DNA from: an uncultured Bifidobacterium sp.
GTDB lineage: Bacteria > Bacteroidota > Bacteroidia > AKYH767-A > OLB10
Direction of reading: 5' to 3'
Length of the DNA stretch: 64,000 nt
Assembly: GCA_964534995.1 (NCBI GenBank)
Contig: CAZHSC010000005.1
Location: 17,857-81,856 of the forward strand
In this document: in pieces, positions 1 to 64,000 of the stretch
Numbering within the stretch: the stretch's first letter is position 1
How the letters are laid out: each line of letters starts with the position of its first letter
Notes under the pieces: model-generated
What the model was told of the DNA's origin: nothing
Database searches by the model: none
The model's input: the letters and a program-made list of their open reading frames with translations, nothing else
Made by a program: the position numbers and the translations under genes

Positions 1-140
1 TACCTTCGGCAAGCAGGCCTGCAGAGATTCCTGGTGAGACCACAAAAATCAATAAATAGTTCCCGGGTGGGGAGCTCCCTGCTTTTCGGAACCTGGCCTC
101 TTTTTACTTTGTTAGCGCTATTTTTCTATTTTTAGTACCT

Positions 141-854
141 ATGAAAAAAGCCATTGTCATTGGCGGGACTTCCGGAATTGGAAAAGCAATCGTTGAGATT
201 CTTCTGGACCATAATTATACTGTTGGACTTAGCGGAATAGCACGGGATGACCTCAGTACCTTAAAAAACAAACATGCCGGACAACTCCTTGTAAAGTATA
301 TTGATTGCAGCCTTGAAAATTTTACCACCGAAGTCCATCAACTGGCGGAAGAGTTAGGGGGTATGGATCTCCTGGTGTTCAGCGCCGGTATTGGTCATTT
401 AAACAAGGACATCGGTTATACAGTCGAAAATCCCGCCAACAAAGTGAATGTTCTCGGCTTTACGGAAGCAGTAGACTGGGGATACAGATATTTTAACAGG
501 CAGGGCAGCGGGCATTTGGTAGCCATCAGTTCTGTAGCCGGCTTATTCGGGCACCGGACTTCACCGGCTTATACCGCTGCTAAAGGGTATCAGATTAATT
601 ACCTGGAAGCACTGAGGCAAAAGGCCCACTGTTCCAAACTTCCCTTGTATGTAACGGATATCCGGCCCGGATTTGTCGAAACGGAGATGACGAGTGATAA
701 GAAAACATTCTGGAGCTGCTCCACTCCCTATGCCGCCAAATTGATATATCATGCCATTCAACATAAAAAAGGGGTAGCCTATGTGAGCAGACGATGGTGG
801 CTGGTTGGATTTGCCGTCAGGTTCATTCCGCAATGGCTGAGAAGCAGGATGTAA
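141..854 (+). CDS. SDR-family short-chain dehydrogenase/reductase
   Basis: 237-aa ORF. It has the N-terminal Rossmann glycine motif GGTSGIGKA and the catalytic YxxxK pair (YTAAK). Confidence 0.85.
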   Translation: MKKAIVIGGTSGIGKAIVEILLDHNYTVGLSGIARDDLSTLKNKHAGQLLVKYIDCSLENFTTEVHQLAEELGGMDLLVFSAGIGHLNKDIGYTVENPANKVNVLGFTEAVDWGYRYFNRQGSGHLVAISSVAGLFGHRTSPAYTAAKGYQINYLEALRQKAHCSKLPLYVTDIRPGFVETEMTSDKKTFWSCSTPYAAKLIYHAIQHKKGVAYVSRRWWLVGFAVRFIPQWLRSRM

Positions 855-927
855 TTTTAAGATGGGCGGGAATTCAACAGATCATTCTGCTCCGGTGAAG
901 TGCATCTTACGAATCGGAACCGGGAAC

Positions 928-1569
928 TCAGGATATTTTCTTCAGCAGGACCCTGGCGGGGGCGGCTTCGGCACCTGTAATTTTAACCGGCAGGCAGATC
1001 ATATCATACATTCCGGCGTCAATTTCTTCGAGGTGCAGGTTCTCCGCGATGATAATTTCTTCCTTCAGAAGAGTAACATGCGCCTCGCGCAGGCTTGGAT
1101 AGATGGCTATTGAAAGACCGTCGATCCCCGCAAAACGGATCTTCTTTGCTGCCAGAAAGCCGGTTGCCGACTCATCTAGTGCGGTAAACTCTTCCTTGTA
1201 ATGAACCGGTTCCTTCAGAGGGTAATTCAGGGTTTTAAAAATCAGACGTTCCCCCTGCTGAACCGCTTTGTCTTCGAGCCAGGCGGCCGTAATTATTTTA
1301 ATGGCAGTGGCATCCAGCACACGTACTTCTCCTATCATTTTATCAATAGACAGAGCCGTGATATCCTTCGCTCCCTGAATAAAGTGCAAGGGGGCATCGA
1401 TATGCGTTCCGGTATGAAGGCCAAAAAAAGCTTCCGAAAGCTGATAACCGTCACCGCTTTCATGAGCAGCGATGCGGGAAATAACCGGTGCGGGATCGCC
1501 GGGCCACACAGGCGTGGCACTATCAATGCTTACCGTAATATCGATCCACTTGCCGGAGTCCATTGTCAT
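928..1569 (-). CDS. Putative cyclase / kynurenine (aryl)formamidase family protein
   Basis: 213-aa ORF with HTGTHIDAPLHF, matching the HxGTHxDxPxH metal-binding motif of the cyclase family. It is convergent with the SDR gene. Confidence 0.75.
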   Translation of the reverse strand: MTMDSGKWIDITVSIDSATPVWPGDPAPVISRIAAHESGDGYQLSEAFFGLHTGTHIDAPLHFIQGAKDITALSIDKMIGEVRVLDATAIKIITAAWLEDKAVQQGERLIFKTLNYPLKEPVHYKEEFTALDESATGFLAAKKIRFAGIDGLSIAIYPSLREAHVTLLKEEIIIAENLHLEEIDAGMYDMICLPVKITGAEAAPARVLLKKIS

Positions 1570-1712
1570 TGGGCTAAATTATTCTCAAAAGGCGGAAGGA
1601 GGCTGTAAAATAAAGGTATTTATTCGGAAACAGGATAATAATTGCCGGTATTGTTTTTTGTTTCCATATTTTTAATACCTTAGTATCTTCAAACCACTAC
1701 CAACTACTTATT

Positions 1713-2531
1713 ATGAAAAAACTATTTGCTCTGGCAGCTATTGTAGCCATCTCCTTCATAGCCTGCAAAAAAGACAGTGATGATGCCGGTACTACCACCG
1801 GAGGAGGAGGTACTACAGGAGTTACCGTGACTGAAAAAAACATGGGGCTGTACAATAAACTGACAGCTACCTGGTGTGGCCCCTGTGGTCAGTGGGGATG
1901 GACATTGAATACCGATATCATGACGCTGATTGACGGAAACGCGGTAATGATGGGTACCTATGCCTCTACTTCTTCCGATATGTACAACGCAACGGCAGGC
2001 GCATTCAAAACCGCCTTCTCCCCTACTTCCGGCTGGCCTGACTTCTGCGCCAATGGAAAGCAAAAAACCCAGTTCTCCGGTACCGGAGGCATTTATACAG
2101 GTCCTACCAAAGATTCGGTGGTGGCTGAAATTAACCGCCATGTAAACGCTGAAGTAAAAGTGAATTCAGGATATTCTTCAAAAATTGAAGGCGACACCAT
2201 GATCATCACTACCAAGGTGAAATTCTTCAAGGACATGCCCGTAGGCAGCACTTATTTCTTAGGCGCTTATGTTATTGAGGATGGCGTTATGAATACACAA
2301 AACGGCCAAAGCGGCGTGGTGGCGCATCATCACGTACTGAGAGGAAGCGCCCTTGCCGGCAGCCACTGGGGTACCCAAATTACATCCGCTACTACTGCCG
2401 GAAGTACTTTTGATTACACTTTTAAAATGGCTATTCCTGCTTCCTGGAATAAAAACAACCTGGAAGTGGCCACCATCGTATGGGAAAAAGTAGGTTCAGC
2501 CTATAAGTTTGTAAATGCCTATACCAACTAA
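1713..2531 (+). CDS. Lipoprotein with thioredoxin-like WCGPC motif (Omp28-related-like)
   Basis: 272-aa ORF. It has a signal peptide with a lipobox (ISFIAC-KKD), a Gly/Thr linker and a TATWCGPCGQW CxxC motif. The family assignment is from memory only. Confidence 0.55.
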   Translation: MKKLFALAAIVAISFIACKKDSDDAGTTTGGGGTTGVTVTEKNMGLYNKLTATWCGPCGQWGWTLNTDIMTLIDGNAVMMGTYASTSSDMYNATAGAFKTAFSPTSGWPDFCANGKQKTQFSGTGGIYTGPTKDSVVAEINRHVNAEVKVNSGYSSKIEGDTMIITTKVKFFKDMPVGSTYFLGAYVIEDGVMNTQNGQSGVVAHHHVLRGSALAGSHWGTQITSATTAGSTFDYTFKMAIPASWNKNNLEVATIVWEKVGSAYKFVNAYTN

Positions 2532-2552
2532 TTAATCAAGCATCTAACTTGA

Positions 2553-2582
2553 GCCGCTTCCGGAATGGAGGCGGCTTTTTTT
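2553..2582 (+). terminator. Rho-independent terminator after the WCGPC lipoprotein gene
   Basis: GCCGCTTCC-GGAAT-GGAGGCGGC stem-loop with one mismatch, followed by a T7 run, 22 nt after the stop codon. Confidence 0.65.
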
Positions 2583-2777
2583 ATACCGCCGTAAAGTAGA
2601 GCATCTCGCGATGCCCGATTCACACTTTGCAGCGGTGCAGCCCGGGTGATTGTGCACGGCAACCTTCTCTCTCCGCTGCACCAACCCCATTTCCAACTTC
2701 GAAACACTTGATTTTCGCGTAGGCTTTTTAGAAAATAGTCCGGGAAGGATGTAAAATGTAATTTTTCACATACAAAA

Positions 2778-2889
2778 TTAACCATTTGGTTAATTTTATT
2801 AAATTGAATATCAATTGTATATTTTCCCATCCTCAAAAAAATTAATCTAAAGAGATAAAAAGAGTTAGTTTTGCTAACCGAATGGTTAA
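2778..2889 (+). promoter_or_regulatory. Two AACC-N4-GGTT palindromes, candidate TetR operators, in the efflux-operon leader
   Basis: TTAACCATTTGGTTAA at 2778-2793 and CTAACCGAATGGTTAA at 2874-2889. The second lies immediately 5' of the TetR ATG at 2895. Confidence 0.45.
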
Positions 2890-2894
2890 ACCAA

Positions 2895-3527
2895 ATGGAT
2901 AAAGAATTTCTGGATAGCAAAAGCAAAAAGAAGATCCTGGAATCAGCACGTCAGGAATTCATCAGCAGGGGCTATGCAGGCGCGCGCATGCAAGCCATCG
3001 CCAATGCGGCCGGCATCAACAAGGCCATGCTTCATTATTACTTTAAAAACAAAGAGTCCCTGTTTAACCTCGTCTTCGATGATGCTTTCAATGCCTTTGT
3101 ACCAAAGGTTCATGCGATTTTTTCGGGAGAAGCCCCGGCCGTGGATAAACTATGCAGTTATGTGGAAGCGCATGTTGAACTGCTGTTACAGAAACCGGAT
3201 CTTCCTGTTTTCATCGTGCATGAGATTCACCGCGACCCGGATCGTTTCTTCAGTAATTTTTTAAGCAAGATGCCGGGCCCGCCGCCTTTCGCTTCGTTTA
3301 TGGGTCAGCTGATGCAGGAGATGAGCGAAGGAAAAATACGGCAGATGGATCCGCGCCTGGTATGGATGAATGTGATGGGGATGACCGTGTTTCCATTTGT
3401 GGCCGCTCCGCTGTTGAGCCGCATCTTACTGACCGATTCCGAAACTTATCAAAGCCTGCTGAAAGAACGCGTGGATTCTATTCAGCAATTTATTAAATCC
3501 TCTCTGCTGATTCATGAAAGCAAATAA
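2895..3527 (+). CDS. TetR/AcrR-family transcriptional regulator
   Basis: N-terminal HTH (ARMQAIANAAGINKAMLHYYFKNKESLF). I take the ATG at 2895 as the start rather than the TTG-type start at 2871. It is the first gene of the efflux operon and overlaps the next gene by 14 nt. Confidence 0.9.
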   Translation: MDKEFLDSKSKKKILESARQEFISRGYAGARMQAIANAAGINKAMLHYYFKNKESLFNLVFDDAFNAFVPKVHAIFSGEAPAVDKLCSYVEAHVELLLQKPDLPVFIVHEIHRDPDRFFSNFLSKMPGPPPFASFMGQLMQEMSEGKIRQMDPRLVWMNVMGMTVFPFVAAPLLSRILLTDSETYQSLLKERVDSIQQFIKSSLLIHESK

Positions 3528-4803
3528 TTTATTCCCCTTGTTACTTCTGGCAGCGCTGCATGTCACCTCCGTTGCACAGGAACACCCAACACTTGAACAG
3601 GTGCTCTCCGCCGCCAATACGCACTATCCGCTGGTGCAGCAACGCAATCTCGTTGAACAAAGCAGGGATTTTAGTCTGGCTGCCCTGAACCGGGCCTTCC
3701 TCCCGCAATTAAGTATTAACGGGCAAGCCTCCTATCAATCGGATGTGACGGAATTGCCTATCAAGATCAATCTCCCAGGCTTCACCGTTGATCCGCTGGA
3801 TAAAGATCAATACCGGGCGACCGCCGATGTCAGCCAGATCCTCTTTGACGGAGGTAATATCAGCGCGCAGAAAAATGCGGCCCGCGCCAACTCACTGGTG
3901 GAGCAGGAGAAGATCAATGTTGAGATGCAGAAGATGCGCGAGAAAGTGCGTCAGCTGTACCTGGGTGTGCTGATGATGGACGAACAGATCAGACAAACTG
4001 ACATTGTAGCTTCCGACCTGACTGCAGGCATTAAGAAGATGGAAGCCGCTTTAAAAAACGGAACGGCTTTTCGGTCGCAGTTAGCCGTATTACAGGCAGA
4101 GGAAATCCGGAACCGGCAGCGCAAAACCGAACTGCAGCAAACGCGTCTCTCCCTGCTGAAATCACTCTCGCTGTTCACCGGAAGCGAATACGAAGCAACC
4201 GTACAGTTTGAGAAACCGGCATCTGTTTTTTCGCTGCCTGCCGAAAAACCTGCCATCGTACGTCCGGAACTGAATCTCTACAAAGAACAAGAGCAACTGA
4301 CCCTGACTCAACGCAAACAGATTGGCGTAAAGAGTCTTCCAAAGCTGAGCCTGTTCGCGCAAGGCGGATATGGCCGGCCGGGACTGAATATGCTGGATAA
4401 CGACTTCTCCTGGTTTTACATCGCCGGTGCCCGCCTCCACTGGAATCTGGGAGCCTTGTACTCTCTCCATGCAGAGCGACAGGTGAACGCCGTCTCCCGA
4501 AGCAGTATCAATGTACAACGCGAACTCTATCTGCTCAGTGCCAATATCACGGTAGAGCAGTACCGCAACGACATTATTAAATACACCACCTTACTCACCG
4601 ATGATCGCGAACTGGTTTCGTTACGTGAAGAAATCAAGCGTTCCGCGAAAGCTCAACTCGACAATGGTGTGATCACTTCCTCCGATTATCTCCGCGAAGT
4701 AAATGCCGCCGACCAGGCGCGTCAGCAACAACTCCTGCACGAATTGCAGCTATTACAAACACAACTCGACTTCGCCGATTATCTTTCCATCTCCAACCCA
4801 TAA
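3514..4803 (+). CDS. TolC-family outer-membrane efflux protein
   Basis: 429 aa. It has a signal peptide (LHVTSVAQ-E), a long coiled-coil-rich two-repeat architecture, and operon context with HlyD and ABC genes. Confidence 0.85.
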   Translation: MKANNLFPLLLLAALHVTSVAQEHPTLEQVLSAANTHYPLVQQRNLVEQSRDFSLAALNRAFLPQLSINGQASYQSDVTELPIKINLPGFTVDPLDKDQYRATADVSQILFDGGNISAQKNAARANSLVEQEKINVEMQKMREKVRQLYLGVLMMDEQIRQTDIVASDLTAGIKKMEAALKNGTAFRSQLAVLQAEEIRNRQRKTELQQTRLSLLKSLSLFTGSEYEATVQFEKPASVFSLPAEKPAIVRPELNLYKEQEQLTLTQRKQIGVKSLPKLSLFAQGGYGRPGLNMLDNDFSWFYIAGARLHWNLGALYSLHAERQVNAVSRSSINVQRELYLLSANITVEQYRNDIIKYTTLLTDDRELVSLREEIKRSAKAQLDNGVITSSDYLREVNAADQARQQQLLHELQLLQTQLDFADYLSISNP

Positions 4804-4827
4804 CGATCTTCCTTCATTCCGATAACC

Positions 4828-5766
4828 ATGAAAAAAATATCCTTCCTCCTGCTTATTCTTTCAGCAGCCTTCCTCACCTCTTGTAAAAACAATAACGGCG
4901 ACTTTGATGCCGCAGGCACTTTTGAAGCCAACGAAGTGATCGTCTCCGCCGAGACAGCAGGAAAAATTCTCGAATTCTCCGCTGAAGAAGGCACTAAGCT
5001 GGAGAAGAATCAGATTTCCGTAGTGATAGATCCCACCTCCCTGCAACTTCAGTCCGAACAGGTGGAGGCCAGCATCCATGCGCTCGGTGAAAAAACCAGC
5101 GATCTCACGCCGTACATCCGTACCCTCGAACAACAGATCGAGATCCAGAAAACGCAGGTGACTTCGCTGGAACGTGAGCGTACCCGTTTCGCCAACCTCT
5201 TAAAAGAAGATGCCGCTACCGGCAAACAATTCGATGATATCGAAACACAATTAAAAATAGCAAAGGAACAACTCGCATTGAGTCAGCGACAACAGGAACA
5301 GCAGAAAGCCACCATCGGTACTCAGAATCGTTCTGTACTAAGTGAACAAGCACCCTTGAGCAAACGAAAAGCACAAATTGACGATCAGCTGAACCGCAGC
5401 AAGGTGATGAATCCCGTGGCAGGAACAGTTCTGACTTCTTATGCGGAAGCAGGAGAGATCACTGCTCCCGGAAAAGCGCTCTATAAAATAGCTGACCTCA
5501 CCAACATGGATCTCCGCGCTTATATTTCCGGCGATCAGTTCGCGCTGGTGAAAATTGGTCAGAACGTAAAGGTATTTATCGACAAGGGCAAAGACGAATA
5601 CAAAGAAATGCCGGGAACCATCACCTGGATCAGTGACAAAGCCGAGTTTACCCCGAAAACCATCCAGACCAGAGACGAACGCGCACACCTCGTGTACGCA
5701 ACGAAGATCCGTGTGAAGAACGACGGATCTGTGAAAGTGGGTATGTACGGCGAAGTAAAATTCTGA
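4828..5766 (+). CDS. HlyD-family periplasmic adaptor (YbhG-like), lipoprotein
   Basis: 312 aa with lipobox FLTSC, a central coiled coil and a C-terminal beta-barrel region (VKVGMYGEVKF). Confidence 0.85.
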   Translation: MKKISFLLLILSAAFLTSCKNNNGDFDAAGTFEANEVIVSAETAGKILEFSAEEGTKLEKNQISVVIDPTSLQLQSEQVEASIHALGEKTSDLTPYIRTLEQQIEIQKTQVTSLERERTRFANLLKEDAATGKQFDDIETQLKIAKEQLALSQRQQEQQKATIGTQNRSVLSEQAPLSKRKAQIDDQLNRSKVMNPVAGTVLTSYAEAGEITAPGKALYKIADLTNMDLRAYISGDQFALVKIGQNVKVFIDKGKDEYKEMPGTITWISDKAEFTPKTIQTRDERAHLVYATKIRVKNDGSVKVGMYGEVKF

Positions 5767-5768
5767 TC

Positions 5769-6686
5769 ATGCCGGCGGCTATAACGGTAACGAACCTGCG
5801 TAAATCGTACGCCAACGGTAAGGAAACCGTGGAGGCGCTACATCCGGTGACCTTCAGCGTTAATAAGGGAGAGCTCTTCGGCTTGATTGGTCCCGACGGC
5901 GCCGGTAAAACTACACTCATTCGTTTGCTCACCACGCTGATCCTCGCCGACGAAGGTACAGCAACTGTAGATGGCTTCGATGTCGTAAACGACTATGCCG
6001 AGATCCGCAAGCGGGTGGGATACATGCCCGGGAAATTTTCGCTCTACCAGGATCTGAGTGTCCGCGAAAACCTCGACTTCTTCGCCACCATCTTCAAAAC
6101 AACGGTGGAAACCAACTACCATCTTATCAAAGACATCTACGAACAGTTGGCGCCCTTTGCAGATCGTCCCGCAGGCAAACTCAGCGGCGGCATGAAGCAG
6201 AAACTCGCGCTCTGTTGCGCGCTCATCCACAAACCCAGTGTGCTTTTCCTCGATGAACCGACCACCGGCGTAGATGCTGTATCGCGGAAAGAATTCTGGG
6301 AGATGCTGGACCGGTTGAAAAAACAAGGAATCACGATCCTGGTAAGCACACCTTATATGGACGAGGCCTCCCGCTGCGACAGAGTAGCCCTTATGCAGAA
6401 TGGTAAATTTATGGAGGCAGATTCTCCCTCCTATATCACTGGCAAATACAAAAAACCGCTTTTTGCCATAAAAGGCGATTACATGTACAGGCTGTTGCAT
6501 CAGCTCAAATCAAATCCATCCGTGCTCCTCGCCTACCCTTTCGGCGAATACCATCACGTAGTACTGAAGCAGGAACATGCCACTGTTGACGAAGCACGTA
6601 CACTGCTCGGATTGGAAAGTGAAGAAATCAGGGCGGTGGCAGCAGATATTGAAGATTGTTTTATTTACTCCATGACCCAACACTAA
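5769..6686 (+). CDS. ABC transporter ATP-binding protein (YbhF N-half-like)
   Basis: Walker A GPDGAGKTT, signature LSGGMKQKL and Walker B LFLDEPTTGVD. Confidence 0.9.
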   Translation: MPAAITVTNLRKSYANGKETVEALHPVTFSVNKGELFGLIGPDGAGKTTLIRLLTTLILADEGTATVDGFDVVNDYAEIRKRVGYMPGKFSLYQDLSVRENLDFFATIFKTTVETNYHLIKDIYEQLAPFADRPAGKLSGGMKQKLALCCALIHKPSVLFLDEPTTGVDAVSRKEFWEMLDRLKKQGITILVSTPYMDEASRCDRVALMQNGKFMEADSPSYITGKYKKPLFAIKGDYMYRLLHQLKSNPSVLLAYPFGEYHHVVLKQEHATVDEARTLLGLESEEIRAVAADIEDCFIYSMTQH

Positions 6687-6689
6687 GAC

Positions 6690-7436
6690 ATGCAAGCGGA
6701 ATACGCCATAACGGCCCATCAACTCACCAAGCGCTTCGGCGACTTCACCGCAGTGGATGCGATCAGCTTTGAAGTAAGCAAGGGAGAGATCTTTGGATTC
6801 CTCGGAGCCAATGGCGCCGGTAAAACTACCGCCATGCGCATGCTCTGTGGTCTCAGCAAGCCTACCTCCGGCGAAGGCACCGTTGCCGGATTTGATGTCA
6901 ACAAACATCCGGAAGAAATCAAGAGAAACATCGGCTACATGAGCCAGAAGTTTTCGTTGTACGACGATCTCACCGTAATCGAAAACATCCGCTTCTATGC
7001 CGGTATCTATGGACTCAGCGACAAAGACATCAGGGAACGCAGCGATAAACTGCTGCATGAACTGCAACTGCAACCGGAACGTGATAAATTAGTAAAGTCC
7101 TTGCCGTTGGGCTGGAAACAGAAACTGGCCTTCTCCATCGCCGTCATCCACGATCCTGCCATCGTATTCCTCGACGAACCCACGGGCGGCGTAGATCCGC
7201 TTACACGACGTGAATTCTGGGAGATGATGTATGCTTCCGCTGCGCAGGGTACGACCATCTTCGTGACCACCCACTACATGGACGAAGCGGAGTACTGCAA
7301 CCGCGTATCCATCATGGTGGACGGTAAGATTGCCGCCCTCGACACACCGGCGAATCTGCGCCGGCAGTTCAACACCCATCACATGAACGAGGTATTTCTT
7401 ACCCTGGCCCGAGGAGCGCAGCGTCAGGCTGATTAA
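6690..7436 (+). CDS. ABC transporter ATP-binding protein (YbhF C-half-like) with degenerate signature motif
   Basis: Walker A GANGAGKTT and Walker B VFLDEPTGGVD. The signature position reads LPLGWKQKL instead of LSGGQ. Confidence 0.9.
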   Translation: MQAEYAITAHQLTKRFGDFTAVDAISFEVSKGEIFGFLGANGAGKTTAMRMLCGLSKPTSGEGTVAGFDVNKHPEEIKRNIGYMSQKFSLYDDLTVIENIRFYAGIYGLSDKDIRERSDKLLHELQLQPERDKLVKSLPLGWKQKLAFSIAVIHDPAIVFLDEPTGGVDPLTRREFWEMMYASAAQGTTIFVTTHYMDEAEYCNRVSIMVDGKIAALDTPANLRRQFNTHHMNEVFLTLARGAQRQAD

Positions 7437-7444
7437 ACAACAAC

Positions 7445-8560
7445 ATGAAAGAACAATTCATCGCCTTCGTACGGAAAGAATGGTATCACATCTGGCGTGA
7501 TAAGAAAACCCTGTTCATTCTGTTTGGCATGCCCATCGTGCAGATCATCATTTTCGGATTTGCACTGACCAATGAAATCAAGAATTCACGCATTGCGGTG
7601 GTGGACATGAGCCACGATGCGGCCTCCACGCAACTCCTGCAGCGCATGGAAGCCAGTCAGTACTTCGACATTGAAGAAACCCTAAACAGCGCCAACGAAG
7701 CCGATGCAGCTTTTAAACGCGGGAAAGTGAAACTCGTGGTAGTGATTCCCGAAAACTTCGCCTCCGACCTTCGACACAAAAACAAAGCATCGGTACAGGT
7801 AATCGCTGATGCCAGTGATCCCAATACCGGAACTACACTCACCAATTATGTGCAAGCCATCACCGGCGATTTTCAAAACGATCTCAACGAAGGAAAGAAA
7901 CTTCCCTACACGATCACACCGGAAGTGCGCATGCTGTACAATCCGCAATTGAAAGGTGCCTACAACTTTGTTCCGGGTGTGATGGCCATGGTGCTGATGC
8001 TGGTTTGTACGATGATGACTTCTATTGCCATCGTGAGAGAAAAAGAAACCGGCACTATGGAAGTGCTGCTGGTATCGCCCTTGCCACCGCTGCTTGTGAT
8101 TTTTGCGAAGAGTGTTCCTTACTTCTTTCTCTCCGCGGTAAACATTGCCAGCATTTTGCTGCTCAGCGTATTTTTATTGGGTTTACCCATCGCCGGTAGT
8201 CTTGTATTATTGGTTGGGTTGAGTCTCTTGTTTACCCTTACGAGCCTTAGCCTGGGCATGTTCATCAGCTCCATCACCGCGAGTCAGGATGTTGCTATGC
8301 TCGTCTCTCTGATGGGACTTTTTCTTCCCACGCTCATGCTCAGTGGATTCATGTTCCCGATCGAAAACATGCCGATTCCGCTGCGGATGATGTCGAACAT
8401 TGTCCCGGCCAAATGGTACTTCTTCATTGTAAAAGCGGTGATGATTAAGGGCGTGGGATTAAGTGTCATCTGGAAAGAATCGCTTATCCTCACCGGCATG
8501 ACCGTATTCTTTCTGCTGTTGAGTGTTAAAAAATATAAAATCCGCTTAGCCACGGCCTGA
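7445..8560 (+). CDS. ABC-2 type transporter permease (YbhS/YbhR-like)
   Basis: 371 aa. It has an N-terminal TM helix, a large loop and a C-terminal cluster of TM helices, in operon context. Confidence 0.85.
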   Translation: MKEQFIAFVRKEWYHIWRDKKTLFILFGMPIVQIIIFGFALTNEIKNSRIAVVDMSHDAASTQLLQRMEASQYFDIEETLNSANEADAAFKRGKVKLVVVIPENFASDLRHKNKASVQVIADASDPNTGTTLTNYVQAITGDFQNDLNEGKKLPYTITPEVRMLYNPQLKGAYNFVPGVMAMVLMLVCTMMTSIAIVREKETGTMEVLLVSPLPPLLVIFAKSVPYFFLSAVNIASILLLSVFLLGLPIAGSLVLLVGLSLLFTLTSLSLGMFISSITASQDVAMLVSLMGLFLPTLMLSGFMFPIENMPIPLRMMSNIVPAKWYFFIVKAVMIKGVGLSVIWKESLILTGMTVFFLLLSVKKYKIRLATA

Positions 8561-8561
8561 T

Positions 8562-9680
8562 ATGCGAAGTCTGAAATTTTTACTGCAGAAAGAATTCCGG
8601 CAGATCTTCCGGAACCCTGCCATCCTGCGCATGATCTTCCTGATGCCGGTGATACAGCTCATCGTATTGCCGATGGTTGCTGATTATGAAATCCGCAATG
8701 TCAACATCGGCATCATCGACCACGACCACAGTACTTACTCGCGCGATATGATCCGCAAGATCACTTCTTCGGAAACCTTCGTACTTGCGGGCTATTATGA
8801 GCGTTACAGTGACGCATTAGTAGATGTTGAACACGACAAAGCGGATCTCGTTTTAGAAATTCCGGCGGGCTTTGAACGCACACTGGTACGCGAAAATGAG
8901 GCCAAAGTAGCGGTGGCGGTGAATGCCATCAATGGAGTAAAAGCCAATCTCGGTGCGGCCTATTTAAGCACCATTCTGCGTAATTACAATCAGGAGGTAC
9001 GTACCCAATGGATACAATTCCCACGCTTCGATGAACTACCACGGGTTGAAATCGCAGGTCTCAACTGGTACAACCTCCACATGAATTACAAGTTGTTCAT
9101 GGTTCCGGGAATTCTGGTGGTGCTGCTCACCATGGTGGGCGCCTTCCTTACTGCGCTGAACATCGTAAAAGAAAAGGAAGTCGGAACTATCGAACAGCTC
9201 AACGTAACGCCTATCCGCAAACCGGAGTTTGTATTAGGCAAGCTTATTCCCTTTTGGGTATTGGGGATGGTGGTATTGACGCTGGGCTTGCTTGTTGCGC
9301 GAATTGTATATGGCATCATACCGGTGGGGAATATTGGTTTACTCTATCTCTTCGCGGCCGTCTTCCTGCTCGCAGTACTTGGCTTAGGCCTGCTCATCTC
9401 CAACATCGCCCAAACGCAACAACAAAGCATGCTCATGGCGTTCTTCCTCATGATGATTTTCATCCTCATGGGCGGACTCTACACCAGCATCGACAGCATG
9501 CCCTACTGGGCGCAGGTTGTTACCTGGTTCAATCCGGTTACTTACTTTATTGAAGTGATGCGGATGGTAGTATTAAAAGGCAGCAGCTTCAGTGATATCT
9601 CCAGACATCTGGGCATCATTGGCATATTTGCCGTGGTGCTGAATGTATGGGCGGTGGTGAGTTACAGGAAGAGGAATTAG
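8562..9680 (+). CDS. ABC-2 type transporter permease (YbhS/YbhR-like)
   Basis: 372 aa, paralogous in layout to the preceding permease. It starts 1 nt after the previous stop. Confidence 0.85.
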   Translation: MRSLKFLLQKEFRQIFRNPAILRMIFLMPVIQLIVLPMVADYEIRNVNIGIIDHDHSTYSRDMIRKITSSETFVLAGYYERYSDALVDVEHDKADLVLEIPAGFERTLVRENEAKVAVAVNAINGVKANLGAAYLSTILRNYNQEVRTQWIQFPRFDELPRVEIAGLNWYNLHMNYKLFMVPGILVVLLTMVGAFLTALNIVKEKEVGTIEQLNVTPIRKPEFVLGKLIPFWVLGMVVLTLGLLVARIVYGIIPVGNIGLLYLFAAVFLLAVLGLGLLISNIAQTQQQSMLMAFFLMMIFILMGGLYTSIDSMPYWAQVVTWFNPVTYFIEVMRMVVLKGSSFSDISRHLGIIGIFAVVLNVWAVVSYRKRN

Positions 9681-9762
9681 GGTTGCGGGATGCGGGGGAA
9701 AAGAATTCGTAGATAACGGAAGGATAAAGATTGGAATTGCAGATTAAATCATTACCCTTTAC

Positions 9763-11466
9763 CTACACCCTCTCCAACTCTTCCCACAATGCGAAACGCG
9801 ACGGATGATCTTTTTTAAGACGCTGGATGAGTGCTTCTACTCGTTTGCCTGCGCCGAGTTTTTTCATACGACGGAGGTAGCGACAGGCGTTTTTGTAGTG
9901 TCCGCGACCTACATTGTCTTTTAAGTATTGAATGATGCCGGTTTCGTATAGCAGGGCTATTTGCTCTGAATAGGTTTCAGGAAATAGTTTTTCATAACGT
10001 TCGAGACGCTGAAGGAATGGATGGTTTTGCAATAGCTCTAATAAACGATCCCACCATGCTTCCTTGATGTATATGTCCGCTATTCTATCTACATCCAACC
10101 ATCGACTTTTCGTGGTAATTTCATCTAACAGACCTTCAACAAATTGGTTCCACTCCCCCTTGTCCACTGTGGTTTTCAGTATGGAATAGTAATCCTGCTC
10201 ATGCATGAAATGATCCAGATACAGCATACGGGCGTATTCGATGATTTTTTCTTTATCGTTTTGTGCCAGCGCAATTTTCAATAACCAATCGTACCATCCT
10301 GCAGCCAGACCCGGTTTACTTTCTTTGTCCGCCTTGATGCCTTCATTGGCTAAACGGATTGCTTCTTTATAGTTCTTTGTCTTAATTGCTTCATCAATGG
10401 CATTGCGGCGAAATACAGGGTTGGACATATTCCTGCTAACAAAATCCGCAATTTCTTTTTCCGTTCCTGTTCTGCGCAATAGCGATAGTTTAAGTTCCTG
10501 CAGTTTTTCCCGGTCATATTTATTTTGTTGATGCTGATCCAGTAAACTATGTAAGGTACTTGTTTCAGCAACAGTTCTTTGTTGTGAAATCGCAAGGCCC
10601 AACATCGGGAGATGCCAATCCCAGCCGGCAAATATTTTACTGTTATAGGTGGAGATGCCGTAGTCAAAGATCATCTTCCGGATTTCTTCCGGTAACTCTT
10701 CGTTCGCTGTTTGAAATAGTAAACTCATCGCCTCTTCAATACAACTACCGATATCACCATTGCTGTCGTCAACAAATTGCAATGCCTCATTCATCTCTTC
10801 CAATACAGCAGCAGCAATAAAAAATGCAGATTGAAAATTACCTTTCTCCAATAGCCGCTGTGCGTTTACCAGCAGATTGTTTACCTCACGCCAAACCAAC
10901 GCGGTCTTGTTCCACGGAATAAATTTTCCTTTGCCACCTATACTTCGAAGAATGGCTTTAACCTGCGATGCATAAAACTTTTTAGTTTCACCACTGGTCT
11001 CTGAGCGGAAGGTCATTAGAAAAGTCTTCCTGAACTGTGAATCACGCAGAGTACATTCATGAATAAACGCGCACATCTCATCGAGTGTCAGCTTCTGCAA
11101 TATCTCATCTACCTGCTCCTGCACCGTTTTACGCTTTTTTGGTGGAGTCTTGGTTTTTACCTTCGTTGTTTTTTTCGAAGAAGGTACAATTTCCAGTATT
11201 TCCTGCTGCAAGAAAAACAGTGCGGCAGCTACATGCTTACAAACCGCCCCAAGATCATAAGGACAATCACAGGAGTAGTCCTGCACAATTTCGTTCTTTA
11301 TATGCAGTGTCACCGTATATACTTCCGAGCCTTCTACCTTAAATTCATATACTCCGGCTGAAATTTCATCCGGTTCATCTACACGACCGTTTTCAAAATA
11401 CGAAAGACCTCGTTTCAGAATGGCCTCATCAATATGTTGTTCAAATTCGTTTAAAGGGATTTGCAT
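9763..11466 (-). CDS. SWIM zinc-finger protein with Lys-rich linker and long helical C-terminal domain
   Basis: 567 aa. It carries the CxC-x7-CxH SWIM signature (CDCPYDLGAVCKH), then SSKKTTKVKTKTPPKKRK, then about 430 aa of helical repeats. Confidence 0.75.
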   Translation of the reverse strand: MQIPLNEFEQHIDEAILKRGLSYFENGRVDEPDEISAGVYEFKVEGSEVYTVTLHIKNEIVQDYSCDCPYDLGAVCKHVAAALFFLQQEILEIVPSSKKTTKVKTKTPPKKRKTVQEQVDEILQKLTLDEMCAFIHECTLRDSQFRKTFLMTFRSETSGETKKFYASQVKAILRSIGGKGKFIPWNKTALVWREVNNLLVNAQRLLEKGNFQSAFFIAAAVLEEMNEALQFVDDSNGDIGSCIEEAMSLLFQTANEELPEEIRKMIFDYGISTYNSKIFAGWDWHLPMLGLAISQQRTVAETSTLHSLLDQHQQNKYDREKLQELKLSLLRRTGTEKEIADFVSRNMSNPVFRRNAIDEAIKTKNYKEAIRLANEGIKADKESKPGLAAGWYDWLLKIALAQNDKEKIIEYARMLYLDHFMHEQDYYSILKTTVDKGEWNQFVEGLLDEITTKSRWLDVDRIADIYIKEAWWDRLLELLQNHPFLQRLERYEKLFPETYSEQIALLYETGIIQYLKDNVGRGHYKNACRYLRRMKKLGAGKRVEALIQRLKKDHPSRFALWEELERV

Positions 11467-11477
11467 GATTTGAAGAT

Positions 11478-12716
11478 TTAATTTGAATCAGGAGACAATA
11501 GCCACCGGAATACATTCATGTGAATAACACCCTTTTGGTTTTGAGTAAAGGAATCAGAAGTCAATAAATACTTTGGGTAGTTGTCATTTAATTTTTCCAA
11601 AGACTGGAATTCCCTCTTCGATGTTTCGGGCGAACTTAATAACCACGCTACCTGGAAATAGGTTAGTTCGCCATTGGGAGTTTTGCAAACAAAATCAACT
11701 TCACCAGACCTTGATGTTCCTGTCCAGATTTTATAACCACGTCGCAAGAGTTCAAGATAAACTACATTCTCCAGAATATGTCCACGATCAGCAGTACGTT
11801 CTTTTCCAACCAGTATATTTAATAATCCCGGATCTACCAGATAATACTTTTCTTGTGTTGCCAGTTGTTTCCTTCCCTTTAAATCAAAGCGGTTTACTTT
11901 ATAGAATACAAAACCTGCAACGAGATATTCGAGGTATTTATCAACGGTTGAATGATGGATTTGTTGACCATCAGTCTTTAGCGCCTTGGATATGTTACCC
12001 GGAGAAAGGGCACTTCCAATTTGAGAAGCCATAAACCTTACGATATTTTCGAAGGCACGTTTGTTGTTTATCTGATGACGTTGTGAAATGTCTTTTTCAA
12101 TAATACTGGTATAAATTGCCTGCAGATACTCGTAAATTTTATCATGTCCTCCTTCACGTAATTCCACCCCTTTGGGCAATGATGTTTCGTTTACATAGTC
12201 AAAAAACAACGCTTCATAGTCAAGATATTTATTGTCAATTTCAATTTTTCGTGCGATCAAATATTCTTTGAATGAAAAAGGAAGTAATGAAATCTCAATA
12301 TACCTGCCACTTAAAAGCGTAGCCAGTTCACCCGAAAGCAACAATGCATTGGATCCGGTAATATATACATCCATGTTAGGTTTAACATATAATCCATCTA
12401 CCAATCTTTCGAATCCATTTACATTCTGCACTTCATCAAGAAAGACATAATTAGGTTTTTCTTTGTCGAGTCGACTTACTATATATTCATACAAACCATC
12501 CAGGTCATTCAGATACCGTCGATATTCGAAATCTTCAAAGTTTATAGATAAAATCTGGCTGTCGGCTACGCCCATCTCCCGTAAGGTTCGTCGATACAGT
12601 TCCAATAAGGTGCTCTTGCCGCTTCGTCGTAATCCTGTCACCACCTTAATTAGGTCTAAATCTTTGTATGACAATAATTTAGCCGTGTATTCTGTCCGTT
12701 CGATATATTCTGCCAT
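11478..12716 (-). CDS. AAA-family ATPase with C-terminal DUF4143 / PD-(D/E)xK-like domain
   Basis: 412 aa with Walker A GLRRSGKST, Walker B YVFLDEVQ and C-terminal GEVDFVCK. It is visibly AT-rich and lies 11 nt upstream of the SWIM gene on the same strand. Confidence 0.8.
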   Translation of the reverse strand: MAEYIERTEYTAKLLSYKDLDLIKVVTGLRRSGKSTLLELYRRTLREMGVADSQILSINFEDFEYRRYLNDLDGLYEYIVSRLDKEKPNYVFLDEVQNVNGFERLVDGLYVKPNMDVYITGSNALLLSGELATLLSGRYIEISLLPFSFKEYLIARKIEIDNKYLDYEALFFDYVNETSLPKGVELREGGHDKIYEYLQAIYTSIIEKDISQRHQINNKRAFENIVRFMASQIGSALSPGNISKALKTDGQQIHHSTVDKYLEYLVAGFVFYKVNRFDLKGRKQLATQEKYYLVDPGLLNILVGKERTADRGHILENVVYLELLRRGYKIWTGTSRSGEVDFVCKTPNGELTYFQVAWLLSSPETSKREFQSLEKLNDNYPKYLLTSDSFTQNQKGVIHMNVFRWLLSPDSN

Positions 12717-12732
12717 ACTATAAAGATACTAC

Positions 12733-12966
12733 TTAAATTATCAAAACTTGCAAAATAAGCAAGTTTTGATAATTTATCGGCTTACTAAACGCAGAAAATC
12801 CAGCCATAATATCCCCTAAAAGCCCCCCCTTTGATTCGTTCGTCTTCCCCCTCACTTCATACACCGTCTTCCGTTTATCTCCTTTTTTCTTTAACAACTT
12901 CAGTTCCGTTCCTTTTAACAGATCCCTTGAAGCGGTGGCTGGCGAAAGCGACTTAAATACATTCAT
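12733..12966 (-). pseudogene. Possible remnant of a winged-helix C-terminal domain from a Fic/RecG-C-like regulator
   Basis: 77-aa ORF. Its first ~40 aa (SPATASRDLLKGTELKLLKKKGDKRKTVYEV) resemble the C-terminal wHTH of larger proteins. No N-terminal part is present. Confidence 0.3.
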
Positions 12967-13233
12967 GTATTCCTGGTCAGGTGGTTGGCATTTACCTCCC
13001 CAAGCTTAATCGAAACTGAACTTATCAGGTTTAATATGCGTGGCGTTAACTGATAGGGAGGATTCACTGATAGTATCATATGATACTATCAAAAGTAAAT
13101 AAATACAGAACTATGTGCACTGATCAAATGCTTTGATCTCCATTAACTATTAAGGATTCAAAGTAAAAAAATGCCTATTATGACGGTATTTATTTGTAAT
13201 TCCGTTATTTACAATTTTCATTCAATAATTATT

Positions 13234-13285
13234 TTGCGCAACCAAATAATTGCACATATATTTGCAACCATATTGTTGCGCAAAT
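13234..13285 (+). promoter_or_regulatory. Inverted repeats (TTGCGCAAC ... GTTGCGCAA), candidate ArsR operator/promoter
   Basis: Two 9-bp arms (13234-13242 and 13275-13283) and a nested ATTTGCAAC-N6-GTTGCGCAAAT near-palindrome, ending 5 nt before the ArsR ATG. Confidence 0.45.
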
Positions 13286-13289
13286 TACA

Positions 13290-13616
13290 ATGGAAACCAG
13301 AAGAGACGTCTTCAGTGCCTTAGCTGATCCTACACGGCGGGCGATCATTCTCCTCCTGGCTGTTGGCTCCATGACACCCAACGCGATGGCAGCACATTTC
13401 GACAGCAGCCGGCAGGCAATATCCAAACACCTGCAGGTGCTTACCGAATGTGAAATCGTGTTTCCTGATCAGCAGGGACGTGAGATCTACTACCACTTAA
13501 ATGCCGATAAAATGAAAGAAGTAGAAAAGTGGTTACTGCAATTTAAACAGATGCTGGCGAAACGTTTCGAACAGCTGGATACCGTACTTGACAAACTAAA
13601 ATCGAACCGCAAATGA
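13290..13616 (+). CDS. ArsR/SmtB-family transcriptional regulator
   Basis: 108 aa with [16 protein letters not shown] and the [22 protein letters not shown]. It overlaps the next gene by 4 nt (ATGA). Confidence 0.9.
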
Positions 13617-14575
13617 ACAAGGCTATCCTCTTTAACTTTTTTGTAGATAAGGAAAAAAATCAAATTACCGTTGATCGTTCTTTCAACGCACCTATCGATC
13701 TTGTTTGGGCTGCCTGGACCGAGTCCGACCTCCTCGATCAGTGGTGGGCACCGAAACCGTATCAGTCGGTCACCCAATCACAGGATTTTCGTGAAGGAGG
13801 CAAGTGGCTTTATTATATGTTGAGTCCTGAGGGAGATAAGCATTGGTGTTATTTCGTATATGAAAAAATTACGCCGATGTCTTACTTCGGTGGTCATGAT
13901 TCATTTTGCGATGAAGAGGGAAAACCGAATACCTCGAAACCCATCGTACACTGGGGGAACACATTCCATGATCAGGGCGACAGCACCACGGTAAATCTTG
14001 TGCTGCAATTCAAATCATTGGAGGACCTCGAAGCGATTATTCAAATGGGTTTCAAAGAGGGATTCACGGCCGGACTCGAAAACCTAGATCAATACATCGC
14101 TGCACAATTCTATTTACGCAAGCGCAGCAAGCCGGATAACAAAGCACGTGTATCCACTTACTTAAATTTTCCGGGCAATACCGAAGAAGCATTTCTCTTT
14201 TATCGCTCCGTATTCAAATCAGAATTCGTGGATGGCATTCATCGGTTTGGTGAATTGCCTGCGGATCCGAATCAACCACCAATGTCTGAATCATTGAAGA
14301 ATATGGTGATACATGTTGAACTGCCATTATACGGTGGACATATTCTGATGGGCACTGATGCTCCCAAAGAAATGGGATTCACCGTAACGCAGGGCAACAA
14401 CATGCACATCAATCTGGAACCCGATTCAAAAGTGGAAGCTGACCGGATATTCAAGGAACTATCTGCAGGAGGTGCGGTGAGCATGCCGATGCAGGATATG
14501 TTCTGGGGTGCTTACTTCGGAAGCTTTACGGATAAATTCGGGATTAACTGGATGATAAATTATCAGGCGAAATAA
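13613..14575 (+). CDS. Fusion protein: SRPBCC (AHSA1-like) domain + VOC/PhnB-like domain
   Basis: 320 aa. The N-half ([21 protein letters not shown]) looks like the Aha1/SRPBCC family. The C-half ([21 protein letters not shown] ... FGINWMINY) looks like a PhnB/3-demethylubiquinone-MT-like VOC fold. Confidence 0.7.
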
Positions 14576-14590
14576 CAATAATACAGAATA

Positions 14591-14614
14591 AGCCCCGGCG
14601 TAAAATCCGGGGCT
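14591..14614. terminator. Hairpin between convergent genes, a possible bidirectional terminator
   Basis: AGCCCCGG-N8-CCGGGGCT, an 8-bp perfect stem. There is no clean T-run on the plus strand and a T-rich tract on the minus strand. Confidence 0.45.
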
Positions 14615-14708
14615 TAAAGAATCCGGCACATCCTGTTTGGCAGGAGGCTATGATAAAGTTTAAAAGGTGCCTTGATTAAACGAAGTATCGCAACACGCTT
14701 CCATCCAA

Positions 14709-16589
14709 TCAACGAATGACCATCTGGCGGGACTTAATGATACGCCCATCGATAATCAGAGTTGCAGTGTACATACCAGGTCCGGAAGCATGGTTATACT
14801 CATATTGAAAATCACCGGTAGCAGCGATAACGGTACTCCGTATTTCCTTTCCATCTGAAGAAGTGATGATGAGTTCCGCATGCCCTGAACCGGCAGGAAT
14901 ATACCCATAGAAGCTGGTCCTGTCATGAAAGGGATTGGGTAAATTCTGTTCGAGCGAAGCCGGTCTGGGATCCGCAACTCCGATAGCCGGCAGCTGTGCC
15001 TTTCCGGTGGCAGCAGTCCGTTCGCAGCAATGATTCATATCTTCACGGATAGCAAGTACAAGTTTGCGCAGGTCATCCATCTCCTGCTGCTGCTTTCTGA
15101 TCTGTTCTTCCTTACGATCCACTTCTTGCTTTAATTCCAGTACCGAATTAATCAGAATGAAATCCATGGCACCATAATCAACACCAAGGTATTCCGTTTG
15201 CTTTCCTGTTTTCTCATCGGTATTTACAAATGGCTTAATCATATACGGGGCCGCTTCACGCAGCTCCTGGGCCAGCGTACCCACAAATTCTTCGTTGATT
15301 GGCGTATGCGCCTCCCCGTTATACCGGAAGCGTACCGGATGTATTTTTTCAAGTACACTGAGTCCGTCGGTGAATTCACGTACATCGGTCTTGAGCCTTG
15401 CATCGCTGCTGACGGTCCAGGCGGAAGAACCGGGCTTGGCGGCAGAGTTCGTCGCCACTTCCAGCTGGAAAGCGGGCGTTATATTACCGATACCCACATT
15501 GCCGTTGCCGGTCATGACCATCACATCTCCAAAGCCACTATTGAAAAAGTTCATACGGGCAGAGGATGGTGTGGCATTGGCAAGTCCTGCCAACGCCCAG
15601 TAATTGCCGGTCTGGGTGTTCTGAAAATGAATACGTGCATAATCTGCACCCTGTTCACGCAGGAGAAGCTGTGGAGAAGAACCGGAACTGTTATAGTCTA
15701 CATGCAGCCGTGCGGCTGGTAAAGTGCTTCCAATTCCAACCTTAATATTACTGGTATCTCCCAGCACCATGCTGTTACTTTGACTAACCTTGCTTCCTGC
15801 TCCGATGGCCACCGCATTGGTCAGGTTATCTGTCAAAGAAGCATAGGCGCCCAATAATACACAGTTGTTCCCGGAAGCAATATTGGCAGCTGTACCCGAG
15901 CCTATAAAAGTATTTGACATACCGGATGTCAGGGATTGAGCTGTACCGGCTCCCATCGCTACATTGTTGCTTCCGCTCATCAGGCTATACACCGAGTTTG
16001 ATCCCATGATCGTGTTATTGCTCCCATTAACTAATCCTGCCAGTGAAGAACGACCTACGACTGTATTGTCATGGCCTGTAGTGTTGGATGTCAAAGCGGC
16101 AGCACCTATTGCTGTATTTCCATTGCCGCTTGAGTTTGCACTCAGCGAATTATATCCAAACGCGCTGTTTCCAAACCCTGAGGTATCTGCCAAAAGAGCA
16201 TTTTCGCCAAAACCGGAATTGCCATAACCCGTGGTAATGGCATTGCCGCTATGATATCCTGCAAACACATTGACACCGCCACGCGTGTGGAAAGCCCGGG
16301 TTGCATTGATATAAAGTCCGGAATCTTTTGCCAGATTCATATTTCCATTGACATCCAGCTTGAATAGCGGACTTGAAGTCCCTATTCCAATTTTTCCGTT
16401 GGCGGTAATGTACAAGCGGACCTGGTTGTTGGTCTTCACTTTCAATGCCTTGTTATCGAGTGTACCTATAAAATTACTGGCCGGATTTGTTCCGGCGTTT
16501 CCGGTTAAACTCCATTGTGCCTGCACTGCGTTAATAGTAGCCGTCAGCACAACTAATGTCAGGCAAAGGGTGAGATTAAGGTTTTTCAT
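14709..16589 (-). CDS. Secreted trimeric-fibre-like adhesin: YadA-head-like repeats + peptidase S74 intramolecular chaperone domain + T9SS C-terminal sorting domain
   Basis: 626 aa with a signal peptide. It has degenerate NxAxG repeats (GNSAFGYNSL, GNTAIGAAAL, DNTVVGRSSL, ...) and an SSDARLKTDV autocleavage-type motif with a downstream coiled coil. The C-terminal NLPNPF...IKSRQMVIR looks like a T9SS CTD. Confidence 0.75.
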   Translation of the reverse strand: MKNLNLTLCLTLVVLTATINAVQAQWSLTGNAGTNPASNFIGTLDNKALKVKTNNQVRLYITANGKIGIGTSSPLFKLDVNGNMNLAKDSGLYINATRAFHTRGGVNVFAGYHSGNAITTGYGNSGFGENALLADTSGFGNSAFGYNSLSANSSGNGNTAIGAAALTSNTTGHDNTVVGRSSLAGLVNGSNNTIMGSNSVYSLMSGSNNVAMGAGTAQSLTSGMSNTFIGSGTAANIASGNNCVLLGAYASLTDNLTNAVAIGAGSKVSQSNSMVLGDTSNIKVGIGSTLPAARLHVDYNSSGSSPQLLLREQGADYARIHFQNTQTGNYWALAGLANATPSSARMNFFNSGFGDVMVMTGNGNVGIGNITPAFQLEVATNSAAKPGSSAWTVSSDARLKTDVREFTDGLSVLEKIHPVRFRYNGEAHTPINEEFVGTLAQELREAAPYMIKPFVNTDEKTGKQTEYLGVDYGAMDFILINSVLELKQEVDRKEEQIRKQQQEMDDLRKLVLAIREDMNHCCERTAATGKAQLPAIGVADPRPASLEQNLPNPFHDRTSFYGYIPAGSGHAELIITSSDGKEIRSTVIAATGDFQYEYNHASGPGMYTATLIIDGRIIKSRQMVIR

Positions 16590-16744
16590 GGTCTTGTGTA
16601 TTTACCGGTAAAACTATTTTTCCTACAGCAGCCGGAATGGGGCATTGAGCAAATGCGGGATCTTGTTGAGCGGAATGCTGTTTTGCCTTATTTAAATACT
16701 TTTTATTCATCGCCGGAAGTACTTACTTTGTAAATGACCGGACT

Positions 16745-19700
16745 ATGATCTTCCACTGCCAAAAACGATTTTTCCTAACGGGAGCTTTCCTCCTGCTTTC
16801 GACCCTTTCCGTTTTTTCACAGATTTATAATTACTACCATCTGACCATCAATGACGGCCTTCCATCCAATAAGGTCTCGGCCATTACGCAGGACCCTGAT
16901 GGTTTCATGTATTTCGCCACGAAGGATGGGCTGGTAAAATATGATGGTGAAAGGATGAAGGTAATTACACATTCCCCATCCGATACTTCTTCCATTCCCC
17001 GCAACAGCATCAAAGGACTGCTCAGGGGCAGTAAGGGTGAAATTTGGTGCACGCATGATAAATATGGTCTCTCCGCGCTTCATCCCGGCACCGGCAGGTT
17101 CCGTAGATTTGAATTTAAAAAGATCACGGCCAACAGGCAGTTTGCGGGCTATATTAACAATCTTCACGAAGGCCCGGATGGAAAAATTTATGCCTGTACC
17201 TTTGGTGATGGACAGTCGGTATTTATTATTGATCCCGCTACAGGGGCCATGCGACAGTTTTTTTTAAACGATTATGACCCCGGGCATCTTCTCAATAAAA
17301 ATGCATTGCAGGTAATCAATCTCCATTTCTACAATGATACTTTATGGCTGTTTGGGACGACGCAGGGACTTGTTTTATTCAACCCCGTAAAAAAAAGCGT
17401 CCGGAAATTACTTCAGGTTGTACCTGACAGTCTCGAAAACTGGGCCAATTTCTTTGATGGATTCCTTCCCGCCGCTGATGGTTCGCTCTACATGGGCACC
17501 TGGGGAAGCGGTTTGTATCGCTATCACCCGTCTACACAAAAACTGGAATCTTTTAAGAAGGTCAGTAACTGGGTCGATTTAAGCGCCTGCTCCCCCCAGC
17601 TTTTCGTTAATGATTCAACGATACTGGTAACGGGATGGGATGCTTTTCTCTTTAACATTCATACCGGGGAGATAACCTGTGAAAAACAAGACCTCCTGAA
17701 TAAATATGCCATTTCAGGGAAAGCCAACAGCGCCTATCGCTCCGCCGATGGCACCATCTGGCTGAGCACTTTATCGGGAGTAAATTATTTCCATCCCGCA
17801 AAAAATGATTTTAAAACCATCTATTTTGCCGGTGAAACAGAGCGCTTAAAAATCGACCCTAAGCGCGAGCAATTCTGGATATGGTATGACCCGGCCACAC
17901 ATCTCTACGTCATCAACTACTATCTGCACAAAGAAACAAAACGCAGGTTTATCCTCTCGGTATATGACGATCACTTCCGGCATCTCTATGACCTTCCACA
18001 TCCGCTCACCAATGAAAATACAATACTCAGTGTAACGGGTGATTTAAAAGGCAAGGTGTTTTTTTCCGGCACCCTGGGTGATAAATCCGCCATTTCTATG
18101 CTGGATTTGCGCAGTGTTCATCCGGCACCGGTGATCATAGCGAAAGCCGATATTGATGCGCTCTGGATCAACAAATTGTCGGTCTTTGGGGATACCCTGA
18201 TTGTTACGGACCTCCTCCATTCAAGGCTTGCGGGCTATCACACATCAGATCATAAGTTACTTTTCAATAAAACACTAACCTGGCAGCAAAAGAAGAGATA
18301 TCACTATAAAGATGCAGCGATTGTGGAAGATCGCAGGCGGAACTGTTTATGGGCGCTGGATACGCAGGGGCCTTTTGCCATTTCCCTGTCTGATGCCACG
18401 GCAGGAAAAGTACTTGCCGGACGATTGGATGAATTGACGGATAACAAGCCCTCCTGTTATGCGATCACACTGGATGATAAGGACCAACTCTGGATCAGTC
18501 ATTCCGGCGGCATTACTTCCCTGCATCCCGATTCCAACATCGTATTGACACATTTCAACGAGGGACAACTTCCTTCCGTAAACTCACTGCAGTTATTCTA
18601 TGATTCTTCAGGATTCATCTGGAGCGATTGCAGTAAGGGTTTGTTGCGGCTGGATGTGAACACCGGCCTCGTACAGCTCTTCAACAGCGACAAAGGACTG
18701 CAACCCCAGTGCTATCCCGGTACATCCTCCATGCCGGCGAATGGGAAAATGATTATTCCCTTTGCCGGGGGCTTGCTCTGGTACGACACACGCAAGCAGG
18801 AAGAGTTGCCTGTACCGCGTCCGCCCCTAATCATTGCTATCAGCTCCCGCAACGATGCAGAGGTTCCTTCAACAACGGTTTTTAAAGACACCCTGCTGAT
18901 GAGGCCTTATGATAAAAACAACATCACCATCGCTTACTCATCCATGAATTACAGAAGATCCGCATTTATGCGTTATGCCTGTAAACTGGATGGCATAGAT
19001 CCTGATTTCAACCCAACCACAGCGGCATCTATCAGCTATACCGGTCTCCCTCCCGGAAAATACCTGTTTCATGTAAAGAGTTCGACCGACGGAAAACATT
19101 GGAGCGAAGAACGGCAACTTACGATCATCATCACGCCACCATGGTATCAAACCTGGTGGTTCAGGATCATACTGGGTCTGATATTGACGGGCATACTCAC
19201 CGGCATTTACCGCATGCGTATTCGCCAGGTGAAAAAGGATGAGCGGCTGCGGTCGGAATTTCACCGGCAGATAACCGAGATGGAAATGACAGCGCTCCGC
19301 TCGCAGATGAACCCGCATTTCATTTTCAACTCCCTCAACAGCATTAACCGCTATGTCATGCAAAACGACCGGTTGACGGCATCAGAATATATAGCCAAAT
19401 TCGGGAAACTGATGCGTAACGTACTGGATAACTCAAAATATAAAAGCATCTCGCTGCAACAGGAGCTGGAAACTCTTGAATTATACCTGGAGCTGGAAAA
19501 GCTGCGCTTCGAAGATAAGTTTGAATACCGTGTGCATATTGACGAAGAGGTGGATATAAGCAGTATACAAATTCCACCCATGCTGCTGCAACCCTTCGCG
19601 GAGAACAGCATCTGGCACGGACTCATGCATAAACAGGAAAAGGGATTATTATTAATAAAAGTTTCGATGCTGCCGGATGGGATTCTTGAAATTACCATTG

Positions 19701-19939
19701 AAGATGATGGCATTGGCCGTGCAAAAGCGACTGAACTGCGAAGCAAGAAAAACACCCGGCATTCGCATGGCATGCAACTGACCACCGACCGCATACGCTT
19801 ACTGAACGAATTATACCGGCAGGAAAACAGGATCATTGTTAACGATCTGATAGCAGATGACGGAACAGCCGCCGGTACCCGGGTGAAATTACAAATACAG
19901 TTAAAAAAAGAGAAGTATGATCAAAGCGCTGCTAATTGA
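16745..19939 (+). CDS. Hybrid sensor: two-component-regulator propeller repeats + Y_Y_Y domain + TM + LytS-type histidine kinase
   Basis: 1064 aa with a signal peptide and about 750 aa of periplasmic beta-propeller-like repeats. A TM helix (WWFRIILGLILTGILTGIY) follows, then the His_kinase motif (MNPHFIFNSLNSI) and a HATPase N-box region (ENSIWHG). Confidence 0.85.
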   Translation: MIFHCQKRFFLTGAFLLLSTLSVFSQIYNYYHLTINDGLPSNKVSAITQDPDGFMYFATKDGLVKYDGERMKVITHSPSDTSSIPRNSIKGLLRGSKGEIWCTHDKYGLSALHPGTGRFRRFEFKKITANRQFAGYINNLHEGPDGKIYACTFGDGQSVFIIDPATGAMRQFFLNDYDPGHLLNKNALQVINLHFYNDTLWLFGTTQGLVLFNPVKKSVRKLLQVVPDSLENWANFFDGFLPAADGSLYMGTWGSGLYRYHPSTQKLESFKKVSNWVDLSACSPQLFVNDSTILVTGWDAFLFNIHTGEITCEKQDLLNKYAISGKANSAYRSADGTIWLSTLSGVNYFHPAKNDFKTIYFAGETERLKIDPKREQFWIWYDPATHLYVINYYLHKETKRRFILSVYDDHFRHLYDLPHPLTNENTILSVTGDLKGKVFFSGTLGDKSAISMLDLRSVHPAPVIIAKADIDALWINKLSVFGDTLIVTDLLHSRLAGYHTSDHKLLFNKTLTWQQKKRYHYKDAAIVEDRRRNCLWALDTQGPFAISLSDATAGKVLAGRLDELTDNKPSCYAITLDDKDQLWISHSGGITSLHPDSNIVLTHFNEGQLPSVNSLQLFYDSSGFIWSDCSKGLLRLDVNTGLVQLFNSDKGLQPQCYPGTSSMPANGKMIIPFAGGLLWYDTRKQEELPVPRPPLIIAISSRNDAEVPSTTVFKDTLLMRPYDKNNITIAYSSMNYRRSAFMRYACKLDGIDPDFNPTTAASISYTGLPPGKYLFHVKSSTDGKHWSEERQLTIIITPPWYQTWWFRIILGLILTGILTGIYRMRIRQVKKDERLRSEFHRQITEMEMTALRSQMNPHFIFNSLNSINRYVMQNDRLTASEYIAKFGKLMRNVLDNSKYKSISLQQELETLELYLELEKLRFEDKFEYRVHIDEEVDISSIQIPPMLLQPFAENSIWHGLMHKQEKGLLLIKVSMLPDGILEITIEDDGIGRAKATELRSKKNTRHSHGMQLTTDRIRLLNELYRQENRIIVNDLIADDGTAAGTRVKLQIQLKKEKYDQSAAN

Positions 19940-20663
19940 CGATGAGGTGGGGGCTACGGAGCTACTAAAAGAACAACTCCATGCGCACTGTCCCGAAGTG
20001 GAAGTTTACGGTACCTGCAATGACTCCACCCGTGCCGCGGACATGCTGACGCGCATACAACCCGACCTTGTTTTTCTCGACATTGAAATGCCCAATCTCA
20101 ATGGATTTGAACTGTTGCAATCACTCACTGAAATTAATTTCCGTGTCATATTCGTTACTGCTTATAACCAGTTTGCCTTGCAGGCATTCAGGTATGCCGC
20201 TCTGGATTATCTTTTGAAACCCATTGTCAAAGCGGATTTGATACAGGCCGTTGACAGATACAAACAATTCAATGCACCTGTTAATCGCCAGCAAATGGAA
20301 TACCTTGGCGAGTGGTTACAAAACCAAAAGAACACCCGTCAACGTATCGGCTTAACCGTACGGGACGGAGTCCGCTTTGTTGAAATCAACTCCATTATAC
20401 GTTGTCAGGCCGAAGGCAATTATACCCGTATATTTTTTTCCGGATCCGGGGCCATGCTGGTGAGCCGCACCTTAGGTGATTTTGAAGATCAGTTAACCGT
20501 ACATGGTTTTATCCGCATCAGCCATTCACACCTTGTTCAACTGGCCGCCATTGAAAGATACAGTCGTGAAGACGGAGGCTATGTGGTAATGAAAGACGGG
20601 GTACATATCACCGTATCAAAAAATAAAAGGGAGTCCTTCCTGGCGATGATCCGGAAAATCTGA
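19917..20663 (+). CDS. LytR/AlgR-family response regulator (REC + LytTR)
   Basis: 248 aa. The REC domain has the phospho-acceptor context LVFLDIEMP, and the C-terminus is a LytTR DNA-binding domain. It overlaps the kinase gene by 23 nt. Confidence 0.9.
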   Translation: MIKALLIDDEVGATELLKEQLHAHCPEVEVYGTCNDSTRAADMLTRIQPDLVFLDIEMPNLNGFELLQSLTEINFRVIFVTAYNQFALQAFRYAALDYLLKPIVKADLIQAVDRYKQFNAPVNRQQMEYLGEWLQNQKNTRQRIGLTVRDGVRFVEINSIIRCQAEGNYTRIFFSGSGAMLVSRTLGDFEDQLTVHGFIRISHSHLVQLAAIERYSREDGGYVVMKDGVHITVSKNKRESFLAMIRKI

Positions 20664-20808
20664 GATTACCGCGGAGGAGGATATACATACATTACACAGG
20701 GTCCCTGGCTCTGAACTTGTATCTATTAATCCATCCGGCCCTTCCTCCGGGTTCCGCTATTTTTCAACAGCAGCGAATCCGCTTTCCATCAAAGATTATT
20801 TTTGCCGG

Positions 20809-22194
20809 ATGCAGGAAATGGGCGATGTGTTAAGTCTGTCGGAACTTTCGGCCATTGTAGCCGGTGTTTTCAGACAACATTTCAGCGGCCGGCGCTATTG
20901 GGTGAAATCTGAAATTGTCGGGCTCAAAATCAGCCGCGGGCATTGTTACCTGCAGCTTGCCGAGAAGGACGAAACCGGCAGTACCCCAAAAGCGGAATTC
21001 CGCGGCATTATCTGGGGCGGCACCTACGACCGTATCCATCCGCGTTTTATGAAAGCCACAGGTAGTCCGCTGCGCGAGCAAATGCAGGTGTTGTTCCAGG
21101 TAGAGGTGCAGTACCACGAACGCTACGGGATGAGCCTGGTGGTGCAGGACATTGATCCTGCCTTTACGCTGGGTCAGCTGGAGATGGAACGCAGGCAGAC
21201 GCTGGAGCGCCTGCGGAAAGAGGGCCTGCTGGAAAGGAACAAAGCGCTGGAGCTGCCGGTATCACTGCAGCGCATCGCCGTAATATCGGCTGAGGATTCG
21301 AGGGGTTTTGAAGATTTCCACACGCGGCTGACAACTAACGTGTATGGTTATACGTTTCACCTTACCCTCTATACCTCCCTGCTTCAGGGGGACCTGGCGG
21401 CGGGAGATATCCTGACCCGGCTGGCACGGATAAAAGATGAGATCCCGCGGAAACGTTTTGACGCGGTAGTCATCGTCCGCGGCGGCGGCGGCGCCTCCAG
21501 CCTGGAATGCTTCAACAATTACCTGCTGGCGGCAGGTATCGCCCGCTTTCCCCTGCCTGTGATTACGGGCATCGGGCACCAGGCCAATAAAAGCGTGGTG
21601 GATGAGGTGGCGCATACCGACCGGATGACGCCCACCGATGTTGCAAACTTTCTGATCGAACACCAGGCAGCCTTTGAAGGGACCACCGAATCCTACTGGC
21701 AGCAGATCCGTGAAATGGCCCTCGACATGCTCCTGTTCGAAAAAGAGAGTACCGCCACTGCCATTCACCGCCTGGAAAACACGGTACGCCTCGGCATCAG
21801 TCGCGAGGCGCGTGTGCTTGATCAATCTTCCTTCACCTTAAAGCATACCTTACAGCGAACACTCCTGGGCGGACGACATAGCCTGGAGCAGCTTCAGCAG
21901 CGGCTTAAAAAAGAAGCGCGGCTCTTTCTCCAGCTGGAAAACGCGGCGCTTGCAGAACACAGCACCAGCCTGCAAACCGCTACCGGCGCTCTGCTTCACC
22001 TGCGGGAACAGGGGCTCCTCAGCACGGAAGCGAAGGTGCGCCTGCTGGATCCTGTGGAAGTGCTGCGCAGGGGATACAGTTATACTTTACACCATGGCAA
22101 AGCCATCCGCTCACCCGGTGAAGTGAAAACGGGTGACACCATTACTACGGTTCTTCAGCACGGAGAACTGCTATCCACAGTAAAAAAAACATAA
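20809..22194 (+). CDS. xseA: Exodeoxyribonuclease VII large subunit
   Basis: 461 aa with an N-terminal OB-fold, a catalytic core (VVIVRGGGGASSLECFN) and a C-terminal helical region. It is followed immediately by xseB. Confidence 0.9.
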   Translation: MQEMGDVLSLSELSAIVAGVFRQHFSGRRYWVKSEIVGLKISRGHCYLQLAEKDETGSTPKAEFRGIIWGGTYDRIHPRFMKATGSPLREQMQVLFQVEVQYHERYGMSLVVQDIDPAFTLGQLEMERRQTLERLRKEGLLERNKALELPVSLQRIAVISAEDSRGFEDFHTRLTTNVYGYTFHLTLYTSLLQGDLAAGDILTRLARIKDEIPRKRFDAVVIVRGGGGASSLECFNNYLLAAGIARFPLPVITGIGHQANKSVVDEVAHTDRMTPTDVANFLIEHQAAFEGTTESYWQQIREMALDMLLFEKESTATAIHRLENTVRLGISREARVLDQSSFTLKHTLQRTLLGGRHSLEQLQQRLKKEARLFLQLENAALAEHSTSLQTATGALLHLREQGLLSTEAKVRLLDPVEVLRRGYSYTLHHGKAIRSPGEVKTGDTITTVLQHGELLSTVKKT

Positions 22195-22195
22195 C

Positions 22196-22399
22196 ATGGC
22201 CGAAAAATTCAGTTACGAAAAAGCAAAAGCCGAACTCGAAGAAATCCTCGATGAACTTGAACGTGGAGAAACCGGTATCGACACCCTCGCCAAACATGTA
22301 AAGAGAGCTGCTGAACTTATCCGCCAGTGCAGGGAGAAGCTACGCAATACCGAAAAGGAAGTGGACAATGTGCTGGGTGACCTGGATGAAAATCAGTGA
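22196..22399 (+). CDS. xseB: Exodeoxyribonuclease VII small subunit
   Basis: 67-aa helical protein (FSYEKAKAELEEILDELERGE) starting 1 nt after the xseA stop. Confidence 0.85.
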   Translation: MAEKFSYEKAKAELEEILDELERGETGIDTLAKHVKRAAELIRQCREKLRNTEKEVDNVLGDLDENQ

Positions 22400-22426
22400 G
22401 CCCGGAATCCTGTTAACGAAACTATA

Positions 22427-22891
22427 TTACCTGATCGGTGTGGCTTTGTACCTGGCCACTTCTGTCGGGCCGATAAAGAGGTGCAGATACTCCACAAATA
22501 CGCCACCCTGCTTTTTACGGCTCAGTTTATAGTTCGTCACCTTGTCCATCATTTCCAGATACTGATTTTCGAGTTTCATATCGGGGCAAGCCATCATCGT
22601 TACCGCCAGCTTATGCAGTTTGATCAGGTTTTCTTCGCCTGTGGTATACATTCCGTTACACTGGTTACAACCGGCGCTACCGCCAAAGCTGTTGCCGGCG
22701 CCTTCAAAGGTGATATAAATACCTTCTGTCCCTGCAGGCAATGACACTACTGCACCATTCAGCTCCGTCAATTCCCAGCGCTTATTTTCCAGCGCGGGAT
22801 CTTTACCGAAGGGTTTCTGCGCATTGTTTTTACAGGACAGGGCGCTTAACAGGAGGGAAAACAACAGGGCTATTACTACAAGTCTTTGCAT
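22427..22891 (-). CDS. META-domain (HslJ-like) lipoprotein
   Basis: 154 aa with lipobox SALSC, RWELTELNG and a GCNQCNGMY core typical of META domains. Confidence 0.75.
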   Translation of the reverse strand: MQRLVVIALLFSLLLSALSCKNNAQKPFGKDPALENKRWELTELNGAVVSLPAGTEGIYITFEGAGNSFGGSAGCNQCNGMYTTGEENLIKLHKLAVTMMACPDMKLENQYLEMMDKVTNYKLSRKKQGGVFVEYLHLFIGPTEVARYKATPIR

Positions 22892-23001
22892 GAGATAACG
22901 CTTAAAGGTTTCCGCAAATTTCGGAAAATAATACGTGATCTGCCGCCCTGAAAAAATATTTGCAAAGCCCTCTTCTTTTTAGTATTATTGAGCATTAAAA
23001 C

Positions 23002-23478
23002 ATGAATATGAGAAAGAACATACTGGTGCTCTTGTTAAGTTGCTGCAGCGTAACCCCCATGCTGGCACAGGTGGAAGGAGAGACCACTTCCATGGAATTG
23101 TCTTCGCAGCCGCGTTCCACCTACGTTGACCTGCTGAATGAACTCATGCAAAACCTATCGCCAAAAGCCTATGGTCCGGGCTGGGAGAAAGACTATCAGG
23201 CCTGGCTGAGCAGCGCCGAAAACAGGAACACCTACAAGCAATCCGGTTATATATTAGGTAAAATGGCCCTCCATATGAAACCCGAAAATTTTAAACCGGG
23301 TTGGGAAAGTCAAAGCGCTGACTGGAAAAAACAACTGTCCTCCTGCAGGGATAAAAATCAATTCGCCCTCCTTTTAAAGCGATTCGAAAGTATGCTGAAG
23401 CCCGTCGCTTTCATGCCATCGTGGGAGGCCAACAGAGCAGGCTGGGCGGCAGCTATTGAGAAAAAAATTATTGAATAA
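23002..23478 (+). CDS. Secreted hypothetical protein with three internal (P)xAFxPGWE-x5-W repeats
   Basis: 158 aa with a signal peptide. The three repeats are PKAYGPGWEKDYQAW, PENFKPGWESQSADW and PVAFMPSWEANRAGW. Confidence 0.5.
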   Translation: MNMRKNILVLLLSCCSVTPMLAQVEGETTSMELSSQPRSTYVDLLNELMQNLSPKAYGPGWEKDYQAWLSSAENRNTYKQSGYILGKMALHMKPENFKPGWESQSADWKKQLSSCRDKNQFALLLKRFESMLKPVAFMPSWEANRAGWAAAIEKKIIE

Positions 23479-23505
23479 ATATTAAAAATTTATAATATAT
23501 CCGTC

Positions 23506-23943
23506 ATGCTGGACCAACTTATCGCCCTCGTTACCGAACATGCCGGGGAGGCCATCATTAAAAATCCGGCCATCCCCGATGAAAAAAATGAAGCCGCCAT
23601 CACTGCCACGGCAAGTGGAATTTTTGAAGTGCTGAAAGGACAACTGGCAGGTGGTAAAACTGAACTGATCACCGGCATGTTTTCACAGTCCTCCGCTGAC
23701 CATCCCCTTTTCGGACAGATCGGCACTGCCGTGCAGCAACAATTGACCGGTAAATTCAATCTTTCTTCGCCGCAGGCGGCAGCGGTTGTCCGGCAAATGA
23801 TCCCTGTGGTTATGCAACACCTGGTTCGTAAAACCAATGATCCCAATGACAACAGTTTTACCATGGACGATATACTCTCTTCGCTGGGAGGAGATCAGGG
23901 CGGCGATTTGCTGAATACCGTAAAGGGATTTTTCGATAAATAA
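23506..23943 (+). CDS. Hypothetical protein (no family recognised)
   Basis: 145-aa ORF with no overlap to a better ORF other than an antisense shadow. Codon usage looks consistent with the neighbouring genes. Confidence 0.45.
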   Translation: MLDQLIALVTEHAGEAIIKNPAIPDEKNEAAITATASGIFEVLKGQLAGGKTELITGMFSQSSADHPLFGQIGTAVQQQLTGKFNLSSPQAAAVVRQMIPVVMQHLVRKTNDPNDNSFTMDDILSSLGGDQGGDLLNTVKGFFDK

Positions 23944-24065
23944 TTTCCGGCTGGTATCCGGCTACCAGCCATTCAAAAAATATCGACGTCAATGAGAATT
24001 ATTAGCTCATCATCGCAGACAATAAGTCTTAGTACCGGTTTTTCCCCGGTCCGCCAGGTTTATTT

Positions 24066-24425
24066 TCATTTTATGCTCTGTCCGAAAGTTAATAAATTGT
24101 TGTCAGGGTCGGATAAGGCAAACTCTTTCTGTCCCCAGGGTTTTGTTTCTAAAGATCCGTTTGGGTGAATTAAAATTTTATTGTCAATAAGTGTTTGATA
24201 AAGCTCGTCAATGTTATTTGTCCTGATATAAACCTGTCCGTAATTTTCTTTGGGGTCCAGATCTTTGAACTCAAAAAAATGAATTTGCACATTGTCCTTT
24301 TGAACCATCAAATATCCCTCAAAGTTATCATCTCCAAAAAGTTGAAACCCTAATTTGTTCAGGTAATAGTCTTTAGTTATTGCTTTATCACGCATTGGTA
24401 ACTTTGGATTTATTTCTGTCAGCAT
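24066..24425 (-). CDS. VOC-family protein (glyoxalase / bleomycin-resistance-like)
   Basis: 119 aa. It has YYLNKLGF at the N-terminus and WGQKEFALSDPDNNLLTFGQ at the C-terminus. Confidence 0.8.
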   Translation of the reverse strand: MLTEINPKLPMRDKAITKDYYLNKLGFQLFGDDNFEGYLMVQKDNVQIHFFEFKDLDPKENYGQVYIRTNNIDELYQTLIDNKILIHPNGSLETKPWGQKEFALSDPDNNLLTFGQSIK

Positions 24426-24673
24426 CTTTATTATGTCAATTTATTCTAATTAGAATACGATTTTCCAAATATTGGCAGATTTCGAGAGATTGATTCTACG
24501 GCCGTCAACCACCGCCGTATTTCAGTGTAAAATCATTACCCTTGTTAACTGTTAAACTATCTGTCAGAGGGATTGCCACTAACCAGGTCTCTGCGCGATG
24601 CCTGTCGGTATAATAAAAGGGTTCACAAGCCATGGTTTAATTTTCAGGAGGCCGGTAAAAATTTGAGCAGGTA

Positions 24674-25357
24674 TCAGTCGTTGGATGAGCTTTTCTTCTT
24701 CTTGTTTTCATCCTTGCCGAAAACCACGCCTACGCTGACATAGATGGAAGAATAGCGGGAGTCATAGTCAAAGTCATCCTTGTTATCAAAAGCTTCTGAA
24801 AGCCCGTAGCTGTATCCCGCTTCGAGCGTCACAAACCATATATCCAGGCCCAGGCCCGCGTCAATATTTACTGAACCCCCGTTGAAATCGCTTTCATCAA
24901 AATCTATTTTATCGTCTGCATTATCAATGCTCAGGATATAATCATAGGTAGGACCGGTATTGATTCTGATTTTAAAACCTTCTTTGTGCACCAGGTTAAA
25001 GCCAAGCAGACCTTTACACTTCAGGGAAGTTCGAACCAATTTATCTTCAAAATCAGTGGAAGACAGGGTATCGCCTTTCATTTTGGTAATGGTTACATTC
25101 CTGGCAAAGAAAACCCCGGGTTGAAAATAAAAGTCGGTGCCAATGCGTACATCCAGGCCTGCCATGGCTCCGACATCGGCTGAGAAATCCGCTTCAATTA
25201 CTTCACCAGTGGAACGGATTTTTTGCCGGTCGTCGGAAAGGTTCAAAAAGGTAAGTCCGCCTTGCGGGTTAAACTTCACCTGTGCCCCTGCGGTATAGGA
25301 CATCCAAAACATTATTCCTGTAAAAATAAAGCAGGAGAGAAGCCGGGAATTTTTCAT
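24674..25357 (-). CDS. Outer-membrane beta-barrel (porin-family) protein
   Basis: 227 aa with a signal peptide and alternating amphipathic beta-strand pattern. It has an unusual Lys/Ser-rich C-terminal tail. Confidence 0.65.
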   Translation of the reverse strand: MKNSRLLSCFIFTGIMFWMSYTAGAQVKFNPQGGLTFLNLSDDRQKIRSTGEVIEADFSADVGAMAGLDVRIGTDFYFQPGVFFARNVTITKMKGDTLSSTDFEDKLVRTSLKCKGLLGFNLVHKEGFKIRINTGPTYDYILSIDNADDKIDFDESDFNGGSVNIDAGLGLDIWFVTLEAGYSYGLSEAFDNKDDFDYDSRYSSIYVSVGVVFGKDENKKKKSSSND

Positions 25358-25552
25358 GATTCAGGGTTATAGGTATAAAGGTACATTTTAGACCGAAATA
25401 AATACTACTTTTAAAAAAATAACAAGCCGCCCTTTGATTTTAATATATTAATCTGCAACACCTTGAAGCGTCTTACCTGCGTCAGTTATTCCGGCCTTAA
25501 ACAAAACCGGGATTAAATTGTTTTCACAAACATACCATACCTATACCACATC

Positions 25553-26017
25553 ATGAGTTTCCTCCTCAGCATACTTGTCTTCATGGCCACCTTCTTCTTC
25601 ATGGAGTTTGTAGCCTGGTTTACCCACAAATACATCATGCATGGCTTGTTGTGGGTATTACACAAGGACCACCACCAGCCGGAGCCGGGATTTTTTGAAA
25701 AGAACGATTCTTTTTTCCTCATTTTCGCCATTCCGAGTACGATCCTGATCTGGATGGGTGTCATGAACGGCCATGACCTGCGCTTGTTTATCGGTCTGGG
25801 CATAGCGGCCTATGGACTCGCCTATTTCCTGGTGCACGATATTTTTATTCATCAGCGCTTTCGGCTTTTTCGCCGTACCAACAATATCTACATGCGCGCA
25901 CTTCGAAAAGCACATAAAGTGCACCACAAGCACCTCGGTAAAGAAGAAGGCGAATGCTTCGGGATGCTTCTCGTACCGATGAAATATTTATGGGAGGCGA
26001 AGAGGAGTTTGGAGTAG
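25553..26017 (+). CDS. crtZ: Beta-carotene hydroxylase (fatty-acid hydroxylase superfamily)
   Basis: 154 aa with histidine boxes HKYIMH, HKDHH, HDIFIH and HKVHHKH, plus TM helices. Confidence 0.8.
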   Translation: MSFLLSILVFMATFFFMEFVAWFTHKYIMHGLLWVLHKDHHQPEPGFFEKNDSFFLIFAIPSTILIWMGVMNGHDLRLFIGLGIAAYGLAYFLVHDIFIHQRFRLFRRTNNIYMRALRKAHKVHHKHLGKEEGECFGMLLVPMKYLWEAKRSLE

Positions 26018-26317
26018 AGTTGGGGATAAAACCTAAAAGGATTGAATTAAACCCATTTCTCCGTTTTATTTAATAGACCACTGAGATTTAATGGTTTATA
26101 GAACGGGAGCCATGCCCTTTTATTTTTCATTTTCAAAAAAATTTACGCACACCAGTTTATTCCCGATTAATTGCTGAATTAACACTAAAACCAAGGGTTG
26201 ACTGGTGTTTGTATTTTTATTACATTGGTGAGCAATTCTTTGTGGTGTTTCGTTTCAATTCATATTTGAATTAACGTTACCTATAAATTGGTTTATAAAC
26301 ACTGATCTCGCAATGTC

Positions 26318-27856
26318 ATGGAACATTGTAAACGCCAATCAACTGATGTTACAAATTATTTTTTCACTGTTACATCAGCGATTACTACTTATTTTACGGT
26401 GAGTTCAGCTGTTTTTATTCTTTCATTATTTTGCTTACTTCCTTTTTTTTATGTCATCAATACGGTGGAACGACGCAAAAGCATCCGGCATATTTTCACC
26501 TTTACCCTGCTTCTCTCATTATTTTTCTTTTCCTGGATAATCAATTCAGGAATACATTATACCGGTAACCATGTATACGCGGCCATCGGCGGATTTATAC
26601 TTTGTGTAGTGCTTTATTTACTTTCAATACTCCTTGTATTTATCCTCTTTTCGACAATACGAAGAACTGATAACAGAAAAGGGGGTGCCTTTGTACATGC
26701 AATTTCAATTGCCCTGGTATGGATGTGTATGGAAGAAGTGCGGTTATTATTGCTTAGCGGATTTCCATATCTCGACCTTCGAATCGGATATGCAATGGCT
26801 GATAATAATTTTACGATTCAGTGGGTTTCCGTTTTTGGAACCGGTATTCTGACTTTTTTCGTGATTTTCATCAATTGGTACCTTGCCGAAATCATTAGTA
26901 AAAGAAAGTTCTCATACGCTGATTTTACTTTGCCTGTTGTGTTTACATTATTTGTACCCGGTATTGGCTTTGCTTTCAAGAGAATTTTACATCCAACTTC
27001 CGATGAAGGAAACTTAAGTCGAATCGCTTTAATAACTCATAACCTCCCACCTGAAATTACATGGAGTCGCGACAGTGAACAAGAATTATCTGCGCTGTAT
27101 TTTAAACTTACCAGGGAGGCCATAGCTGCAAAGCCAGATTTGATTGTCTGGACGGAATCTGCGTTCCCATGGCAATACCAAAAGGGAGATTACTTGATAG
27201 GAAAAATAACAAGTGAAGGCCGTGAAGCGGGTATCGAGCAGTTACTGGGTGTAAACAGGCCGGTCGAAAATGAAACTGGAAGCATTTACAATTCCGCACT
27301 TCTGATTGATAAAAACGGATATGAGCAAACCTATGACAAACGCAGATTGCTGACCCTGATTGAATCCCCATTGTCCTTTGGAAAGGTAAACCTATTATTA
27401 CCCATGCTTGGCACATCCGGTATCCGGATTCATAAAGGAAGGGAGGAAAAAACCTTACTTACGGAAGCAGGTACTTTGGGTTTAAGAATCTGTAATGAAG
27501 CGATCTATCCTGTACAGATCCGTAATGGATTCAATCCGGAAATGCTATTAGTAATAGGCAATGACAGTTGGTTTGAAAATACCTACCTTCCATTTTTACA
27601 CTTGCTGATCTGCAGGCTGCGTGCGCTTGAAACCGGAAAAGACGTTATTGTAAACATAAGCCGGGGCTATACAGGTCTGGCATTACATGACGGGAGTTTT
27701 TCCGATCTCCATCATCAGAAAAATCCATCATTGACTTTCGTCATTGTAAGTCATCAAAAAAAATCACAGATTGCTGCTTATTATCCATATTGGTTTACTG
27801 TCACTGGGTTAATCTTTCTATCACTAATAATGATTGTAAAATCTAAATATTTTTAA
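26318..27856 (+). CDS. Lnt-family (apolipoprotein N-acyltransferase-like) membrane CN-hydrolase, divergent paralogue
   Basis: 512 aa with a multi-TM N-terminal half carrying an SGFPY motif. The CN-hydrolase domain has candidate E-K-C triad contexts VWTESAFPW, YDKRRLLTLIE and LRICNEAIYP, and there is a terminal TM helix. The gene is visibly AT-rich. Confidence 0.75.
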   Translation: MEHCKRQSTDVTNYFFTVTSAITTYFTVSSAVFILSLFCLLPFFYVINTVERRKSIRHIFTFTLLLSLFFFSWIINSGIHYTGNHVYAAIGGFILCVVLYLLSILLVFILFSTIRRTDNRKGGAFVHAISIALVWMCMEEVRLLLLSGFPYLDLRIGYAMADNNFTIQWVSVFGTGILTFFVIFINWYLAEIISKRKFSYADFTLPVVFTLFVPGIGFAFKRILHPTSDEGNLSRIALITHNLPPEITWSRDSEQELSALYFKLTREAIAAKPDLIVWTESAFPWQYQKGDYLIGKITSEGREAGIEQLLGVNRPVENETGSIYNSALLIDKNGYEQTYDKRRLLTLIESPLSFGKVNLLLPMLGTSGIRIHKGREEKTLLTEAGTLGLRICNEAIYPVQIRNGFNPEMLLVIGNDSWFENTYLPFLHLLICRLRALETGKDVIVNISRGYTGLALHDGSFSDLHHQKNPSLTFVIVSHQKKSQIAAYYPYWFTVTGLIFLSLIMIVKSKYF

Positions 27857-27858
27857 TC

Positions 27859-30800
27859 ATGAGAAATTATTACATAACCATTCTTGCAATCGTGTCCCTT
27901 TTATCACAACCTGAACTTACGCACGCTAACACCTGTTATTCGGCTTATACGCCATCTCCCACCGCTTCGCAACAAAATACCTGCAGTGGAAATACTGTAA
28001 CATTATATGCAAACGGTAATCTTAGAGATAATAGTTACTGGGCATGGTATAAAGATGGATGTGCATCAACCAGTGTTGGAACAGGCTGGAGTATTAATGT
28101 CGCTCCCACCACCACAACCACATATTATGTAAGGGGAGAAGGTGGATGCGCTCCCGGCCCAGGCCCCTGTGGGCAAATCACCATCAATGTGACTCCAGGT
28201 ATCAATGCGCCTGTTTCCAATGATGTATATCAGTGTCAACCAGATTCCGTAGTGCTGAGTGCCACGCCGACGGGCATTAACCAAACCGTAGACTGGTTTA
28301 ATGTGCCTTCAGGGGGGAGTCCTTTAACAGGAGGTTATGGGACAACAAATTTTACCACTCCCTATCTAACTACCTTTACGACTTTTTATACCCGAGCACG
28401 GGATACACTTACCGGATGTTATTCTGCAAACAGAACTGCTGTAACTGTTTATATTGGATCTGGGGTAAATAATACATGGATATCGAAAGCAAGTTTCCCT
28501 GGAACCGGCAGGTATGGTGGTGTATCCTTTGAAATTAATGGTAAAGCTTATACCGGAACAGGAATAAATTCAAATAACAGTAATACCGATGAATTCTGGG
28601 AGTATGATTTACATACAGACACATGGGCTCAAAAAGCCAATTTCGGAGGTGGCCCGCGTCATCATGGAGTGGGTTTTTCGATCGGAAACAAAGGATATCT
28701 AGGAACCGGTGAAAACGGGCCTACGTTAAGTGATTTTTGGGAATATAATCCCACTACAAATATTTGGATTCAAAAAGCCAATGTTCCTGGAAATAGCCGG
28801 GTCAGTGGTGTTGGATTCGCCAGCACGTCTAAAGGATATATAGGCCTGGGTAATAACGGGAATTACGGAGGAGTTCAGCAATGGTATAATGATTTTTGGG
28901 AGTATAATCCTCAAAGTGATTCCTGGATGAAAATGAATAATTTCCCCGGTACCACATTGGGAAGTCCGGTTTGTGGTGTCATCAATGATAAGGCCTATAT
29001 ATGTACAGGATATAACGGTAGTGCATACACTAACGGATTATGGGAATATAATATTACACTGAACTCCTGGACCGAGAAATCACCTTTGCCTTCGAATGCA
29101 CGTGGCGCTGCATTTGGTTTTTCTTTAGGTTCTAAGTTTTATCTGGGAGGAGGAACGCCTGATGGAGGGGTTACCTCCTATACAGATTTTTGGGAATATA
29201 ATCCATCTGTTTCATCGTGGACACAAAAACCGGATGTGGGTGGAACACCCAGATGTTATACCAATTACTTTTCAGGGAACGGCAAGGGTTATGTTCTTTC
29301 CGGTATTTCTTCAGGTGGGGTTAGCTATAATGAGTTATGGGAATATTCCCCGGTGCAGATGATTCAAACGCTGGATCCTTTAGTAAACAATTACTGTCCG
29401 GGAGCAGCTTTGCAAGTACCTTATAAAATTTCAGGAAATTTTGGGACCTGTTCATCCAATACCTTTACTGTTCAGCTAAGTGACGCTTCAGGTTATTTTA
29501 ACGCACCTGTTAACATTGGGTCAATAACGGCAAACACAGACAGTATCATCCCCTGTATTATTCCCACCGGAATTGCATCCGGCACCGCTTACAGGATAAG
29601 GGTGGTCAGCAGTTCTCCTGCTGTTAACGGTGCCGACAACGGAACTGACATCAATATCGGTACCAGTGTAAACTCCTGGAATCAAAAAGCAACTTTTCCG
29701 TCAACGGGCAGGATTGCACCTTCCGGTTTCGGTATCGGTAATTATGGTTACACGGGATTGGGATATGACGGCAGTAGTTTTAAAAACGACTGGTGGCAGT
29801 ACGACCCTGCAACAAATACCTGGACGCAGAAATCCGATTTCGGAGGCGCTCCCCGTGGTTACGCAGCTTCATTTGTGATCAACGGAAAGGGATATGTTGG
29901 AACCGGTTTACTGTCCTTTTCCGGAACCGATGCGGTGGACTTCTGGGAGTATGATCCGATCAGTAACCAATGGAACCAGCGAGCGAATTTTCCCGGCATA
30001 GCACGTGATGATGCGACAGGATTTACGATAGGAGCCAAAGGTTATGTTTTCGGAGGTGTGAATTCGCCGAGTTCCGTACCTTATAATGACCTTTATGAAT
30101 ACGATCCTGCGAGCAATACCTGGATCACCAAAGTTTCGTTGCCGGCAGTTGCAAGAGGCGGTGCCATCGGCTTTGGCATCAATGGGCTGGGATATGTCGG
30201 ACTTGGAGCGGACGGAAGTTCAAATTATCCCAATGACTTTTGGGCATATAATCCACAGACAAATACCTGGGCTGCAAAGGCAGGTTTTCCCGGCCCGTCA
30301 CGGCGTGAGGCTTCTTCCCTGTCAATCGGCCAGTTCGGTTATGTAAGTTGTGGCTTGAACGGAAGTACCCTCTACAAAGATTTATGGCAATACAATCCTG
30401 TATCTAACGCATGGTCACAGAAGGCGGCATTGCCGGCTCAGGCCAGAAAACTAGCTGCCTGCTTCAATGTGCAAAACACGATTTACCTTGGATTAGGAGC
30501 AACCTCCACCTCCTTGCTAAATGATATGTGGGCTTACAATGCGCAACCTGAAATAAAAACCTTGCCACTCGCCAGTATTCAGTATTGCGCCGGAGACACA
30601 TTTACTATTGGTTTTACCGCAGAAGGAACATTTGGGCAGTGCTCCACTAACACATTTATCGCCCAGTTGAGTGATGCCTATGGATATTTCAGTAATCCGG
30701 TACAGATAGGAAGTATAAACGGGACTACCGGGGGTACCATCGCATGTTCCCTTCCGGCTGGCATAAATCCTGGTCTCAAATACAGGGTCAGGGTTATCAG

Positions 30801-33800
30801 CACCGATCTGCCTGTGACCGGCAGTGATAATGGCGCCGATATCGCCATCGGCGTTGCCCCCTCTTTCTGGACTCAAAAGGCCTACGTGGGAACCGTCGGC
30901 CGGCAGGCAGCCGTGGCCTTCAGTATCGGTGGCAAAGGATATGTAGGTACCGGTTATAATAATTCTTCTTCAGCTTATCTGAAAGATTTCTGGGAATACG
31001 ATGAGGCTACAAACACCTGGACGCAAAAAGCGGATTTCGGAGGTACAGCACGTTACTATGCAATAGCCTTAGAACTGGGAGGAAAGGGATATGTTGGCGC
31101 AGGGTATGATGCTGCCAGTACTGTTAAAAACGATTTCTGGCAGTATGATCCGATCACAAATACCTGGCTCCAGAAAGCAAATATTGGTGGAAATCCACGT
31201 TGGGATGCCTTCGGTTTCGCGGTAGATGGCAAAGGTTATGCAGGCTGCGGTACCGACGGCAGCACCTGGTTACAGGATTTCTGGGAATACAACCCCGTTT
31301 CAGATACCTGGACGCAAAAAGGGAATTTCCAGGGCGGTTACCGTATGGGAGCCTGCACATTTATTGCCGGGAGTAACGCGTACGTTGCAACCGGCCAGGC
31401 GCCCTATGGTGTTTATAAAGATGATCTATGGCAGTATAATCCTGCTTCCGATACATGGACCAAGAAAAACAGTTTTGACGGCGGAGGAAGGTACCGTTCT
31501 GTTGGAATCGGAATCGGAAACAACGGATATATATTCAGCCCGGATTACAAACAACTCTGGAAATATGAATCTGCTTCGGATGCATGGATTCAGCTCCCCG
31601 ATTTTCCTGCAAGTACACGTAATCATTCTATTGGCTTTGCTATCGGTACAAAAGGCTATGTCGGCGCCGGTACTTACTCCAATGATATTTATTCATTCAA
31701 CCCCGATTTACTGGTCTCTGTAAGTTCAATAACACCCACGGGAGTATTATGTCCGGGAGCTAATATAAGCGTTTCTTATACTGCGTCCGGTGTTTTCGGA
31801 ACCTGCACCGGAAATACCTTTTACGCCGAGCTCAGTGATGAATACGGGTACTTCTATTATATTCCCCAGTATATTGGTTCCGTCAGTAGTAACGCCAGCG
31901 GTACCATAGCTTGTACCCTGCCTTCCGGTTTAATTGCGGGTGCAAATTACAAGATCCGTATTATCAGCAGTAATCCTCTGGTTTATTCAACTCCAAAACT
32001 TAATATCGCTATTGGCACTCCGGCAAAAAATATTTGGACCGAAAAGTCTGCTTTCAGTGGAAGTGCTGGCCGGAGTTCGGCTGCTTCATTCAGTATCGGC
32101 AACAAAGGGTATATCGGAACCGGGACAGATGGCACGTCTTTTTACCGTGATTTGTGGGAGTATGACCCTGCCACGGATGTGTGGACGCAGAAAGCGATTT
32201 TACCCGGCGTTTTCAGGTCTGGTGCCGTAGGCTTTTCCGTTAATAACAAAGGATACATCGGGACCGGGTATTCCAATACGGGTACGTATCTCAATGACAT
32301 GTGGGAATACGATCCCGTATCCAACACCTGGCTTCAAAAGGCGAACTTTGGAGGTGCGGCACGTATATGGGCAGTAGCCTTTACCATTGGCAGTAAAGCC
32401 TATGTGGGAACAGGAGCGGATGCTTCTTCTGCTCGTCAGGATTTTTGGGAATTTGATCCGCAGGCAAATTCATGGATTCAGAAAGCTGACTTTGCCGGTG
32501 GCATTCGCTATGGGGCTGCTGGTTTTTCAATTGAAGGCCGAGGATATCTTGGTACGGGCCATGATGGCAGTAGTGCAAAGAGTGATTTCTGGGAGTTCAA
32601 TCCCACATTAAATATCTGGACTCAAAAGACCAGCTACGGGTCGAGCTACTATGGCACAACAGGATTTTCCATTGGCCAAAGAGGTTACATTGGACTGGGT
32701 AGAAGCACCAGCAATTATTTTACGAATTATTTCCAGGAATACAACCCTTTAACCAACTCCTGGACTTCTTTTCCCTTTAAAGGAACAGGCCGTTCTTTTG
32801 CTTCCTCTTTTATAATCGGTAATACTGCATTTACCGGCTGCGGTTATGACGGCACTAACGTAAATGATTTTTATGAATTAAAAGGCGCGCCGGTCATTAC
32901 CACTTCGGCTGTCAGTATCGCCCCCTTATGCGCAGGTGGCCAGATAAATGTACCGTACATTGCCTACGGCGATTTTGGCTCCTGCAATTCCAATACCTTC
33001 ACCGCCCAGCTCAGCGATGCCAGCGGAAGTTTTGCTTCACCGGTAAATATCGGAAGCCTGGTTTCAAATACTTCCGGCTCTATCTCTGCAACCATCCCCG
33101 CCAACACGCCTAACGGCACGGGGTACCGCATCCGTGTGGTTAGCAGCAACCCTGTAGTGACGGGAAGTGATAATGGAGGTAATCTGTATGTCGGAATGAT
33201 GGCAAGTAATGTCTGGACTCAAAAATCCAACTTCGGTGGAATTTCACGTCAGGGCAGCGTATCATTTAATATAGGTAATAAAGGATATGTTGGAACCGGA
33301 ACAGATGCCTGGAACAACAACTATTACAATGATTTTTGGGAATTTGACCCCTCAACAAATACATGGACACAGAAGGCAAATTTTAGTGGTAATGCACGCT
33401 ATTCTGCGGTAGGATTTGCCATTGGTACAAAAGGTTACATTGGAACAGGACAGGATGCAACAATGGAATACAATGATTTCTGGGAATATGATCAAGCAGC
33501 TAATGTCTGGATTCAGAAATCAAATTTTGGAGGTATTCCAAGAGGAGCTGCCGTTGGTTTTGCAATTGGGACAAAAGGATATATTGGAACAGGGGGTTCT
33601 TATTTACAGGATTTCTGGGAATGGGATCAGGTTACTGATACCTGGGTTCAAAAGGCGAATTTCGGAGGAGGAGTTAGAAATAACGCCGTTGGTTTCTCTA
33701 TAGATACAAAAGGATATATTGGCACAGGTTATACAGGTGGCGGTTTTGCACAGGATTTCTGGGAATATGACCCGTACTATAATAACTGGATACAAAAAAG

Positions 33801-36800
33801 CAATTTTGGAGGAACTTCAAGAGCTTATGCTAATGGTTTTTGTATTGGAAACAAAGGCTACATGGGAATGGGATCAAATCCAGGTATATTAACAGATTTT
33901 TATGAGTGGAATCCAAAAACAAATGTTTGGACTTTGCTTGCCAGCTTTTCGGGTTACAATGCTGATATTGGGTTTGCAATTGGTCAAAAAGGTTATGTAG
34001 GAATTGGAATCACAAATTCAGGTAGTGATTTCTGGGAATACACTCCGGATTTTACTATTTCTACCGGACCGCTTAACACGCAACCGCTGTGCGCAGGAGC
34101 TTCAATAACTGTACCCTTCTCAGCCAATGGAACCTTTGTCTGCTCCAACACCTTCACCGCCCAACTCAGCGATGCCAGCGGTAGTTTTGCTGCGCCGGTT
34201 AATATCGGCTCCTTAGTTTCAAATACTTCCGGCACCATCTCCGCTACCATACCCTCCAACACGCCTAACGGTACGGGGTACCGCATCCGGGTGGTCAGCA
34301 GTAACCCCGTTGTGAATGGAAGTGATAATGGAAGTAATATATCGATAGGAACTGTTTCAACCAATAGCTGGTCGCAAAAATCAAATTTTGGCGGTAGCGC
34401 CCGTACCGGTGCATTTAGTTTCAGCATCGGCACAAAAGGATATATGGGAACCGGAAATGAAATTTCTGTTGGTGATAAAAAGGATTTTTGGGAGTACGAT
34501 CAGGTTACTGATACCTGGACACAGAAGGCGGATTTCGGGGGCATTGCACGTCGCAACGCCCGTGGTTTTAGCATAGGTGCAAAAGGATATGCCGGTACCG
34601 GAGGAGCGGATACACAGTCCGGCTCCATTTTATTGTATGATTTCTGGGAATATGACCCTGCATTAAATGTCTGGACTCAAAAGGCAAATTACGGCGGTGG
34701 AGCTGTTGCCGATGCGGTTGCTTTCAGTATAGCCGGACTGGGGTATATGGGTACCGGTTATGATGGCATCGGCGGTGGTTACAGGAATGACTTTTGGGAG
34801 TATAATCCTTTGACAAATACCTGGACCTCTAAAGCCAATTTCGGGGGAACAGCCAGGTATACTGCAGAAGGACTCAGTATTGGAAATAAGGGATATATTG
34901 GTCTGGGTTTTGACAGCAATAACCGGAAGGATTTCTGGGAGTATGATCCAACCACCAATACATGGTTGCAAAAGGCAGACTTTGGCGGATCGCCGAGGTA
35001 CCGCACCGGTTCTTTCACCATCGGCAATGAAGGTTACATAGGCGGCGGATTTGACAATGTATCCGTTTTATTCTCTGATTTCTGGAAATACAATCCTGCA
35101 TCTAATCAATGGACGCAGGTCGCCTCTTTTTCCGGTTCGACACGTCAAGCGGTAATTTGCTTCAGTTTAGGAAACAAAGGCTATATTGGAACAGGTGGTA
35201 ATGCCAATTATACACTTCGCTTTAATGATCTTTGGGAATACACACCGGCTTTTTCAATTTCTACCGGTCCGCTTAGCCTATCGCCTCTGTGTGCAGGAGC
35301 TTCAATAGCTGTACCGTTCACGTCTAATGGTACCTTTATCTGCTCCAACACCTTCACCGCCCAACTCAGCGATGCCAGCGGTAGTTTTGCATCACCGGTA
35401 AATATCGGCAGCCTGGTTTCAAATACTTCCGGCACTATCTCCGCTACCATTCCCTCCAACACACCTAACGGTACGGGATACCGCATCCGTGTGGTAAGCA
35501 CTAACCCTGTAGTGACGGGAAGTGATAATGGAAGTAATCTCAACATCGGAGGGGGTAACCCGGGTAATGGAAACGTATGGACCGGCATGGCTAACTACCC
35601 TTCATCCCAGCGTCAGAATGCTTTTTCCTTCACTATTAATGGAAAAGGTTATGTAGGCACCGGTTATTGTTGCGGGAGTCCGCTTAATGATTTGTGGGAG
35701 TACGACGCTTTAGCTGACGCATGGGTTCAGAAAGCTAATTTCCCCGGCAGTGCCCGTACTGCTGCTGTGGGATTCAGTATAAATGGAAAAGGGTATGCCG
35801 GTACCGGTGGGTATGGAAGTTATAACAATGATTTTTACGAATACGATCCTGTAAATAATACCTGGGTACAGAAGGCCAGTTTCCCCGGCGGAGCGCGGGG
35901 TGGAGCTGTTGGTTTCAGCCTGAATAATAAAGGATATATAGGAACCGGAGAAAATGCTTCCAGTACTATCTTTTACAGTGATCTGTGGGAATACGATCCC
36001 GTAATGAATACCTGGATTCAGAAAGCCTCGTTCGGAGTGCACCCACGCGCATTCGCCTTTAGTTTTACCATAGGAAATAGAGCATACGTCGGTGGTGGGG
36101 AAGCATCAGGAAATTCCTGGGATGATTTCTGGGAGTATGATCCTTTAGCGGATTCATGGATACAGAAGGCGGCTTTCGGTGGCGGCGTAAGATATGGGGT
36201 CACTGGATTTTCACTCGGTTCTTTCGGATATGCCTGTTGCGGATATAATTCCAATTCACATAATGATTGCTGGATGTATAACCCCGCTTCCAACCAATGG
36301 ATACAACGCCCTTCCCTTCCCGGTTCCGTCCGCACTTATGCAACAGGCTTTACCATTGAATATAATGCTTATATCGGTGCAGGGGCAAATGGTGCCTGGC
36401 CCGGCGATTACTTCCGGTATACACCTGACTTGCTGGTAAGCTCTCCGCTTACAAACAACAGCTTATGCCAGAACAGTATGTTCGATGTAAGCTATACTTC
36501 CCCGGGAGTTGAATTCCTGCCCTGTAACACTTTTACGGCACAACTCAGCGATGCCAATGGTAGTTTTGCATCACCTGTGAACATTGGATCTCTTGTTTCT
36601 CCGGATTCATCGGGCATTATTCCAGTAATAGTTCCTAACGGAACACCGCCCGGTAATTCCTATAGAATTCGTGTCATCAGCAACCATCCGGCTATCACGG
36701 GAACCGACAACGGAAGCAATATCAGCATCGGAGCCGATACTGCCTTAGTTTATTACCGGGATTTTGATAACGACGGTTTCGGAGATCCAAATAATAACAA

Positions 36801-37275
36801 ATCTGCCTGTACATCGCCATCAGGTTACGTTACGAATAACACCGATTGCAACGATAACAGTGCATTTATCCACCCTGGCACAATTGATATATGCGGTAAC
36901 AATATCGATGAAGATTGCAGCGGCACTGATTCAATTTGTTCCTCAAATATTGTACTTCTCGTTCGTTTATTTATTGAAGGATATTATATTGGTAATTCGC
37001 TGATGTCACCTGTACTGTTTAACAATGGGCTGAGTATAAATACAAATGCTTGTGATAGCGTGATTATAGAATTGCGAGAATCCCTGAGCCCATTCGGTAC
37101 GTTTATTTCGACAGGAACAATACTTCAAACCAATGGTTATGCAAACATTTTGCTGCCTGCCACTATGATTGGAAGCACTTACTATATAGTAGTGAAACAA
37201 AGAAACTCCATCGAAACCTGGAGTAAATATCCTGTCACCCTCACGGGTGGAACCAATATTTTTACTTTTAACTGA
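27859..37275 (+). CDS. Giant (3138-aa) secreted protein: N-terminal Ig-like domains, 7 x (six-bladed Kelch propeller + ~100-aa Ig-like module), MopE-like metal-binding motif, C-terminal beta-sandwich-like module; no T9SS CTD
   Basis: One uninterrupted ORF with a signal peptide (…LTHANTC). I counted 42 blade motifs of the form (N/D)DFWEYDPxTNTWTQKAxFGG..R...GFxIGxKGYxGTG. Seven TFTAQLSDASGSFASPVNIG...YRIRVVS modules occur with a period of about 1.19 kb. The YYRDFDNDGFGDP...CNDNSAFIHPG...CGNNIDEDCSG motif is present near the C-terminus. Confidence 0.9.
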   Translation: MRNYYITILAIVSLLSQPELTHANTCYSAYTPSPTASQQNTCSGNTVTLYANGNLRDNSYWAWYKDGCASTSVGTGWSINVAPTTTTTYYVRGEGGCAPGPGPCGQITINVTPGINAPVSNDVYQCQPDSVVLSATPTGINQTVDWFNVPSGGSPLTGGYGTTNFTTPYLTTFTTFYTRARDTLTGCYSANRTAVTVYIGSGVNNTWISKASFPGTGRYGGVSFEINGKAYTGTGINSNNSNTDEFWEYDLHTDTWAQKANFGGGPRHHGVGFSIGNKGYLGTGENGPTLSDFWEYNPTTNIWIQKANVPGNSRVSGVGFASTSKGYIGLGNNGNYGGVQQWYNDFWEYNPQSDSWMKMNNFPGTTLGSPVCGVINDKAYICTGYNGSAYTNGLWEYNITLNSWTEKSPLPSNARGAAFGFSLGSKFYLGGGTPDGGVTSYTDFWEYNPSVSSWTQKPDVGGTPRCYTNYFSGNGKGYVLSGISSGGVSYNELWEYSPVQMIQTLDPLVNNYCPGAALQVPYKISGNFGTCSSNTFTVQLSDASGYFNAPVNIGSITANTDSIIPCIIPTGIASGTAYRIRVVSSSPAVNGADNGTDINIGTSVNSWNQKATFPSTGRIAPSGFGIGNYGYTGLGYDGSSFKNDWWQYDPATNTWTQKSDFGGAPRGYAASFVINGKGYVGTGLLSFSGTDAVDFWEYDPISNQWNQRANFPGIARDDATGFTIGAKGYVFGGVNSPSSVPYNDLYEYDPASNTWITKVSLPAVARGGAIGFGINGLGYVGLGADGSSNYPNDFWAYNPQTNTWAAKAGFPGPSRREASSLSIGQFGYVSCGLNGSTLYKDLWQYNPVSNAWSQKAALPAQARKLAACFNVQNTIYLGLGATSTSLLNDMWAYNAQPEIKTLPLASIQYCAGDTFTIGFTAEGTFGQCSTNTFIAQLSDAYGYFSNPVQIGSINGTTGGTIACSLPAGINPGLKYRVRVISTDLPVTGSDNGADIAIGVAPSFWTQKAYVGTVGRQAAVAFSIGGKGYVGTGYNNSSSAYLKDFWEYDEATNTWTQKADFGGTARYYAIALELGGKGYVGAGYDAASTVKNDFWQYDPITNTWLQKANIGGNPRWDAFGFAVDGKGYAGCGTDGSTWLQDFWEYNPVSDTWTQKGNFQGGYRMGACTFIAGSNAYVATGQAPYGVYKDDLWQYNPASDTWTKKNSFDGGGRYRSVGIGIGNNGYIFSPDYKQLWKYESASDAWIQLPDFPASTRNHSIGFAIGTKGYVGAGTYSNDIYSFNPDLLVSVSSITPTGVLCPGANISVSYTASGVFGTCTGNTFYAELSDEYGYFYYIPQYIGSVSSNASGTIACTLPSGLIAGANYKIRIISSNPLVYSTPKLNIAIGTPAKNIWTEKSAFSGSAGRSSAASFSIGNKGYIGTGTDGTSFYRDLWEYDPATDVWTQKAILPGVFRSGAVGFSVNNKGYIGTGYSNTGTYLNDMWEYDPVSNTWLQKANFGGAARIWAVAFTIGSKAYVGTGADASSARQDFWEFDPQANSWIQKADFAGGIRYGAAGFSIEGRGYLGTGHDGSSAKSDFWEFNPTLNIWTQKTSYGSSYYGTTGFSIGQRGYIGLGRSTSNYFTNYFQEYNPLTNSWTSFPFKGTGRSFASSFIIGNTAFTGCGYDGTNVNDFYELKGAPVITTSAVSIAPLCAGGQINVPYIAYGDFGSCNSNTFTAQLSDASGSFASPVNIGSLVSNTSGSISATIPANTPNGTGYRIRVVSSNPVVTGSDNGGNLYVGMMASNVWTQKSNFGGISRQGSVSFNIGNKGYVGTGTDAWNNNYYNDFWEFDPSTNTWTQKANFSGNARYSAVGFAIGTKGYIGTGQDATMEYNDFWEYDQAANVWIQKSNFGGIPRGAAVGFAIGTKGYIGTGGSYLQDFWEWDQVTDTWVQKANFGGGVRNNAVGFSIDTKGYIGTGYTGGGFAQDFWEYDPYYNNWIQKSNFGGTSRAYANGFCIGNKGYMGMGSNPGILTDFYEWNPKTNVWTLLASFSGYNADIGFAIGQKGYVGIGITNSGSDFWEYTPDFTISTGPLNTQPLCAGASITVPFSANGTFVCSNTFTAQLSDASGSFAAPVNIGSLVSNTSGTISATIPSNTPNGTGYRIRVVSSNPVVNGSDNGSNISIGTVSTNSWSQKSNFGGSARTGAFSFSIGTKGYMGTGNEISVGDKKDFWEYDQVTDTWTQKADFGGIARRNARGFSIGAKGYAGTGGADTQSGSILLYDFWEYDPALNVWTQKANYGGGAVADAVAFSIAGLGYMGTGYDGIGGGYRNDFWEYNPLTNTWTSKANFGGTARYTAEGLSIGNKGYIGLGFDSNNRKDFWEYDPTTNTWLQKADFGGSPRYRTGSFTIGNEGYIGGGFDNVSVLFSDFWKYNPASNQWTQVASFSGSTRQAVICFSLGNKGYIGTGGNANYTLRFNDLWEYTPAFSISTGPLSLSPLCAGASIAVPFTSNGTFICSNTFTAQLSDASGSFASPVNIGSLVSNTSGTISATIPSNTPNGTGYRIRVVSTNPVVTGSDNGSNLNIGGGNPGNGNVWTGMANYPSSQRQNAFSFTINGKGYVGTGYCCGSPLNDLWEYDALADAWVQKANFPGSARTAAVGFSINGKGYAGTGGYGSYNNDFYEYDPVNNTWVQKASFPGGARGGAVGFSLNNKGYIGTGENASSTIFYSDLWEYDPVMNTWIQKASFGVHPRAFAFSFTIGNRAYVGGGEASGNSWDDFWEYDPLADSWIQKAAFGGGVRYGVTGFSLGSFGYACCGYNSNSHNDCWMYNPASNQWIQRPSLPGSVRTYATGFTIEYNAYIGAGANGAWPGDYFRYTPDLLVSSPLTNNSLCQNSMFDVSYTSPGVEFLPCNTFTAQLSDANGSFASPVNIGSLVSPDSSGIIPVIVPNGTPPGNSYRIRVISNHPAITGTDNGSNISIGADTALVYYRDFDNDGFGDPNNNKSACTSPSGYVTNNTDCNDNSAFIHPGTIDICGNNIDEDCSGTDSICSSNIVLLVRLFIEGYYIGNSLMSPVLFNNGLSINTNACDSVIIELRESLSPFGTFISTGTILQTNGYANILLPATMIGSTYYIVVKQRNSIETWSKYPVTLTGGTNIFTFN
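32990..35540 (+). repeat. High-identity intragenic DNA repeats inside the giant gene (copies at ~32990-33185, 34030-34340 and 35230-35540)
   Basis: Aligned by eye, the copies at 34030-34340 and 35230-35540 are offset by exactly 1200 nt with roughly nine in ten bases identical. The copy at 32990-33185 shares the 190-nt TFTAQLSDASGSF core. Confidence 0.8.
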
Positions 37276-37366
37276 TGTAACATCAATCCGCAATTTATTG
37301 AAACATACATTCCTTGAGTCCGGGCGTACCAATAATTCATCTCCTCATGGATTTAACCTTTAGAAG

Positions 37367-37409
37367 CTCCGGATCAGACCCCACAGTCGCTGATATGTCT
37401 GATCCGGAG
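37367..37409. terminator. 13-bp perfect-stem hairpin between convergent genes, a possible bidirectional terminator
   Basis: CTCCGGATCAGAC-N17-GTCTGATCCGGAG, located 92 nt after the giant gene stop and 47 nt after the EamA stop. There is no clear U-tract. Confidence 0.45.
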
Positions 37410-37455
37410 TTCCGAAGCACTAAAGATTCATATGGAAAGACAGGCCACTTTCGTT

Positions 37456-38355
37456 TCAGGGTTTAACCTTCAGCATCCCCCTGTTCACTAAAAACACGCC
37501 GATGATGGTGACGGCCATGGCGGCTATTGATTTTTCACTGATGCTTTCATTGAGCAACAGCCAGCCCAGGAATACTGCCACAATGGGATTCACATACGCG
37601 TAAACGGACACCTGCTGGGCCGGAAGGTAACGCAAGGCATATACGAAAAGACTATATCCCAGCACTGAGCCTGCTATCACCAGGTAGATCACCGCCCACC
37701 AGCCGCTCCAGTCGCCCGGCAGCGACTTCCATTCGTCTCTGTAAATACCCATCAGCGTGGTGATGAGGCCGCATAAAAGCATCTGCCAGGCTCCGGTAAG
37801 CACCGGCGACATCTGTACCGGGTATTTTTTCATGTGTACACTTCCCAGGGAGCCATTGATGACGCCCAGCACCGACAGAAACAGACCACCCGCGTAGTTT
37901 GTATTTCCAAGCAGAAAAATATGATCGTAAAAGATAATCCATTGCCCCAGCAATCCCAGGAAGATCCCCGCCAGGGCCATGAGCGGGGTTTTCTCGGTGG
38001 GGTTCCACAAACGCGTAATGATCACTATCCATAGCGGGAAGGCAGTATTGATCAGGGCCGCGAGGCCGCTGGGGACGCTCTGCTCGGCCAGCACCAGAAA
38101 AAGGTTGCCGCCAATGAAGATAAAAATACCACTAACCATCATGCGTTTCAGGTCCCGCCTGCCGGGAAGCAAGCGCTCTTTGCCGGGAATAAATAACAAG
38201 AGGATCAGCAGGCCGGAAATAACAAATCGCAGCCCCGAAAACAGAAAAGGCGGAAACCTGCTGTCCATACCCATCTTAATGGCCAGGTAGGTGGTTCCCC
38301 ACAGGAAACAAATGGCTGCCAGCGCGGCAAAAGGTTTCCAGTGAATACCATTCAT
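37456..38355 (-). CDS. EamA/DMT-family transporter
   Basis: 299 aa, about 10 TM helices in two EamA-like halves. Confidence 0.85.
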   Translation of the reverse strand: MNGIHWKPFAALAAICFLWGTTYLAIKMGMDSRFPPFLFSGLRFVISGLLILLLFIPGKERLLPGRRDLKRMMVSGIFIFIGGNLFLVLAEQSVPSGLAALINTAFPLWIVIITRLWNPTEKTPLMALAGIFLGLLGQWIIFYDHIFLLGNTNYAGGLFLSVLGVINGSLGSVHMKKYPVQMSPVLTGAWQMLLCGLITTLMGIYRDEWKSLPGDWSGWWAVIYLVIAGSVLGYSLFVYALRYLPAQQVSVYAYVNPIVAVFLGWLLLNESISEKSIAAMAVTIIGVFLVNRGMLKVKP

Positions 38356-38369
38356 GAAGCAGCGGATGT

Positions 38370-39614
38370 TTACTGACCTGTGAGCCTTTTATCAGTCAAG
38401 CGGGTAACGATAACGCCCGATGTATAACGGGCCGCCGCAAATCCGATACCGCATACAATGAGCAGGACCAGCAAAAAATCACCCGCCTGCATGGCTACCG
38501 GGTAGGCCTCTACGACAAATCCTTCCCCTCCTCCGATTTTAACGACCTGCCCGTATTGCTGGAGGGCGCAAACCAGGGCTCCCGCTGCCATCCCGGCCAG
38601 GGCTCCTCCCACCGATATCATCAGGCCTTCCAGCAAAAATATCTTTCTGGCCATATCAAGGTCGGCGCCCATACAATAGAGGGTTTGCAGGTCATCGCGC
38701 TTGTCGAGAATGAGCATGGTCAGTGTCCCGAAAAGATTGAAGGCAGCGATGAGCAGGATGAAACCGAGGATGACATACACCGCCACCTTTTCGGAATGGA
38801 TGATCCTGTATAAAAAGTCATGCTGCATGAGCCGGTCTTTTACCTCATATTTATCTCCGAAGAACGCCTGCAGGTTTTCACGCGCTTCCGCTTGGCTGAT
38901 GCCCTCCCTGAGCTTTATCTCAAAAGCGGTGACCCCGGTGGTATCCCCTGTCATCTCCTGGATGAACCGTATCGGCACCAGTACATACTTCGCGTCAAAA
39001 TCCTGCTGTACGCCAAACACGCCGCTTACGGCAATGGCGCGCTGCGAAAAAGCCGAAGAAGGATCTACTGCCGTCAGGGCGGGATCAATTCCCTTTTGCG
39101 GCATAAACACACTGACGCTGTGAAGAGGATCGCCGGGGCGCAGGCCCAGCCCATAAGCGATCTGAGCGCCGGCAATCATAAAATCCAGGGGTCCGTCTTC
39201 CAGCACCGCCTCCCCCTCCAGTATTTTACTTTTAATATCGCTGGTATGCAAAAACGACTCGCTTACCCCTTTTACCGTAACCACATACTGACGGTCCATG
39301 TATTTCAACAGGGCGTTGTCCTCCAGCACAAAGGTCATCCCCGCAATTTCCGGTCGCCCCGACAACTCACGGAGAAGGGTATCCGAAACCGGAAAAGTTT
39401 TACCGTAAGCCGCAGTGACTTTGATATCCGGATCAAAGGAATCATACAATGACATGACCAGGTTGCCAAAGCCATTGAATACGGAAAGGACCACCACGAG
39501 GCCGAAGGTGCCTACGGCAACACCCAGTACGCTCACCCAGCTGATAATATTAATCAGGTGATGGGATTTCTTGGCGAAAAGATATCGCCGGGCAATCTTC
39601 CAGGCAAGTTTCAT
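38370..39614 (-). CDS. FtsX-like ABC permease (LolC/LolE-like)
   Basis: The conserved N-terminus MKLAWKIARRYLFAKK begins at the ATG at 39614. The 60 upstream codons of the tracked ORF overlap the methyltransferase gene, so I discount them. The C-terminus is an FtsX 3-TM bundle. Confidence 0.8.
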   Translation of the reverse strand: MKLAWKIARRYLFAKKSHHLINIISWVSVLGVAVGTFGLVVVLSVFNGFGNLVMSLYDSFDPDIKVTAAYGKTFPVSDTLLRELSGRPEIAGMTFVLEDNALLKYMDRQYVVTVKGVSESFLHTSDIKSKILEGEAVLEDGPLDFMIAGAQIAYGLGLRPGDPLHSVSVFMPQKGIDPALTAVDPSSAFSQRAIAVSGVFGVQQDFDAKYVLVPIRFIQEMTGDTTGVTAFEIKLREGISQAEARENLQAFFGDKYEVKDRLMQHDFLYRIIHSEKVAVYVILGFILLIAAFNLFGTLTMLILDKRDDLQTLYCMGADLDMARKIFLLEGLMISVGGALAGMAAGALVCALQQYGQVVKIGGGEGFVVEAYPVAMQAGDFLLVLLIVCGIGFAAARYTSGVIVTRLTDKRLTGQ

Positions 39615-39619
39615 GGGTG

Positions 39620-40429
39620 TTATTTCCAGGCTTTCACCACCAGGCCGGTGCCGGTACGGTGCTGCATTGACACATCCATCCAGTTCAGCAGATACGCCAG
39701 CGGATAGGCCAACAGGTAATAAAAGGGAAGCAGGATAAAAAACAGCCTGGATACGCCCAGCATCAGTATGGGATATTTCATCGACAGGCGCCATGATATT
39801 TTTCCTGGGGACCCGTAATTATATCTGGCTTCGATTTTCTGAAAGCCTGCCACCTTCAGCTTGTCCTGGATTTCCTTGATATTATATCCGTCCCGCACAT
39901 GCTCTTCAATAAATGAACTGCCGTTTTCATCATGCACATCCGAGCCGCCCTGGTCGCTGGGTGTAGAGATAAGGAGCATACCGCCGGTCTTCAGGGAAGC
40001 ATGGATATTTTTAAATACCTCCACATCCTCCAGAATATGTTCCATGACATCCACCGATATGGCAAGATCATAACGGTCGGGCTGTACGAACCTGGTGAGG
40101 TCTCCTACAATAAAATTCACCTGCCTGCCGGCACCGATAGCGCCGAAGAAATTATTGCAGTCTTCCACCTGTTCTTCTTTCACATCCACCGCCAGGATTT
40201 CAGCCTGCGGCATGCGCCTGTTCATCCAGAATGAATACTGTCCATACCCGGCACCCGCGTCCAGTATCTGCGGCTTAGCCGGCGCCGACCGCATCCATGA
40301 TTTCAGTTCTTTGTGTACATGCCAGGCTCGTAAAAGCAGCAGGTCCAGCAGGCGATAAAAAGTTTTGCGCAGGAAGGGAGATTTGTTAAAGATATTGCCT
40401 AAACTGCGTTTGATAGGGTCGTACTGCAT
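39620..40429 (-). CDS. Class I SAM-dependent methyltransferase with C-terminal membrane anchor
   Basis: Motif I is ILDAGAGYGQYS. Two hydrophobic helices follow at the C-terminus (ILMLGVSRLFFILLPFYYLLAYPLAYLL). I prefer the ATG at 40429. Confidence 0.7.
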   Translation of the reverse strand: MQYDPIKRSLGNIFNKSPFLRKTFYRLLDLLLLRAWHVHKELKSWMRSAPAKPQILDAGAGYGQYSFWMNRRMPQAEILAVDVKEEQVEDCNNFFGAIGAGRQVNFIVGDLTRFVQPDRYDLAISVDVMEHILEDVEVFKNIHASLKTGGMLLISTPSDQGGSDVHDENGSSFIEEHVRDGYNIKEIQDKLKVAGFQKIEARYNYGSPGKISWRLSMKYPILMLGVSRLFFILLPFYYLLAYPLAYLLNWMDVSMQHRTGTGLVVKAWK

Positions 40430-40524
40430 AGGGCGCGAAAGTAATAAAAAGGGGGCAGACCTTAAAACCACGGTCTACCTGAAAGGATAAGGATCACAGG
40501 CTGCTCCTGATCCTGGTTGGATTT

Positions 40525-40893
40525 CTATTCTTCAGGTGTTTCAGGAGGAATGTGCAGGTTCTTAAAAATAGCGTCCATTTTCTCCGCATAATCCAGGCTG
40601 TCATCAATAAAAAATTCAAGTTCCGGAATGATCCTCGCCTGTTTTCCGATACGACGTCCCAGTTGCAGGCGTACTTCGGTTTTATGCTTCTTCAGGTTTT
40701 TCAGAATTTCGAGGGGCTTAGGGGCCTTGAATACACTGAGGTGCACCCGGGCCAGACCCAGGTCGGGTGTTATTTTCACTCCCGTTACAGTCACGAAATG
40801 CGGTCCGTACCAGTTACGTCCTTCCCGTTGAAACAATTCCCCCAGTTCCTTCTGAATGAGTTTTGCATACTTCTGCTGCCGCACTGAATCCAT
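40525..40893 (-). CDS. rbfA: Ribosome-binding factor A
   Basis: QQKYAKLIQKELGELFQ ... VTVTGVKITPDLGLARVHLSVF. I prefer the ATG at 40893 because the upstream extension runs into a terminator hairpin. Confidence 0.85.
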   Translation of the reverse strand: MDSVRQQKYAKLIQKELGELFQREGRNWYGPHFVTVTGVKITPDLGLARVHLSVFKAPKPLEILKNLKKHKTEVRLQLGRRIGKQARIIPELEFFIDDSLDYAEKMDAIFKNLHIPPETPEE

Positions 40894-40972
40894 GCGGTAA
40901 AGATACGATAAAATCAGGAGGTGTTCCTCCTGTCCCTCCTGTCCTATCCTGCCTTCGGCATCCCTGTAAAAT

Positions 40973-41006
40973 AAAATCACCCGCGCAGGGTTGCACGGGT
41001 GATTTT
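40973..41006 (-). terminator. Terminator hairpin after the first S8 peptidase gene
   Basis: AAAATCACCCG-N12-CGGGTGATTTT. The A/T-extended stem gives a U-tract on either strand. It lies 27 nt downstream of the stop at 41033. Confidence 0.6.
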
Positions 41007-41032
41007 ATGAATTTTTCCCTGAGCAGGGCCGT

Positions 41033-44000
41033 TTATAGCTTCACCAGCTTCAGGGTGCGGCTGCCGGATTCGGTAAGCAGTCGCAGGAGATAAACACCTT
41101 GCGGCGACTGGCGCAAGTCGATCAGGGCGCGATAGGAATTACCTGCATTAACGTCCCGGCTCATCACCACACGGCCTTCTATATCTGTGAGGATATAGGA
41201 AACATTCTTCGCGGTGACCCCATTCAGTTCGAGGTTGAATAAACCGGCGGAAGGATTGGGATAAACCGCCACATTGCCGAGTTTATCGGGCTGATCCAGT
41301 CCGGTGGTAGTGCTTATGTTTACATTATCAACATAGAGGTTATTTCCATACCCGTTAATGTTCACAAACTTCAGCAGCACACCGGAGCCTATCCAGTTGT
41401 TCAGGTTAACGGTATCTTTTCTCCAATCAGTGGCATTGGCCGGAATGAATTCAGTAGTCAATGTGCCCACTGTGGCCAGGCCAAGGCCATCTTTCTGATA
41501 TCCCGCGGGCTGCCAGGTGTTGCCGCAATCGGTAGAGATGTCTACACGCAGGGTATCGGTATAGGTAGCACTGTACTGGGCATAGGCCACATCAAAAGTC
41601 ATGATGGCGTCGATGGCATTTACCAGTGAAACCTCCAGGGTAACCAGTCCGTCTTCAGCACCTACATTGTTGTAATCGAAATTATCCACAAAAGAGCAGG
41701 CGGTGAGGTTGCCGTTTGCTCCTGTTACTGCCGCTGCTTCTGCCCAGGTGATGGCGGCACCGGCATCATCAATGCTCCAGGAGGCAGGAGGGAAGGTTCC
41801 GCTCTGGAAGTCTTCACTAAACGGTGTTACTGCCGCCGCCAGAATCGTAATGAGCGAGGTCTGATTAACGGTACCACCTCCAAAACCATTGGTGGCGGTC
41901 AGCTCTACATCATAGGTTCCTGTCGCGTTGAAAACTACCTGCGGATTTTGGGAAGTAGCGGAGGTGCCATTGACAAAACTCACACTGGCAGGCGTGAAGG
42001 TCCACTGCCAGCTGTTGGGTGAGTTCAGGCTCTGGTCGGTGAAGGTGAATACCTTTCCGGTACAGCCGCTGGTGGCATTCACCACAAAGGCGGGAACAGG
42101 AGGAGCGGAGGACTCGATAATGTTGATATCATCCAGAGCGATGTCTGATTCGAAGTTATTACCGGTAACCGCGCGGAAGCGTACATTGATCACGTCACCG
42201 GCCCAGGGCATCATGTTCAATACCGCCTGCTGCCAGCTGTTACCCTGGTTGCCGGTAATGGCCGGGATCACATCGTTCACCCATCCTCCCTGCGTAAATA
42301 CATCAACATGTAATTCACCCATGTCTCCGCCATACATATGATACCAGAATGTCATCTGCGGAGCTGAGGCGGCACTGAGGTCGATGCAGGGAGTAATCAG
42401 GTTGGAGTTTTTGTTGAAACATGCCGATGACTCCAGGTACACATAGTTTCCGGCAGCAGTACCTAAGGTGTGGTCCACATCGGGTCCGGTTCCTGCCGAA
42501 GGAGTGGATCCTTCATTGACACGGAAGTCAATATCGTCCTGATCATTGTTTACTTCGTTGATCCAGCCATTGCCCACAGCACAAACCGTTACTTCACAAT
42601 CGCTGGCAGTACTGCAAAGGGTGGAAGCTTCAAAATCCTCAATGAATGGCAGGGTGGCCAGGGTTCCGGCAATCACATTCGTTACGGAGAGCGAAGAGTC
42701 GTTGTACACATTGAGATCCCCGGTGAGGCTGAGCCATGTCTGAAGATTATAGGTGCCGGCCACCGACAAGTCGAGGGTAGCGGTAAAGGTAAAGAGCTGA
42801 GAGGCGCCCGGGGCAAGGGTACCTGTAAAGGTTTCCGTAACTACGGCGCCGCCGTTCAAAGAGAAATTAACGGGGATGTTGGAGACAGGGTTTTGTCCCC
42901 TGTTCTCAATCAGCACCCCTACAGGAACCGCTGAGTTATCATGACAATCCTGCATAGTTCCGTTACCGGGGCTGGCAATGGCGGAGAGCTGCGCATCAAC
43001 GGCGAGCGGGCAGGAGAAAGTACCGGGCGCCTTATAAATCGCGTTGGCTCTGCGTCCGTTATTTCCCTCCGGCGTAATGGCGCTCACGCTGAACCAGTAT
43101 TCCAGATTGGGGTTGGTATTGGCTATCACAATGCTGTTGGTGGTGCTGGTACCCACTGCTTCCATGTATCTGGCGCCAAGCATGTAGGCCGTATAGCCGA
43201 CAGCGCCATTTACGGCATTCCACACCAAACGGATAGAATCCGGGCAGGCCCAGTCAACGGTGATGCCGGTGGGCACGCCGATGATGGCCAGTGAAGTATC
43301 GCTTTCATCACTGAAGCCGTTGCGGCTTACACGCAGTTTGACGGCTCCGGAAACGGTAGCCGGTACGGACCAGTTATATTGCTGAACGTTTTGTGCCACA
43401 CTGGCGGCGATGACATTCCAGGTAGCTCCGTTATCGGTAGAATAGTCGAGCGAGTAGGTGCCCAGGTTACGCTGACCATCCCACCTCAGCACTTCCGTTT
43501 CGCCGGGAACAAAGCCTTCGCCGCCGTTGGGATAGGTCATGGTAACTTCTTCAGAGCGGAATTCCCATACCAGGTAATAGCGCTGGCCTGTTGACGGTAT
43601 CGCATGACCGTTAATGCTCACGGTATAGGTGCCGGCCGCCGGATTATCCAGCGTTACCTGCTCCATGTTATTGAGGGAGTCAACACCTCTGGTGGCTGGT
43701 GCGCTCAGGCTGGCTACCAAAGGGGTTGGATCGAGTATCCAGGGGTTCCAGGCTGTACTGGAAGGATCCGTAACCGTCATGTTCAGGTTGTTCACCAGGG
43801 ACACGGCTGAGGCGGGCGATCCTCCAACATCCGACCAGTACACCATCACCCGCATCTCAGTTACTCCGGCAGGAACGGTGATGTTGTGCGTATTGATGAC
43901 TCCCTGAGTAATGCTGTCCGTCAGATAACGGTTATCTTCAAGGGTACGTACCGCGCGCAAAGCATTCACGCGTCCCCAGCCATAGATAAAATCAGGTCCG

Positions 44001-45436
44001 GGATTGCCAATATCTTCGGCCGTATTCAGGAGGCAGGCTTTGATCAGCGCTGCGGGAGGATTGGAAACAGTATTAAGTTCTTTATAGGCCTGATACATCT
44101 GGGCAAAAATTCCGGCGATACCCGGCGAAGCGGCGGAGGTACCACCACCCACCTGGTAGGTATTGTTTTCATCGGTGCTAAGCTGGTCGCGACCGTTAGC
44201 GCAGATATCGGGCTTGATGCGGCCATCGGAAGCGGGGCCGCGGCTGCTGCTGGGATCCAGTACTTCAAGGGCGTCCAGGTTTCCGCAGGCCACCACATTC
44301 TTTCCCTGCTTGTATCCACCTGTGATATTGCCCCAGCTGCTGCCGGCGCCATAACCGCAGTTTCCGCTGCCGTTATTACCGCCTGAAAAAACAAACTGAA
44401 GCTGGGGATTGTCATACAGCAACTGATCACCGAACTGCGTATCGGAAGTATATTCATTACATCCCTGGGAATAAGAAGTGGAGGCGATCACGATGCCGTA
44501 GTTATTGTAATTCGCCACTGCGTTGACTACCTGCGGATAACTGCCGATATCGAAAGTGTAGAGGTCGGCGCCACTGGCCATGCCACGGATGGTGGGATTC
44601 AGATTACCCGCGCCCACGCAGATACCGCTGGTCATATCACCATGTGTAGATCCCGAACCGGTGGCGAAATTGGTAATACGCCCGGTGAAATCAATATGCG
44701 GGCCTACAAAGCCATCATCGGCTATGGCTACCGTTACATTGTTACCGTCATAATGACGGCCGGTGGCATAATCGCTGTTGATCACATTGGAACGGTGCAG
44801 GCTCCTGCCCTTGGTATCTTCCTTCTCGGATGGCGCCGCAATGGTGTTGATGTAAAATACCCATGGCTCCGCGGCCAGGTCCATCAGGCCGAAATCGCTG
44901 ATGCGAACGGTGATTACCCTGTTCGCGGCACTGTGGCTGATCACTTTTCCATGTCTGGAGATGGCGGCCAGCGCGGCAGGGAGGGAAATGTTCGCCTGAT
45001 ACTGTACATTCAGGTCAACCTTACCTTTCTCCTTAATGGCCCATTCCTGAAAGCCACCGGCGATATTACGGCTGATTTTGTGTAACTGCTCCTGTTTAAT
45101 CACAGCCCTTACCCCGAAAGCAGACAGTTTAGCACGGTCATAACGGACAGGGATGGCCGTCATATAGGTATTCCCGGGAATGTAGTCCATCAGTACGAGT
45201 CCGCTTTTGCGCATCGCGTCCTGTTGCTCTTTTCCGGGGATGCTGTTGAACTGGAGGAACCGGAAATAATATCCGCCAAACACATCCGAAGGTGCGGGGG
45301 AAGAAATAAACTCCGTCAGGTTGGCCGCCGGAGTGATGGTCCCGCTCTGCAGGTACAGGCGGTAATCCTGCTGCGCGCATACAGCCGTGGAAATGAATAC
45401 CACTGCTGCAAGAATCCATGAGTTGAAATGTTTCAT
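41033..45436 (-). CDS. Giant S8 (subtilisin-family) serine peptidase with MAM, PKD and T9SS C-terminal sorting domains
   Basis: About 1467 aa from the ATG at 45436 (MKHFNSW, signal peptide). Catalytic contexts are AIADDGF (D), THGDMTSG (H) and GGGTSAASPGIAG (S). The MAM-like block is FIEDFE...DDINI (~42110-42650) and the PKD-like block is ~41880-42100. The C-terminus VAVYPNPSAGLFNLEL...LKLVKL looks like a T9SS CTD. Confidence 0.9.
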   Translation of the reverse strand: MKHFNSWILAAVVFISTAVCAQQDYRLYLQSGTITPAANLTEFISSPAPSDVFGGYYFRFLQFNSIPGKEQQDAMRKSGLVLMDYIPGNTYMTAIPVRYDRAKLSAFGVRAVIKQEQLHKISRNIAGGFQEWAIKEKGKVDLNVQYQANISLPAALAAISRHGKVISHSAANRVITVRISDFGLMDLAAEPWVFYINTIAAPSEKEDTKGRSLHRSNVINSDYATGRHYDGNNVTVAIADDGFVGPHIDFTGRITNFATGSGSTHGDMTSGICVGAGNLNPTIRGMASGADLYTFDIGSYPQVVNAVANYNNYGIVIASTSYSQGCNEYTSDTQFGDQLLYDNPQLQFVFSGGNNGSGNCGYGAGSSWGNITGGYKQGKNVVACGNLDALEVLDPSSSRGPASDGRIKPDICANGRDQLSTDENNTYQVGGGTSAASPGIAGIFAQMYQAYKELNTVSNPPAALIKACLLNTAEDIGNPGPDFIYGWGRVNALRAVRTLEDNRYLTDSITQGVINTHNITVPAGVTEMRVMVYWSDVGGSPASAVSLVNNLNMTVTDPSSTAWNPWILDPTPLVASLSAPATRGVDSLNNMEQVTLDNPAAGTYTVSINGHAIPSTGQRYYLVWEFRSEEVTMTYPNGGEGFVPGETEVLRWDGQRNLGTYSLDYSTDNGATWNVIAASVAQNVQQYNWSVPATVSGAVKLRVSRNGFSDESDTSLAIIGVPTGITVDWACPDSIRLVWNAVNGAVGYTAYMLGARYMEAVGTSTTNSIVIANTNPNLEYWFSVSAITPEGNNGRRANAIYKAPGTFSCPLAVDAQLSAIASPGNGTMQDCHDNSAVPVGVLIENRGQNPVSNIPVNFSLNGGAVVTETFTGTLAPGASQLFTFTATLDLSVAGTYNLQTWLSLTGDLNVYNDSSLSVTNVIAGTLATLPFIEDFEASTLCSTASDCEVTVCAVGNGWINEVNNDQDDIDFRVNEGSTPSAGTGPDVDHTLGTAAGNYVYLESSACFNKNSNLITPCIDLSAASAPQMTFWYHMYGGDMGELHVDVFTQGGWVNDVIPAITGNQGNSWQQAVLNMMPWAGDVINVRFRAVTGNNFESDIALDDINIIESSAPPVPAFVVNATSGCTGKVFTFTDQSLNSPNSWQWTFTPASVSFVNGTSATSQNPQVVFNATGTYDVELTATNGFGGGTVNQTSLITILAAAVTPFSEDFQSGTFPPASWSIDDAGAAITWAEAAAVTGANGNLTACSFVDNFDYNNVGAEDGLVTLEVSLVNAIDAIMTFDVAYAQYSATYTDTLRVDISTDCGNTWQPAGYQKDGLGLATVGTLTTEFIPANATDWRKDTVNLNNWIGSGVLLKFVNINGYGNNLYVDNVNISTTTGLDQPDKLGNVAVYPNPSAGLFNLELNGVTAKNVSYILTDIEGRVVMSRDVNAGNSYRALIDLRQSPQGVYLLRLLTESGSRTLKLVKL

Positions 45437-45837
45437 TGTAAGTTTTATGGGTTTTTGTGTATGATTTATTTTTTCTTTTAACCGGGGCAATGCTGAATTT
45501 TTTCATGCAAACCGGTGTATAGTACCTACGGGGTACCGCCGGGCAGGCGCTTCATACATGTCTGCTCTCATCAACAAGCGTTTTGATTTATGCTGAAGCG
45601 AAACATCCGCGCCGGCCACAAGTCCGTAAGAAGGCTGAATAATGCTGACTCAGTGGCAAAGACTTCCGGTTTCATTTCACTGAAACGAAAATACACATAA
45701 ACATTTGAATTTATATTTCCGGACCTCCGGAGTGAAAAGAATTAATCGAAAAGTACAATTTCAGGTTAAAATTTTAATTATCAACCGCATAACACGAACA
45801 TGAAATAACATGCCCATGACCTTATGCTGGCAAAGTA

Positions 45838-45880
45838 AAGCAAAAAGGCATAGGAAATACCCTTCATCTCCTATGCCTTT
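45838..45880 (-). terminator. Rho-independent terminator after the second S8 peptidase gene
   Basis: On the minus strand: AAAGGCATAGGA-N13-TCCTATGCCTTT followed by TTGCTTT, starting 10 nt after the stop. Confidence 0.7.
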
Positions 45881-45889
45881 GTTATTTCT

Positions 45890-48800
45890 TCAGGGTTTAG
45901 ATACAGAAATAAAGTTGGTAATATTATTATCCATGATGGACTGATCCACTATATCCACCGTGCCGTCACCACTGAGGTCGGTCACCACATACCCTCCCAT
46001 AAAATTAAAGATAGCATTATCTACCGGCGACTGGTCGAGCAGGTCAATGGTTTCATCCTGTGGCCGCAGGTCACCGCTGTAAAAGGCAAATACCCCCGGC
46101 AGCAGCTGACGCATATTGGCGCCATAGGCCTGTGCGGCGGAAGTGGTGAAATTGTAAGAAGTACTGGCATTTAAGAGTACCGGCACCGCACTCCAGGTTT
46201 CAATGCTGTTACGGTGATTGACGGCAATGTAATAGCTGCTGCCTGTTAGCGCTGATGAATATTGACAGGTTACCGCACCCGCGGTGCTTACCACGCCCGT
46301 ATCGGCCGCCACCAGTGTATAGGGGCTGGATGCCTGATGTAGTTTCACAATCACGGTATCGGCTTCCAGCGGATTGGTACCGGCGGAGGAATTCAGCAGG
46401 GCCGGCACCATGCCCCCGCTTCCGTTGTGCAGTCCCTCCAGGAGTAAATTCAGGGTCAGCGCGGCGGAGGAGGAAGTTCCGGTAAATTCAACATTATCAA
46501 TATAAAGATTATTGCCATAACGGTTGATATTTACAAACCTGATGGTGATGTTATTCCCCACCCATGCGCTTAGATCAATCGTATCCTTTCTCCATTGTGC
46601 TGTTGAGGTTGGTGCAAATGAAGATGTGACGGTACCAGCAGTAGCCAGTGTTAATCCGCCTTTCAGATAACCTGTCGGTTGCCATGTGGCGCCGCAATCC
46701 GTTGAAACATCCACCCTCATGGTGTCGGAATAAGCGGAGCTGTAGCGGGCATAAGCCACATCAAATGTCATTTTTGCTGTGGAAGCCGGAGTCAGGGAAA
46801 CCACATAGGTGAGCAATTTATCTTCCGCGGCGGGATTGTTATAGCTGTAGTTGTTGATAAAGGCGCAACTGGTGCTGCTTCCGGTAGCTCCTGTAATCCC
46901 CGTTGCCAATTGCCAGGTGTAGGCGCCTCCTGCGCTCTGTAGGCTCCAGGCTGTTGGCGGAAAGCCCCCGCTCTGGAAGGTTTCCGTTACCGGATAATTG
47001 CTCGCACTGAAAACGGAAGAAACCACGGTCAGGGAATCATTGTAAAGGTTCATATCGCCGGCATAGGAAGTATAGGTCTGCAGGGAATACGTACCGGCAG
47101 ACGAATAATTAAGCGTAGCGCTGAAGGTGAACAGTTGAGTGGCACCCGGGTTCAGGGGCCCTGCAAATATTTCAGTAACTACGGCGCCGCCATTGAGACG
47201 ATACTTTACCGGGATATTGCTGAGTACGTTTTGTCCCACATTCTCCAGCGTCACACTCACCGGTACCGCAGCAATATTCTGACATACGGAAAGGTTGCCT
47301 GCATTGGGGCTTGACACTGACGCTATTTTCACGTCGAAGGGCAATGGGCAGTTGGAGGTGCCGGGCGCTTTGTAAATGGCATAGGCCCTGCGCCCTTTAT
47401 TGCCCGCGGGAGTATTGGCACATACACTGAACCAGTATTCAAGAGAAGGGTTGGTGCCGGTAACCACAAAATTTGTTGTGGTGGTGGTACCAATGGCTTC
47501 CATGTATTTATTTCCAAGTTTATAGACCGTATAACCGGAAGCACCGCTCACAGCATTCCAGGTGAGCCGGATGGAATCGGGGCAGGCCCATGACACCGCC
47601 AATCCTCCGGGTACACCAATGATGGCCAGCGCGGTATCGCTCATATCTGTATAGGCACCACGGGTTACCCTCACTTTTACTTCGCCTGAAACATTATTGG
47701 GTACGGTCCAGCTGTACTGCTGTACGTTTTGCGCCACCGAAACCGCGATAGGCAGCCAGGTAGTCCCGTTATTCACCGTATATTCGAGGGCATAGGTGCC
47801 CAGGTTGCGCTGCCCGTCCCACCTCAGCACTTCCGTTTCGCCGGGAACAAAACCTTCGCCGCCGTTGGGATAGGTCATGGTGACGGCATCCGACCGGAAC
47901 TCCCATACCAGGTAATAGCGCTGACCTGTTGACGGTAAGGCATACCCGTTAATGGTGACTGTATAGGCACCCGCCGCCGGGTTGTCGAGCGTGACCTGCT
48001 CCATGTTGTTGAGGCTGTCAACACCGCGGACGGCAGGGGCGGTAAGGTTGGCTACCACAGGTGTGGGATCCAGGATCCAGGGGTTCCATACCGCCGCGGA
48101 AGGATCGGTAAGGGTCATGTTGATATTGTTCACAAGCGCAGGTGCCGCGACGGGGGAACCTCCCACATCCGACCAGTACACCATCACCCGTAACTGGCGC
48201 GTACCTGAGGGCACATTGATGATATGCGTCTTGCTGTTGCCCTGGGTCACGCTGTCAGTAAGGTAGCGGTTGGCCTCCAGCGTTTGCAGCGCGCGCAGGG
48301 CGTTCACCCTACCCCAGCCGTATGTATAATCAGGGCCCGCGTTGCCGATATCTTCCGCACTGTTTAGCAGACAGGCTTTGATGAGCGCGGCGGGAGGATT
48401 GGCGGCGCCGGTCAGGCTTTTATAGGCCTGATAGAGCTGCGCGAAAATGCCCGCAACACCGGGAGAAGCGGCGGAAGTACCGCCCCCTACCTGGTAGGTA
48501 TTGTTTTCATTTGTACTGAGCTGGTTTCTTCCATTGGCACAGATGTCCGGTTTAATACGACCGTCGGAGGCAGGGCCGCGGCTGCTGGTAGGATCGAGTA
48601 CTTCCAGCTCATCGAGGTTTCCGCAGGCCACTACATTTTTCCCCTGCTTATAGCCGCCGGTAATATTTCCCCATCCCGCGCCGGCACCATAGCTGCAATT
48701 GCTGCTCTGGCTGTTACCCGCCGAAAACACAAACTGAATCTGGGGATTGTTGTACAATAGCTGATCGCCGAACTGGGTGTCGGAAGTGTACTGGTTACAG

Positions 48801-49777
48801 CCCTGCGAATATGAAGTGGATGAAATCACAATGCCGTAGTTGTTATAATTCGCAACTGCATTGACCACCTGCGGATAGGAAGAAATGTTATAGGTATAGA
48901 GATAAGCCCCCGTGGCCATCCCACGGATGACCGGGTTCAGGTTGCCGGCACCAACGCAGATGCCGCTGGTCATATCGCCATGCGTCTGCCCGGTACCTGT
49001 AGCAAAATTTGTCATCCTTCCGGCAAAGTCAATGTGCGGGCCTACGAAGCCGTCATCGGCAATGGCTACATTCACTCCCGTACCGTCATAGCGGCGGCCC
49101 GTTGTAAAGTCGCTGTTGATGATGTTCGAGCGATGGAGGCTCCTGCCTTTGGTATCATCCTTTTCGGAGGGAGCAGCGATGCTGTTGACGAAAAACACCC
49201 AGGGCTCCTGCGCGAGGGCCATCAGCGATGCATCGTCTGTCCGGATCGTGATGATCCTGTTGACCGCCTGGTGGCCAAGAATACGGCCGTACCTGGCCGC
49301 GGACTGTAATACGGCAGGAAGGGGGAGTGAAGACTGATATTGCACATCCAGGTCAACGGTACCCGGGGCGTTCACCGCCCAATCCTGAAATCCTCCGGCA
49401 ATGGTACGGCTGATTTTGTGTACCGGCTCTTGTTTTATGACGGCACGCACCCCCAGCTGTGTCAGTTTGCTTTTATCATAACCTACAGGGATAGCCGTCA
49501 TAAAGGTATTTTTCGGAATATAATCCATGAGCACCAGTCCGCTCCTGCGGATAGCGTCCTGCTGATCCTTGCCCGGAAGCTGGTTAAACTGCAAAAAACG
49601 GAAGTAAAAGCCGTTATACGTATCTGAAGGATCGGGCGATGATATAAAAGTAGTCAGGTTGGCTTCGGGCTGAGAAGTGCCGCTTTGGAGATAGAGGCGA
49701 TAATCCTGTTGTTGCGCATGGGTAGTTGTTGACAGCAGTATGAGCGCCGATAAAACAGTAAGGCAGAGATGTTTCAT
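45890..49777 (-). CDS. Giant S8 serine peptidase paralogue lacking MAM/PKD/T9SS CTD; ends in a beta-sandwich-like module + dockerin-like repeats
   Basis: 1295 aa, collinear and highly similar to the upstream peptidase over about the first 900 aa, with the same D/H/S contexts. The C-terminal 193 aa differ (LTLNLLLEG...YYIAVNHRNSIETWS, then DLSGDGTVDIVDQSIMDNN). Confidence 0.9.
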   Translation of the reverse strand: MKHLCLTVLSALILLSTTTHAQQQDYRLYLQSGTSQPEANLTTFISSPDPSDTYNGFYFRFLQFNQLPGKDQQDAIRRSGLVLMDYIPKNTFMTAIPVGYDKSKLTQLGVRAVIKQEPVHKISRTIAGGFQDWAVNAPGTVDLDVQYQSSLPLPAVLQSAARYGRILGHQAVNRIITIRTDDASLMALAQEPWVFFVNSIAAPSEKDDTKGRSLHRSNIINSDFTTGRRYDGTGVNVAIADDGFVGPHIDFAGRMTNFATGTGQTHGDMTSGICVGAGNLNPVIRGMATGAYLYTYNISSYPQVVNAVANYNNYGIVISSTSYSQGCNQYTSDTQFGDQLLYNNPQIQFVFSAGNSQSSNCSYGAGAGWGNITGGYKQGKNVVACGNLDELEVLDPTSSRGPASDGRIKPDICANGRNQLSTNENNTYQVGGGTSAASPGVAGIFAQLYQAYKSLTGAANPPAALIKACLLNSAEDIGNAGPDYTYGWGRVNALRALQTLEANRYLTDSVTQGNSKTHIINVPSGTRQLRVMVYWSDVGGSPVAAPALVNNINMTLTDPSAAVWNPWILDPTPVVANLTAPAVRGVDSLNNMEQVTLDNPAAGAYTVTINGYALPSTGQRYYLVWEFRSDAVTMTYPNGGEGFVPGETEVLRWDGQRNLGTYALEYTVNNGTTWLPIAVSVAQNVQQYSWTVPNNVSGEVKVRVTRGAYTDMSDTALAIIGVPGGLAVSWACPDSIRLTWNAVSGASGYTVYKLGNKYMEAIGTTTTTNFVVTGTNPSLEYWFSVCANTPAGNKGRRAYAIYKAPGTSNCPLPFDVKIASVSSPNAGNLSVCQNIAAVPVSVTLENVGQNVLSNIPVKYRLNGGAVVTEIFAGPLNPGATQLFTFSATLNYSSAGTYSLQTYTSYAGDMNLYNDSLTVVSSVFSASNYPVTETFQSGGFPPTAWSLQSAGGAYTWQLATGITGATGSSTSCAFINNYSYNNPAAEDKLLTYVVSLTPASTAKMTFDVAYARYSSAYSDTMRVDVSTDCGATWQPTGYLKGGLTLATAGTVTSSFAPTSTAQWRKDTIDLSAWVGNNITIRFVNINRYGNNLYIDNVEFTGTSSSAALTLNLLLEGLHNGSGGMVPALLNSSAGTNPLEADTVIVKLHQASSPYTLVAADTGVVSTAGAVTCQYSSALTGSSYYIAVNHRNSIETWSAVPVLLNASTSYNFTTSAAQAYGANMRQLLPGVFAFYSGDLRPQDETIDLLDQSPVDNAIFNFMGGYVVTDLSGDGTVDIVDQSIMDNNITNFISVSKP

Positions 49778-50045
49778 ATATAATTATACGGTATTTACAA
49801 GGAATGGTTAATGGTATCTGAAGGAAATACATCCGATAGAATCAATTGATGCATCATTTTCCTTCCTTAACAAAGTTATCAAAAGCACTTTTCCCCTGCA
49901 AATAATTTTACAGGATGGCACTTTCCATGTTTTCTCAGAATGGATTATGTCCGCAAGTATATCTTCATACCCGGGAAATCGGGGAGTTGCCGACTTCATT
50001 TTTATTATCCGCTCCGAATACTGAACTTTGCCTTGCACCATTGCC

Positions 50046-50708
50046 ATGCTGACACTTGTACCTACACCCATCGGTAACCTCCAGGATATTACCCTAAGGG
50101 CGCTGGAGGTATTAAAGGCAGCTGATATCATTCTTGCCGAAGATACCAGGACGAGCAAGGTGCTGCTGCATCATTACGGCATCGAAAAGCGGGTACTGGC
50201 ACATCATCAACACAATGAACATCATGCCCTTAAAGAGATCGTGCGCTTGCTGAAAGCAGGACAGCAAATCGCCATGGTCAGCGACGCGGGTACTCCCGGC
50301 ATCAGTGACCCCGGATTTCTGCTGGTGAGGGAGTGCATTAAGGAGGGGGTGGAGGTGCAGTGTTTGCCGGGCGCAACGGCCTTTGCCCCGGCCCTGGTGC
50401 TGAGTGGCTTGCCCTGCGACCGTTTTGTTTTTGAAGGCTTCCTGCCGCAGAAGAAAGGGCGTCAATCCCGTCTGGAAGCTTTAAAAGAAGAAGAGCGCAC
50501 CATGATTTTTTATGAGTCACCCTTCCGTCTGATAAAATTACTGGAAGAGTGTGCCCTGCATTTCGGCGAAGAACGGCAGGCTTCCGTTACACGGGAGCTG
50601 ACCAAAAAGTTTGAAGAGACGAAACGGGGAACACTCTTAGAAATCAAAACGTATTTTTCATCCGGGGTCATTAAGGGTGAATTCGTAGTGGTCATTGCAG
50701 GTAGATAA
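50046..50708 (+). CDS. rsmI: 16S rRNA (cytidine1402-2'-O)-methyltransferase
   Basis: LVPTPIGNLQDITLRALEVLKAADIILAEDTR, tetrapyrrole-methylase fold. I prefer the ATG at 50046. Confidence 0.9.
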   Translation: MLTLVPTPIGNLQDITLRALEVLKAADIILAEDTRTSKVLLHHYGIEKRVLAHHQHNEHHALKEIVRLLKAGQQIAMVSDAGTPGISDPGFLLVRECIKEGVEVQCLPGATAFAPALVLSGLPCDRFVFEGFLPQKKGRQSRLEALKEEERTMIFYESPFRLIKLLEECALHFGEERQASVTRELTKKFEETKRGTLLEIKTYFSSGVIKGEFVVVIAGR

Positions 50709-50953
50709 CCTTTATTCCCGGTTCGTGGACTTTTTTTGTTCAGCAGGTTCCATGAGTTGTTCAGGGATCAGTTTTTCAAACTATCATCCGATGACCACAG
50801 GCGCCGCTGCACAATAAATGGATGCCACGCCTGCGCGTATACGCTAAAAAAAACGAACAATTGTAACCACCATAAATTGCCAGGATACATCCGGCACTGC
50901 AATAATGAAATGGGTCTGGATTTACAAACTCAAGAATTTATATTCGGTCTCCC

Positions 50954-51379
50954 TCAGATTTTCTCAAAAGTCAACAAATCCGTTCCGCCATTTCCTCCAC
51001 TTACATCTTCCAGTTGAATCTTTGCCGAAGACTGTTGAACAATGTGCCAGTCATCCGTGATTTCAATGAAATCGGTATTGGTGGTGAAAGTGAGATAAAG
51101 TTTGTTCTGACTGTCATCAGAACCCGTTGACCAGGTGCCGCTAACAACACTGCCGGATTTAGCAGCCGTAACGGAGCCTCCACTGCCGAAGACAAATTCA
51201 TAGCCGCTAAAATGAGTGGTTTCATCGTTTCCACTGTCGTTATACAAAGTTACCCGCCACTTTCCCTGTGTTAAAGATGCGGAAGAAGAAGGCGTTGAAG
51301 CATCGTCTTCCTTCTTACAGGACATTACTCCGGAAGCTAACATCAATGCCAATACCAAATACCTGAATGAATTTTTCAT
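50954..51379 (-). CDS. Small lipoprotein, hypothetical
   Basis: 141 aa with lipobox GVMSC-KKEDD. No family recognised. Confidence 0.55.
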   Translation of the reverse strand: MKNSFRYLVLALMLASGVMSCKKEDDASTPSSSASLTQGKWRVTLYNDSGNDETTHFSGYEFVFGSGGSVTAAKSGSVVSGTWSTGSDDSQNKLYLTFTTNTDFIEITDDWHIVQQSSAKIQLEDVSGGNGGTDLLTFEKI

Positions 51380-51409
51380 GTTATCAAGTTATTTATGTTT
51401 CAATGATAT

Positions 51410-52636
51410 TTACTGCTTAATCAATTTCTGTATTCCGTTCAGCCGTTCACTCTCAAGCCTGAGAACATAGATACCGGGTGCAAGCTGAAGGTGAGAAATA
51501 TTGACATACTGATCCTCTCCTGTTTGAGTCAGTGATGCAGTAAAAAGTGTTTTTCCGCCGGCATCCATCAACACTGCATTTTCCCATAAAACACCGGACT
51601 TAAGAATATGAATGTCATCTGTTACCGGATTAGGAAAAACATAGGTTCCCATTTGCGTTTTTGCATCTTCAACGCCGGCAGGAGAGCTGTATTTATACAA
51701 ATCACCATCGGAATCCAGAAACCAACCCAGGGCGGTATTCCTCATTTCAATGGACATAATGTCGGCCCCGGAGGTGCTGGCCTGCGATACCCATGTGTTC
51801 CCGCCGTCAGCCGTGTAATTCATTACCCCATTAAGACCCACCAGCCAGCCTTCGGAAGAGCTGATAAAAGCAAGATCATTAAAATCAAGCGAGGTAGCCG
51901 CGGTTTGGGCCGTCCAACTTTGTCCGGAATTATTCGAATACACCACAGCGCCACCCTCACCGCATATCCAGGCTGCATTGCCTGATATTGATATTGACAT
52001 CAGATTATCTCCTGATGCCGAAACAACAGGTTGCCAGGTCATCCCCCCATCCGCTGTACGGTATAACTCACCACCACCACAGGATAATAAACCGGTAGCG
52101 GCATTGAAAAAGCGCATACAGAAACCATCCTCCGTGGTGACGGATTGCGGGGTCCAGCTAATCCCCCCATCTACTGTTTTTTGCAGCAAGCCATTCTTTC
52201 CCATCACCCAACCTGTGCTGGCATTCAGGAAGAAAACATTATGAAGTCTTTCATTAAACAGCACCGGCGCTGACCAGCTATATCCTCCATCTGTTGTTTT
52301 CATAAACATACCGGTATTTCCTCCGGAACCTCGTCCGGCAATAAAGCCTTCGTTCGCGTTAAGAAAATAACATTTAAAATTATTTCCTGCAGTGTTGTTT
52401 ACCGGGTGATGGGACCAGGTCTGGCCACCGTCAATGGTAGCGATGCAAACAGTAGTTACAAAATTTCCATTCTGTGTTGAATCCGCAATAATAAATCCTG
52501 TATAGTCATCCGTAAAGTGCATATCTCCGGGTTCAACATTCTGAAATTGATGCAGGAGGTTCCAGTTTTGAGCATATACATTTATTTGATGCAGGAAGAG
52601 AAAGGTAATTATAGCAAGTGTAAATGTTTTTTTCAT
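51410..52636 (-). CDS. BNR/Asp-box beta-propeller protein (Ycf48/sortilin-like) with T9SS C-terminal sorting domain
   Basis: 408 aa with a signal peptide. There are six Asp-box-like motifs (DGGQTWS, DGGYSWS, DGGISWT, DGGMTWQ, NSGQSWT, DGGNTWV). The CTD-like end is YVFPNPVTDD...IQKLIKQ. Confidence 0.7.
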   Translation of the reverse strand: MKKTFTLAIITFLFLHQINVYAQNWNLLHQFQNVEPGDMHFTDDYTGFIIADSTQNGNFVTTVCIATIDGGQTWSHHPVNNTAGNNFKCYFLNANEGFIAGRGSGGNTGMFMKTTDGGYSWSAPVLFNERLHNVFFLNASTGWVMGKNGLLQKTVDGGISWTPQSVTTEDGFCMRFFNAATGLLSCGGGELYRTADGGMTWQPVVSASGDNLMSISISGNAAWICGEGGAVVYSNNSGQSWTAQTAATSLDFNDLAFISSSEGWLVGLNGVMNYTADGGNTWVSQASTSGADIMSIEMRNTALGWFLDSDGDLYKYSSPAGVEDAKTQMGTYVFPNPVTDDIHILKSGVLWENAVLMDAGGKTLFTASLTQTGEDQYVNISHLQLAPGIYVLRLESERLNGIQKLIKQ

Positions 52637-52972
52637 TTTCTCTTAATTAATAGGTTATATTTATTATTAGTACCTATCAAAGGAATGCATCTTTCAAAAA
52701 TGATGCAATTGAATTTACCTGAACGGGTTGAAACCAATGCTGAACGGGAATCAGGCCATCTGATCTCCGCGAATGCCGCATCCGGTTTCACATGTATGAC
52801 CCCTTAAAACAAACGGTCCCATCCTGGTTTACGGTTGTATCTGTCAGCAACCGCTTTATCAGCATTGGCTCCCTTAGGGTGCAGGACCGTTTTCAAACAG
52901 CAGATATATACATATATCCGGTTTATCCATTATGCCCCGTTGATAAAGGAATAAAGTGAACGCAGAAATTCA

Positions 52973-54754
52973 GTGTTTTTCCCGTTACTTTCGTATAAAC
53001 ACATCCAAGCTGTGCCGCGACTCTATCCCGAAAAACAACGCGACCTGATTGTACTGCAACTTACGGGGCAGTTATTTTTTCTGGGCCTTTTTGTATTGTC
53101 GTTGTTTTACTGGAAAGAGCGGCAGGCTTTCGATGCCGCGCATTACCTCATAGAAATCATCAACCGGAAATTCTTTTTCATGGCCCATGGCCGGCCTGTT
53201 GGTATTTTCACGCAGGTGTTGCCGGTCATCGCCACCTGGCTCCGGTTGCCTTTAAAGGCAGTTGCCATCCTCTACAGTGTGGGGGATATCCTGTGGTATT
53301 ACGTCCTGTTTCTCTGGCTGGCTTACGGTTTAAAAACGAGGCAAGGCATCATCAGTCTTTTATTATTATTGTCACTCACGGTACGTTACAGTTTCTTTTG
53401 CCCGGTAACGGAACTCCTGCAGGGTATTGCCTTGCTTCCGGTATGGCTGAACCTGCTTTCCCGGTCTTTCCGTTTCCGGATCTTCATATTGCTGCTGCTG
53501 CTTGCGCTCATCCTTTTTTCGCATCCCCTGCTTTTTTATCCCGTACTCTTTTCTTTAGCCTGGTGGCAGTCGGATACTCCCGAAAAGGGAAAGCTGCCAC
53601 GCATCCTCTGGCCCGCCTTTGCCGTGCTGACAGCCCTGAAGTTTTTCTTTCTCGACGCCTACGACCACGGCAAAACGTTTTATCCGGTAGTATATAACGA
53701 CTATGGCTATCTGAAAACCCTGTCCTTTTCCGCCTTTACGGACCTGGCCGCAGTTATTGCCGGAAACTACACCCTGCTTACTCTGTTATTTACAGTCCTT
53801 ATCCTGTTCCTCCTCCTGCAAGGCCGCCGCAGGCAGGCCCTGTTGCTCTTTCTCTCCATAACCGGCTACCTTGTACTCATCACAGCTACGCATCGCTTCG
53901 GAGGCATCAGCAATTACTCAGAGCGCATGCTGCTGCCCCTGCCCGCTATGATTGCCCTCGCCACACCCGGCATCCTCCTCCGCACAAAATTGTTTATCAT
54001 CAGAATATCTTCCTGGATTTTTTTACTGTTGGTACTCCTCTTACACATAGACCTGTTGCGCATCACTGCCAGGCCCTATACGCTGCGGGTACGGCAGATT
54101 CAGGCACTGACGGATGTTTCCAGGCAACTGGGGATTAAAAAGGGTATCGTCAAGGAAGAACTCATGGAGCAGACCTCCTTTGCCATGACCGGCTGGAGCT
54201 ACAGCATGGAAAGCCTTTTACTATCGTCTTATGAAGGCCCTGATGCCTCGGTGAGTATCGTCATGCAAAGGGATCATATTGACCGTATTCAGGAGCAGGT
54301 TAATACCCTGAAAGACGATCAGTGGGTAATGTGGGCCGAGCGGCTTCCTGCTCTGGATGTCCTCCACAAAAACTATTTCCGCCTGCCTGCGACGCCCTAC
54401 CGCGCCTTATATGGAACAGCCGCCCTATATACTGATACGGTTTCGCTTTCGCTGATGGACGCAGAAAAAATCAACGCACACACTACCGCCCTTGTATTTC
54501 AAATAAAGATTCCTCCGGGAAAAATTTTTTACAGCAATGACAGCAACCGGCTACAGATACAGCTGCCCGGAGGACCGGAACTGCGTATGCTGCTCCCCTG
54601 TCACCTTACAGGCAACAGCAGGCTCATTACGGAAATACCTGCCAGCCATCTTCCGGAGGAGGCACCGATACAGGCGGCCCTCGTTTCGGGCCCATTAACG
54701 GCAGGCAAAACCACGATCCTGCACAGGTCGGGGCGCTTTTGGGAAGAAAAATAA
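52973..54754 (+). CDS. Polytopic membrane protein (~12 TM) with ~220-aa C-terminal soluble domain, hypothetical
   Basis: 593-aa ORF with a GTG-type start, so the true start is uncertain. It has many hydrophobic helices. No catalytic motif recognised. Confidence 0.5.
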   Translation: MFFPLLSYKHIQAVPRLYPEKQRDLIVLQLTGQLFFLGLFVLSLFYWKERQAFDAAHYLIEIINRKFFFMAHGRPVGIFTQVLPVIATWLRLPLKAVAILYSVGDILWYYVLFLWLAYGLKTRQGIISLLLLLSLTVRYSFFCPVTELLQGIALLPVWLNLLSRSFRFRIFILLLLLALILFSHPLLFYPVLFSLAWWQSDTPEKGKLPRILWPAFAVLTALKFFFLDAYDHGKTFYPVVYNDYGYLKTLSFSAFTDLAAVIAGNYTLLTLLFTVLILFLLLQGRRRQALLLFLSITGYLVLITATHRFGGISNYSERMLLPLPAMIALATPGILLRTKLFIIRISSWIFLLLVLLLHIDLLRITARPYTLRVRQIQALTDVSRQLGIKKGIVKEELMEQTSFAMTGWSYSMESLLLSSYEGPDASVSIVMQRDHIDRIQEQVNTLKDDQWVMWAERLPALDVLHKNYFRLPATPYRALYGTAALYTDTVSLSLMDAEKINAHTTALVFQIKIPPGKIFYSNDSNRLQIQLPGGPELRMLLPCHLTGNSRLITEIPASHLPEEAPIQAALVSGPLTAGKTTILHRSGRFWEEK

Positions 54755-54883
54755 GCCCTGGTGCGGTATTTTGCATCCTTGCTATGCAATATTTATTGAA
54801 AAACAAATATTTACTTGAAAAAAGCAGTAGCAAAAATCAATTTTTAATCTTTACATTTGGCAACATTAACTTAAAATCACACA

Positions 54884-56686
54884 ATGAAAAAACTATTACT
54901 ATTTGCAGTATTTGTGCTATGCGCCGTTACTGTTAACGCGCAAATCGGCACATGGGTAAGCCAGGCCACCAACTTCACGCCTATTTCCAGCGGAGTACGT
55001 TTCGTAAGTCCTGTTGATACCAATGTTGTCTGGATCTGTTCTTATGATGGTTCCGGCGGAGGACTGGAGCGCCAGGATTTTTCCCGTACCATCGACGGAG
55101 GAGTAACCTGGGTGGCAGGTACCGTTACAGGAGCTCCTGCTACACATGACTGGTCTATGATTTTCGGTCTGGATTCCAACACCGCGTGGGCGGTAATGTA
55201 CAGCAGCGTTGCAAGTGTTGCCGGCGGTATATACAAGACCACAGATGGCGGCGCTACCTGGAACCAACAAGGCGCGGGTGTTATTTACAATAACCTGAAC
55301 CAATCTTTTCCCAACGTAGTACACTTCTGGGATGCCAACAATGGTTTTGCCATGGGTGATCCTGAAGCCGGATATTATGAACTTTATACCACTGCCGACG
55401 GTGGCAGCAACTGGACACGTGTACCCTCCGGTAATATCCCCGCACCCCTTGCCGGCGAATACGGTATTGTAGGACATTATCAGGTAGTTGGCGATACAGT
55501 TTGGTTTGATACCAACAAAGGACGTGTGTACCGTTCACCGGACCGTGGCCTGAACTGGACTGTGAGCAGCACGGGTATCACCGTACCTGCCAATGGCGCT
55601 ATTGACATCTGTTTCTATTCCGCTACCAACGGACTGGCCAGGTTGTATAATTCCACCACCGGTGGCAACACCATGCGTGTAACTTCCGATGGCGGTGACA
55701 CCTGGACTGTAGCCACACCCACCGGTAACTTCTTCGGATCGGATGTTAAGCACGTTCCCGGAACCGCTTCACGACTGATCAGTACTGGCGCTGCCCAAGG
55801 ATTCATCGGCTCTTCCTTCAGCGATGACGGTGGCTTAACCTGGACTGACATCGAGACCACAGCTCAGCGTACTGCCCTGGGTGTTGTGGATTCCACACAT
55901 ATGTGGACCGGAGGCTTCACCACCTCCCCCAACTCTGACGGAATATTCAAATGGTTCCTCATTCCAACCGTACAGTGTACCGATCCCGGCATTTCGGCGG
56001 GAGTAACCACAGCCAGCGTTACTCAACTTTGCGGTGGTGATACAGCAGTGTTCACCTCTACCGGTGTTTTCGCTCCCACAGTGGGTGATTTCGCAGGTGT
56101 AAGCTGGGTTATTACCAATGCATCCATCACAGGAAGCGCCAACCCTCAGCTGGAGCCAAGCCTTGTTGCCAGCTATACTTTCAACTTCCCGGCACCTGCC
56201 ACCAGCCTCCGTCAGTTTATCAATGACGGAACGCTGATCAATGGTACTTCAATTCCTTATGGCACTTATTTCTGGACTCCTGTAGTTTTCGGTAATGCCA
56301 TTGCAGCCAGTAACCCTCCCGTATTCCTGAGCGACCTGGTGCTGGATGCCCAGTGTATTCTTACCGGTACCTCTGTAGCGGTAGATGTCCTGGATCCCCT
56401 GGATCCTCAGTGCACCACGGGTATCAACGAAATCAATTCCGGCATCGGAATCACTACCAGCATCAACGGACAGAACATCGACGTGAAAATGAACAGTGAG
56501 CGCAGCGGCCTCGCGGTGATTGAAGTATTCGACATCAGCGGACGCAAAGTAAGCGGCCAGAACAGTCCGGTATACAAAGGCGTGAACCACATCTTCATTG
56601 ATGCTTCCACCTATGCGGCGGGAACTTACATCATCAAAGCCCGGGTAAACGGCATCGCCGGCCAGGGTAAAATTGTTAAGATGTAA
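54884..56686 (+). CDS. BNR/Asp-box beta-propeller protein with T9SS C-terminal sorting domain
   Basis: 600 aa with a signal peptide. Asp-box-like motifs are DGGVTWV, DGGATWN, DGGSNWT, DRGLNWT, DGGDTWT and DGGLTWT. The C-terminal ~80 aa look like a CTD (AVIEVFDISGRKV...GKIVKM). Confidence 0.7.
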   Translation: MKKLLLFAVFVLCAVTVNAQIGTWVSQATNFTPISSGVRFVSPVDTNVVWICSYDGSGGGLERQDFSRTIDGGVTWVAGTVTGAPATHDWSMIFGLDSNTAWAVMYSSVASVAGGIYKTTDGGATWNQQGAGVIYNNLNQSFPNVVHFWDANNGFAMGDPEAGYYELYTTADGGSNWTRVPSGNIPAPLAGEYGIVGHYQVVGDTVWFDTNKGRVYRSPDRGLNWTVSSTGITVPANGAIDICFYSATNGLARLYNSTTGGNTMRVTSDGGDTWTVATPTGNFFGSDVKHVPGTASRLISTGAAQGFIGSSFSDDGGLTWTDIETTAQRTALGVVDSTHMWTGGFTTSPNSDGIFKWFLIPTVQCTDPGISAGVTTASVTQLCGGDTAVFTSTGVFAPTVGDFAGVSWVITNASITGSANPQLEPSLVASYTFNFPAPATSLRQFINDGTLINGTSIPYGTYFWTPVVFGNAIAASNPPVFLSDLVLDAQCILTGTSVAVDVLDPLDPQCTTGINEINSGIGITTSINGQNIDVKMNSERSGLAVIEVFDISGRKVSGQNSPVYKGVNHIFIDASTYAAGTYIIKARVNGIAGQGKIVKM

Positions 56687-56707
56687 TTAAAAGCAAGCCC
56701 TTCTTAA

Positions 56708-56738
56708 AAGCCGCCTCTTCACCGGGGCGGCTTTTTTA
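56708..56738 (+). terminator. Rho-independent terminator
   Basis: AAGCCGCC-N10-GGCGGCTT followed by TTTTATT, 22 nt after the stop at 56686. Confidence 0.7.
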
Positions 56739-56949
56739 TTACCCGAGTGCGGGATGTACAGGATGCTCACCGATTGGATCCCGGATCGCATTGCTATGTC
56801 CTGGTTTTATCCTGTTTCCATGACAAATAATGTGAGGATGCGTTATGCGCCTGCACAGCATATACCTGCACCACAGAGCACCCTGCTTCCCGTCTGATCC
56901 TGCTGCATCGGACTTTTTTACTTACCTTTATTCTGTTAAATATCTCCGC

Positions 56950-58839
56950 ATGAAAAAACTTCTACTTACCGGTCTTTTCATCATCTTATCGCAGTTCGTA
57001 CAGGCGCAATGTTTTGTGAATATTGGCAGCAGCGGGAATAACATATGCGGTCAGTGTAACGCATGGATACTCATGTCATTTTCGGGAGGCACCCCGCCTT
57101 ATACCGTTAACTTCAACGGACAAAATCTTGGAAGCAACTTCGGCGTTTCCCTGCAAATCACCGACCTCTGCCCGGGTACCTATCCATACATTGTAACCGA
57201 TGCCAACGCCGATACCTGTAACGGTGTGGCAAGTATCACCATCGGTTCATGGGGAACGGCCCTTTTCAATACCCTGACCATTACCAACCCTTCCTGCCCA
57301 TCCTGCAATGACGGCATCATCAGCGCCACTGCCTCCGGCGGTACCCCGCCCTACTTTTATCAATGGAATACCGGAATCAACACCTCCACCATTGGTAACC
57401 TGGGCGCCGGAATTTACATTTTAACTACTACCGATTCCATGGGCTGCACCGACAGGGACACCGTTTACCTCAGCTACAGCGGAAGCTTTCTCCACACCGT
57501 TTCAGGAAAAGTCTTCTTTGATGTGGATAATGACGGCCTCTTTGGCGGACCCGATATTCCGCTCCGCCAGCAGCAAATTCAGAAAACGCCGGCCGGGCAG
57601 ATTACCTTTACCGATAACCTTGGCAATTATATCTTCGGCGACAGCAGTGGCACCTATACGTATTCCTATCTGCCCGTAAACGGTTACTCGATCAGTAACG
57701 GGATTCCCTCGCACACCCTTACCCTCACCAACACGGATATAAATGGTCAGGATTTCGCGGTACAACCCGATTCGATGTTTCACAGCCTGTATGTCTCTAC
57801 TTTCTGCACCTTGCCACGCTGCTCATCCAATGCGATATACATGACCACAGTAAGCAATACCGGCACTTATATTGACTCGGGAAGTGTGCAATTCACCTTT
57901 GATCCGCTTATGCTCTTTTCAGGTTCTACATCAGGCGGAACGGTAAGCGGACATACCATCACCTTTACCTTTGACAGTTTACTACCCTTTGAGACAAGAA
58001 CCTTTTATTCCAGTTACCTCCTTCCCGGTCCCGGTACTGTTGTAAATACCTCTACGTTGGGCGCCTGTTATGATACATCGGGCGTCATCCTGAGCACCGA
58101 TTCATCGGATTACGATCACAGCATCCTTTGCGCCTTTGATCCTAATGATAAACAGGTCATGCCGGAAGGTGATGGCAGCGCCCACCGTGTGGACATGGAT
58201 ACCGAGTTACGATACCTGATCCGCTTTCAGAACACCGGAAACGATACCGCCTTTAACATTGTCGTGATCGACACCATCGACGCGGGACTTGATCCCAACA
58301 GCGTGTATGTGATCGCCACCTCCCATCCCTGCTGGATTCAAAAAGTCAATGGCCACATCATGCAGTTGACATTTGATAATATCCTCCTGCCCGACAGCAA
58401 TATCAATGAACCGGAAAGCCATGGCTTCATTTTATTTAAAGCCAAAGGAAGTCTTCTCAATACGGACCCCACCATTGTATACAACACGGCATATATTTAT
58501 TTCGATCAGAATGCTCCCGTATCAACCAATACCACCTTTACCACTTTCAGCAACAGCAGCACAGGCCTGATCGCGTTGAGCGGAAAAAGCAAGGGGATAA
58601 TTACATTTTCACCGCACCCATTACACGGCAGCACAATGATCCGCTTTGATGGAGTGTCACAGCATACATACATACTTGAAATTTCTGATCTCTCAGGAAG
58701 AAGAACGGGGCCGGACAAAAAATTCTACGGTAACGCGTACCTGTTACAAAGAGAAAATATGCCGGCAGGGATGTATTTCGTCCGGATTACGGATGAAGTA
58801 ACGAAAGAAGTGTTTTATTCAAGGATGCTGGTGAATTAA
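56950..58839 (+). CDS. Secreted SprB-repeat-like / conserved-repeat surface protein with T9SS C-terminal sorting domain
   Basis: Starts at MKKLLLTG (ATG at 56950); the tracked upstream extension has no signal peptide. It has Cys-rich GGTPPY repeats (CNDGIISATASGGTPPYFYQWNTG) and an FDPNDK motif. The CTD-like end is ITFSPHPL...FYSRMLVN. Confidence 0.7.
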   Translation: MKKLLLTGLFIILSQFVQAQCFVNIGSSGNNICGQCNAWILMSFSGGTPPYTVNFNGQNLGSNFGVSLQITDLCPGTYPYIVTDANADTCNGVASITIGSWGTALFNTLTITNPSCPSCNDGIISATASGGTPPYFYQWNTGINTSTIGNLGAGIYILTTTDSMGCTDRDTVYLSYSGSFLHTVSGKVFFDVDNDGLFGGPDIPLRQQQIQKTPAGQITFTDNLGNYIFGDSSGTYTYSYLPVNGYSISNGIPSHTLTLTNTDINGQDFAVQPDSMFHSLYVSTFCTLPRCSSNAIYMTTVSNTGTYIDSGSVQFTFDPLMLFSGSTSGGTVSGHTITFTFDSLLPFETRTFYSSYLLPGPGTVVNTSTLGACYDTSGVILSTDSSDYDHSILCAFDPNDKQVMPEGDGSAHRVDMDTELRYLIRFQNTGNDTAFNIVVIDTIDAGLDPNSVYVIATSHPCWIQKVNGHIMQLTFDNILLPDSNINEPESHGFILFKAKGSLLNTDPTIVYNTAYIYFDQNAPVSTNTTFTTFSNSSTGLIALSGKSKGIITFSPHPLHGSTMIRFDGVSQHTYILEISDLSGRRTGPDKKFYGNAYLLQRENMPAGMYFVRITDEVTKEVFYSRMLVN

Positions 58840-59035
58840 TACAGATAGTCCTTTCAAAGAACCGCCAGGAAAAAGACGGGTTTATTTATGGGATAGGATG
58901 ATTCAGCGCAAGGAGTATACTATTTTATACCTTCCATTTACTTCCGGCAGGCAATTTTAATTTATCACACCTAAAAATATAATGGTATTGGTGTGTTTGT
59001 CAGAACTCCTGCAGGTTGAGGAAAAAGTGCTGTTG

Positions 59036-60205
59036 TTACAGCTTCATCATTTTTGCGTTGAAAATGCCGTTGCCGGAATGTATGCTTACCATATAATTTC
59101 CGGGAGCAAAGTGACTGCAATTGATTTCATGTCGCCCTGTTTCCTTCCCCTTCAGACGGCGTTGTTCATATACAATCCTGCCTTGTGCATCCTGTATGCT
59201 TAGTACAGCCTCCGCCGTTAGTGTGGGCGGTAAATAAACAGTAAGTGTTGTTGTTACCGGGTTGGGATAAAGCATCAGGTCAACCACCTTGCCGCCTTCT
59301 GCCAACGCCAGGGGGCTTCCCGGGTTGCAACTTTCAAGGTCGGCATATCCTGTTGATGAGGACGGCATAGGGATGGCTACGCCCGCGCTTACCGTCCCCG
59401 TATTCAGAACAAGCGGCAACAGCGCATTGGGTGTTTGGGGGTGTGCGGGACCAAATGCGAGATAGAGGGTGCTATTCAGCAGCATCATACCATAACAAGC
59501 AGTGGTATTCAGATTGGCGGCATATTGCATCAGCAACTGTCCGCCCGGCGTCACCACATACAGCGAATCAGATATAACAGCCCCGGAACCTGTTGGTCCT
59601 GTAAAAAACCAGACATTACCGGCCTGGTCCACCGCCAGGTCCCCCACACTCGACCTGCGGCCGGGGCCCCATGACCAGACGGGTGAAAGGCTTGTACCGT
59701 TAAAGCGAACCACACCCCTGGAAGTGGAAGTGCTGTCATACAGGATATAATAGAGATAATTGCCGTTACCGCCGCAATTGAATATCTTGTCCGGTGCCGC
59801 ATTTGCCGATGTATTCACCCATGCGGTACCGTTATAATACCCGGGAATACGCGAGTTGGTGGTGGTATAAAAAGTAGGCGTGAAGGAACCGCCGTTCAGG
59901 TTATTGCAATAGGCCAGGTTGCCTTCTGTGGCTGTGAATATTCCGGAGGCCACCAGGCTGACCGTAGCCCCGCTCAGATTCAGCTCATCAATGCTGCCAT
60001 TGCCCAGGCTGTTGATAGCCCAGAAGTTCCCGGGACTGCAGGGAATTCCCGGCAGCGTTGCCCTGTCAGATGTTTCATTTCCTGCGGGCTGGATTTTATT
60101 TGTTTTTACACGACCGGAAGGTGATATGGAATTTTTCAAGGGAGGCTGTGCCTGAGCAGAAACAATAAAGAAAAACAGCAGGGCAAGGGAGAGGAACTTG
60201 TTCAT
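59036..60205 (-). CDS. Secreted hypothetical protein with T9SS C-terminal sorting domain
   Basis: 389 aa with a signal peptide (…SAQAQ). The C-terminal LMLYPNPVTTTLTVYL...FNAKMMKL looks like a T9SS CTD. Confidence 0.6.
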   Translation of the reverse strand: MNKFLSLALLFFFIVSAQAQPPLKNSISPSGRVKTNKIQPAGNETSDRATLPGIPCSPGNFWAINSLGNGSIDELNLSGATVSLVASGIFTATEGNLAYCNNLNGGSFTPTFYTTTNSRIPGYYNGTAWVNTSANAAPDKIFNCGGNGNYLYYILYDSTSTSRGVVRFNGTSLSPVWSWGPGRRSSVGDLAVDQAGNVWFFTGPTGSGAVISDSLYVVTPGGQLLMQYAANLNTTACYGMMLLNSTLYLAFGPAHPQTPNALLPLVLNTGTVSAGVAIPMPSSSTGYADLESCNPGSPLALAEGGKVVDLMLYPNPVTTTLTVYLPPTLTAEAVLSIQDAQGRIVYEQRRLKGKETGRHEINCSHFAPGNYMVSIHSGNGIFNAKMMKL

Positions 60206-60390
60206 AGTAATTATGTTGCAGGATAAATATAGGCATATTTTAAAAAAACAGCATTGCGCTTCTTTTCAGTCAGTCAAATTGTTCTTGTACAACTCAACGG
60301 AAGGCGCTATGGATAGCCTGAATTTCCTGTCATACACAATATACCAGACTTGTATAATACTTCAGCAGAAGTCAGGGTAAATATCTTTTT

Positions 60391-61400
60391 TAGCCGGATA
60401 CTTTGTTCATTAAATGCAATCGCTTTCTAAAAGCATAAATATTTTTAATCGAATACTTTTGATATGGGGCGGGGCCGGAGGCTCCAGGTTAAAAGTTCTA
60501 TCACCAAATTATTTCCGGCAATTTTAATTTAATGTTCAGCCATATCCTGTATTAAACGTTTATAAATACTTATCATACGACTAACTATTCCCAAATGACT
60601 ATTTTTGATTTGGGGCGGGGCCGGAGGCCCCCGGTTTTAGTAATATATTGTACCACGTATGAACGGAATTTTTTTCAGCAGCCGGATTCGTTTTCCAAAT
60701 TAAATTAACGATTATTATACGACCGGATATTTTCTATGATGAAAAATATCAACCAGGGCGGGCATGACTTAGCCCTATTTTGTCAATTCAATATTGATTT
60801 AATTATCCTTTCCGGAAAAGCTCGATGTAAACGTATATAAAGGTTTATTGTACGACTTCCCAATTTTTATAATGTAGATTTGTGCAGGGGCGGGGATGGC
60901 ATCCCCCCTTATCGCTGTTGAAATTTCTATTTCATTTATTATCTTTAAAGACGACTTGATGTAAACGTATATAAACGTTTATTATACGACTTCCCAATTT
61001 TTATAATGTAGATTTGTGCAGGGGCGGGGATGGCATCCCCCCTTATCGCTGTTGAAATTTCTATTTCATTTATTATCTTTAAAGACGACTTGATGTAAAC
61101 GTATATAAACGTTTATTATACGACTTCCCAATTTTTATAATGTAGATTTGTGCAGGGGCGGGGATGGAGGCCCCCGGCTAAAAGTTCTATCACTAAATTA
61201 TTTCCGGCAATTTTAATTTAATGTTCAGCCATATCCTGTATTAAACGTTTATAAATACTTATCGTACGACTAATTATTCCCAAATGACTATTTTTGAATT
61301 GGGGTGGGGCCGGAGGCCCCCGGTTTCAGTAAAAAAAATATACGCCATAAACGGAATATTTTTTAGCAGCCGGATTCGTTTATCACCCAATTTAAACGTT
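60391..61400 (+). repeat. Tandem array of seven 131-146-bp units (palindrome + TACGAC-N18-TAnnTTTG box + GGGGCGGGG hairpin)
   Basis: The G-run hairpins start at 60466, 60612, 60756, 60887, 61021, 61155 and 61301. The three central units are near-identical with a 134-bp period. Blocks 60466-60700 and 61155-61385 are ~230-bp direct repeats. No ORF of 60 aa or more lies in the array. Confidence 0.85.
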
Positions 61401-61714
61401 TGTATATCCCGCTATAGCTGACAACCACGTTGAAGTTCAAATTGACCTCATCACTTTCCTACAGGACTTACTCAATGTTTCCTTTTAAGCTTATTCTCGT
61501 ACCGTGTATAATAACAAAAACGCTTATGTAATCTTTAACATTATTGAAGTTGTCAGCATCTGTTTCTAAATCCTAAATCGCCTTCACGCTGTTTCATGCA
61601 AGAATTCATAAAATCGGTACATGAAAACTTATCGACTTTTTCAGCATTGTTTTACTCCTGTTTTTCCATTTTTAGATGGATTTGTGTCTACCTGTTACAG
61701 GACGGGACATTTCC

Positions 61715-61749
61715 AATATAAAAAGGGCCATCATCACTGACAGCCCTTT
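61715..61749 (-). terminator. Rho-independent terminator after the PKD/T9SS gene
   Basis: On the minus strand: AAAGGGC-N14-GCCCTTT followed by TTATATT, 23 nt after the stop at 61772. Confidence 0.6.
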
Positions 61750-61771
61750 CTTTATGCCGGTATCCGGTATA

Positions 61772-63889
61772 TCATCTGGCAATCAAAAAAGGCAGGGAGT
61801 AACTGTTGCCGTTTTCCTGCACCTGCAAAATATACAATCCTTCCGCTTCCTTGCTCAGATCCAGTACCCATTGCTTCGGAGGCGCGATGCGCTCATACAC
61901 CTGTCTTCCATCACTGCCGGTGACCGTGACGCGCTGCGCACTTTCTTTCATCTTCAGCTGAAACAAGCCTGTGCCCGGATTCGGATACAGGCTGATGCCC
62001 GCCTTTTCAATTTCACCGATTCCCGAGCAGGGATCCACAGTGATGACGGAGGTGTCGCGGCCCACACAGCCTGCTGAATCGGTGTACGCATAAATAATAT
62101 TTTTCGCGCCCAGCCCTGCGGCGGCGGGATCAAACTGGTTGCCGGTAACACCCGGGCCGCTGTAAGTACCTCCGGCGGGTGTGCCGGGAGTAAGTGTGAT
62201 GGGTGAAGAGAATACGCATACCAGCGTTTGCGCTTCCACATAGGTTACAGCAGGCGCGTTCATCACAATGTTAATGGTGTCGGTCGAGGTACAAGCATTC
62301 ACGCTCGTTACGGTAACGAAGTAGCTGCCTCCGGAATTTACAAGAATACTTTGTGTGGTGGCTCCCGTATTCCACAAATACGAGCTGCCCGGGTTTCCCG
62401 CGTTTATGGACACAAAGCCCTGGCAGATACTAAGGTCGTTACCGAGAAATACAACAGGTATCGGGTAAATAGTAGCAACAATAAAATCACCGGCCGAGCA
62501 ACCGAATCCATTAGTTACCGTCACGGAATACACTCCTGTTTGTGTAATGGATATCGTCTGTGTCGTTTCGGAGGTGCTCCAGAGGTAACTGCTGCCGGGG
62601 TTCTGCGCATCGAGGAGGATGGCATTCCCGCCGCAGATGGAAACAGAGTCATTACCCAAAGAAACAACGGGGAAAGGATTTATGGTGACATTTATTGTGT
62701 CTGCACCGGAACAACCGGCTGCATCGGTAACCACTACATCGTAAGTACCGGAAGCCGTAACAGTAAGCGTAGACGTGGTGGCGGAAGTACTCCAGAGATA
62801 AGTGGAATAGGAGCCCGGTAGACTGAGCACTGTACTTCCACAGGCGGTAATATCACTCCCCAGGCTCAGCGGCAGCACGTTGGGACATACGGAGATGTTT
62901 TTACATTCGGTATTCACCCCGCCGCAGGTATCTGTCGCCGTGAGGCAAACGGTATACAAGCCAAAGGTAGCATAGCTATGGGAGGGGTTCTGCTGGGTGG
63001 ATGTGGTACCATCGCCAAAATCCCAGAGCCATGTGGTGGTGTTCTGCGAGTTATCGGTAAAGTCCACCGTAGGATAGTTGATAGTATAGCTGTAGTCCGC
63101 CAGCGCCGGGGCGGGGCAGATAATGACGGTGGTGCAAACGGTATCACTCACGCAGGCGCCGGTGATATAGGAACATACCGTATAGTTGCCCGGTGCGGCG
63201 AAAGTGTGGGTCGGGTTGTAGGCAGTATCTAACGGCGACCCGTCACCGTAATCCCATACCGAGGTAGCCGCCGAGCTGGCGCCGTTGCTGAAAGCATAGG
63301 TGGTACCTCCCTGCCAGTTGGCATATACGTTAATGGTATAGGTAGTATCGTAATACAGGAACACCCTGCTGATGCTTCCTCCGGATTCTGTCCACAGGTC
63401 CTGCGGAGCGGTGGTGGACAGGGAGAATTGCATGCCAAGCCGCTGTATCGTTACCGGAAAGCCATTGATATCGCTGGTGCTCGGCGAAGTGGAGTAGGAG
63501 TTCACATCGCTGCCGCCGCTGTTTTTACGTACCCCCAGTACGCCGATGATATCGCCCGGCGCCACTTCAATGTTCAAGGCCTGTATACCCGTATCCGGAT
63601 TGTTCTGCGTTAGATACAGCACTGTAAAGTTATTCGTTACGGTACTGTACAGCGGGGGTACGTTATCCAGTTTTACGATGGCTATGCTTTGATTTCCGGG
63701 CGCCGCATCAAAGGGTACCTGGGCACCAGTAATGGTAAAACAGGTGGGGGAGGTAAACCAGTAACCGCGCACACTGCCCGAAAAAGTAGTTACCTGAGCC
63801 GGTAAAGGCATCTGAATCAGGTTTTGCGCCCATGAAGGGGCAAGGCAACACATCACCAATATTACGTGTAGTAGAATTTTTTTCATCAT
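61772..63889 (-). CDS. Secreted PKD-domain protein with three ~70-aa Cys-containing repeats and T9SS C-terminal sorting domain
   Basis: 705 aa with a signal peptide. It has two PKD signatures (WDYGDGSP..., WDFGDGTTS...) and three repeats containing GSSYLW(S/N)TxxTTQ(T/S)I. The CTD-like end is ISLYPNPGTGLFQLKM...PFLIAR. Confidence 0.75.
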   Translation of the reverse strand: MMKKILLHVILVMCCLAPSWAQNLIQMPLPAQVTTFSGSVRGYWFTSPTCFTITGAQVPFDAAPGNQSIAIVKLDNVPPLYSTVTNNFTVLYLTQNNPDTGIQALNIEVAPGDIIGVLGVRKNSGGSDVNSYSTSPSTSDINGFPVTIQRLGMQFSLSTTAPQDLWTESGGSISRVFLYYDTTYTINVYANWQGGTTYAFSNGASSAATSVWDYGDGSPLDTAYNPTHTFAAPGNYTVCSYITGACVSDTVCTTVIICPAPALADYSYTINYPTVDFTDNSQNTTTWLWDFGDGTTSTQQNPSHSYATFGLYTVCLTATDTCGGVNTECKNISVCPNVLPLSLGSDITACGSTVLSLPGSYSTYLWSTSATTSTLTVTASGTYDVVVTDAAGCSGADTINVTINPFPVVSLGNDSVSICGGNAILLDAQNPGSSYLWSTSETTQTISITQTGVYSVTVTNGFGCSAGDFIVATIYPIPVVFLGNDLSICQGFVSINAGNPGSSYLWNTGATTQSILVNSGGSYFVTVTSVNACTSTDTINIVMNAPAVTYVEAQTLVCVFSSPITLTPGTPAGGTYSGPGVTGNQFDPAAAGLGAKNIIYAYTDSAGCVGRDTSVITVDPCSGIGEIEKAGISLYPNPGTGLFQLKMKESAQRVTVTGSDGRQVYERIAPPKQWVLDLSKEAEGLYILQVQENGNSYSLPFLIAR

Positions 63890-64000
63890 CTCGTTATTTT
63901 TTATTGTATAACAAACTTACTAAATTTCATGGTACATGGTGGATACTGTTGAAATCCATTGTCGCACCGGAATCATAACCGGTACCGGCACTATTCCCTG

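Follow-up and report, generated by a model that had tools for sequence, protein, structure and literature searches.

Within the 64-kb stretch of DNA analyzed here (the window), a gene for a predicted apolipoprotein N-acyltransferase (Lnt) lies directly upstream of one for a very large Kelch protein, which we call the giant. The features of the first gene and its upstream region are as follows.

26018..26317, + strand: AT-rich intergenic region, 300 nt, 32% GC (0.323), presumed from composition and position to be the promoter region for both lnt and the giant gene
26318..27856, + strand: lnt, apolipoprotein N-acyltransferase, 512 aa (TIGR00546; PF20154, LNT_N; PF00795, CN_hydrolase)
26357..26977, + strand: N-terminal multi-pass membrane block, aa ~14-220, with GFPY at aa 148 (LNT_N at aa 31-187)
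27113..27640, + strand: periplasmic CN-hydrolase domain, aa 266-441 (PF00795; alignment to E. coli Lnt)
27155..27157, + strand: catalytic Glu280 (VWTESAF, motif from aa 277), aligned with E. coli E267 and invariant in alignment A1
27338..27340, + strand: catalytic Lys341 (YDKRRL, motif from aa 339), aligned with E. coli K335 and invariant in A1
27491..27493, + strand: catalytic Cys392 (ICNEA, motif from aa 391), aligned with E. coli C387
27782..27838, + strand: C-terminal transmembrane helix, aa 489-507 (hydropathy scan)
27854..27861, + strand: lnt TAA stop (27854-27856), 2 nt (TC) and giant ATG (27859), read directly

The product of the 26318-27856 ORF scored 184 bits against the TIGR00546 lnt equivalog (cut-off, 132.9) and carries the LNT_N (PF20154) and CN_hydrolase (PF00795) domains, in agreement with the family assignment of the initial annotation. 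Its membrane block contains six hydrophobic segments by Kyte-Doolittle scan. The solved E. coli and P. aeruginosa Lnt structures (PDB 5N6H, 5XHQ, 5VRG, and 5N6M) matched it at E ~1e-18, and those enzymes share its length of ~510 aa, membrane block, CN-hydrolase domain, and C-terminal helix. Although the window Lnt is only ~25% identical to them, the Glu-Lys-Cys triad aligns, as do the Trp and Glu residues that correspond to W237, E343, and E389. The previously noted motif contexts VWTESAF, YDKRRL, ICNEA, and GFPY indeed align with the E. coli triad and GFPW. One difference is the residue that follows Cys392, which is Asn in the window Lnt and in the Bacteroidota Lnts compared, whereas E. coli Lnt has Tyr388 there. 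C-N-E is invariant in all four Bacteroidota Lnts aligned in A1 and is also found in Lnt P0147; P0147 and P0002 keep the active-site motifs too. Judged by its sequence, the ORF is confirmed as a bona fide canonical Lnt with an intact catalytic triad, and its product is probably functional. It had been described as divergent and is only 25-31% identical to ordinary Bacteroidota Lnts, but this is not unusual for the phylum, in which cross-family identities are commonly just 25-35%.

In E. coli Lnt, the sn-1 acyl chain from a phospholipid first becomes thioester-linked to the catalytic Cys, with help from Glu and Lys. The acceptor is the α-amino group of a lipoprotein's S-diacylglyceryl-Cys, after Lgt and LspA have acted. 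By analogy, Cys392 would accept the sn-1 acyl chain as a thioester with the assistance of Glu280 and Lys341, and the enzyme would then hand it to the S-diacylglyceryl-Cys α-amino group of lipoproteins processed by Lgt and LspA.

The downstream gene has the following features.

27859..37275, + strand: Kelch giant, a 3138-aa secreted multi-propeller protein (Kelch-family Pfam matches including PF24681, E 3.5e-131)
27859..27927, + strand: signal peptide, aa 1-23, predicted signal peptidase I cleavage THA|NTC (direct reading)
27934..27936, + strand: Cys26, position +3 of the predicted mature N-terminus (C[YH]SAY[TM]P), invariant in the three-way alignment A5
27928..28458, + strand: two Ig_7 (CHU_C-associated Ig-like) domains (PF19081, two stretches, E 3.9e-19)
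28471..36828, + strand: seven units of one Kelch β-propeller and then one Kre9_KNH-like Ig module (Pfam, motif map, DNA repeats)
36844..36930, + strand: MopE-type putative metal-binding Cys/Asp motif, aa 2996-3024 (PF11617)
36946..37272, + strand: C-terminal β-sandwich domain, aa ~3030-3138, signature YYIVVKQRNSIETWS (fold prediction)

The seven units are marked by a QLSD motif at aa 539, 936, 1324, 1717, 2102, 2502, and 2895 and by families of DNA repeats that recur every ~1155-1200 nt. The MopE match has an E value of 1.9e-07 with the whole protein and 5.9e-09 with a C-terminal fragment. At 90% identity, the giant has a cluster to itself among the 15 billion proteins of a collection; more than 3500 Kelch relatives were found. 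Among the matches listed, most are 700-1050 aa long and bear PF18962, a T9SS CTD, and some add a MopE motif, which in related Kelch proteins co-occurs with that CTD. The Chitinophagaceae proteins P0045 and P0051 ("T9SS type A sorting domain-containing protein") share the propeller family with the giant at 40-48% identity, and such T9SS Kelch proteins of Bacteroidota likewise have a signal peptide and Ig, fn3, or MopE accessory modules. They typically carry PF18962 at the C-terminus and two or three propellers, whereas the giant has seven propellers and ends in a different β-sandwich, located where its relatives have the CTD. As the initial annotation had stated, the giant lacks a T9SS CTD: Pfam, NCBIfam, and a local CTD HMM detected no type A or B sorting domain. 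Pfam and NCBIfam gave no match to aa ~3030-3138, and only two homologues of this domain were found. An AF2 model of it is a seven-strand β fold (pLDDT 58), with which Foldseek returned generic sandwiches only, none at E ≤ 1e-3. The giant would be a hugely expanded member of the secreted Kelch-propeller surface proteins of Bacteroidota in which a different β-sandwich would replace the usual T9SS sorting domain. It is probably an adhesin or ligand-binding array.

Could the giant be a substrate of its neighbor? The initial annotation had proposed that Lnt may acylate or retain it, having noted a signal peptide ending in LTHANTC (Cys26) and no canonical lipobox. The N-terminus reads ...LSQPELTHANTC, Cys26 included, and that description of it was accurate. 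Signal peptides were typed by pattern matching and reading. Predicted cleavage is THA|NTC in the window giant, ADA|STC in its L002 orthologue, and LLA|INC in that of L086, with Ala at -1 and Cys at +3 in each, and 7-9 polar or charged residues separate the hydrophobic core from the Cys. A PROSITE-style pattern found a lipobox in none of these three signal peptidase I-type orthologues, whereas four lipoproteins of the window (starts 1713, 4828, 22427, and 50954) have a canonical one. Hence, the proposed acylation finds no support, and it is not plausible from these sequences that the giant is a canonical Lnt substrate. It would instead be exported by Sec, lose its signal peptide to signal peptidase I behind Ala23, and stay non-lipidated. 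Since it lacks a lipoprotein signal, it is probably an operon partner of Lnt rather than a substrate. The first Ig_7 domain contains an odd number of Cys residues, five, in all three giants. In Bacteroidota, Gln is the rule at the N-terminus after signal-peptide cleavage (PMC5837995); the three giants break this rule, whereas it holds for the majority of other secreted proteins in the window.

The junction coordinates given by the initial annotation are exact, with both genes on the same strand. No terminator-like site was found between lnt and the giant gene; because of this and the 2-nt gap, we infer that the two are co-transcribed. The spacing argues for co-transcription and is no proof that one protein acts on the other. 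The only sizeable noncoding gap ahead of the pair is 26018..26317. It contains no Bacteroidota TAnnTTTG motif, and sigma-70-type signals upstream of lnt did not exceed chance, so the presumed promoter was not located.

Recurrence of the lnt-Kelch adjacency in relatives, which the initial annotation had suggested checking, was found on two other contigs. Compared with the window, Lnt is 45% and the giant 63% identical in L002; in L086, the figures are 36% for Lnt and 44-51% for the Kelch protein, which has the same two Ig_7 domains. The upstream genes differ at all three loci. The gene order in L086 is DUF4907-lnt-Kelch, which the DUF4907-Kelch cassette of L088 resembles. Two metagenome scans found no further pair, leaving three instances in total, and none of the other Kelch relatives examined adjoins lnt. 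The three Kelch-linked Lnts are monophyletic (89% bootstrap) and nested among ordinary Bacteroidota Lnts, with long branches for the window Lnt and P0002. From these comparisons, lnt and the giant gene appear to form a conserved unit that has persisted across three genomes. Within this clade, Lnt is more diverged than the giant; in ordinary lnt pairs, conservation of Lnt usually roughly matches or exceeds that of the partner. The faster evolution of Lnt hints at relaxed or altered constraint or function.

The base composition of the pair sets it apart. lnt has a GC content of 0.387 (window, 0.475) and a GC3 of 0.355, and the giant gene has a GC3 of 0.410, against 0.50-0.67 for most window genes. 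Hydrophobic codon content is not the cause of the low lnt value, since other membrane-protein genes of the window have a GC3 of 0.60-0.67. The initial annotation was right that lnt is AT-rich, but the ABC operon with which it was compared has 48-54% GC, not about 55%. In the L086 and L002 contigs (39-40% GC), the pair matches its neighbors. This fits the earlier suggestion of horizontal acquisition, with the pair arriving as a block; the unit would have come into the source genome from a lower-GC relative.

How does this arrangement compare with other lnt loci? We know of no proteobacterial lnt that lies beside the gene for a secreted giant. Of 28 other Bacteroidota-type loci, 22 have a gene encoding a WRWRNDDG-domain protein immediately beside lnt and on its strand; none of 53 loci from other phyla has one. 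These partners are secreted, with an N-terminal "NWRWRNDDG" domain and usually a T9SS CTD, and the genes often overlap by 4 nt. The lnt-WRWR pair occurs in both gene orders and is kept across Chitinophagales, Sphingobacteriales, and Flavobacteriales at 25-35% Lnt identity. The ordinary loci of Chitinophagaceae, Sphingobacteriales, and Flavobacteriales thus share with the window the enzyme family, the ICNEA motif, and tight same-strand coupling to the gene of a signal-peptide-bearing secreted protein. Unlike them, the window has a 3138-aa Kelch array, without a WRWR domain or a recognizable T9SS CTD, in the downstream slot. The ordinary Chitinophagaceae lnt looks housekeeping, with lspA two genes away in L003.

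We hold it narrowly probable that a canonical Lnt is co-transcribed with a non-lipidated secreted Kelch giant in a conserved, horizontally acquired unit, and that their relationship is operonic, not that of enzyme and substrate. Several observations sit uneasily with this. Pairs kept over such distances usually have a functional link, which pure co-expression does not explain, and Lnt outpaces the giant in divergence. Moreover, the mature giant has a conserved +3 Cys inside an odd-Cys domain and breaks the N-terminal Gln rule (PMC5837995).

Perhaps Bacteroidota Lnt belongs to an envelope module in which it works with a secreted partner that is not itself N-acylated, mostly the WRWRNDDG T9SS protein and here the giant? 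Its role would be that of an accessory factor or a client dependent on Lnt in an outer-surface process, for example, lipoprotein surface display or cargo anchoring. Synteny is the basis of this idea: the persistence of the lnt-WRWR pair in three orders despite low Lnt identity, in both gene orders and often with overlaps, its absence from the 53 loci of other phyla, and the giant's position in the same slot. However, the giant and the WRWR proteins share only Ig_7, and that in one partner, so their functional equivalence is an extrapolation; no fold or function is on record for the WRWR domain. We consider this explanation unlikely.

It is quite doubtful that the enzyme is an accessory paralogue dedicated to the giant, acylating or tethering it independently of a lipobox (e.g., at the N-terminal amine or near Cys26) while a second Lnt or an Lnb-type enzyme serves the lipoproteome. 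Precedents come from actinobacteria, where Lnt paralogues show that a genome can have more than one Lnt and the Lnt-Ppm1 linkage shows that lnt can be joined, by fusion or coupling, to the gene of a different envelope pathway, although in another phylum and with a polyprenol-phosphate mannose synthase, a cytoplasmic-face enzyme, as partner and not a secreted propeller protein. The adjacency kept in three genomes with changing flanks, the fast Lnt with its long branches, the invariant +3 Cys, and an N-terminus without a protecting Gln would all suit a dedicated enzyme, and the foreign composition of the pair means that a resident lnt may pre-exist. To our knowledge, however, no Lnt acts on a non-diacylglyceryl substrate, and the giants have no lipobox. 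The window Lnt passes the equivalog threshold with catalytic residues like those of ordinary Bacteroidota Lnts, and P0147 is 36% identical to the window Lnt and 37-39% identical to ordinary Chitinophagaceae Lnts, an equal closeness that fits an orthologous lineage. In favor of a dedicated enzyme, housekeeping N-acylation in Bacteroidota is not always by Lnt: Lnb of Bacteroides, a DUF4105, NlpC/P60-like lipoprotein N-acyltransferase of 398 aa with five TM helices, performs the same reaction (PMC11573676). Its fold is unrelated to that of Lnt. Against such an enzyme, the 64-kb window contains neither an Lnb gene nor a second lnt.

Finally, it is improbable that the adjacency is neutral synteny, in which related organisms simply have lnt by chance upstream of a big surface-protein gene in a region full of them. 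In favor of chance, secreted T9SS-type genes are frequent in the window (PF18962 occurs in at least five of the ~38 main ORFs tabulated), only three instances were found even after two metagenome scans, and related Kelch genes elsewhere do not adjoin lnt. Against it, the pair persists while its upstream flank differs at all three loci, Lnt identities of 33-45% imply long divergence, and composition suggests movement as a block.

Under the operonic reading that we favor, the lnt-giant pair would be the local form of a broader habit of Bacteroidota, which almost always couple lnt with the gene of a secreted surface protein. The window locus would then represent a canonical enzyme in a new operon variant.

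Proteobacterial Lnt is well characterized, and the canonical substrate of the enzyme is the diacylglyceryl-Cys N-terminus produced by Lgt and LspA. The initial annotation of the window singled out two genes and proposed that they form a dedicated lipidation or anchoring pair:

26318-27856 (+), lnt, ATG to TAA, 512 aa
27859-37275 (+), Kelch giant, 3138 aa

Is the first gene a genuine lnt? HMM searches upheld the family call: PF20154 (LNT_N) covers aa 31-187 and is followed by PF00795 (CN_hydrolase) at aa 266-441, and the TIGR00546 lnt equivalog model scored 184 bits against a cut-off of 132.9, with model positions 2-393 of 395 aligned. In a hydropathy scan, the N-terminal membrane block and the C-terminal helix expected of an Lnt showed up as hydrophobic segments (aa 29-220 and 489-507), and aa 89-462 aligned with the solved Lnt structures 5VRG, 5N6H, 5XHQ, and 5N6M (E ~1e-18). 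The contexts from which a Glu-Lys-Cys triad had been called (VWTESAF, YDKRRL, and ICNEA) were also correct. In a residue-by-residue alignment, E280, K341, and C392 correspond to E267, K335, and C387 of E. coli, and all three are invariant in an alignment of four Bacteroidota Lnts. W237, E343, Y388, and E389 are further residues essential in E. coli Lnt by mutagenesis. Equivalents of W237, E343, and E389 are present (W249, E349, and E394), and E. coli Y388, directly after the catalytic Cys, is replaced by Asn393. Because this Asn is invariant across the Bacteroidota Lnts aligned, it appears to be a clade-typical trait and not a defect of the window gene. Judged by its sequence, the enzyme is a canonical Lnt and is predicted to be active.

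Bacteroides and Parabacteroides lack Lnt and use Lnb, a DUF4105 protein, in its place (PMC11573676). No second lnt or Lnb-type gene lies within the 64-kb window. Lipoprotein maturation in Bacteroidota is under revision, with Lnb described in 2024 and LolB-like proteins in 2026 (PMC11573676, PMC12889592, PMC13103446). In the literature searched, we found no paper that ties Lnt to type IX secretion (T9SS) or describes lnt gene pairs, and no statement on the distribution of Lnt versus Lnb outside Bacteroidales.

The tight same-strand spacing that had been described is accurate: lnt ends at 27856, and the giant starts at 27859. Since the gap is 2 nt and a promoter/terminator scan placed no terminator in it, lnt and the giant almost certainly share a transcript. 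The promoter and terminator scans, which model sigma-70 promoters and not Bacteroidota ones, returned nothing beyond shuffled expectation, and neither the surroundings of the junction nor the sequence 5' of lnt contains a TAnnTTTG motif.

We wondered whether this adjacency recurs in other Bacteroidota, a check that the initial annotation had put forward, and contigs from two relatives both carry lnt followed by a Kelch gene. In L002 (a 7.3-kb contig), an ORF of >1761 aa, colinear with the window giant and 63% identical to it, starts 10 nt past the Lnt gene (product P0002). In L086 (an 8.9-kb MAG contig, GCA_025450095.1), the gap behind the Lnt gene (product P0147) is 20 nt, and the next ORF (>872 aa) begins like the window giant, with a signal peptide, two Ig_7 domains, a Kelch propeller, and an Ig module. 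The pair thus stands at n = 3, and the giants of L002 and L086 are incomplete at the C-terminus. The gene upstream of lnt is a different one each time: the window has FA_hydroxylase there, L002 an unrelated fragment, and L086 DUF4907. No relative of the giant occurred within 10 kb of lnt at any of 80 reference-genome lnt loci, two metagenome scans (one using a profile of the Lnt sub-clade, the other the giant N-terminus) yielded no further instance of the pair, and three Kelch T9SS relatives encoded on long contigs do not have lnt beside them. We conclude that the lnt-Kelch pair is real, conserved, and rare.

One of these long contigs, from a Chitinophagaceae MAG (L088, 1952-8000), has DUF4907 directly 5' of Kelch T9SS genes, and in L086 (4305-8864) lnt lies between DUF4907 and the Kelch gene. 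Given the arrangement in L088, lnt in L086 falls within a DUF4907-Kelch cassette, which suggests that it joined a pre-existing cassette there.

Could the giant be a lipidation substrate, as had been proposed? The three N-termini read as follows, with the predicted cleavage site at the slash:

Window giant, MRNYYITILAIVSLLSQPELTHA/NTCYSAYTP
L002 giant, ...LILIFLGRVADA/STCYSAYTP
L086 giant, ...FFVGLCSKLLA/INCHSAYMP

Signal peptides were typed by pattern and by eye. A lipobox has the form [LVI][ASTVI][GAS]-C and follows the hydrophobic core of the signal peptide without a gap; the giants instead have HANT-C (window), DAST-C (L002), and LAIN-C (L086). A PROSITE-style lipobox pattern matches none of the three, and it matches four other window proteins with textbook lipoboxes (...IAC, ...TSC, ...LSC, and ...MSC). 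In the three giants the Cys is preceded by T or N, each has a small residue at -1 of the predicted cleavage site, and 7-9 residues, some of them charged, separate the hydrophobic core from the Cys. The evidence says that the giant would not be a lipoprotein, and a diacylglyceryl-Cys N-terminus is not expected; the proposal that it is a lipidation substrate is not supported on this point. The Cys at +3 is nonetheless invariant in all three giants, and the first Ig_7 domain has five Cys, an odd number (window 27859-27960; L002 2071-2170; L086 6249-6350). An Ala-Gln cleavage context is typical of Bacteroidota secreted proteins (PMC5837995) and is what the window's secreted proteins mostly show. 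After cleavage, most signal peptidase I substrates of the window would present an N-terminal Gln (...AQ contexts), which is missing from all three giants.

Behind its signal peptide, the giant consists of two Ig_7 domains, seven units, a MopE-type motif, and a C-terminal domain of ~110 aa without a family match. Each of the seven units is a Kelch propeller joined to a Kre9_KNH-like Ig module; PF24681 matched at E 3.5e-131 in 14 stretches, Kelch_1, 3, 4, and 6 matched as well, and 33 FWEYD-type blade motifs fall into seven groups. By its sequence relationships, the giant is most likely an expanded member of a secreted Kelch-propeller family, most listed members of which are T9SS cargo. It appears to have grown by internal duplication of units of ~1.16-1.2 kb. 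Three copies of a 300-nt segment (65-85% identity) are spaced 1155 and 1200 nt apart, and a 74-nt Ig-module core occurs four times (80-93% identity); the copies that resemble each other most are all in the gene's 3' portion (window 32868-36599).

The T9SS C-terminal sorting domain (CTD) had been reported absent from the giant, and this was borne out: PF18962/TIGR04183 and TIGR04131 gave no match on the isolated C-terminus, even at E <=10, and a local CTD HMM scored -0.8 bits. An AF2 model of the C-terminal domain was of low confidence (pLDDT 58), and Foldseek with this model retrieved generic β-sandwiches, none at E <=1e-3, with no CTD among the top matches. Two homologues of the domain were found, in one of which it is internal. 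Hence, with no Pfam, NCBIfam, or local HMM signal and only generic β-sandwiches from Foldseek, we did not accept a divergent T9SS CTD. The giant ends in a predicted β-sandwich where its relatives carry the T9SS CTD. Elsewhere in the window, at least five proteins end in a type A CTD, encoded at:

41033-45490
51410-52636
56845-58839
59036-60205
61772-63889

The first of these belongs to a tandem of giant subtilases with MAM or Reelin-like domains (41033-45490 and 45890-49777, both -; 1485 and 1295 aa); it adds PKD to its CTD, and no CTD was detected in the second. A 626-aa secreted protein (14709-16589, -) carries a Peptidase_S74 domain (endosialidase chaperone, intramolecular chaperone auto-processing), which is more familiar as a module of phage tail fibres. 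A strongly hydrophobic 593-aa ORF with a GTG start (52973-54754, +; 42% FILMVW) had no Pfam match at E <=1e-4.

What accompanies lnt elsewhere in the phylum? In 22 of 28 Bacteroidota-type loci, a gene directly beside lnt on the same strand encodes a domain we call WRWRNDDG (WRWR). Conserved over ~170 aa, this domain follows the signal peptide immediately (NWRWRNDDGNETTATWKAAQNT...), opens with the sequence NWRWRNDDGNETTATW, and has no Pfam, NCBIfam, or PDB relative; a T9SS type A CTD is usually present at the C-terminus of the proteins. Examples from loci carrying lnt, with others among L005-L032, are:

L003, 8766-9890
L007, 8607-9731
L026, 8117-9223
L025, 11383-12510
L017, 5829-7754
L031, 11419-13206

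The WRWR gene is 3' of lnt in Pseudopedobacter, a Flavobacteriaceae genome, Sphingobacteriales, Flavisolibacter, Dinghuibacter, Edaphocola, Fluviicola, and others, where it often overlaps lnt by 4 nt; in a core Chitinophagaceae group it is 5' of lnt, ~80-250 nt away. In one ordinary locus (L003), lnt and lspA are two genes apart, which would suit a housekeeping role of lnt at that locus. None of 53 loci from other phyla has the domain beside lnt, with one exception that rests on a label: L029 (183-2776), a 2.8-kb contig binned as Phycisphaerae, in which lnt overlaps a WRWR gene by 4 nt. We treat this contig with caution: it is either a mis-binned Bacteroidota contig or an instance of the pair outside the phylum; we know of no T9SS in Planctomycetota. 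An HMM built from 15 partners and run on six-frame translations with HMMER filters off found nothing in the whole window, L002, or L086, and scored 87-272 bits in 23 other genomes. Because the domain is absent from all three, the Kelch giant fills the slot held by a different secreted protein in most of the phylum.

The lnt gene had also been called divergent. Its closest named relatives, among the matches listed from a reference-genome scan, are Chitinophagaceae and Sphingobacteriales Lnts at ~30% identity, and none of those listed exceeds 33%. However, identities of 25-35% are routine between families (27 Bacteroidota-type Lnts from the loci compared), and the Lnts of Edaphocola and Flavisolibacter, both Chitinophagaceae, are equally far (25-35%) from other Chitinophagaceae Lnts. 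We therefore rejected the idea of an unusually divergent Lnt. When 1.84 billion representative proteins were searched exhaustively with phmmer, P0147 (36% identity) was the sole sequence to fall between the window Lnt and the general crowd, and a word-index search added P0002 (45%). In a neighbour-joining tree (distance-based, 200 bootstraps), the window Lnt and P0002 cluster at 100%, and the three Kelch-linked Lnts cluster at 89%, nested within other Bacteroidota Lnts. P0147 bridges Kelch-linked and ordinary Lnts, since it is about equally similar to both (36% to the window Lnt versus 37-39% to ordinary Chitinophagaceae Lnts). The tree implies that the Kelch partner is probably the derived state. 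Two genomes labelled Ilyomonas, L007 and L022, have Lnts only 47% identical, and in L022 the WRWR partner is 3.5 kb from lnt on the opposite strand; this disparity reflects either Chitinophagaceae paralogy or loose MAG taxonomy.

Composition sets the pair apart from its surroundings, and lnt is AT-rich as had been noted.

GC content and GC at third codon positions (GC3) in the window
lnt: GC 0.387, GC3 0.355
Giant: GC 0.459, GC3 0.410
Whole window: GC 0.475
Most window genes: GC3 0.50-0.67
EamA (membrane protein): GC3 0.667
FA_hydroxylase (membrane protein): GC3 0.639
ABC permeases (membrane proteins): GC3 0.60-0.61

Hydrophobic codon content does not explain the low GC3 of lnt, because EamA, FA_hydroxylase, and the ABC permeases are membrane proteins too, with GC3 of 0.60-0.67; we rejected such an artefact. 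At ordinary loci (L007, L010, and L026), lnt GC3 is within ~0.05 of that of its neighbours, and on the L086 and L002 contigs (39-40% GC) the lnt-Kelch pair has GC3 like its neighbours. Read most simply, these values are suggestive, not proof, of entry of the pair as a block from a lower-GC relative into a 47.5% GC genome, the horizontal acquisition that the initial annotation had considered; low expression could also lower GC3. Small numerical points excepted, the factual statements of that annotation all hold. A second low-GC island (9763-12716, -; GC3 0.42 and 0.34) encodes a 567-aa SWIM-zinc-finger protein and a 412-aa AAA_14/DUF4143 ATPase and may be another acquired segment.

How, then, should the pair be read? 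We think it most likely, if by little more than an even chance, that lnt and the giant are partners in an operon and would have no enzyme-substrate relation. That lnt and its secreted partner form an envelope module strikes us as unlikely. The original idea of an Lnt paralogue dedicated to the giant draws on the composition data and on Lnt having diverged faster than the giant within the Kelch-linked clade, but the giants lack a lipobox and the enzyme is fully canonical; we consider it distinctly improbable. A broader proposal would make the Bacteroidota Lnt homologues outside Bacteroidales more than general lipoprotein N-acyltransferases: each would be half of a dedicated two-gene module in which Lnt acylates or tethers its secreted surface partner independently of a lipobox. 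This partner would be the Kelch giant in the window clade and the WRWR T9SS protein in most other lineages, and the lnt-giant module would be horizontally mobile. We regard this proposal as highly speculative. Neutral synteny is very doubtful.

The locus is a new operon variant around a known enzyme and no new kind of system. Canonical lnt genes in Bacteroidota are almost never solitary; they are coupled to genes for secreted surface proteins. In a single rare clade this role falls to a giant propeller array, which seems to move together with lnt. Should the coupling have no function, the window holds an ordinary lnt in an unusual operon. If it is functional, it would point to an unrecognized link of N-acylation with the display of surface proteins or the handling of T9SS cargo, and this locus would offer a concrete gene pair for testing such a link.

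Follow-up and report, generated by a model that had tools for sequence, protein, structure and literature searches.

The window analyzed here, a stretch of 64,000 nt from an uncultured Bacteroidota, carries a real and intact 9.4-kb gene that encodes a Kelch giant of 3138 aa (P0001) in a single uninterrupted open frame of 9417 nt. From the N to the C terminus, the protein combines a signal peptide, two Ig_7 domains, seven units made of a six-bladed Kelch propeller and an Ig-like module of ~100 aa, a MopE-type Cys motif, and a C-terminal beta-sandwich (Table 1). Judged from its sequence, P0001 is probably an intact, Sec-exported, all-beta array of old and differentiated propellers that would act at the surface or outside the cell as a hetero-multivalent binder, entered the genome together with a gene of the Lnt family, and underwent old gene conversion among its Ig-like modules 4 to 6.

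TABLE 1 Features of the Kelch giant locus (window positions)
Feature	Position	Strand	Basis
11.4-kb two-gene insert (Lnt-family gene and Kelch giant)	26018..37455	.	Empty sites in genus mates
Divergent gene of the Lnt family (apolipoprotein N-acyltransferase; 512 aa)	26318..27856	+	TIGR00546
Kelch giant ORF (P0001)	27859..37275	+	ORF call and family matches
Predicted N-terminal Sec signal peptide, aa 1-23, MRNYYITILAIVSLLSQPELTHA	27859..27927	+	Read from sequence
Two Ig_7 (CHU_C-associated Ig-like) domains	27928..28458	+	PF19081, E = 7.7e-22, two stretches
Unit 1: K1 (aa 201-498) and Ig1 (499-601)	28459..29661	+	Blade HMM; orthologous unit 67%/55% identical
Unit 2: K2 and Ig2	29662..30852	+	Blade HMM; orthologue 68% identical; K2 pairs with P0003_K1
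Unit 3: K3 and Ig3	30853..32016	+	Blade HMM; orthologue counterpart
Unit 4: K4 and Ig4	32017..33195	+	Blade HMM; orthologue counterpart
Homogenized tract, Ig4 copy	32868..33167	+	Repeat family D5/D6; dS 0.97 versus Ig5, 0.76 versus Ig6
Unit 5: K5 and Ig5	33196..34350	+	Blade HMM
Homogenized tract, Ig5 copy	34023..34322	+	Repeat family and dS
Unit 6: K6 and Ig6	34351..35550	+	Blade HMM; AlphaFold2 model together with Ig5
Homogenized tract, Ig6 copy	35223..35522	+	85% identical to Ig5 copy, offset 1200 nt; dS Ig5/Ig6 0.44
Unit 7: K7 and Ig7	35551..36732	+	K7 pairs with P0003_K4, Ig7 with P0003_Ig5
Cys-rich MopE-type putative metal-binding motif	36844..36930	+	PF11617, 36.5 bits (cut-off 27)
C-terminal beta-sandwich module, aa 3031-3138, reaching the stop codon	36949..37272	+	AlphaFold2 pLDDT 89
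Perfect 11-bp hairpin (CCGGATCAGAC...GTCTGATCCGG) between convergent giant and EamA genes	37369..37407	.	Read from sequence

Seven six-bladed Kelch propellers alternate with Ig-like modules

A blade HMM iterated on P0001 returned exactly 42 Kelch blades of 41 to 52 aa, six in each of the seven units and none elsewhere, as had been counted in the original prediction. In structural terms, a Kelch propeller consists of blades of ~44 to 56 aa with four strands each, six of which close the propeller. The whole protein scored above the cut-offs of PF24681 (435.6 bits; cut-off 50) and Kelch_1 (PF01344; 264.8 bits; cut-off 20.1) and also matched Kelch_3 (251.2 bits) and Kelch_4 (191.4 bits). The AlphaFold2 model of Ig5-K6-Ig6 (aa 2064-2564), which addresses the proposal to predict the structure of one propeller plus Ig unit, was all-beta with a mean pLDDT of 87.5, and its best Foldseek matches in the PDB were the solved six-bladed Kelch domains 6n3h, 6hrl, and 5yy8 (target-normalized TM, 0.84 to 0.87). 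Pfam, blade HMM, AlphaFold2, and Foldseek therefore agree on the anticipated beads-on-a-string arrangement of seven six-bladed propellers and Ig-like spacers on one polypeptide. Among themselves, the propellers share 48 to 57% DNA identity and 37 to 52% amino acid identity, with saturated synonymous sites.

Each group of six blades is followed by the expected module of ~100 aa, recognizable by the core NTFTAQLSDASGSF...YRIRVVS. The seven modules, Ig1 to Ig7, occupy aa 499-601, 896-998, 1283-1386, 1677-1779, 2064-2164, 2464-2564, and 2857-2958. Their AQLSD cores start at nt 29470, 30661, 31825, 33004, 34159, 35359, and 36538, within ~10 nt of the earlier numbers, and the spacing of 1155 to 1200 nt fits the period of ~1.19 kb noted before. 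The Kre9_KNH-like family PF10342 was matched by the whole protein in sum (43.3 bits; cut-off 24.6), while single modules reached ~21 bits and four of the seven matched at E <= 1; a PDB sequence search with the module found no relative. Upstream of the array, PF19081 exceeded its gathering score (77.8 bits versus 27.3) in two stretches within aa 1-205. The signal peptide is presumably processed by type I cleavage after THA, and an orthologue described below reads ...RVADA-STC at the matching site.

The propellers probably bind rather than catalyze

We infer a surface location and a binding function for P0001 and a spacer role for its Ig-like modules. The protein would act as an adhesin or lectin-like scaffold at the surface or outside the cell, with the Ig-like modules separating the propellers and the variable top-face loops of the seven propellers binding different ligands, or different epitopes of one polymer or of another cell's surface. 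In eukaryotic Kelch substrate receptors, the top-face loops bind peptide ligands. These receptors (NS1-BP, 6n3h/5yy8; KLHL17, 6hrl; Keap1, 1zgk) share the fold of P0001 (TM 0.84 to 0.87; rmsd, 2.3 to 3.8 A) at 17 to 25% sequence identity, but they are single intracellular propellers on BTB/BACK, whereas P0001 has seven, predicted to be extracellular and set apart by Ig-like spacers.

Several homologues are named "N-acetylneuraminic acid mutarotase" at JGI, which would fit an array of enzymes, NanM-like mutarotases or galactose-oxidase-like propellers, working on extracellular glycans. NanM (YjhT), the sialic acid mutarotase, is likewise a bacterial, exported, six-bladed Kelch protein whose family models match P0001 partially; however, it is a single periplasmic propeller. 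All mutarotase models of NCBIfam that matched stayed below their curated cut-offs even when summed over the seven propellers (TIGR03548, 222.9 versus 243.2; NF010730, 215.8 versus 416; TIGR03547, 183.9 versus 256.35), and P0001 shows no sign of catalysis. Invariance across all seven units falls on W, G, Y, D, and R, which are structural residues of the Kelch fold, and the nearest solved folds are protein-binding Kelch domains. To our knowledge, a simple enzyme present in seven divergent copies on one chain would be without precedent. We thus regard an enzymatic role as quite improbable and retain the binding function.

The array appears ancient and ordered

An orthologue of the giant was found on a Logan contig from an independent metagenome assembly (L021; run SRR30303872). 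It is 63% identical and collinear with P0001 over aa 9-1756, with units 1 to 4 in register up to the contig end, which falls within Ig4. Each of its modules is closest to its positional counterpart (propellers, 60 to 68% identity; Ig modules, 54 to 68%), off-diagonal propeller pairs sharing 36 to 46%. The two genes have reached saturation at synonymous sites (pS 0.78; pN 0.24). Since collinearity has outlasted synonymous saturation, the array is ancient and under purifying selection, each propeller having its own identity. Columns that vary among the paralogues are identical between orthologues in 47% of cases, compared with 15% among paralogues. This pattern points to seven old, differentiated paralogues with unit-specific residues kept across species, rather than to copies kept alike. 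Conservation of this kind shows purifying selection, not distinct ligands. The propeller tree further pairs K2 with P0003_K1 (support, 98/96) and K7 with P0003_K4 (100/99), and the Ig tree pairs Ig7 with P0003_Ig5; P0003 is more distant from P0001 than L021. Among 18 same-genus and 12 same-order genomes, no orthologue of the giant was found, only proteins with one to three propellers.

The suggestion that copy number varies between strains finds no support in the L021 orthologue, which keeps the order of units 1 to 4. As far as these comparisons indicate, P0001 is thus no fast-evolving repeat of unstable copy number but holds seven distinct propellers in an ancient order. Such an array under purifying selection points to seven specificities rather than simple avidity, and we favor sites that differ among the seven propellers over equivalent ones.

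Nor did the feared risk of assembly collapse or expansion materialize; with a longest exact internal repeat of merely 52 nt, collapse is unlikely. The count of seven units could still be an artifact (collapse, expansion, or a chimera arising from internal repeats), given that the genome is a MAG of 140 contigs, the gene is internally repetitive, and units 5 to 7, which lie beyond the end of L021, lack an independent copy. Against this, the exact repeats (52 nt, followed by one of 30 nt), the divergent propellers, and the best long repeat (85% over 300 nt) differ too much for a k-mer assembler to be misled; the frame stays open throughout with a perfect periodicity of six blades plus Ig; and the independent contig repeats units 1 to 4 in the same order. 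An artifactual count is therefore extremely unlikely.

Old exchange was confined to Ig modules 4 to 6

The original prediction had modules 4 to 6 sharing long stretches of near-identical DNA. Their similarity is genuine, but its extent was overstated. Modules 5 and 6, offset by exactly 1200 nt as reported (34023 versus 35223), are 85% identical over 300 nt, and codon alignment gave 73 to 77% DNA identity for the pairs 4/5 and 4/6. Within the 74-nt Ig core, modules 4 to 6 are 89 to 93% identical, and module 7 reaches 80%. Ig1 to Ig3 are indeed more diverged, with 48 to 53% DNA identity to every other Ig module. Estimates of dS could be obtained for Ig5/Ig6, Ig4/Ig6, and Ig4/Ig5 (Table 1), all propeller pairs and all other Ig pairs being saturated. 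Together with the grouping of Ig4 to Ig6 in one clade of the module tree, these values (0.44 to 0.97) uphold the proposed homogenization for these three modules, although neither for whole units nor as a recent event. The homogenized part is limited to Ig-module tracts of ~200 to 300 nt, and the exchange is old. The likely cause would be intragenic gene conversion confined to Ig4 to Ig6.

Strong protein-level constraint, or retention of a family consensus, might instead have kept the three modules alike. Ig4 to Ig6 are near the consensus of the Ig-like module in P0003 and P0029, and Ig4 of the orthologue is 63 to 68% identical to Ig4, Ig5, and Ig6 alike. Constraint on the protein does not, however, account for the likeness of synonymous sites (pS 0.33 to 0.54 within Ig4 to Ig6, compared with 0.75 to 0.88 for all remaining Ig and propeller pairs tested) or for the exact repeats (52 and 30 nt). 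Identity in a sliding window, moreover, rises abruptly where the Ig module begins, and Ig4 resembles its counterpart in the orthologue less (68% amino acid identity) than Ig4 to Ig6 resemble each other (73 to 86%). We consider constraint alone an improbable explanation and keep to old gene conversion.

The giant lies in an insert with a divergent Lnt-family gene

P0001 and the gene preceding it are flanked by the core genes FA_hydroxylase (25553-26017) and EamA (37456-38355, minus strand). In the nearest genus mates, G012 and G010, FA_hydroxylase (88% amino acid identity) lies ~140 to 220 bp from EamA, with palindromic repeats alone in between, and both genes of the insert are absent from 18 genus mates. 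The giant thus entered the genome jointly with the Lnt-family gene; no integrase, tRNA, or direct repeats were seen at the insert borders. The stop codon of the Lnt-family gene is 2 nt before the ATG of the giant. Its product passes TIGR00546 (184 bits; cut-off 132.9), and E280, K341, and C392, the CN-hydrolase Glu-Lys-Cys triad, are invariant in six relatives; we take them to correspond to E267, K335, and C387 of E. coli Lnt. The enzyme is probably a divergent but catalytically intact acyltransferase. Its closest relative (P0268; 44 to 45% identity) is encoded 11 nt upstream of the orthologous giant on L021. Scans of JGI metagenome contigs with an alignment of the Lnt-like pair and with the N terminus of the giant found no more such cassettes. 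We discarded the idea that Kelch giants generally neighbor Lnt, since P0003 has DUF4907 upstream and P0029 nothing relevant.

It is tempting, if unlikely, to read the two genes as a functional pair in which lipid modification anchors the giant or a partner and compensates for an absent T9SS signal. The short intergenic distance is kept in the only close relative even though synonymous sites are saturated between the cassettes, the two genes were inserted jointly, 18 genus mates have no Lnt homologue, the catalytic residues are invariant, and both orthologues keep a Cys three residues past the predicted cleavage (NTC and STC). A lipobox, [LVI][ASTVI][GAS]C immediately C-terminal to the hydrophobic core, nevertheless fits neither ...SLLSQPELTHANT-C in P0001 nor ...FLGRVADAST-C in the orthologue on inspection. 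Instead, the c-region ahead of ANT-C and AST-C is charged, has an AXA-type site, and reads like that of a signal peptidase I substrate. The two cassettes amount to one independent comparison, and P0003 and P0029 are Kelch giants with no Lnt neighbor. Conversely, the more distant Lnt P0269 (30% identity) has no Kelch neighbor and lies near lspA, like a housekeeping gene. Also at odds with pairing are 17 other proteins of the host with the same C-terminal module, which have no Lnt of their own because the genome has just one.

The C-terminal module belongs to a large family distinct from known T9SS signals

The last 186 aa of P0001, which contain the C-terminal module, matched nothing in Pfam or NCBIfam at E <= 10. 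Fold searches of the module against the PDB gave no significant match, only generic beta-sandwiches (TM <= 0.52), and a PDB profile search a weak match to T4 gp10 alone. The host genome has 18 copies, i.e., 17 in other large ORFs, and 12 of 17 complete copies have a tail of just 0 to 7 aa before the stop codon. Within the family (7207 cluster representatives), about two-thirds of the members continue into a tail of 81 to 98 aa with two dockerin or EF-hand-like repeats; P0001 represents the short form without this tail, whereas a dockerin-like tail is present in the gene at 45893-49783 of the window. The family, whose module sits at or close to the C terminus in both forms, is large, unnamed, and apparently restricted to Bacteroidota. 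Its tail resembles that of the XDoc dyads of cellulosomal scaffoldins, to which the module has a weak and nonsignificant fold likeness (4u3s_B; TM 0.44), and no cohesin partner was identified. No small partner gene is conserved beside the 18 genes, whose neighbors are other large secreted proteins.

Profile searches ruled out the module as a T9SS signal of type A, B, or C. Type A (TIGR04183/PF18962) was found neither in the whole of P0001 nor in its last 186 aa at E <= 10. The host genome has at least 150 ORFs with a type A CTD, 150 of 327 first-look candidates having been scored, and the position of P0001 is absent among the 150 matches listed. Although P0001 has CHU_C-associated Ig_7 domains in its N-terminal part, its final 186 aa gave no match to type B (TIGR04131/PF13585) at E <= 10 in Pfam or NCBIfam. 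Type C, the ChiA type (PMC10202324; NF033708), had no NCBIfam match in P0001, and a genome-wide search yielded only subthreshold cross-matches, none at P0001 and several of them listed type A CTDs. The module and the known T9SS signals appear mutually exclusive in this genome. That the 11.4-kb insert is a self-contained surface-display cassette, in which the module would serve as a new Bacteroidota sorting or anchoring signal and the Lnt-family enzyme would lipidate the giant or its anchor, is doubtful; if true, it would provide a route to the surface that bypasses the three known classes of T9SS signals. The unnamed module family and the pairing with an Lnt-family gene in a genus otherwise devoid of Lnt are leads on how Bacteroidota place proteins at the surface.

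P0001 is a further member of a common class of multi-Kelch proteins

At E <= 0.001, 245 large proteins matched P0001, the closest of them with at most 50% identity over 53% of its length. Multi-Kelch giants known from annotation only, such as P0016 (Cytophagaceae MAG), P0036 (Flavobacteriales MAG), and P0095 (Flaviaesturariibacter amylovorans), are restricted to the same phylum and likewise combine several six-bladed propellers on an exported chain with small Ig-like or PKD-like modules in between. The Ig-like module of P0001 also follows propellers in P0003, P0004, P0007, P0008, P0016, P0024, P0027, and P0029. Unlike P0001, most of these giants carry the PF18962 type A signal, which marks the many homologues that have it as exported cargo. 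P0001 is thus a further member of an uncharacterized class of multi-Kelch surface proteins that is common in the phylum, whereas the combination of seven units with two Ig_7 domains at the N terminus and a partner of the Lnt family was seen only in P0001 and contig L021. We know of no ligand for any multi-Kelch giant. In environmental Bacteroidota, among them the lineages from activated sludge and freshwater to which the host belongs, these giants rank with the largest and most common unexplained surface proteins. Units of propeller plus Ig (~400 aa), which are predicted to fold confidently, offer defined pieces for expression and screening. SprB and RemA of Flavobacterium johnsoniae, giant, exported, repetitive all-beta adhesins of the T9SS (PMC10202324), resemble P0001 in size, repetitiveness, all-beta fold, and phylum. 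Binding is established for these two adhesins, but they are built of SprB repeats and a lectin domain instead of Kelch and end in CTDs of type B or type A, both absent from P0001.

Downstream of P0001, the hairpin in the interval shared with the convergent EamA gene was not flagged by the terminator scan because it has no T run; the promoter and terminator scans use a sigma-70 consensus not suited to Bacteroidota, and the hairpin is a possible terminator.

Architecture and predicted fold of the giant

The giant Kelch gene is a single open frame of 3,138 codons. Pfam searches of its product retrieved very strong Kelch matches (PF24681, 435.6 bits; Kelch_1, 264.8 bits), an N-terminal pair of Ig_7 domains, a Kre9_KNH-like signal summed over the protein, and a MopE-type Cys motif close to the C-terminal end. 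Cut after each 'DNG..I.IG' motif, the protein resolved into seven units of 385 to 401 aa that align over their full length, each a propeller (K1 to K7) with an Ig-like module (Ig1 to Ig7). A blade HMM iterated on the giant recovered exactly 42 blades, with six in every unit and no others, as originally counted; the cores of the Ig-like modules also start within ~10 nt of the positions first noted, and modules 5 and 6 are indeed offset by exactly 1,200 nt. These three agreements confirm the observed architecture, the interpretation of which is supported in part.

The expected Kelch fold was borne out by an AlphaFold2 model of Ig5-K6-Ig6, built on an alignment of six such segments, all from the giant itself. 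The model is all-beta (mean pLDDT, 87.5), and its top Foldseek matches in the PDB were the six-bladed Kelch domains of NS1-BP (6n3h/5yy8), KLHL17 (6hrl), and Keap1, with TM scores of 0.84 to 0.87 (normalized to the target) at 17 to 25% identity. The Ig-like module had no sequence relatives among solved structures, and a single copy scores slightly below the Pfam Kre9_KNH cut-off. It is a widespread mobile module, found after Kelch propellers in many homologues and in Kelch-free tandem arrays in others (e.g., P0078, P0082, P0098, and P0108).

Table. Coordinates of the features described (window positions unless stated otherwise)
Feature	Location	Strand	Remark
Lnt-like gene	26318-27856		Apolipoprotein N-acyltransferase family
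Giant Kelch gene	27859-37275	+	3,138 aa
Ig1 to Ig7 of the giant	aa 499-601, 896-998, 1283-1386, 1677-1779, 2064-2164, 2464-2564, 2857-2958		Ig-like modules
11.4-kb insert	26018-37455		Lnt-like gene and giant
Inverted repeat	37369-37407		Perfect 11 bp, 17-nt loop; lies where the giant and EamA genes converge
Type A CTD	41039-41266	-	Ends an ORF; TIGR04183 above cut-off
Type A CTD	51413-51640	-	Ends an ORF; TIGR04183 above cut-off
Type A CTD	59042-59272	-	Ends an ORF; TIGR04183 above cut-off
Type A CTD	61787-61990	-	Ends an ORF; TIGR04183 above cut-off
Long-form carrier	45893-49783	-	1,297-aa ORF; C-terminal module, then 83-aa dockerin/EF-hand-like tail ending ...ISVSKP
Paralogue of the giant	G000:C4:22453-25305	-	951 aa; source genome, outside the window
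DUF4907 gene	L001:3715-4185		Precedes P0003
Empty site in G012	L017:17835-17975		Palindromic units
Empty site in G010	L018:1451-1675		Palindromic units

Sequence exchange is confined to three Ig-like modules

Propellers of the giant share 48 to 57% identity with one another at the DNA level and 37 to 52% at the protein level. Ig1 to Ig3 are about as divergent (48 to 53% DNA identity to any other Ig-like module), in keeping with the divergence first noted, whereas Ig4, Ig5, and Ig6 are 73 to 85% identical in DNA. Nei-Gojobori dS values were 0.44 for Ig5/Ig6, 0.76 for Ig4/Ig6, and 0.97 for Ig4/Ig5, whereas all propeller pairs and all remaining Ig pairs tested were saturated (pS, 0.75 to 0.88). 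Since, in addition, identity jumps where the Ig-like module begins in a sliding window along the giant, and a tree built on 39 modules of nine proteins unites Ig4 to Ig6 in a single clade, these modules underwent gene conversion. The proposed homogenization thus holds for Ig4 to Ig6, but it is limited to tracts of ~200 to 300 nt and is not recent.

The predicted risk of assembly collapse or expansion was not substantiated: exact repeats within the gene reach 52 nt at most, the second longest being 30 nt, which makes repeat-driven misassembly unlikely. That the seven-unit array itself is an assembly artefact is very unlikely for the same reason, and also because a collinear orthologous ORF exists on an independent metagenome contig, L021.

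An ancient, ordered array of differentiated propellers

A search of 5.8 billion proteins yielded 245 large relatives of the giant but no close one, the best (P0003) being 50% identical over 53% of the length; no orthologue was found in 18 same-genus and 12 same-order genomes. The orthologue was traced via P0268, the closest relative of the upstream Lnt-like protein (44 to 45% identity), on the 7.3-kb Logan contig L021. An ORF of at least 1,761 aa starts there 11 nt after the P0268 gene and is 63% identical to, and collinear with, aa 9 to 1756 of the giant; the contig stops within Ig4. K1 to K4 and Ig1 to Ig4 are each nearest to their own positional counterpart, with propeller identities of 60 to 68% on the diagonal and 36 to 46% off it. 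Synonymous sites are saturated (pS, 0.78) and four-fold sites 31% identical, i.e., random, whereas pN is 0.24, which shows an old split and purifying selection on the protein. At 126 freely varying propeller columns, identity is 15% among the seven paralogues but 47% between orthologues, and a propeller tree pairs K7 with P0003_K4 (100/99) and K2 with P0003_K1 (98/96). Taken together, positional orthology, synonymous saturation, conserved variable columns, and the P0003 pairings show that the array is ancient, with differentiated propellers in a set order, and not a labile repeat. The suggested copy-number instability is therefore argued against, at least for units 1 to 4, which keep their register.

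The giant is an exported, Ig-spaced, seven-propeller protein under purifying selection, each propeller with its own conserved identity, and belongs to a common, uncharacterized class of Bacteroidota multi-Kelch surface proteins. It is probably a hetero-multivalent binder, located at the surface or extracellularly, and the variable loops of its blades would recognize several ligands or epitopes. NanM-like enzymatic propellers are not favored, as the giant falls below the cut-offs of NanM-type families.

The source genome also encodes a 951-aa paralogue in which Kelch propeller(s) are combined with a single Ig-like module and with the C-terminal module of the giant. Counterparts of 936 to 992 aa exist in several genus mates (G001, G003, G005, G008, G011, and G012), which is not the case for the giant, and this paralogue may be the resident family member.

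A two-gene insert with an Lnt-like acyltransferase

The Lnt-family gene, 2 nt upstream of the giant, encodes a protein matching TIGR00546 at 184 bits (cut-off, 132.9), with Glu, Lys, and Cys invariant among its relatives. It is the sole Lnt homologue of the source genome, that of an uncultured Bacteroidota (3.57 Mb, 140 contigs, 99.6% complete). None of 18 genus mates has a homologue at an E value of ≤1e-20, so the genus seems to lack a canonical Lnt. The genes on either side, FA_hydroxylase (88% identity) and EamA (77 to 78%), are neighbors in the two nearest genus mates, separated by ~140 to 220 bp of palindromic repeats only; the Lnt-like gene and the giant therefore constitute an 11.4-kb insert. 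The tandem palindromic units of this empty site (GTGACAGGTCGTGACCTGTCA... / GGGACACGTGAGACGTGTG) resemble REP-like elements, in whose place the source genome has the insert. The inverted repeat downstream of the giant was not listed in a terminator scan because it lacks a T run.

The pairing of Lnt-like and Kelch giant genes recurs on L021 and is a lead worth following. No Lnt neighbor occurs beside the more distant Kelch giants P0003 and P0029, no Kelch giant beside the 30%-identical Lnt P0269, and two metagenome scans found no further cassettes. Like a housekeeping copy, the P0269 gene is near lspA (Peptidase_A8), at a distance of ~1.8 kb that includes a single unassigned gene. The DUF4907 gene upstream of P0003 overlaps its start by 4 nt and is a conserved-looking partner, different from that of the giant. 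The signal peptide of the giant (cleavage-site region, THA|NTC; ADA|STC in the orthologue) looks type I and contains no lipobox; a direct relation as substrate of the Lnt-like enzyme is thus, on this reading, unlikely.

An unnamed C-terminal module

With at least 150 ORFs that bear a type A T9SS CTD in 3.57 Mb, the source genome has a very high cargo load, and the type A signal PF18962 is present in many relatives of the giant. None of the three signal types (A, B, and C) was found in the giant itself. Its last ~108 aa are predicted with confidence as a beta-sandwich (pLDDT, 89) that matches no PDB structure significantly and falls into no family of Pfam or NCBIfam. The source genome has this module in 18 large ORFs; 12 of the 17 complete ones have 0 to 7 aa between module and stop, and in two the module precedes a tail of 83 aa that contains dockerin or EF-hand-like repeats. 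Among 1.84 billion cluster representatives, 7,207 proteins match it (E ≤ 0.001), and among the best 150 the tail is 0 to 3 aa long in 47 proteins and 81 to 98 aa long in 92; Dockerin_1 was detected, weakly to above cut-off, in three of four relatives' tails scanned. The motif RN[SG][IVL]ETWSK occurs at at least 574 places in GTDB species representatives, nearly all of the 80 listed being in Bacteroidota-lineage-titled MAGs. The matches, tail forms, and MAG titles mark the module as a large unnamed family at or near the C terminus that appears restricted to Bacteroidota. No conserved partner gene was found beside its genes. It may serve as a sorting signal, an anchor, or an X-module-like support of a dockerin; traced here to genome and database scale, it is a second lead worth following. 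The giant carries the short form. Otherwise confined, among the MAGs listed, to those with Bacteroidota titles, the module is also present in two 'Bifidobacterium'-titled MAG records (L032 and L047) and two titled 'Chitinophaga pinensis', which are probably mislabelled bins.

Follow-up and report, generated by a model that had tools for sequence, protein, structure and literature searches.

What kind of element is formed when a promoter-like box and a short GC-rich hairpin are repeated head to tail in a stretch of DNA that contains no gene? In the window, as we call the whole 64-kb stretch of DNA analysed here, such an array is located in a 1.57-kb gap (60206-61771), which is flanked by two minus-strand genes for T9SS cargo proteins. 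The array diverges from the start of a gene for a 389-aa protein and converges on the 3' end of a PKD gene. The first-pass annotation, which was made from the sequence alone, had described a gap devoid of credible ORFs and seven tandem units with their coordinates and motifs; a scan of the gap gave zero ORFs >60 aa, and on re-reading the sequence all coordinates and motifs were found as described, the number of hairpins and the independence of the units excepted. A LytTR regulator is encoded 40 kb from the array. The recurring part of each unit is a module of 83 bp, numbered from -62 to +21, which is composed of three repeats (-62 to -31), a variable 18-bp spacer, a TAnnTTTR box (-12 to -5), and a GGGGY sequence plus hairpin (+1 to +21). 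The individual features are listed below; the bit scores refer to matches of a covariance model.

60404 to 61407, plus strand: whole array, seven modules in direct orientation and the truncated start of an eighth

60404 to 60486, plus strand: module 1, upstream repeats degenerate and TACGAC missing (66.6 bits); box TACTTTTG at 60454-60461, hairpin with one G.U pair at 60471-60485

60550 to 60632, plus strand: module 2, intact (90.5 bits); promoter-like parts TAAACGTTTA at 60553, TACGAC at 60576, TATTTTTG at 60600-60607, and GGGGCGGGG at 60612; hairpin GGGGCC-GGA-GGCCCC at 60617-60631, followed by CGGTTTT

60694 to 60776, plus strand: module 3, decayed (59.9 bits); TACGAC retained, -7 box gone (AAAAATAT), G-run and hairpin degenerate (GGGCGGGC...GCCC)

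60825 to 60907, plus strand: module 4, intact, A type (89.9 bits); TAGATTTG at 60875-60882, hairpin GGGGAT-GGC-ATCCCC at 60892-60906

60959 to 61041, plus strand: module 5, intact, A type, 134-bp tandem copy of module 4 (93.9 bits); TAGATTTG at 61009-61016, hairpin at 61026-61040

61093 to 61175, plus strand: module 6, chimera (90.2 bits); A-type promoter-like part and left arm GGGGAT fused to the B-type right arm GGCCCC

61239 to 61321, plus strand: module 7, intact, B type (86.0 bits); TATTTTTG at 61289-61296, GGGGTGGGG at 61301, hairpin at 61306-61320

61392 to 61407, plus strand: remnant of an eighth module, consisting of the first upstream repeats (TTAAACGTTTGTATAT) and forming the right edge of the array

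The seven tandem units (60404-61321), of which five are intact and two decayed, have distances from G-run to G-run of 146, 144, 131, 134, 134, and 146 bp. They do not represent seven independent units: the two-unit block 60443-60643 is repeated at 61132-61332 (89% identity in the repeat search, about 95% in an alignment that starts at the G-run) and the three central units form a 134-bp tandem duplication with 98-100% identity, so that four unit types are left. The unit at 61155 was correctly recognised as a chimera, the recombination junction being located inside the hairpin of module 6. The number of near-identical 134-bp units is provisional and is given as assembled; a short-read contig of an independent assembly (L007) stops some 10 bp short of the first unit, which is normal behaviour at a repeat.

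The constituents of the module are concentrated in the array. The sequence TTTGNNNNGGGGYGGGG occurs six times in the window, each time inside the array, with a shuffle expectation of 0.28 and none of 100 shuffles reaching six. The spacing of exactly 18 nt between TACGAC and the octamer, which had been noticed at first reading, is reflected in five occurrences of TACGAC-N18-TAnnTTT in the window (1.0 expected), all of them in the array, and TAAACGTTTA with at most one mismatch is present 11 times (2.45 expected), nine times in the array. Six of the 20 plus-strand TAnnTTTG octamers of the 64-kb window fall into the 1 kb of the array, and the position of this octamer exactly 4 nt before the G-run in six of the seven units was confirmed in the window.

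By its TAnnTTTG/A box with invariant TA and TTT, the module resembles the sigma-A promoter of the Bacteroidota (-33 TTTG / -7 TAnnTTTG). Within 18 units of three genomes, the box columns T, A, T, T, and T are invariant and the n positions variable. In a map of transcription start sites of Flavobacterium, the sigma-A box is located at -12 to -5 (PMC9723704), and on this basis transcription of the modules is predicted to start at the first G of the G-run. The module differs from the sigma-A promoter in the -33 element (TTTG or TTG, about 19 bp upstream of the box), which is missing; as already observed in the first-pass annotation, its position is occupied by TACGAC, so that CGA is read instead of TTG, and TACGAC is joined by two further repeats between -62 and -31. 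Promoter activity would therefore depend on a hypothetical activator. The upstream region had previously been interpreted as a palindrome, which is missing from most units of the other genomes; three helically phased direct repeats of the type AAAYG/TACG with a period of 10-11 bp fit better. According to the sequence comparison, the putative promoter and regulator footprint from -62 to -5 is kept by all intact units and across three genomes.

Several other interpretations of this half of the module were rejected. A promoter for a T7-like single-subunit RNA polymerase (23-bp consensus with TATAGGG at -4 to +3) is matched by the 8-mer ATACGACT only, which we take to be -15 to -8 of the T7 consensus, and the following bases are not conserved. 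An ECF-type promoter (AAAC ... CGAC) would have a spacing of 20 nt, and its RNA would need a terminator, which is missing from half of the units. The central CG of a LacI/PurR-type operator (AAACGTTT) is not present in the majority of units from the other genomes. A LytTR site was kept as a lead only; some 9-mers agree with the published LytTR consensus, but their orientation is inconsistent.

The second half of the module comprises GGGGY and, at +6 to +20, a GC hairpin with a 6-bp stem and a 3-nt loop. Five such hairpins had been counted in the window; those at 60612, 60887, 61021, and 61301 are perfect, and the arms GGGGAT/GGCCCC of the unit at 61155 form an imperfect stem with four G-C pairs, one U.G pair, and one A.G mismatch. 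Pairing in the hairpin amounts to 94% versus 84% in shuffles and only 40-71% in slid controls. Covariation, for which the first reading had suggested a search, is present across genomes as compensatory changes at two hairpin pairs (AU<->CG and CG<->UA), and it rests on few independent events because only a handful of genomes carry the module. RNAalifold recovered the same small hairpin and no structure upstream of it. The loop is variable (GGA, GGC, AGC, GAA), which speaks against recognition of its sequence by a protein. A T-rich tail follows directly 3' of the hairpin in about half of all units, the hairpin of module 2 being the sole canonical terminator-like site among the seven units of the window, and a consistent 3' hairpin was absent from the units. 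Since the fold z-scores of whole units are about 0 on both strands (-1.4 to +1.6) and RNAalifold shows the small hairpin only, a globally structured RNA of the retron or UG27 type was rejected.

Arrays for comparison were obtained from Bacteroidia MAG-322 (JAEUTF01), WBZP01, WBZT01, and JAXLTL01; the carriers are a handful of uncultured Bacteroidia, probably from wastewater or freshwater. Between genomes, the segment -62 to -31 has an identity of 0.72, the 18-bp spacer one of 0.42, the TAnnTTTR box one of 0.80, the next 4 nt one of 0.32, and +1 to +21 one of 0.78; outside the module, identity drops on both sides to the random level of 0.27-0.28 (0.27 for +22 to +61). The comparison shows selection acting on a sharply bounded module of 83 bp rather than on the whole unit. 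The inter-module DNA varies in length from 10 to 225 bp (unit lengths across arrays 131-307 bp), is random between genomes, and diverges faster than neighbouring intergenic DNA. At the orthologous cdd-pdhA locus, the modules of L018 and L045 are 93% identical, the ordinary flank 75%, and the inter-module body 55% with 47 gap positions; among close relatives this locus contains 0, 1, 2, or 3 modules, with junctions at the hairpin.

A known class of RNA was not retrieved with the module. The Rfam covariance search, which covered the array region, the complete window, and the arrays of the related genomes, had zero matches at the gathering score, in agreement with the initial failure to recognise any named family; matches at chance level were U4 (E=2.3) and one in L003 outside the arrays (E=0.041). 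A search of the units for tRNA and tmRNA found none, a first metagenome scan with a strict pattern gave zero matches, and when the window was examined for sequences that the inter-module DNA might target as antisense, matches were at chance level only. An array of RiPP precursors or small peptides was rejected, there being no ORF common to the unit types and the ATG of one B2 copy being ATA in its duplicate. A CsrA-type GGA sponge was likewise discarded: neither the window nor L018 is enriched in GGA, and the surplus found in L001 and L003 is due to the conserved promoter repeat AAACGGAT and the hairpin loops. Type III toxin-antitoxin RNAs of the ToxI type have 34-45-nt repeats behind one promoter, followed by the toxin gene, whereas the units studied here are 131-307 bp long, have a promoter-like box each, and lack a downstream ORF.

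The explanation that we consider best, tentatively and at slightly less than an even chance, is that each module would be an activator-dependent sigma-A promoter launching a non-coding transcript of which only the first 21 nt, i.e. the 5' hairpin, matter, and that the array would represent a dosage-amplified, co-regulated set. A DNA-binding protein would bind to TAAACGnATA, CAAAYGTTTAT, and nnTACGAC at -62 to -31, the spacing of 10-11 bp being typical of response-regulator-type activators, and the repeats are situated where the usual -33 TTTG is missing. Sigma-A would read TAnnTTTR at -12 to -5, the RNA would begin at the first G of GGGGY, and the nascent RNA would immediately fold into the 6-bp GC hairpin at +6 to +20. 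The resulting 5'-hairpin end may act as a short RNA or 5' tag that is present in many copies when the activator is on; because selection appears confined to the promoter and the first 21 nt while the rest drifts, we infer this RNA end to be the product that matters. Tandem amplification would increase the dose, and unequal recombination within modules would allow arrays to grow, to shrink, and to form chimeras. The original proposal, according to which every unit has a regulated promoter of its own that fires into a 5' hairpin, is supported by a conservation footprint across genomes, consisting of the identities of the five segments, the invariant box, and the two covarying pairs, and agrees with the box position in Flavobacterium; the accompanying proposal of a short-RNA family in the usual sense has become doubtful, because nothing past +21 is conserved and a canonical terminator is found in one of seven window units.

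Tandem sibling sRNA genes with regulator-dependent promoters, such as LhrC1-4 of Listeria (LisRK), OmrA/OmrB of Escherichia coli (OmpR), PrrF1/F2 of Pseudomonas, and the RsmX copies, are among the closest known systems. They share with the modules the head-to-tail arrangement of several non-coding units in one intergenic gap, a copy number that varies by duplication, and, judged by sequence, a conserved promoter with an upstream regulator site for every unit. However, sibling sRNAs keep their seed or body, terminator, and syntenic position, whereas the modules keep promoter and first 21 nt only, with unconstrained bodies of 10-225 nt, inconsistent terminators, and loci differing between close relatives. 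The absence of conservation past +21, the restriction of T-rich tails to about half of the units, and the occurrence of arrays at non-homologous loci in close relatives all speak against the explanation by activator-dependent promoters.

The distribution of the arrays also fits a mobile or selfish repeat, which we regard as unlikely, though as an alternative to be taken seriously. The 83-bp module would then be recognised by a recombinase or transposase whose gene lies elsewhere, with the phased repeats providing binding sites and the hairpin being cleaved or having a structural role, or it would be a repeat spread by recombination and amplified in tandem; the likeness to a promoter would be incidental or serve the element itself. 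In three genomes, arrays are found at four loci that are not homologous, and their presence or absence differs among relatives whose PdhA proteins are at least 90% identical. The array is missing from the same gap in relatives, so that synteny is not conserved; in the relative L024, the genes flanking the window's array are adjacent at a distance of 148 bp. The module boundaries are sharp, and the loci have no neighbouring gene in common. For the ATPase neighbour of the MAG-322 array, no close orthologues were found, so that this locus could not be anchored through the ATPase. Arrays of lanthipeptide-leader ORFs, unrelated in sequence to the modules, are present near the relatives' loci. On the other hand, no terminal inverted repeats are present, target-site duplications and insertion boundaries are not definable because the flanking intergenic DNA is too diverged, and no transposase or integrase gene is located near any array. 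Only arrays and no solitary copy were detected in a covariance-model scan of about 340 kb (the window and about 40 loci, mostly one locus resampled), which together with the missing inverted repeats argues against the dispersed MITE-like element considered in the first-pass annotation. Phage, plasmid, and viral collections contained no related sequence, a relaxed G-hairpin pattern in viral contigs yielding unrelated terminators only. Furthermore, the positions that never vary coincide exactly with those of the sigma-A box, a pattern that a recombinase site has no reason to copy. REP/BIME sequences and promoter-bearing MITEs such as the Correia elements of Neisseria are intergenic GC-hairpin repeats, which like the modules are clustered, present or absent between strains, and may carry promoters; the modules differ in lacking inverted-repeat ends and REP-type pairs of tetranucleotide and palindrome, solitary copies were absent from the 340 kb scanned, and all copies have direct orientation.

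Less probable than a mobile repeat, but likewise to be taken seriously, is a promoter array that acts in cis, where firing would activate an operon located downstream, continue as antisense transcription into the convergent gene, or alter supercoiling at the divergent promoter, the hairpin only stabilising or pausing the transcript. The unconstrained transcript body would suit such a role of transcription itself, and the cdd-pdhA locus has the same layout as the window, with the array diverging from the start of pdhA, as from that of the 389-aa gene, and converging on the 3' end of cdd, as on that of the PKD gene. In L018, the last predicted start site is 115 nt away from the cdd stop codon without a terminator between them, and in L003 the array faces a glycosyltransferase/Wzy operon at a distance of 700 bp. 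However, the orientation to neighbouring genes is inconsistent, the L001 array following an ATPase gene in the same direction; the window's array is separated from the convergent gene by a bidirectional terminator (61715-61750); the neighbours are functionally unrelated; and relatives run the same genes without any array.

A still smaller chance is assigned to a Cas-independent 'promoter-in-repeat' RNA system, in which each repeat would launch an RNA with a constant 5' handle of 21 nt (GGGGY and the GC hairpin) and a fast-diversifying body. The handle would recruit a protein, and the RNAs would function as a sponge or as handle-plus-variable-guide molecules. Such a system would explain why only handle and promoter are conserved, why the bodies diverge faster than their neutral neighbours, and why arrays turn over between close relatives. 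In type II-C CRISPR arrays the repeats carry promoters, and CRISPR arrays in general have repeats of 23-50 bp, regular spacers of 26-72 bp, and adjacent cas genes. The modules resemble promoter-bearing CRISPR arrays and TIGR arrays in the repeat-spacer layout, the small hairpin and promoter in the repeat, the strain variation, and the fast evolution of the DNA between repeats. The differences comprise the repeat length of 83 bp and the irregular spacers of 10-225 bp, which are still recognisably homologous when orthologous and have no phage or plasmid match, and the absence of cas or tas genes from the larger ORFs of the window (>=150 aa) and the scanned array-flanking ORFs. The ncRNA arrays of UG27 reverse transcriptases are found in Bacteroidota prophages next to the reverse transcriptase (RT) gene and two accessory genes, their units being long structured hairpins or pseudoknots with little sequence conservation (bioRxiv 10.64898/2026.09.22.753630). 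The module arrays are similar in their occurrence in Bacteroidota, in units of about 135-167 nt, and in gain and loss between close relatives. They differ in that the units fold no better than shuffles and are conserved in primary sequence, and in the absence of an RT domain from window ORFs of at least 150 aa and from the scanned array-flanking ORFs of L001, L003, and L018.

An array of binding sites acting at the DNA level, either for titration of a transcription factor or as a centromere-like, replication, or recombination site, is improbable. It would require protein binding and a cruciform but no RNA, and would be in line with three phased direct repeats per module, many modules per array, the palindromic repeat versions in some units, and the counts of G.U versus C.A pairs, which are strand-neutral and discriminate neither the folding strand nor an RNA from a DNA hairpin. 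It leaves unexplained, however, the conserved -7 box with its predicted start site, the fixed distances of this box to the repeats (18 bp) and to the G-run (4 bp), and the base-paired hairpin; a cruciform with a 6-bp stem and a 3-nt loop is unlikely to extrude, and the arrays, several of them in each genome, are situated in a chromosomal housekeeping context. An assembly artefact, which the first-pass annotation had also considered, or a chance resemblance is hardly credible: the near-identity of the central units could have led to a mis-assembled number and a short-read contig breaks at the array edge, but motif statistics speak against chance and the same type of module array is present in at least five further public assemblies that were made independently (JAEUTF01, WBZP01, WBZT01, JAXLTL01, and CAYSLQ01).

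To our knowledge, Hfq and ProQ are missing from Bacteroidota, as is CsrA from most of their lineages, and for this reason the organisation of their RNA-based regulation is still largely open. The general importance of the module may be limited because the element is rare. It offers a clean natural case of what is, by its sequence, a Bacteroidota promoter without a -33 element, and the three phased repeats provide a ready bait for the search for an activator. The module unites this unusual, putatively activator-type promoter with a fixed 21-nt 5' hairpin in an element that is amplified in tandem and gained or lost among close relatives, and it would represent either a new mode of regulatory-RNA production that depends on the 5' end alone, or a new kind of repeat that carries a promoter and remodels intergenic regions.

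The gap at 60206-61771 is bounded by minus-strand genes of T9SS-sorted proteins at 59036-60205 (389 aa) and 61772-63889 (with PKD domains). It was described as gene-free in the first-pass annotation and indeed contains no ORF of more than 60 aa. The tandem array claimed there is real, as judged from motif counts against shuffled sequence and from the presence of the same element in other genomes, and its G-rich elements start at 60466, 60612, 60756, 60887, 61021, 61155, and 61301. All six copies of TTTGNNNNGGGGYGGGG in the 64-kb window lie within the array (0.28 expected from shuffles), as do all five of TACGAC-N18-TAnnTTT (1.0 expected). With up to one mismatch allowed, TAAACGTTTA has 11 window matches (2.45 expected), of which nine fall in the array. 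The array's 1 kb also holds six of the window's 20 plus-strand TAnnTTTG octamers, and this octamer is found at most 120 nt upstream of four of the 36 long window ORFs (about one expected). The seven units represent only four unit types: a two-unit block is present at both ends (60443-60643 duplicated at 61132-61332), a 134-bp unit is repeated 2.6 times with 98-100% identity, and one type is decayed. The clean 6-bp stem attributed to five units is imperfect in unit 61155. A 15-nt exact identity, GGCAATTTTAATTTA, between inter-module DNA (60517-60531) and the gap downstream of the 389-aa gene (58950-58964) is probably due to chance (E ~0.003 before correction for five queries).

With each species represented by one genome, a strict pattern scan found the element elsewhere only in the uncultured Bacteroidia MAG JAEUTF01 (MAG-322), which holds two separate arrays (L001 and L003), and a relaxed scan of metagenome contigs revealed a three-unit array in WBZP01 (L018); the remaining pattern-scan matches were chance occurrences within coding DNA. 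In these other arrays, the spacing of modules varies between about 95 and 307 bp. A covariance model built for the module detected no additional copy in the window and, in about 340 kb of related loci that mostly sample one locus repeatedly, no module outside arrays and a few decayed copies inside them. The 18 units of the three genomes can be aligned without gaps.

Between-genome identity along the aligned units (+1, first G of the G-run)
Flank, -102 to -63: 0.28
-62 to -31: 0.72
-30 to -13: 0.42
-12 to -5: 0.80
-4 to -1: 0.32
+1 to +21: 0.78
Flank, +22 to +61: 0.27

Identity is thus higher within -62 to +21 than in the flanks, which identifies a sharp-edged 83-bp module, and not the 131-146-bp period, as the target of selection. 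Its footprint has the look of a regulated promoter. The segment from -62 to -31 consists of three repeats with a period of 10-11 bp, each combining an A-rich run with an ACG/ATG core (consensus TAAACGnATA, CAAAYGTTTAT, and nnTACGAC); the upstream palindrome reported earlier is present in the window's units and represents a special case, most units elsewhere being non-palindromic. In TAnnTTTR at -12 to -5, the T, A, T, T, and T are invariant and both n positions vary, a pattern that is the signature of the Bacteroidota sigma-A box. Since this box lies at -12 to -5 in the transcription start map of Flavobacterium psychrophilum (PMC9723704), the first G of GGGGY is the predicted start. At -33, CGA stands in place of TTG, which would fit a promoter requiring an activator bound to the repeats. 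A Reg_prop/Y_Y_Y histidine kinase followed by a LytTR-type response regulator is encoded at 16745-20663; the regulator is a possible direct-repeat-binding activator, with no link to the array 40 kb away. The 14/17 match of TCATACGACTAACTATT (60572-60588 and equivalents) to the T7 promoter core is taken to be a coincidence, because only ATACGACT is conserved across units.

The hairpin at +6 to +20 has a 6-bp stem and a 3-nt loop. Pairing across units amounts to 94%, compared with 84% in column shuffles and 40-71% with partners slid, and two pairs show compensatory changes (AU to CG or the reverse in 7-8 sequences, CG to UA or the reverse in four); the subtypes CC-GRA-GG and AU-RGC-AU both occur in the window and in MAG-322. 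A paired and covarying element of this kind points to selection on a single-stranded molecule, in the simplest case the nascent RNA. RNAalifold predicted no structure upstream of the hairpin, and the folding of whole units did not surpass that of shuffles for either strand. A T-rich tail follows the hairpin in about half of all units, and the window contains a single canonical hairpin-plus-T-run site. The earlier promoter-plus-hairpin proposal is backed by comparative evidence, and the proposed family of short RNAs survives only in modified form, as a 5'-hairpin end, only 21 nt being kept.

No Rfam family, tRNA, or ORF common to the units was found, there was no match to phage, plasmid, or viral sequences, and cas, RT, transposase, and integrase domains were found neither in the window nor beside the other arrays. 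GGA motifs are not enriched beyond the contribution of the conserved motifs themselves. No description of the module was found in the searchable literature.

Among close relatives, module number varies between cdd and pdhA, the site of the L018 array, whose adjacent PdhA belongs to a 90%-identity cluster present on many contigs.

Modules between cdd and pdhA in relatives
Gap of 168-226 bp: no modules (two lineages and MAG-322; L025-L034, L043, L044, L051-L055)
L050: one module
L049, 320-700: intact GGGGGCGGGGCCGAAGGCCCC hairpin beside the cdd stop codon, promoter of the only module decayed
Gap of 551 bp: two modules (L045, L046)
Gap of 934 bp: three modules (L018, L035)

Six short-read contigs end within the first module. 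The joins between variants are located at the hairpin, as is that of the window's unit combining the GGGGAT and GGCCCC hairpin types, in agreement with the chimera recognized earlier. Between L018 and L045, modules are 93% and ordinary flank 75% identical, the latter gap-free, and the inter-module body, at 55% identity, has 47 gap positions; the predicted transcript body is thus under weaker constraint than the intergenic DNA next to it. In L024, the closest available relative, the genes flanking the window's array are adjacent, 148 bp apart, with no module.

We favour, with chances somewhat short of even, a set of dosage-amplified, activator-dependent promoters whose relevant product would be the 5'-hairpin end of the transcript, all functional steps of which we infer. 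The footprint and the covarying hairpin speak for it, as does the poor fit of two alternatives. The turnover between close relatives leaves room for a mobile or selfish repeat, which we consider unlikely, and for promoters acting in cis on adjacent genes, which is less likely still. The window's array and the one at cdd-pdhA both diverge from the start of one gene and converge on the 3' end of the other, the L001 array lies downstream of a P-type ATPase gene and shares its orientation, and the L003 array is directed toward a glycosyltransferase/Wzy operon 700 bp off; these neighbours have no function in common. A pure binding-site array would have no need of the hairpin, of the box, or of fixed spacings of 18 and 4 bp, and a classical sRNA family would have kept more than 21 nt.

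Several other features were observed near the arrays, elsewhere in the window, and in relatives.
Window 61715-61750: GGGC...GCCC hairpin between an A-run and a T-run, resembling a bidirectional terminator that would stop transcription of the PKD gene as well as any plus-strand transcript coming out of the array
L003 ~7000-7450, minus strand: a ~120-nt repeat distinct from the module, present in two copies and without Rfam match, between the module array and the glycosyltransferase/Wzy operon
L020 11353-14168 and L021 5023-5223 (relatives' loci): tandem ORFs of 56-66 aa that contain a lanthipeptide leader domain (PF28317) and adjoin the homologue of the 389-aa T9SS gene, each ORF with a TAccTTTG-type promoter; their sequences show no relationship to the modules of the window
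Window 27859-37275: single 3138-aa ORF with Kelch/beta-propeller repeats and Ig-like domains; nearby, two subtilase ORFs (1295 and 1485 aa), of which one has a T9SS sorting domain; further downstream, several smaller T9SS-sorted proteins

In its predicted working, the module comes closest to sibling sRNA loci arranged in tandem under regulator-dependent promoters, but it lacks their conserved body and synteny and shows their terminator only inconsistently. CRISPR arrays with promoters inside the repeats and the UG27 ncRNA arrays reported recently resemble it in layout only, the module being without their proteins, repeat sizes, and structures. The module is a genuine lineage-restricted non-coding element under selection, which would be of greater interest if its 5' hairpin is a protein handle and of moderate interest otherwise.
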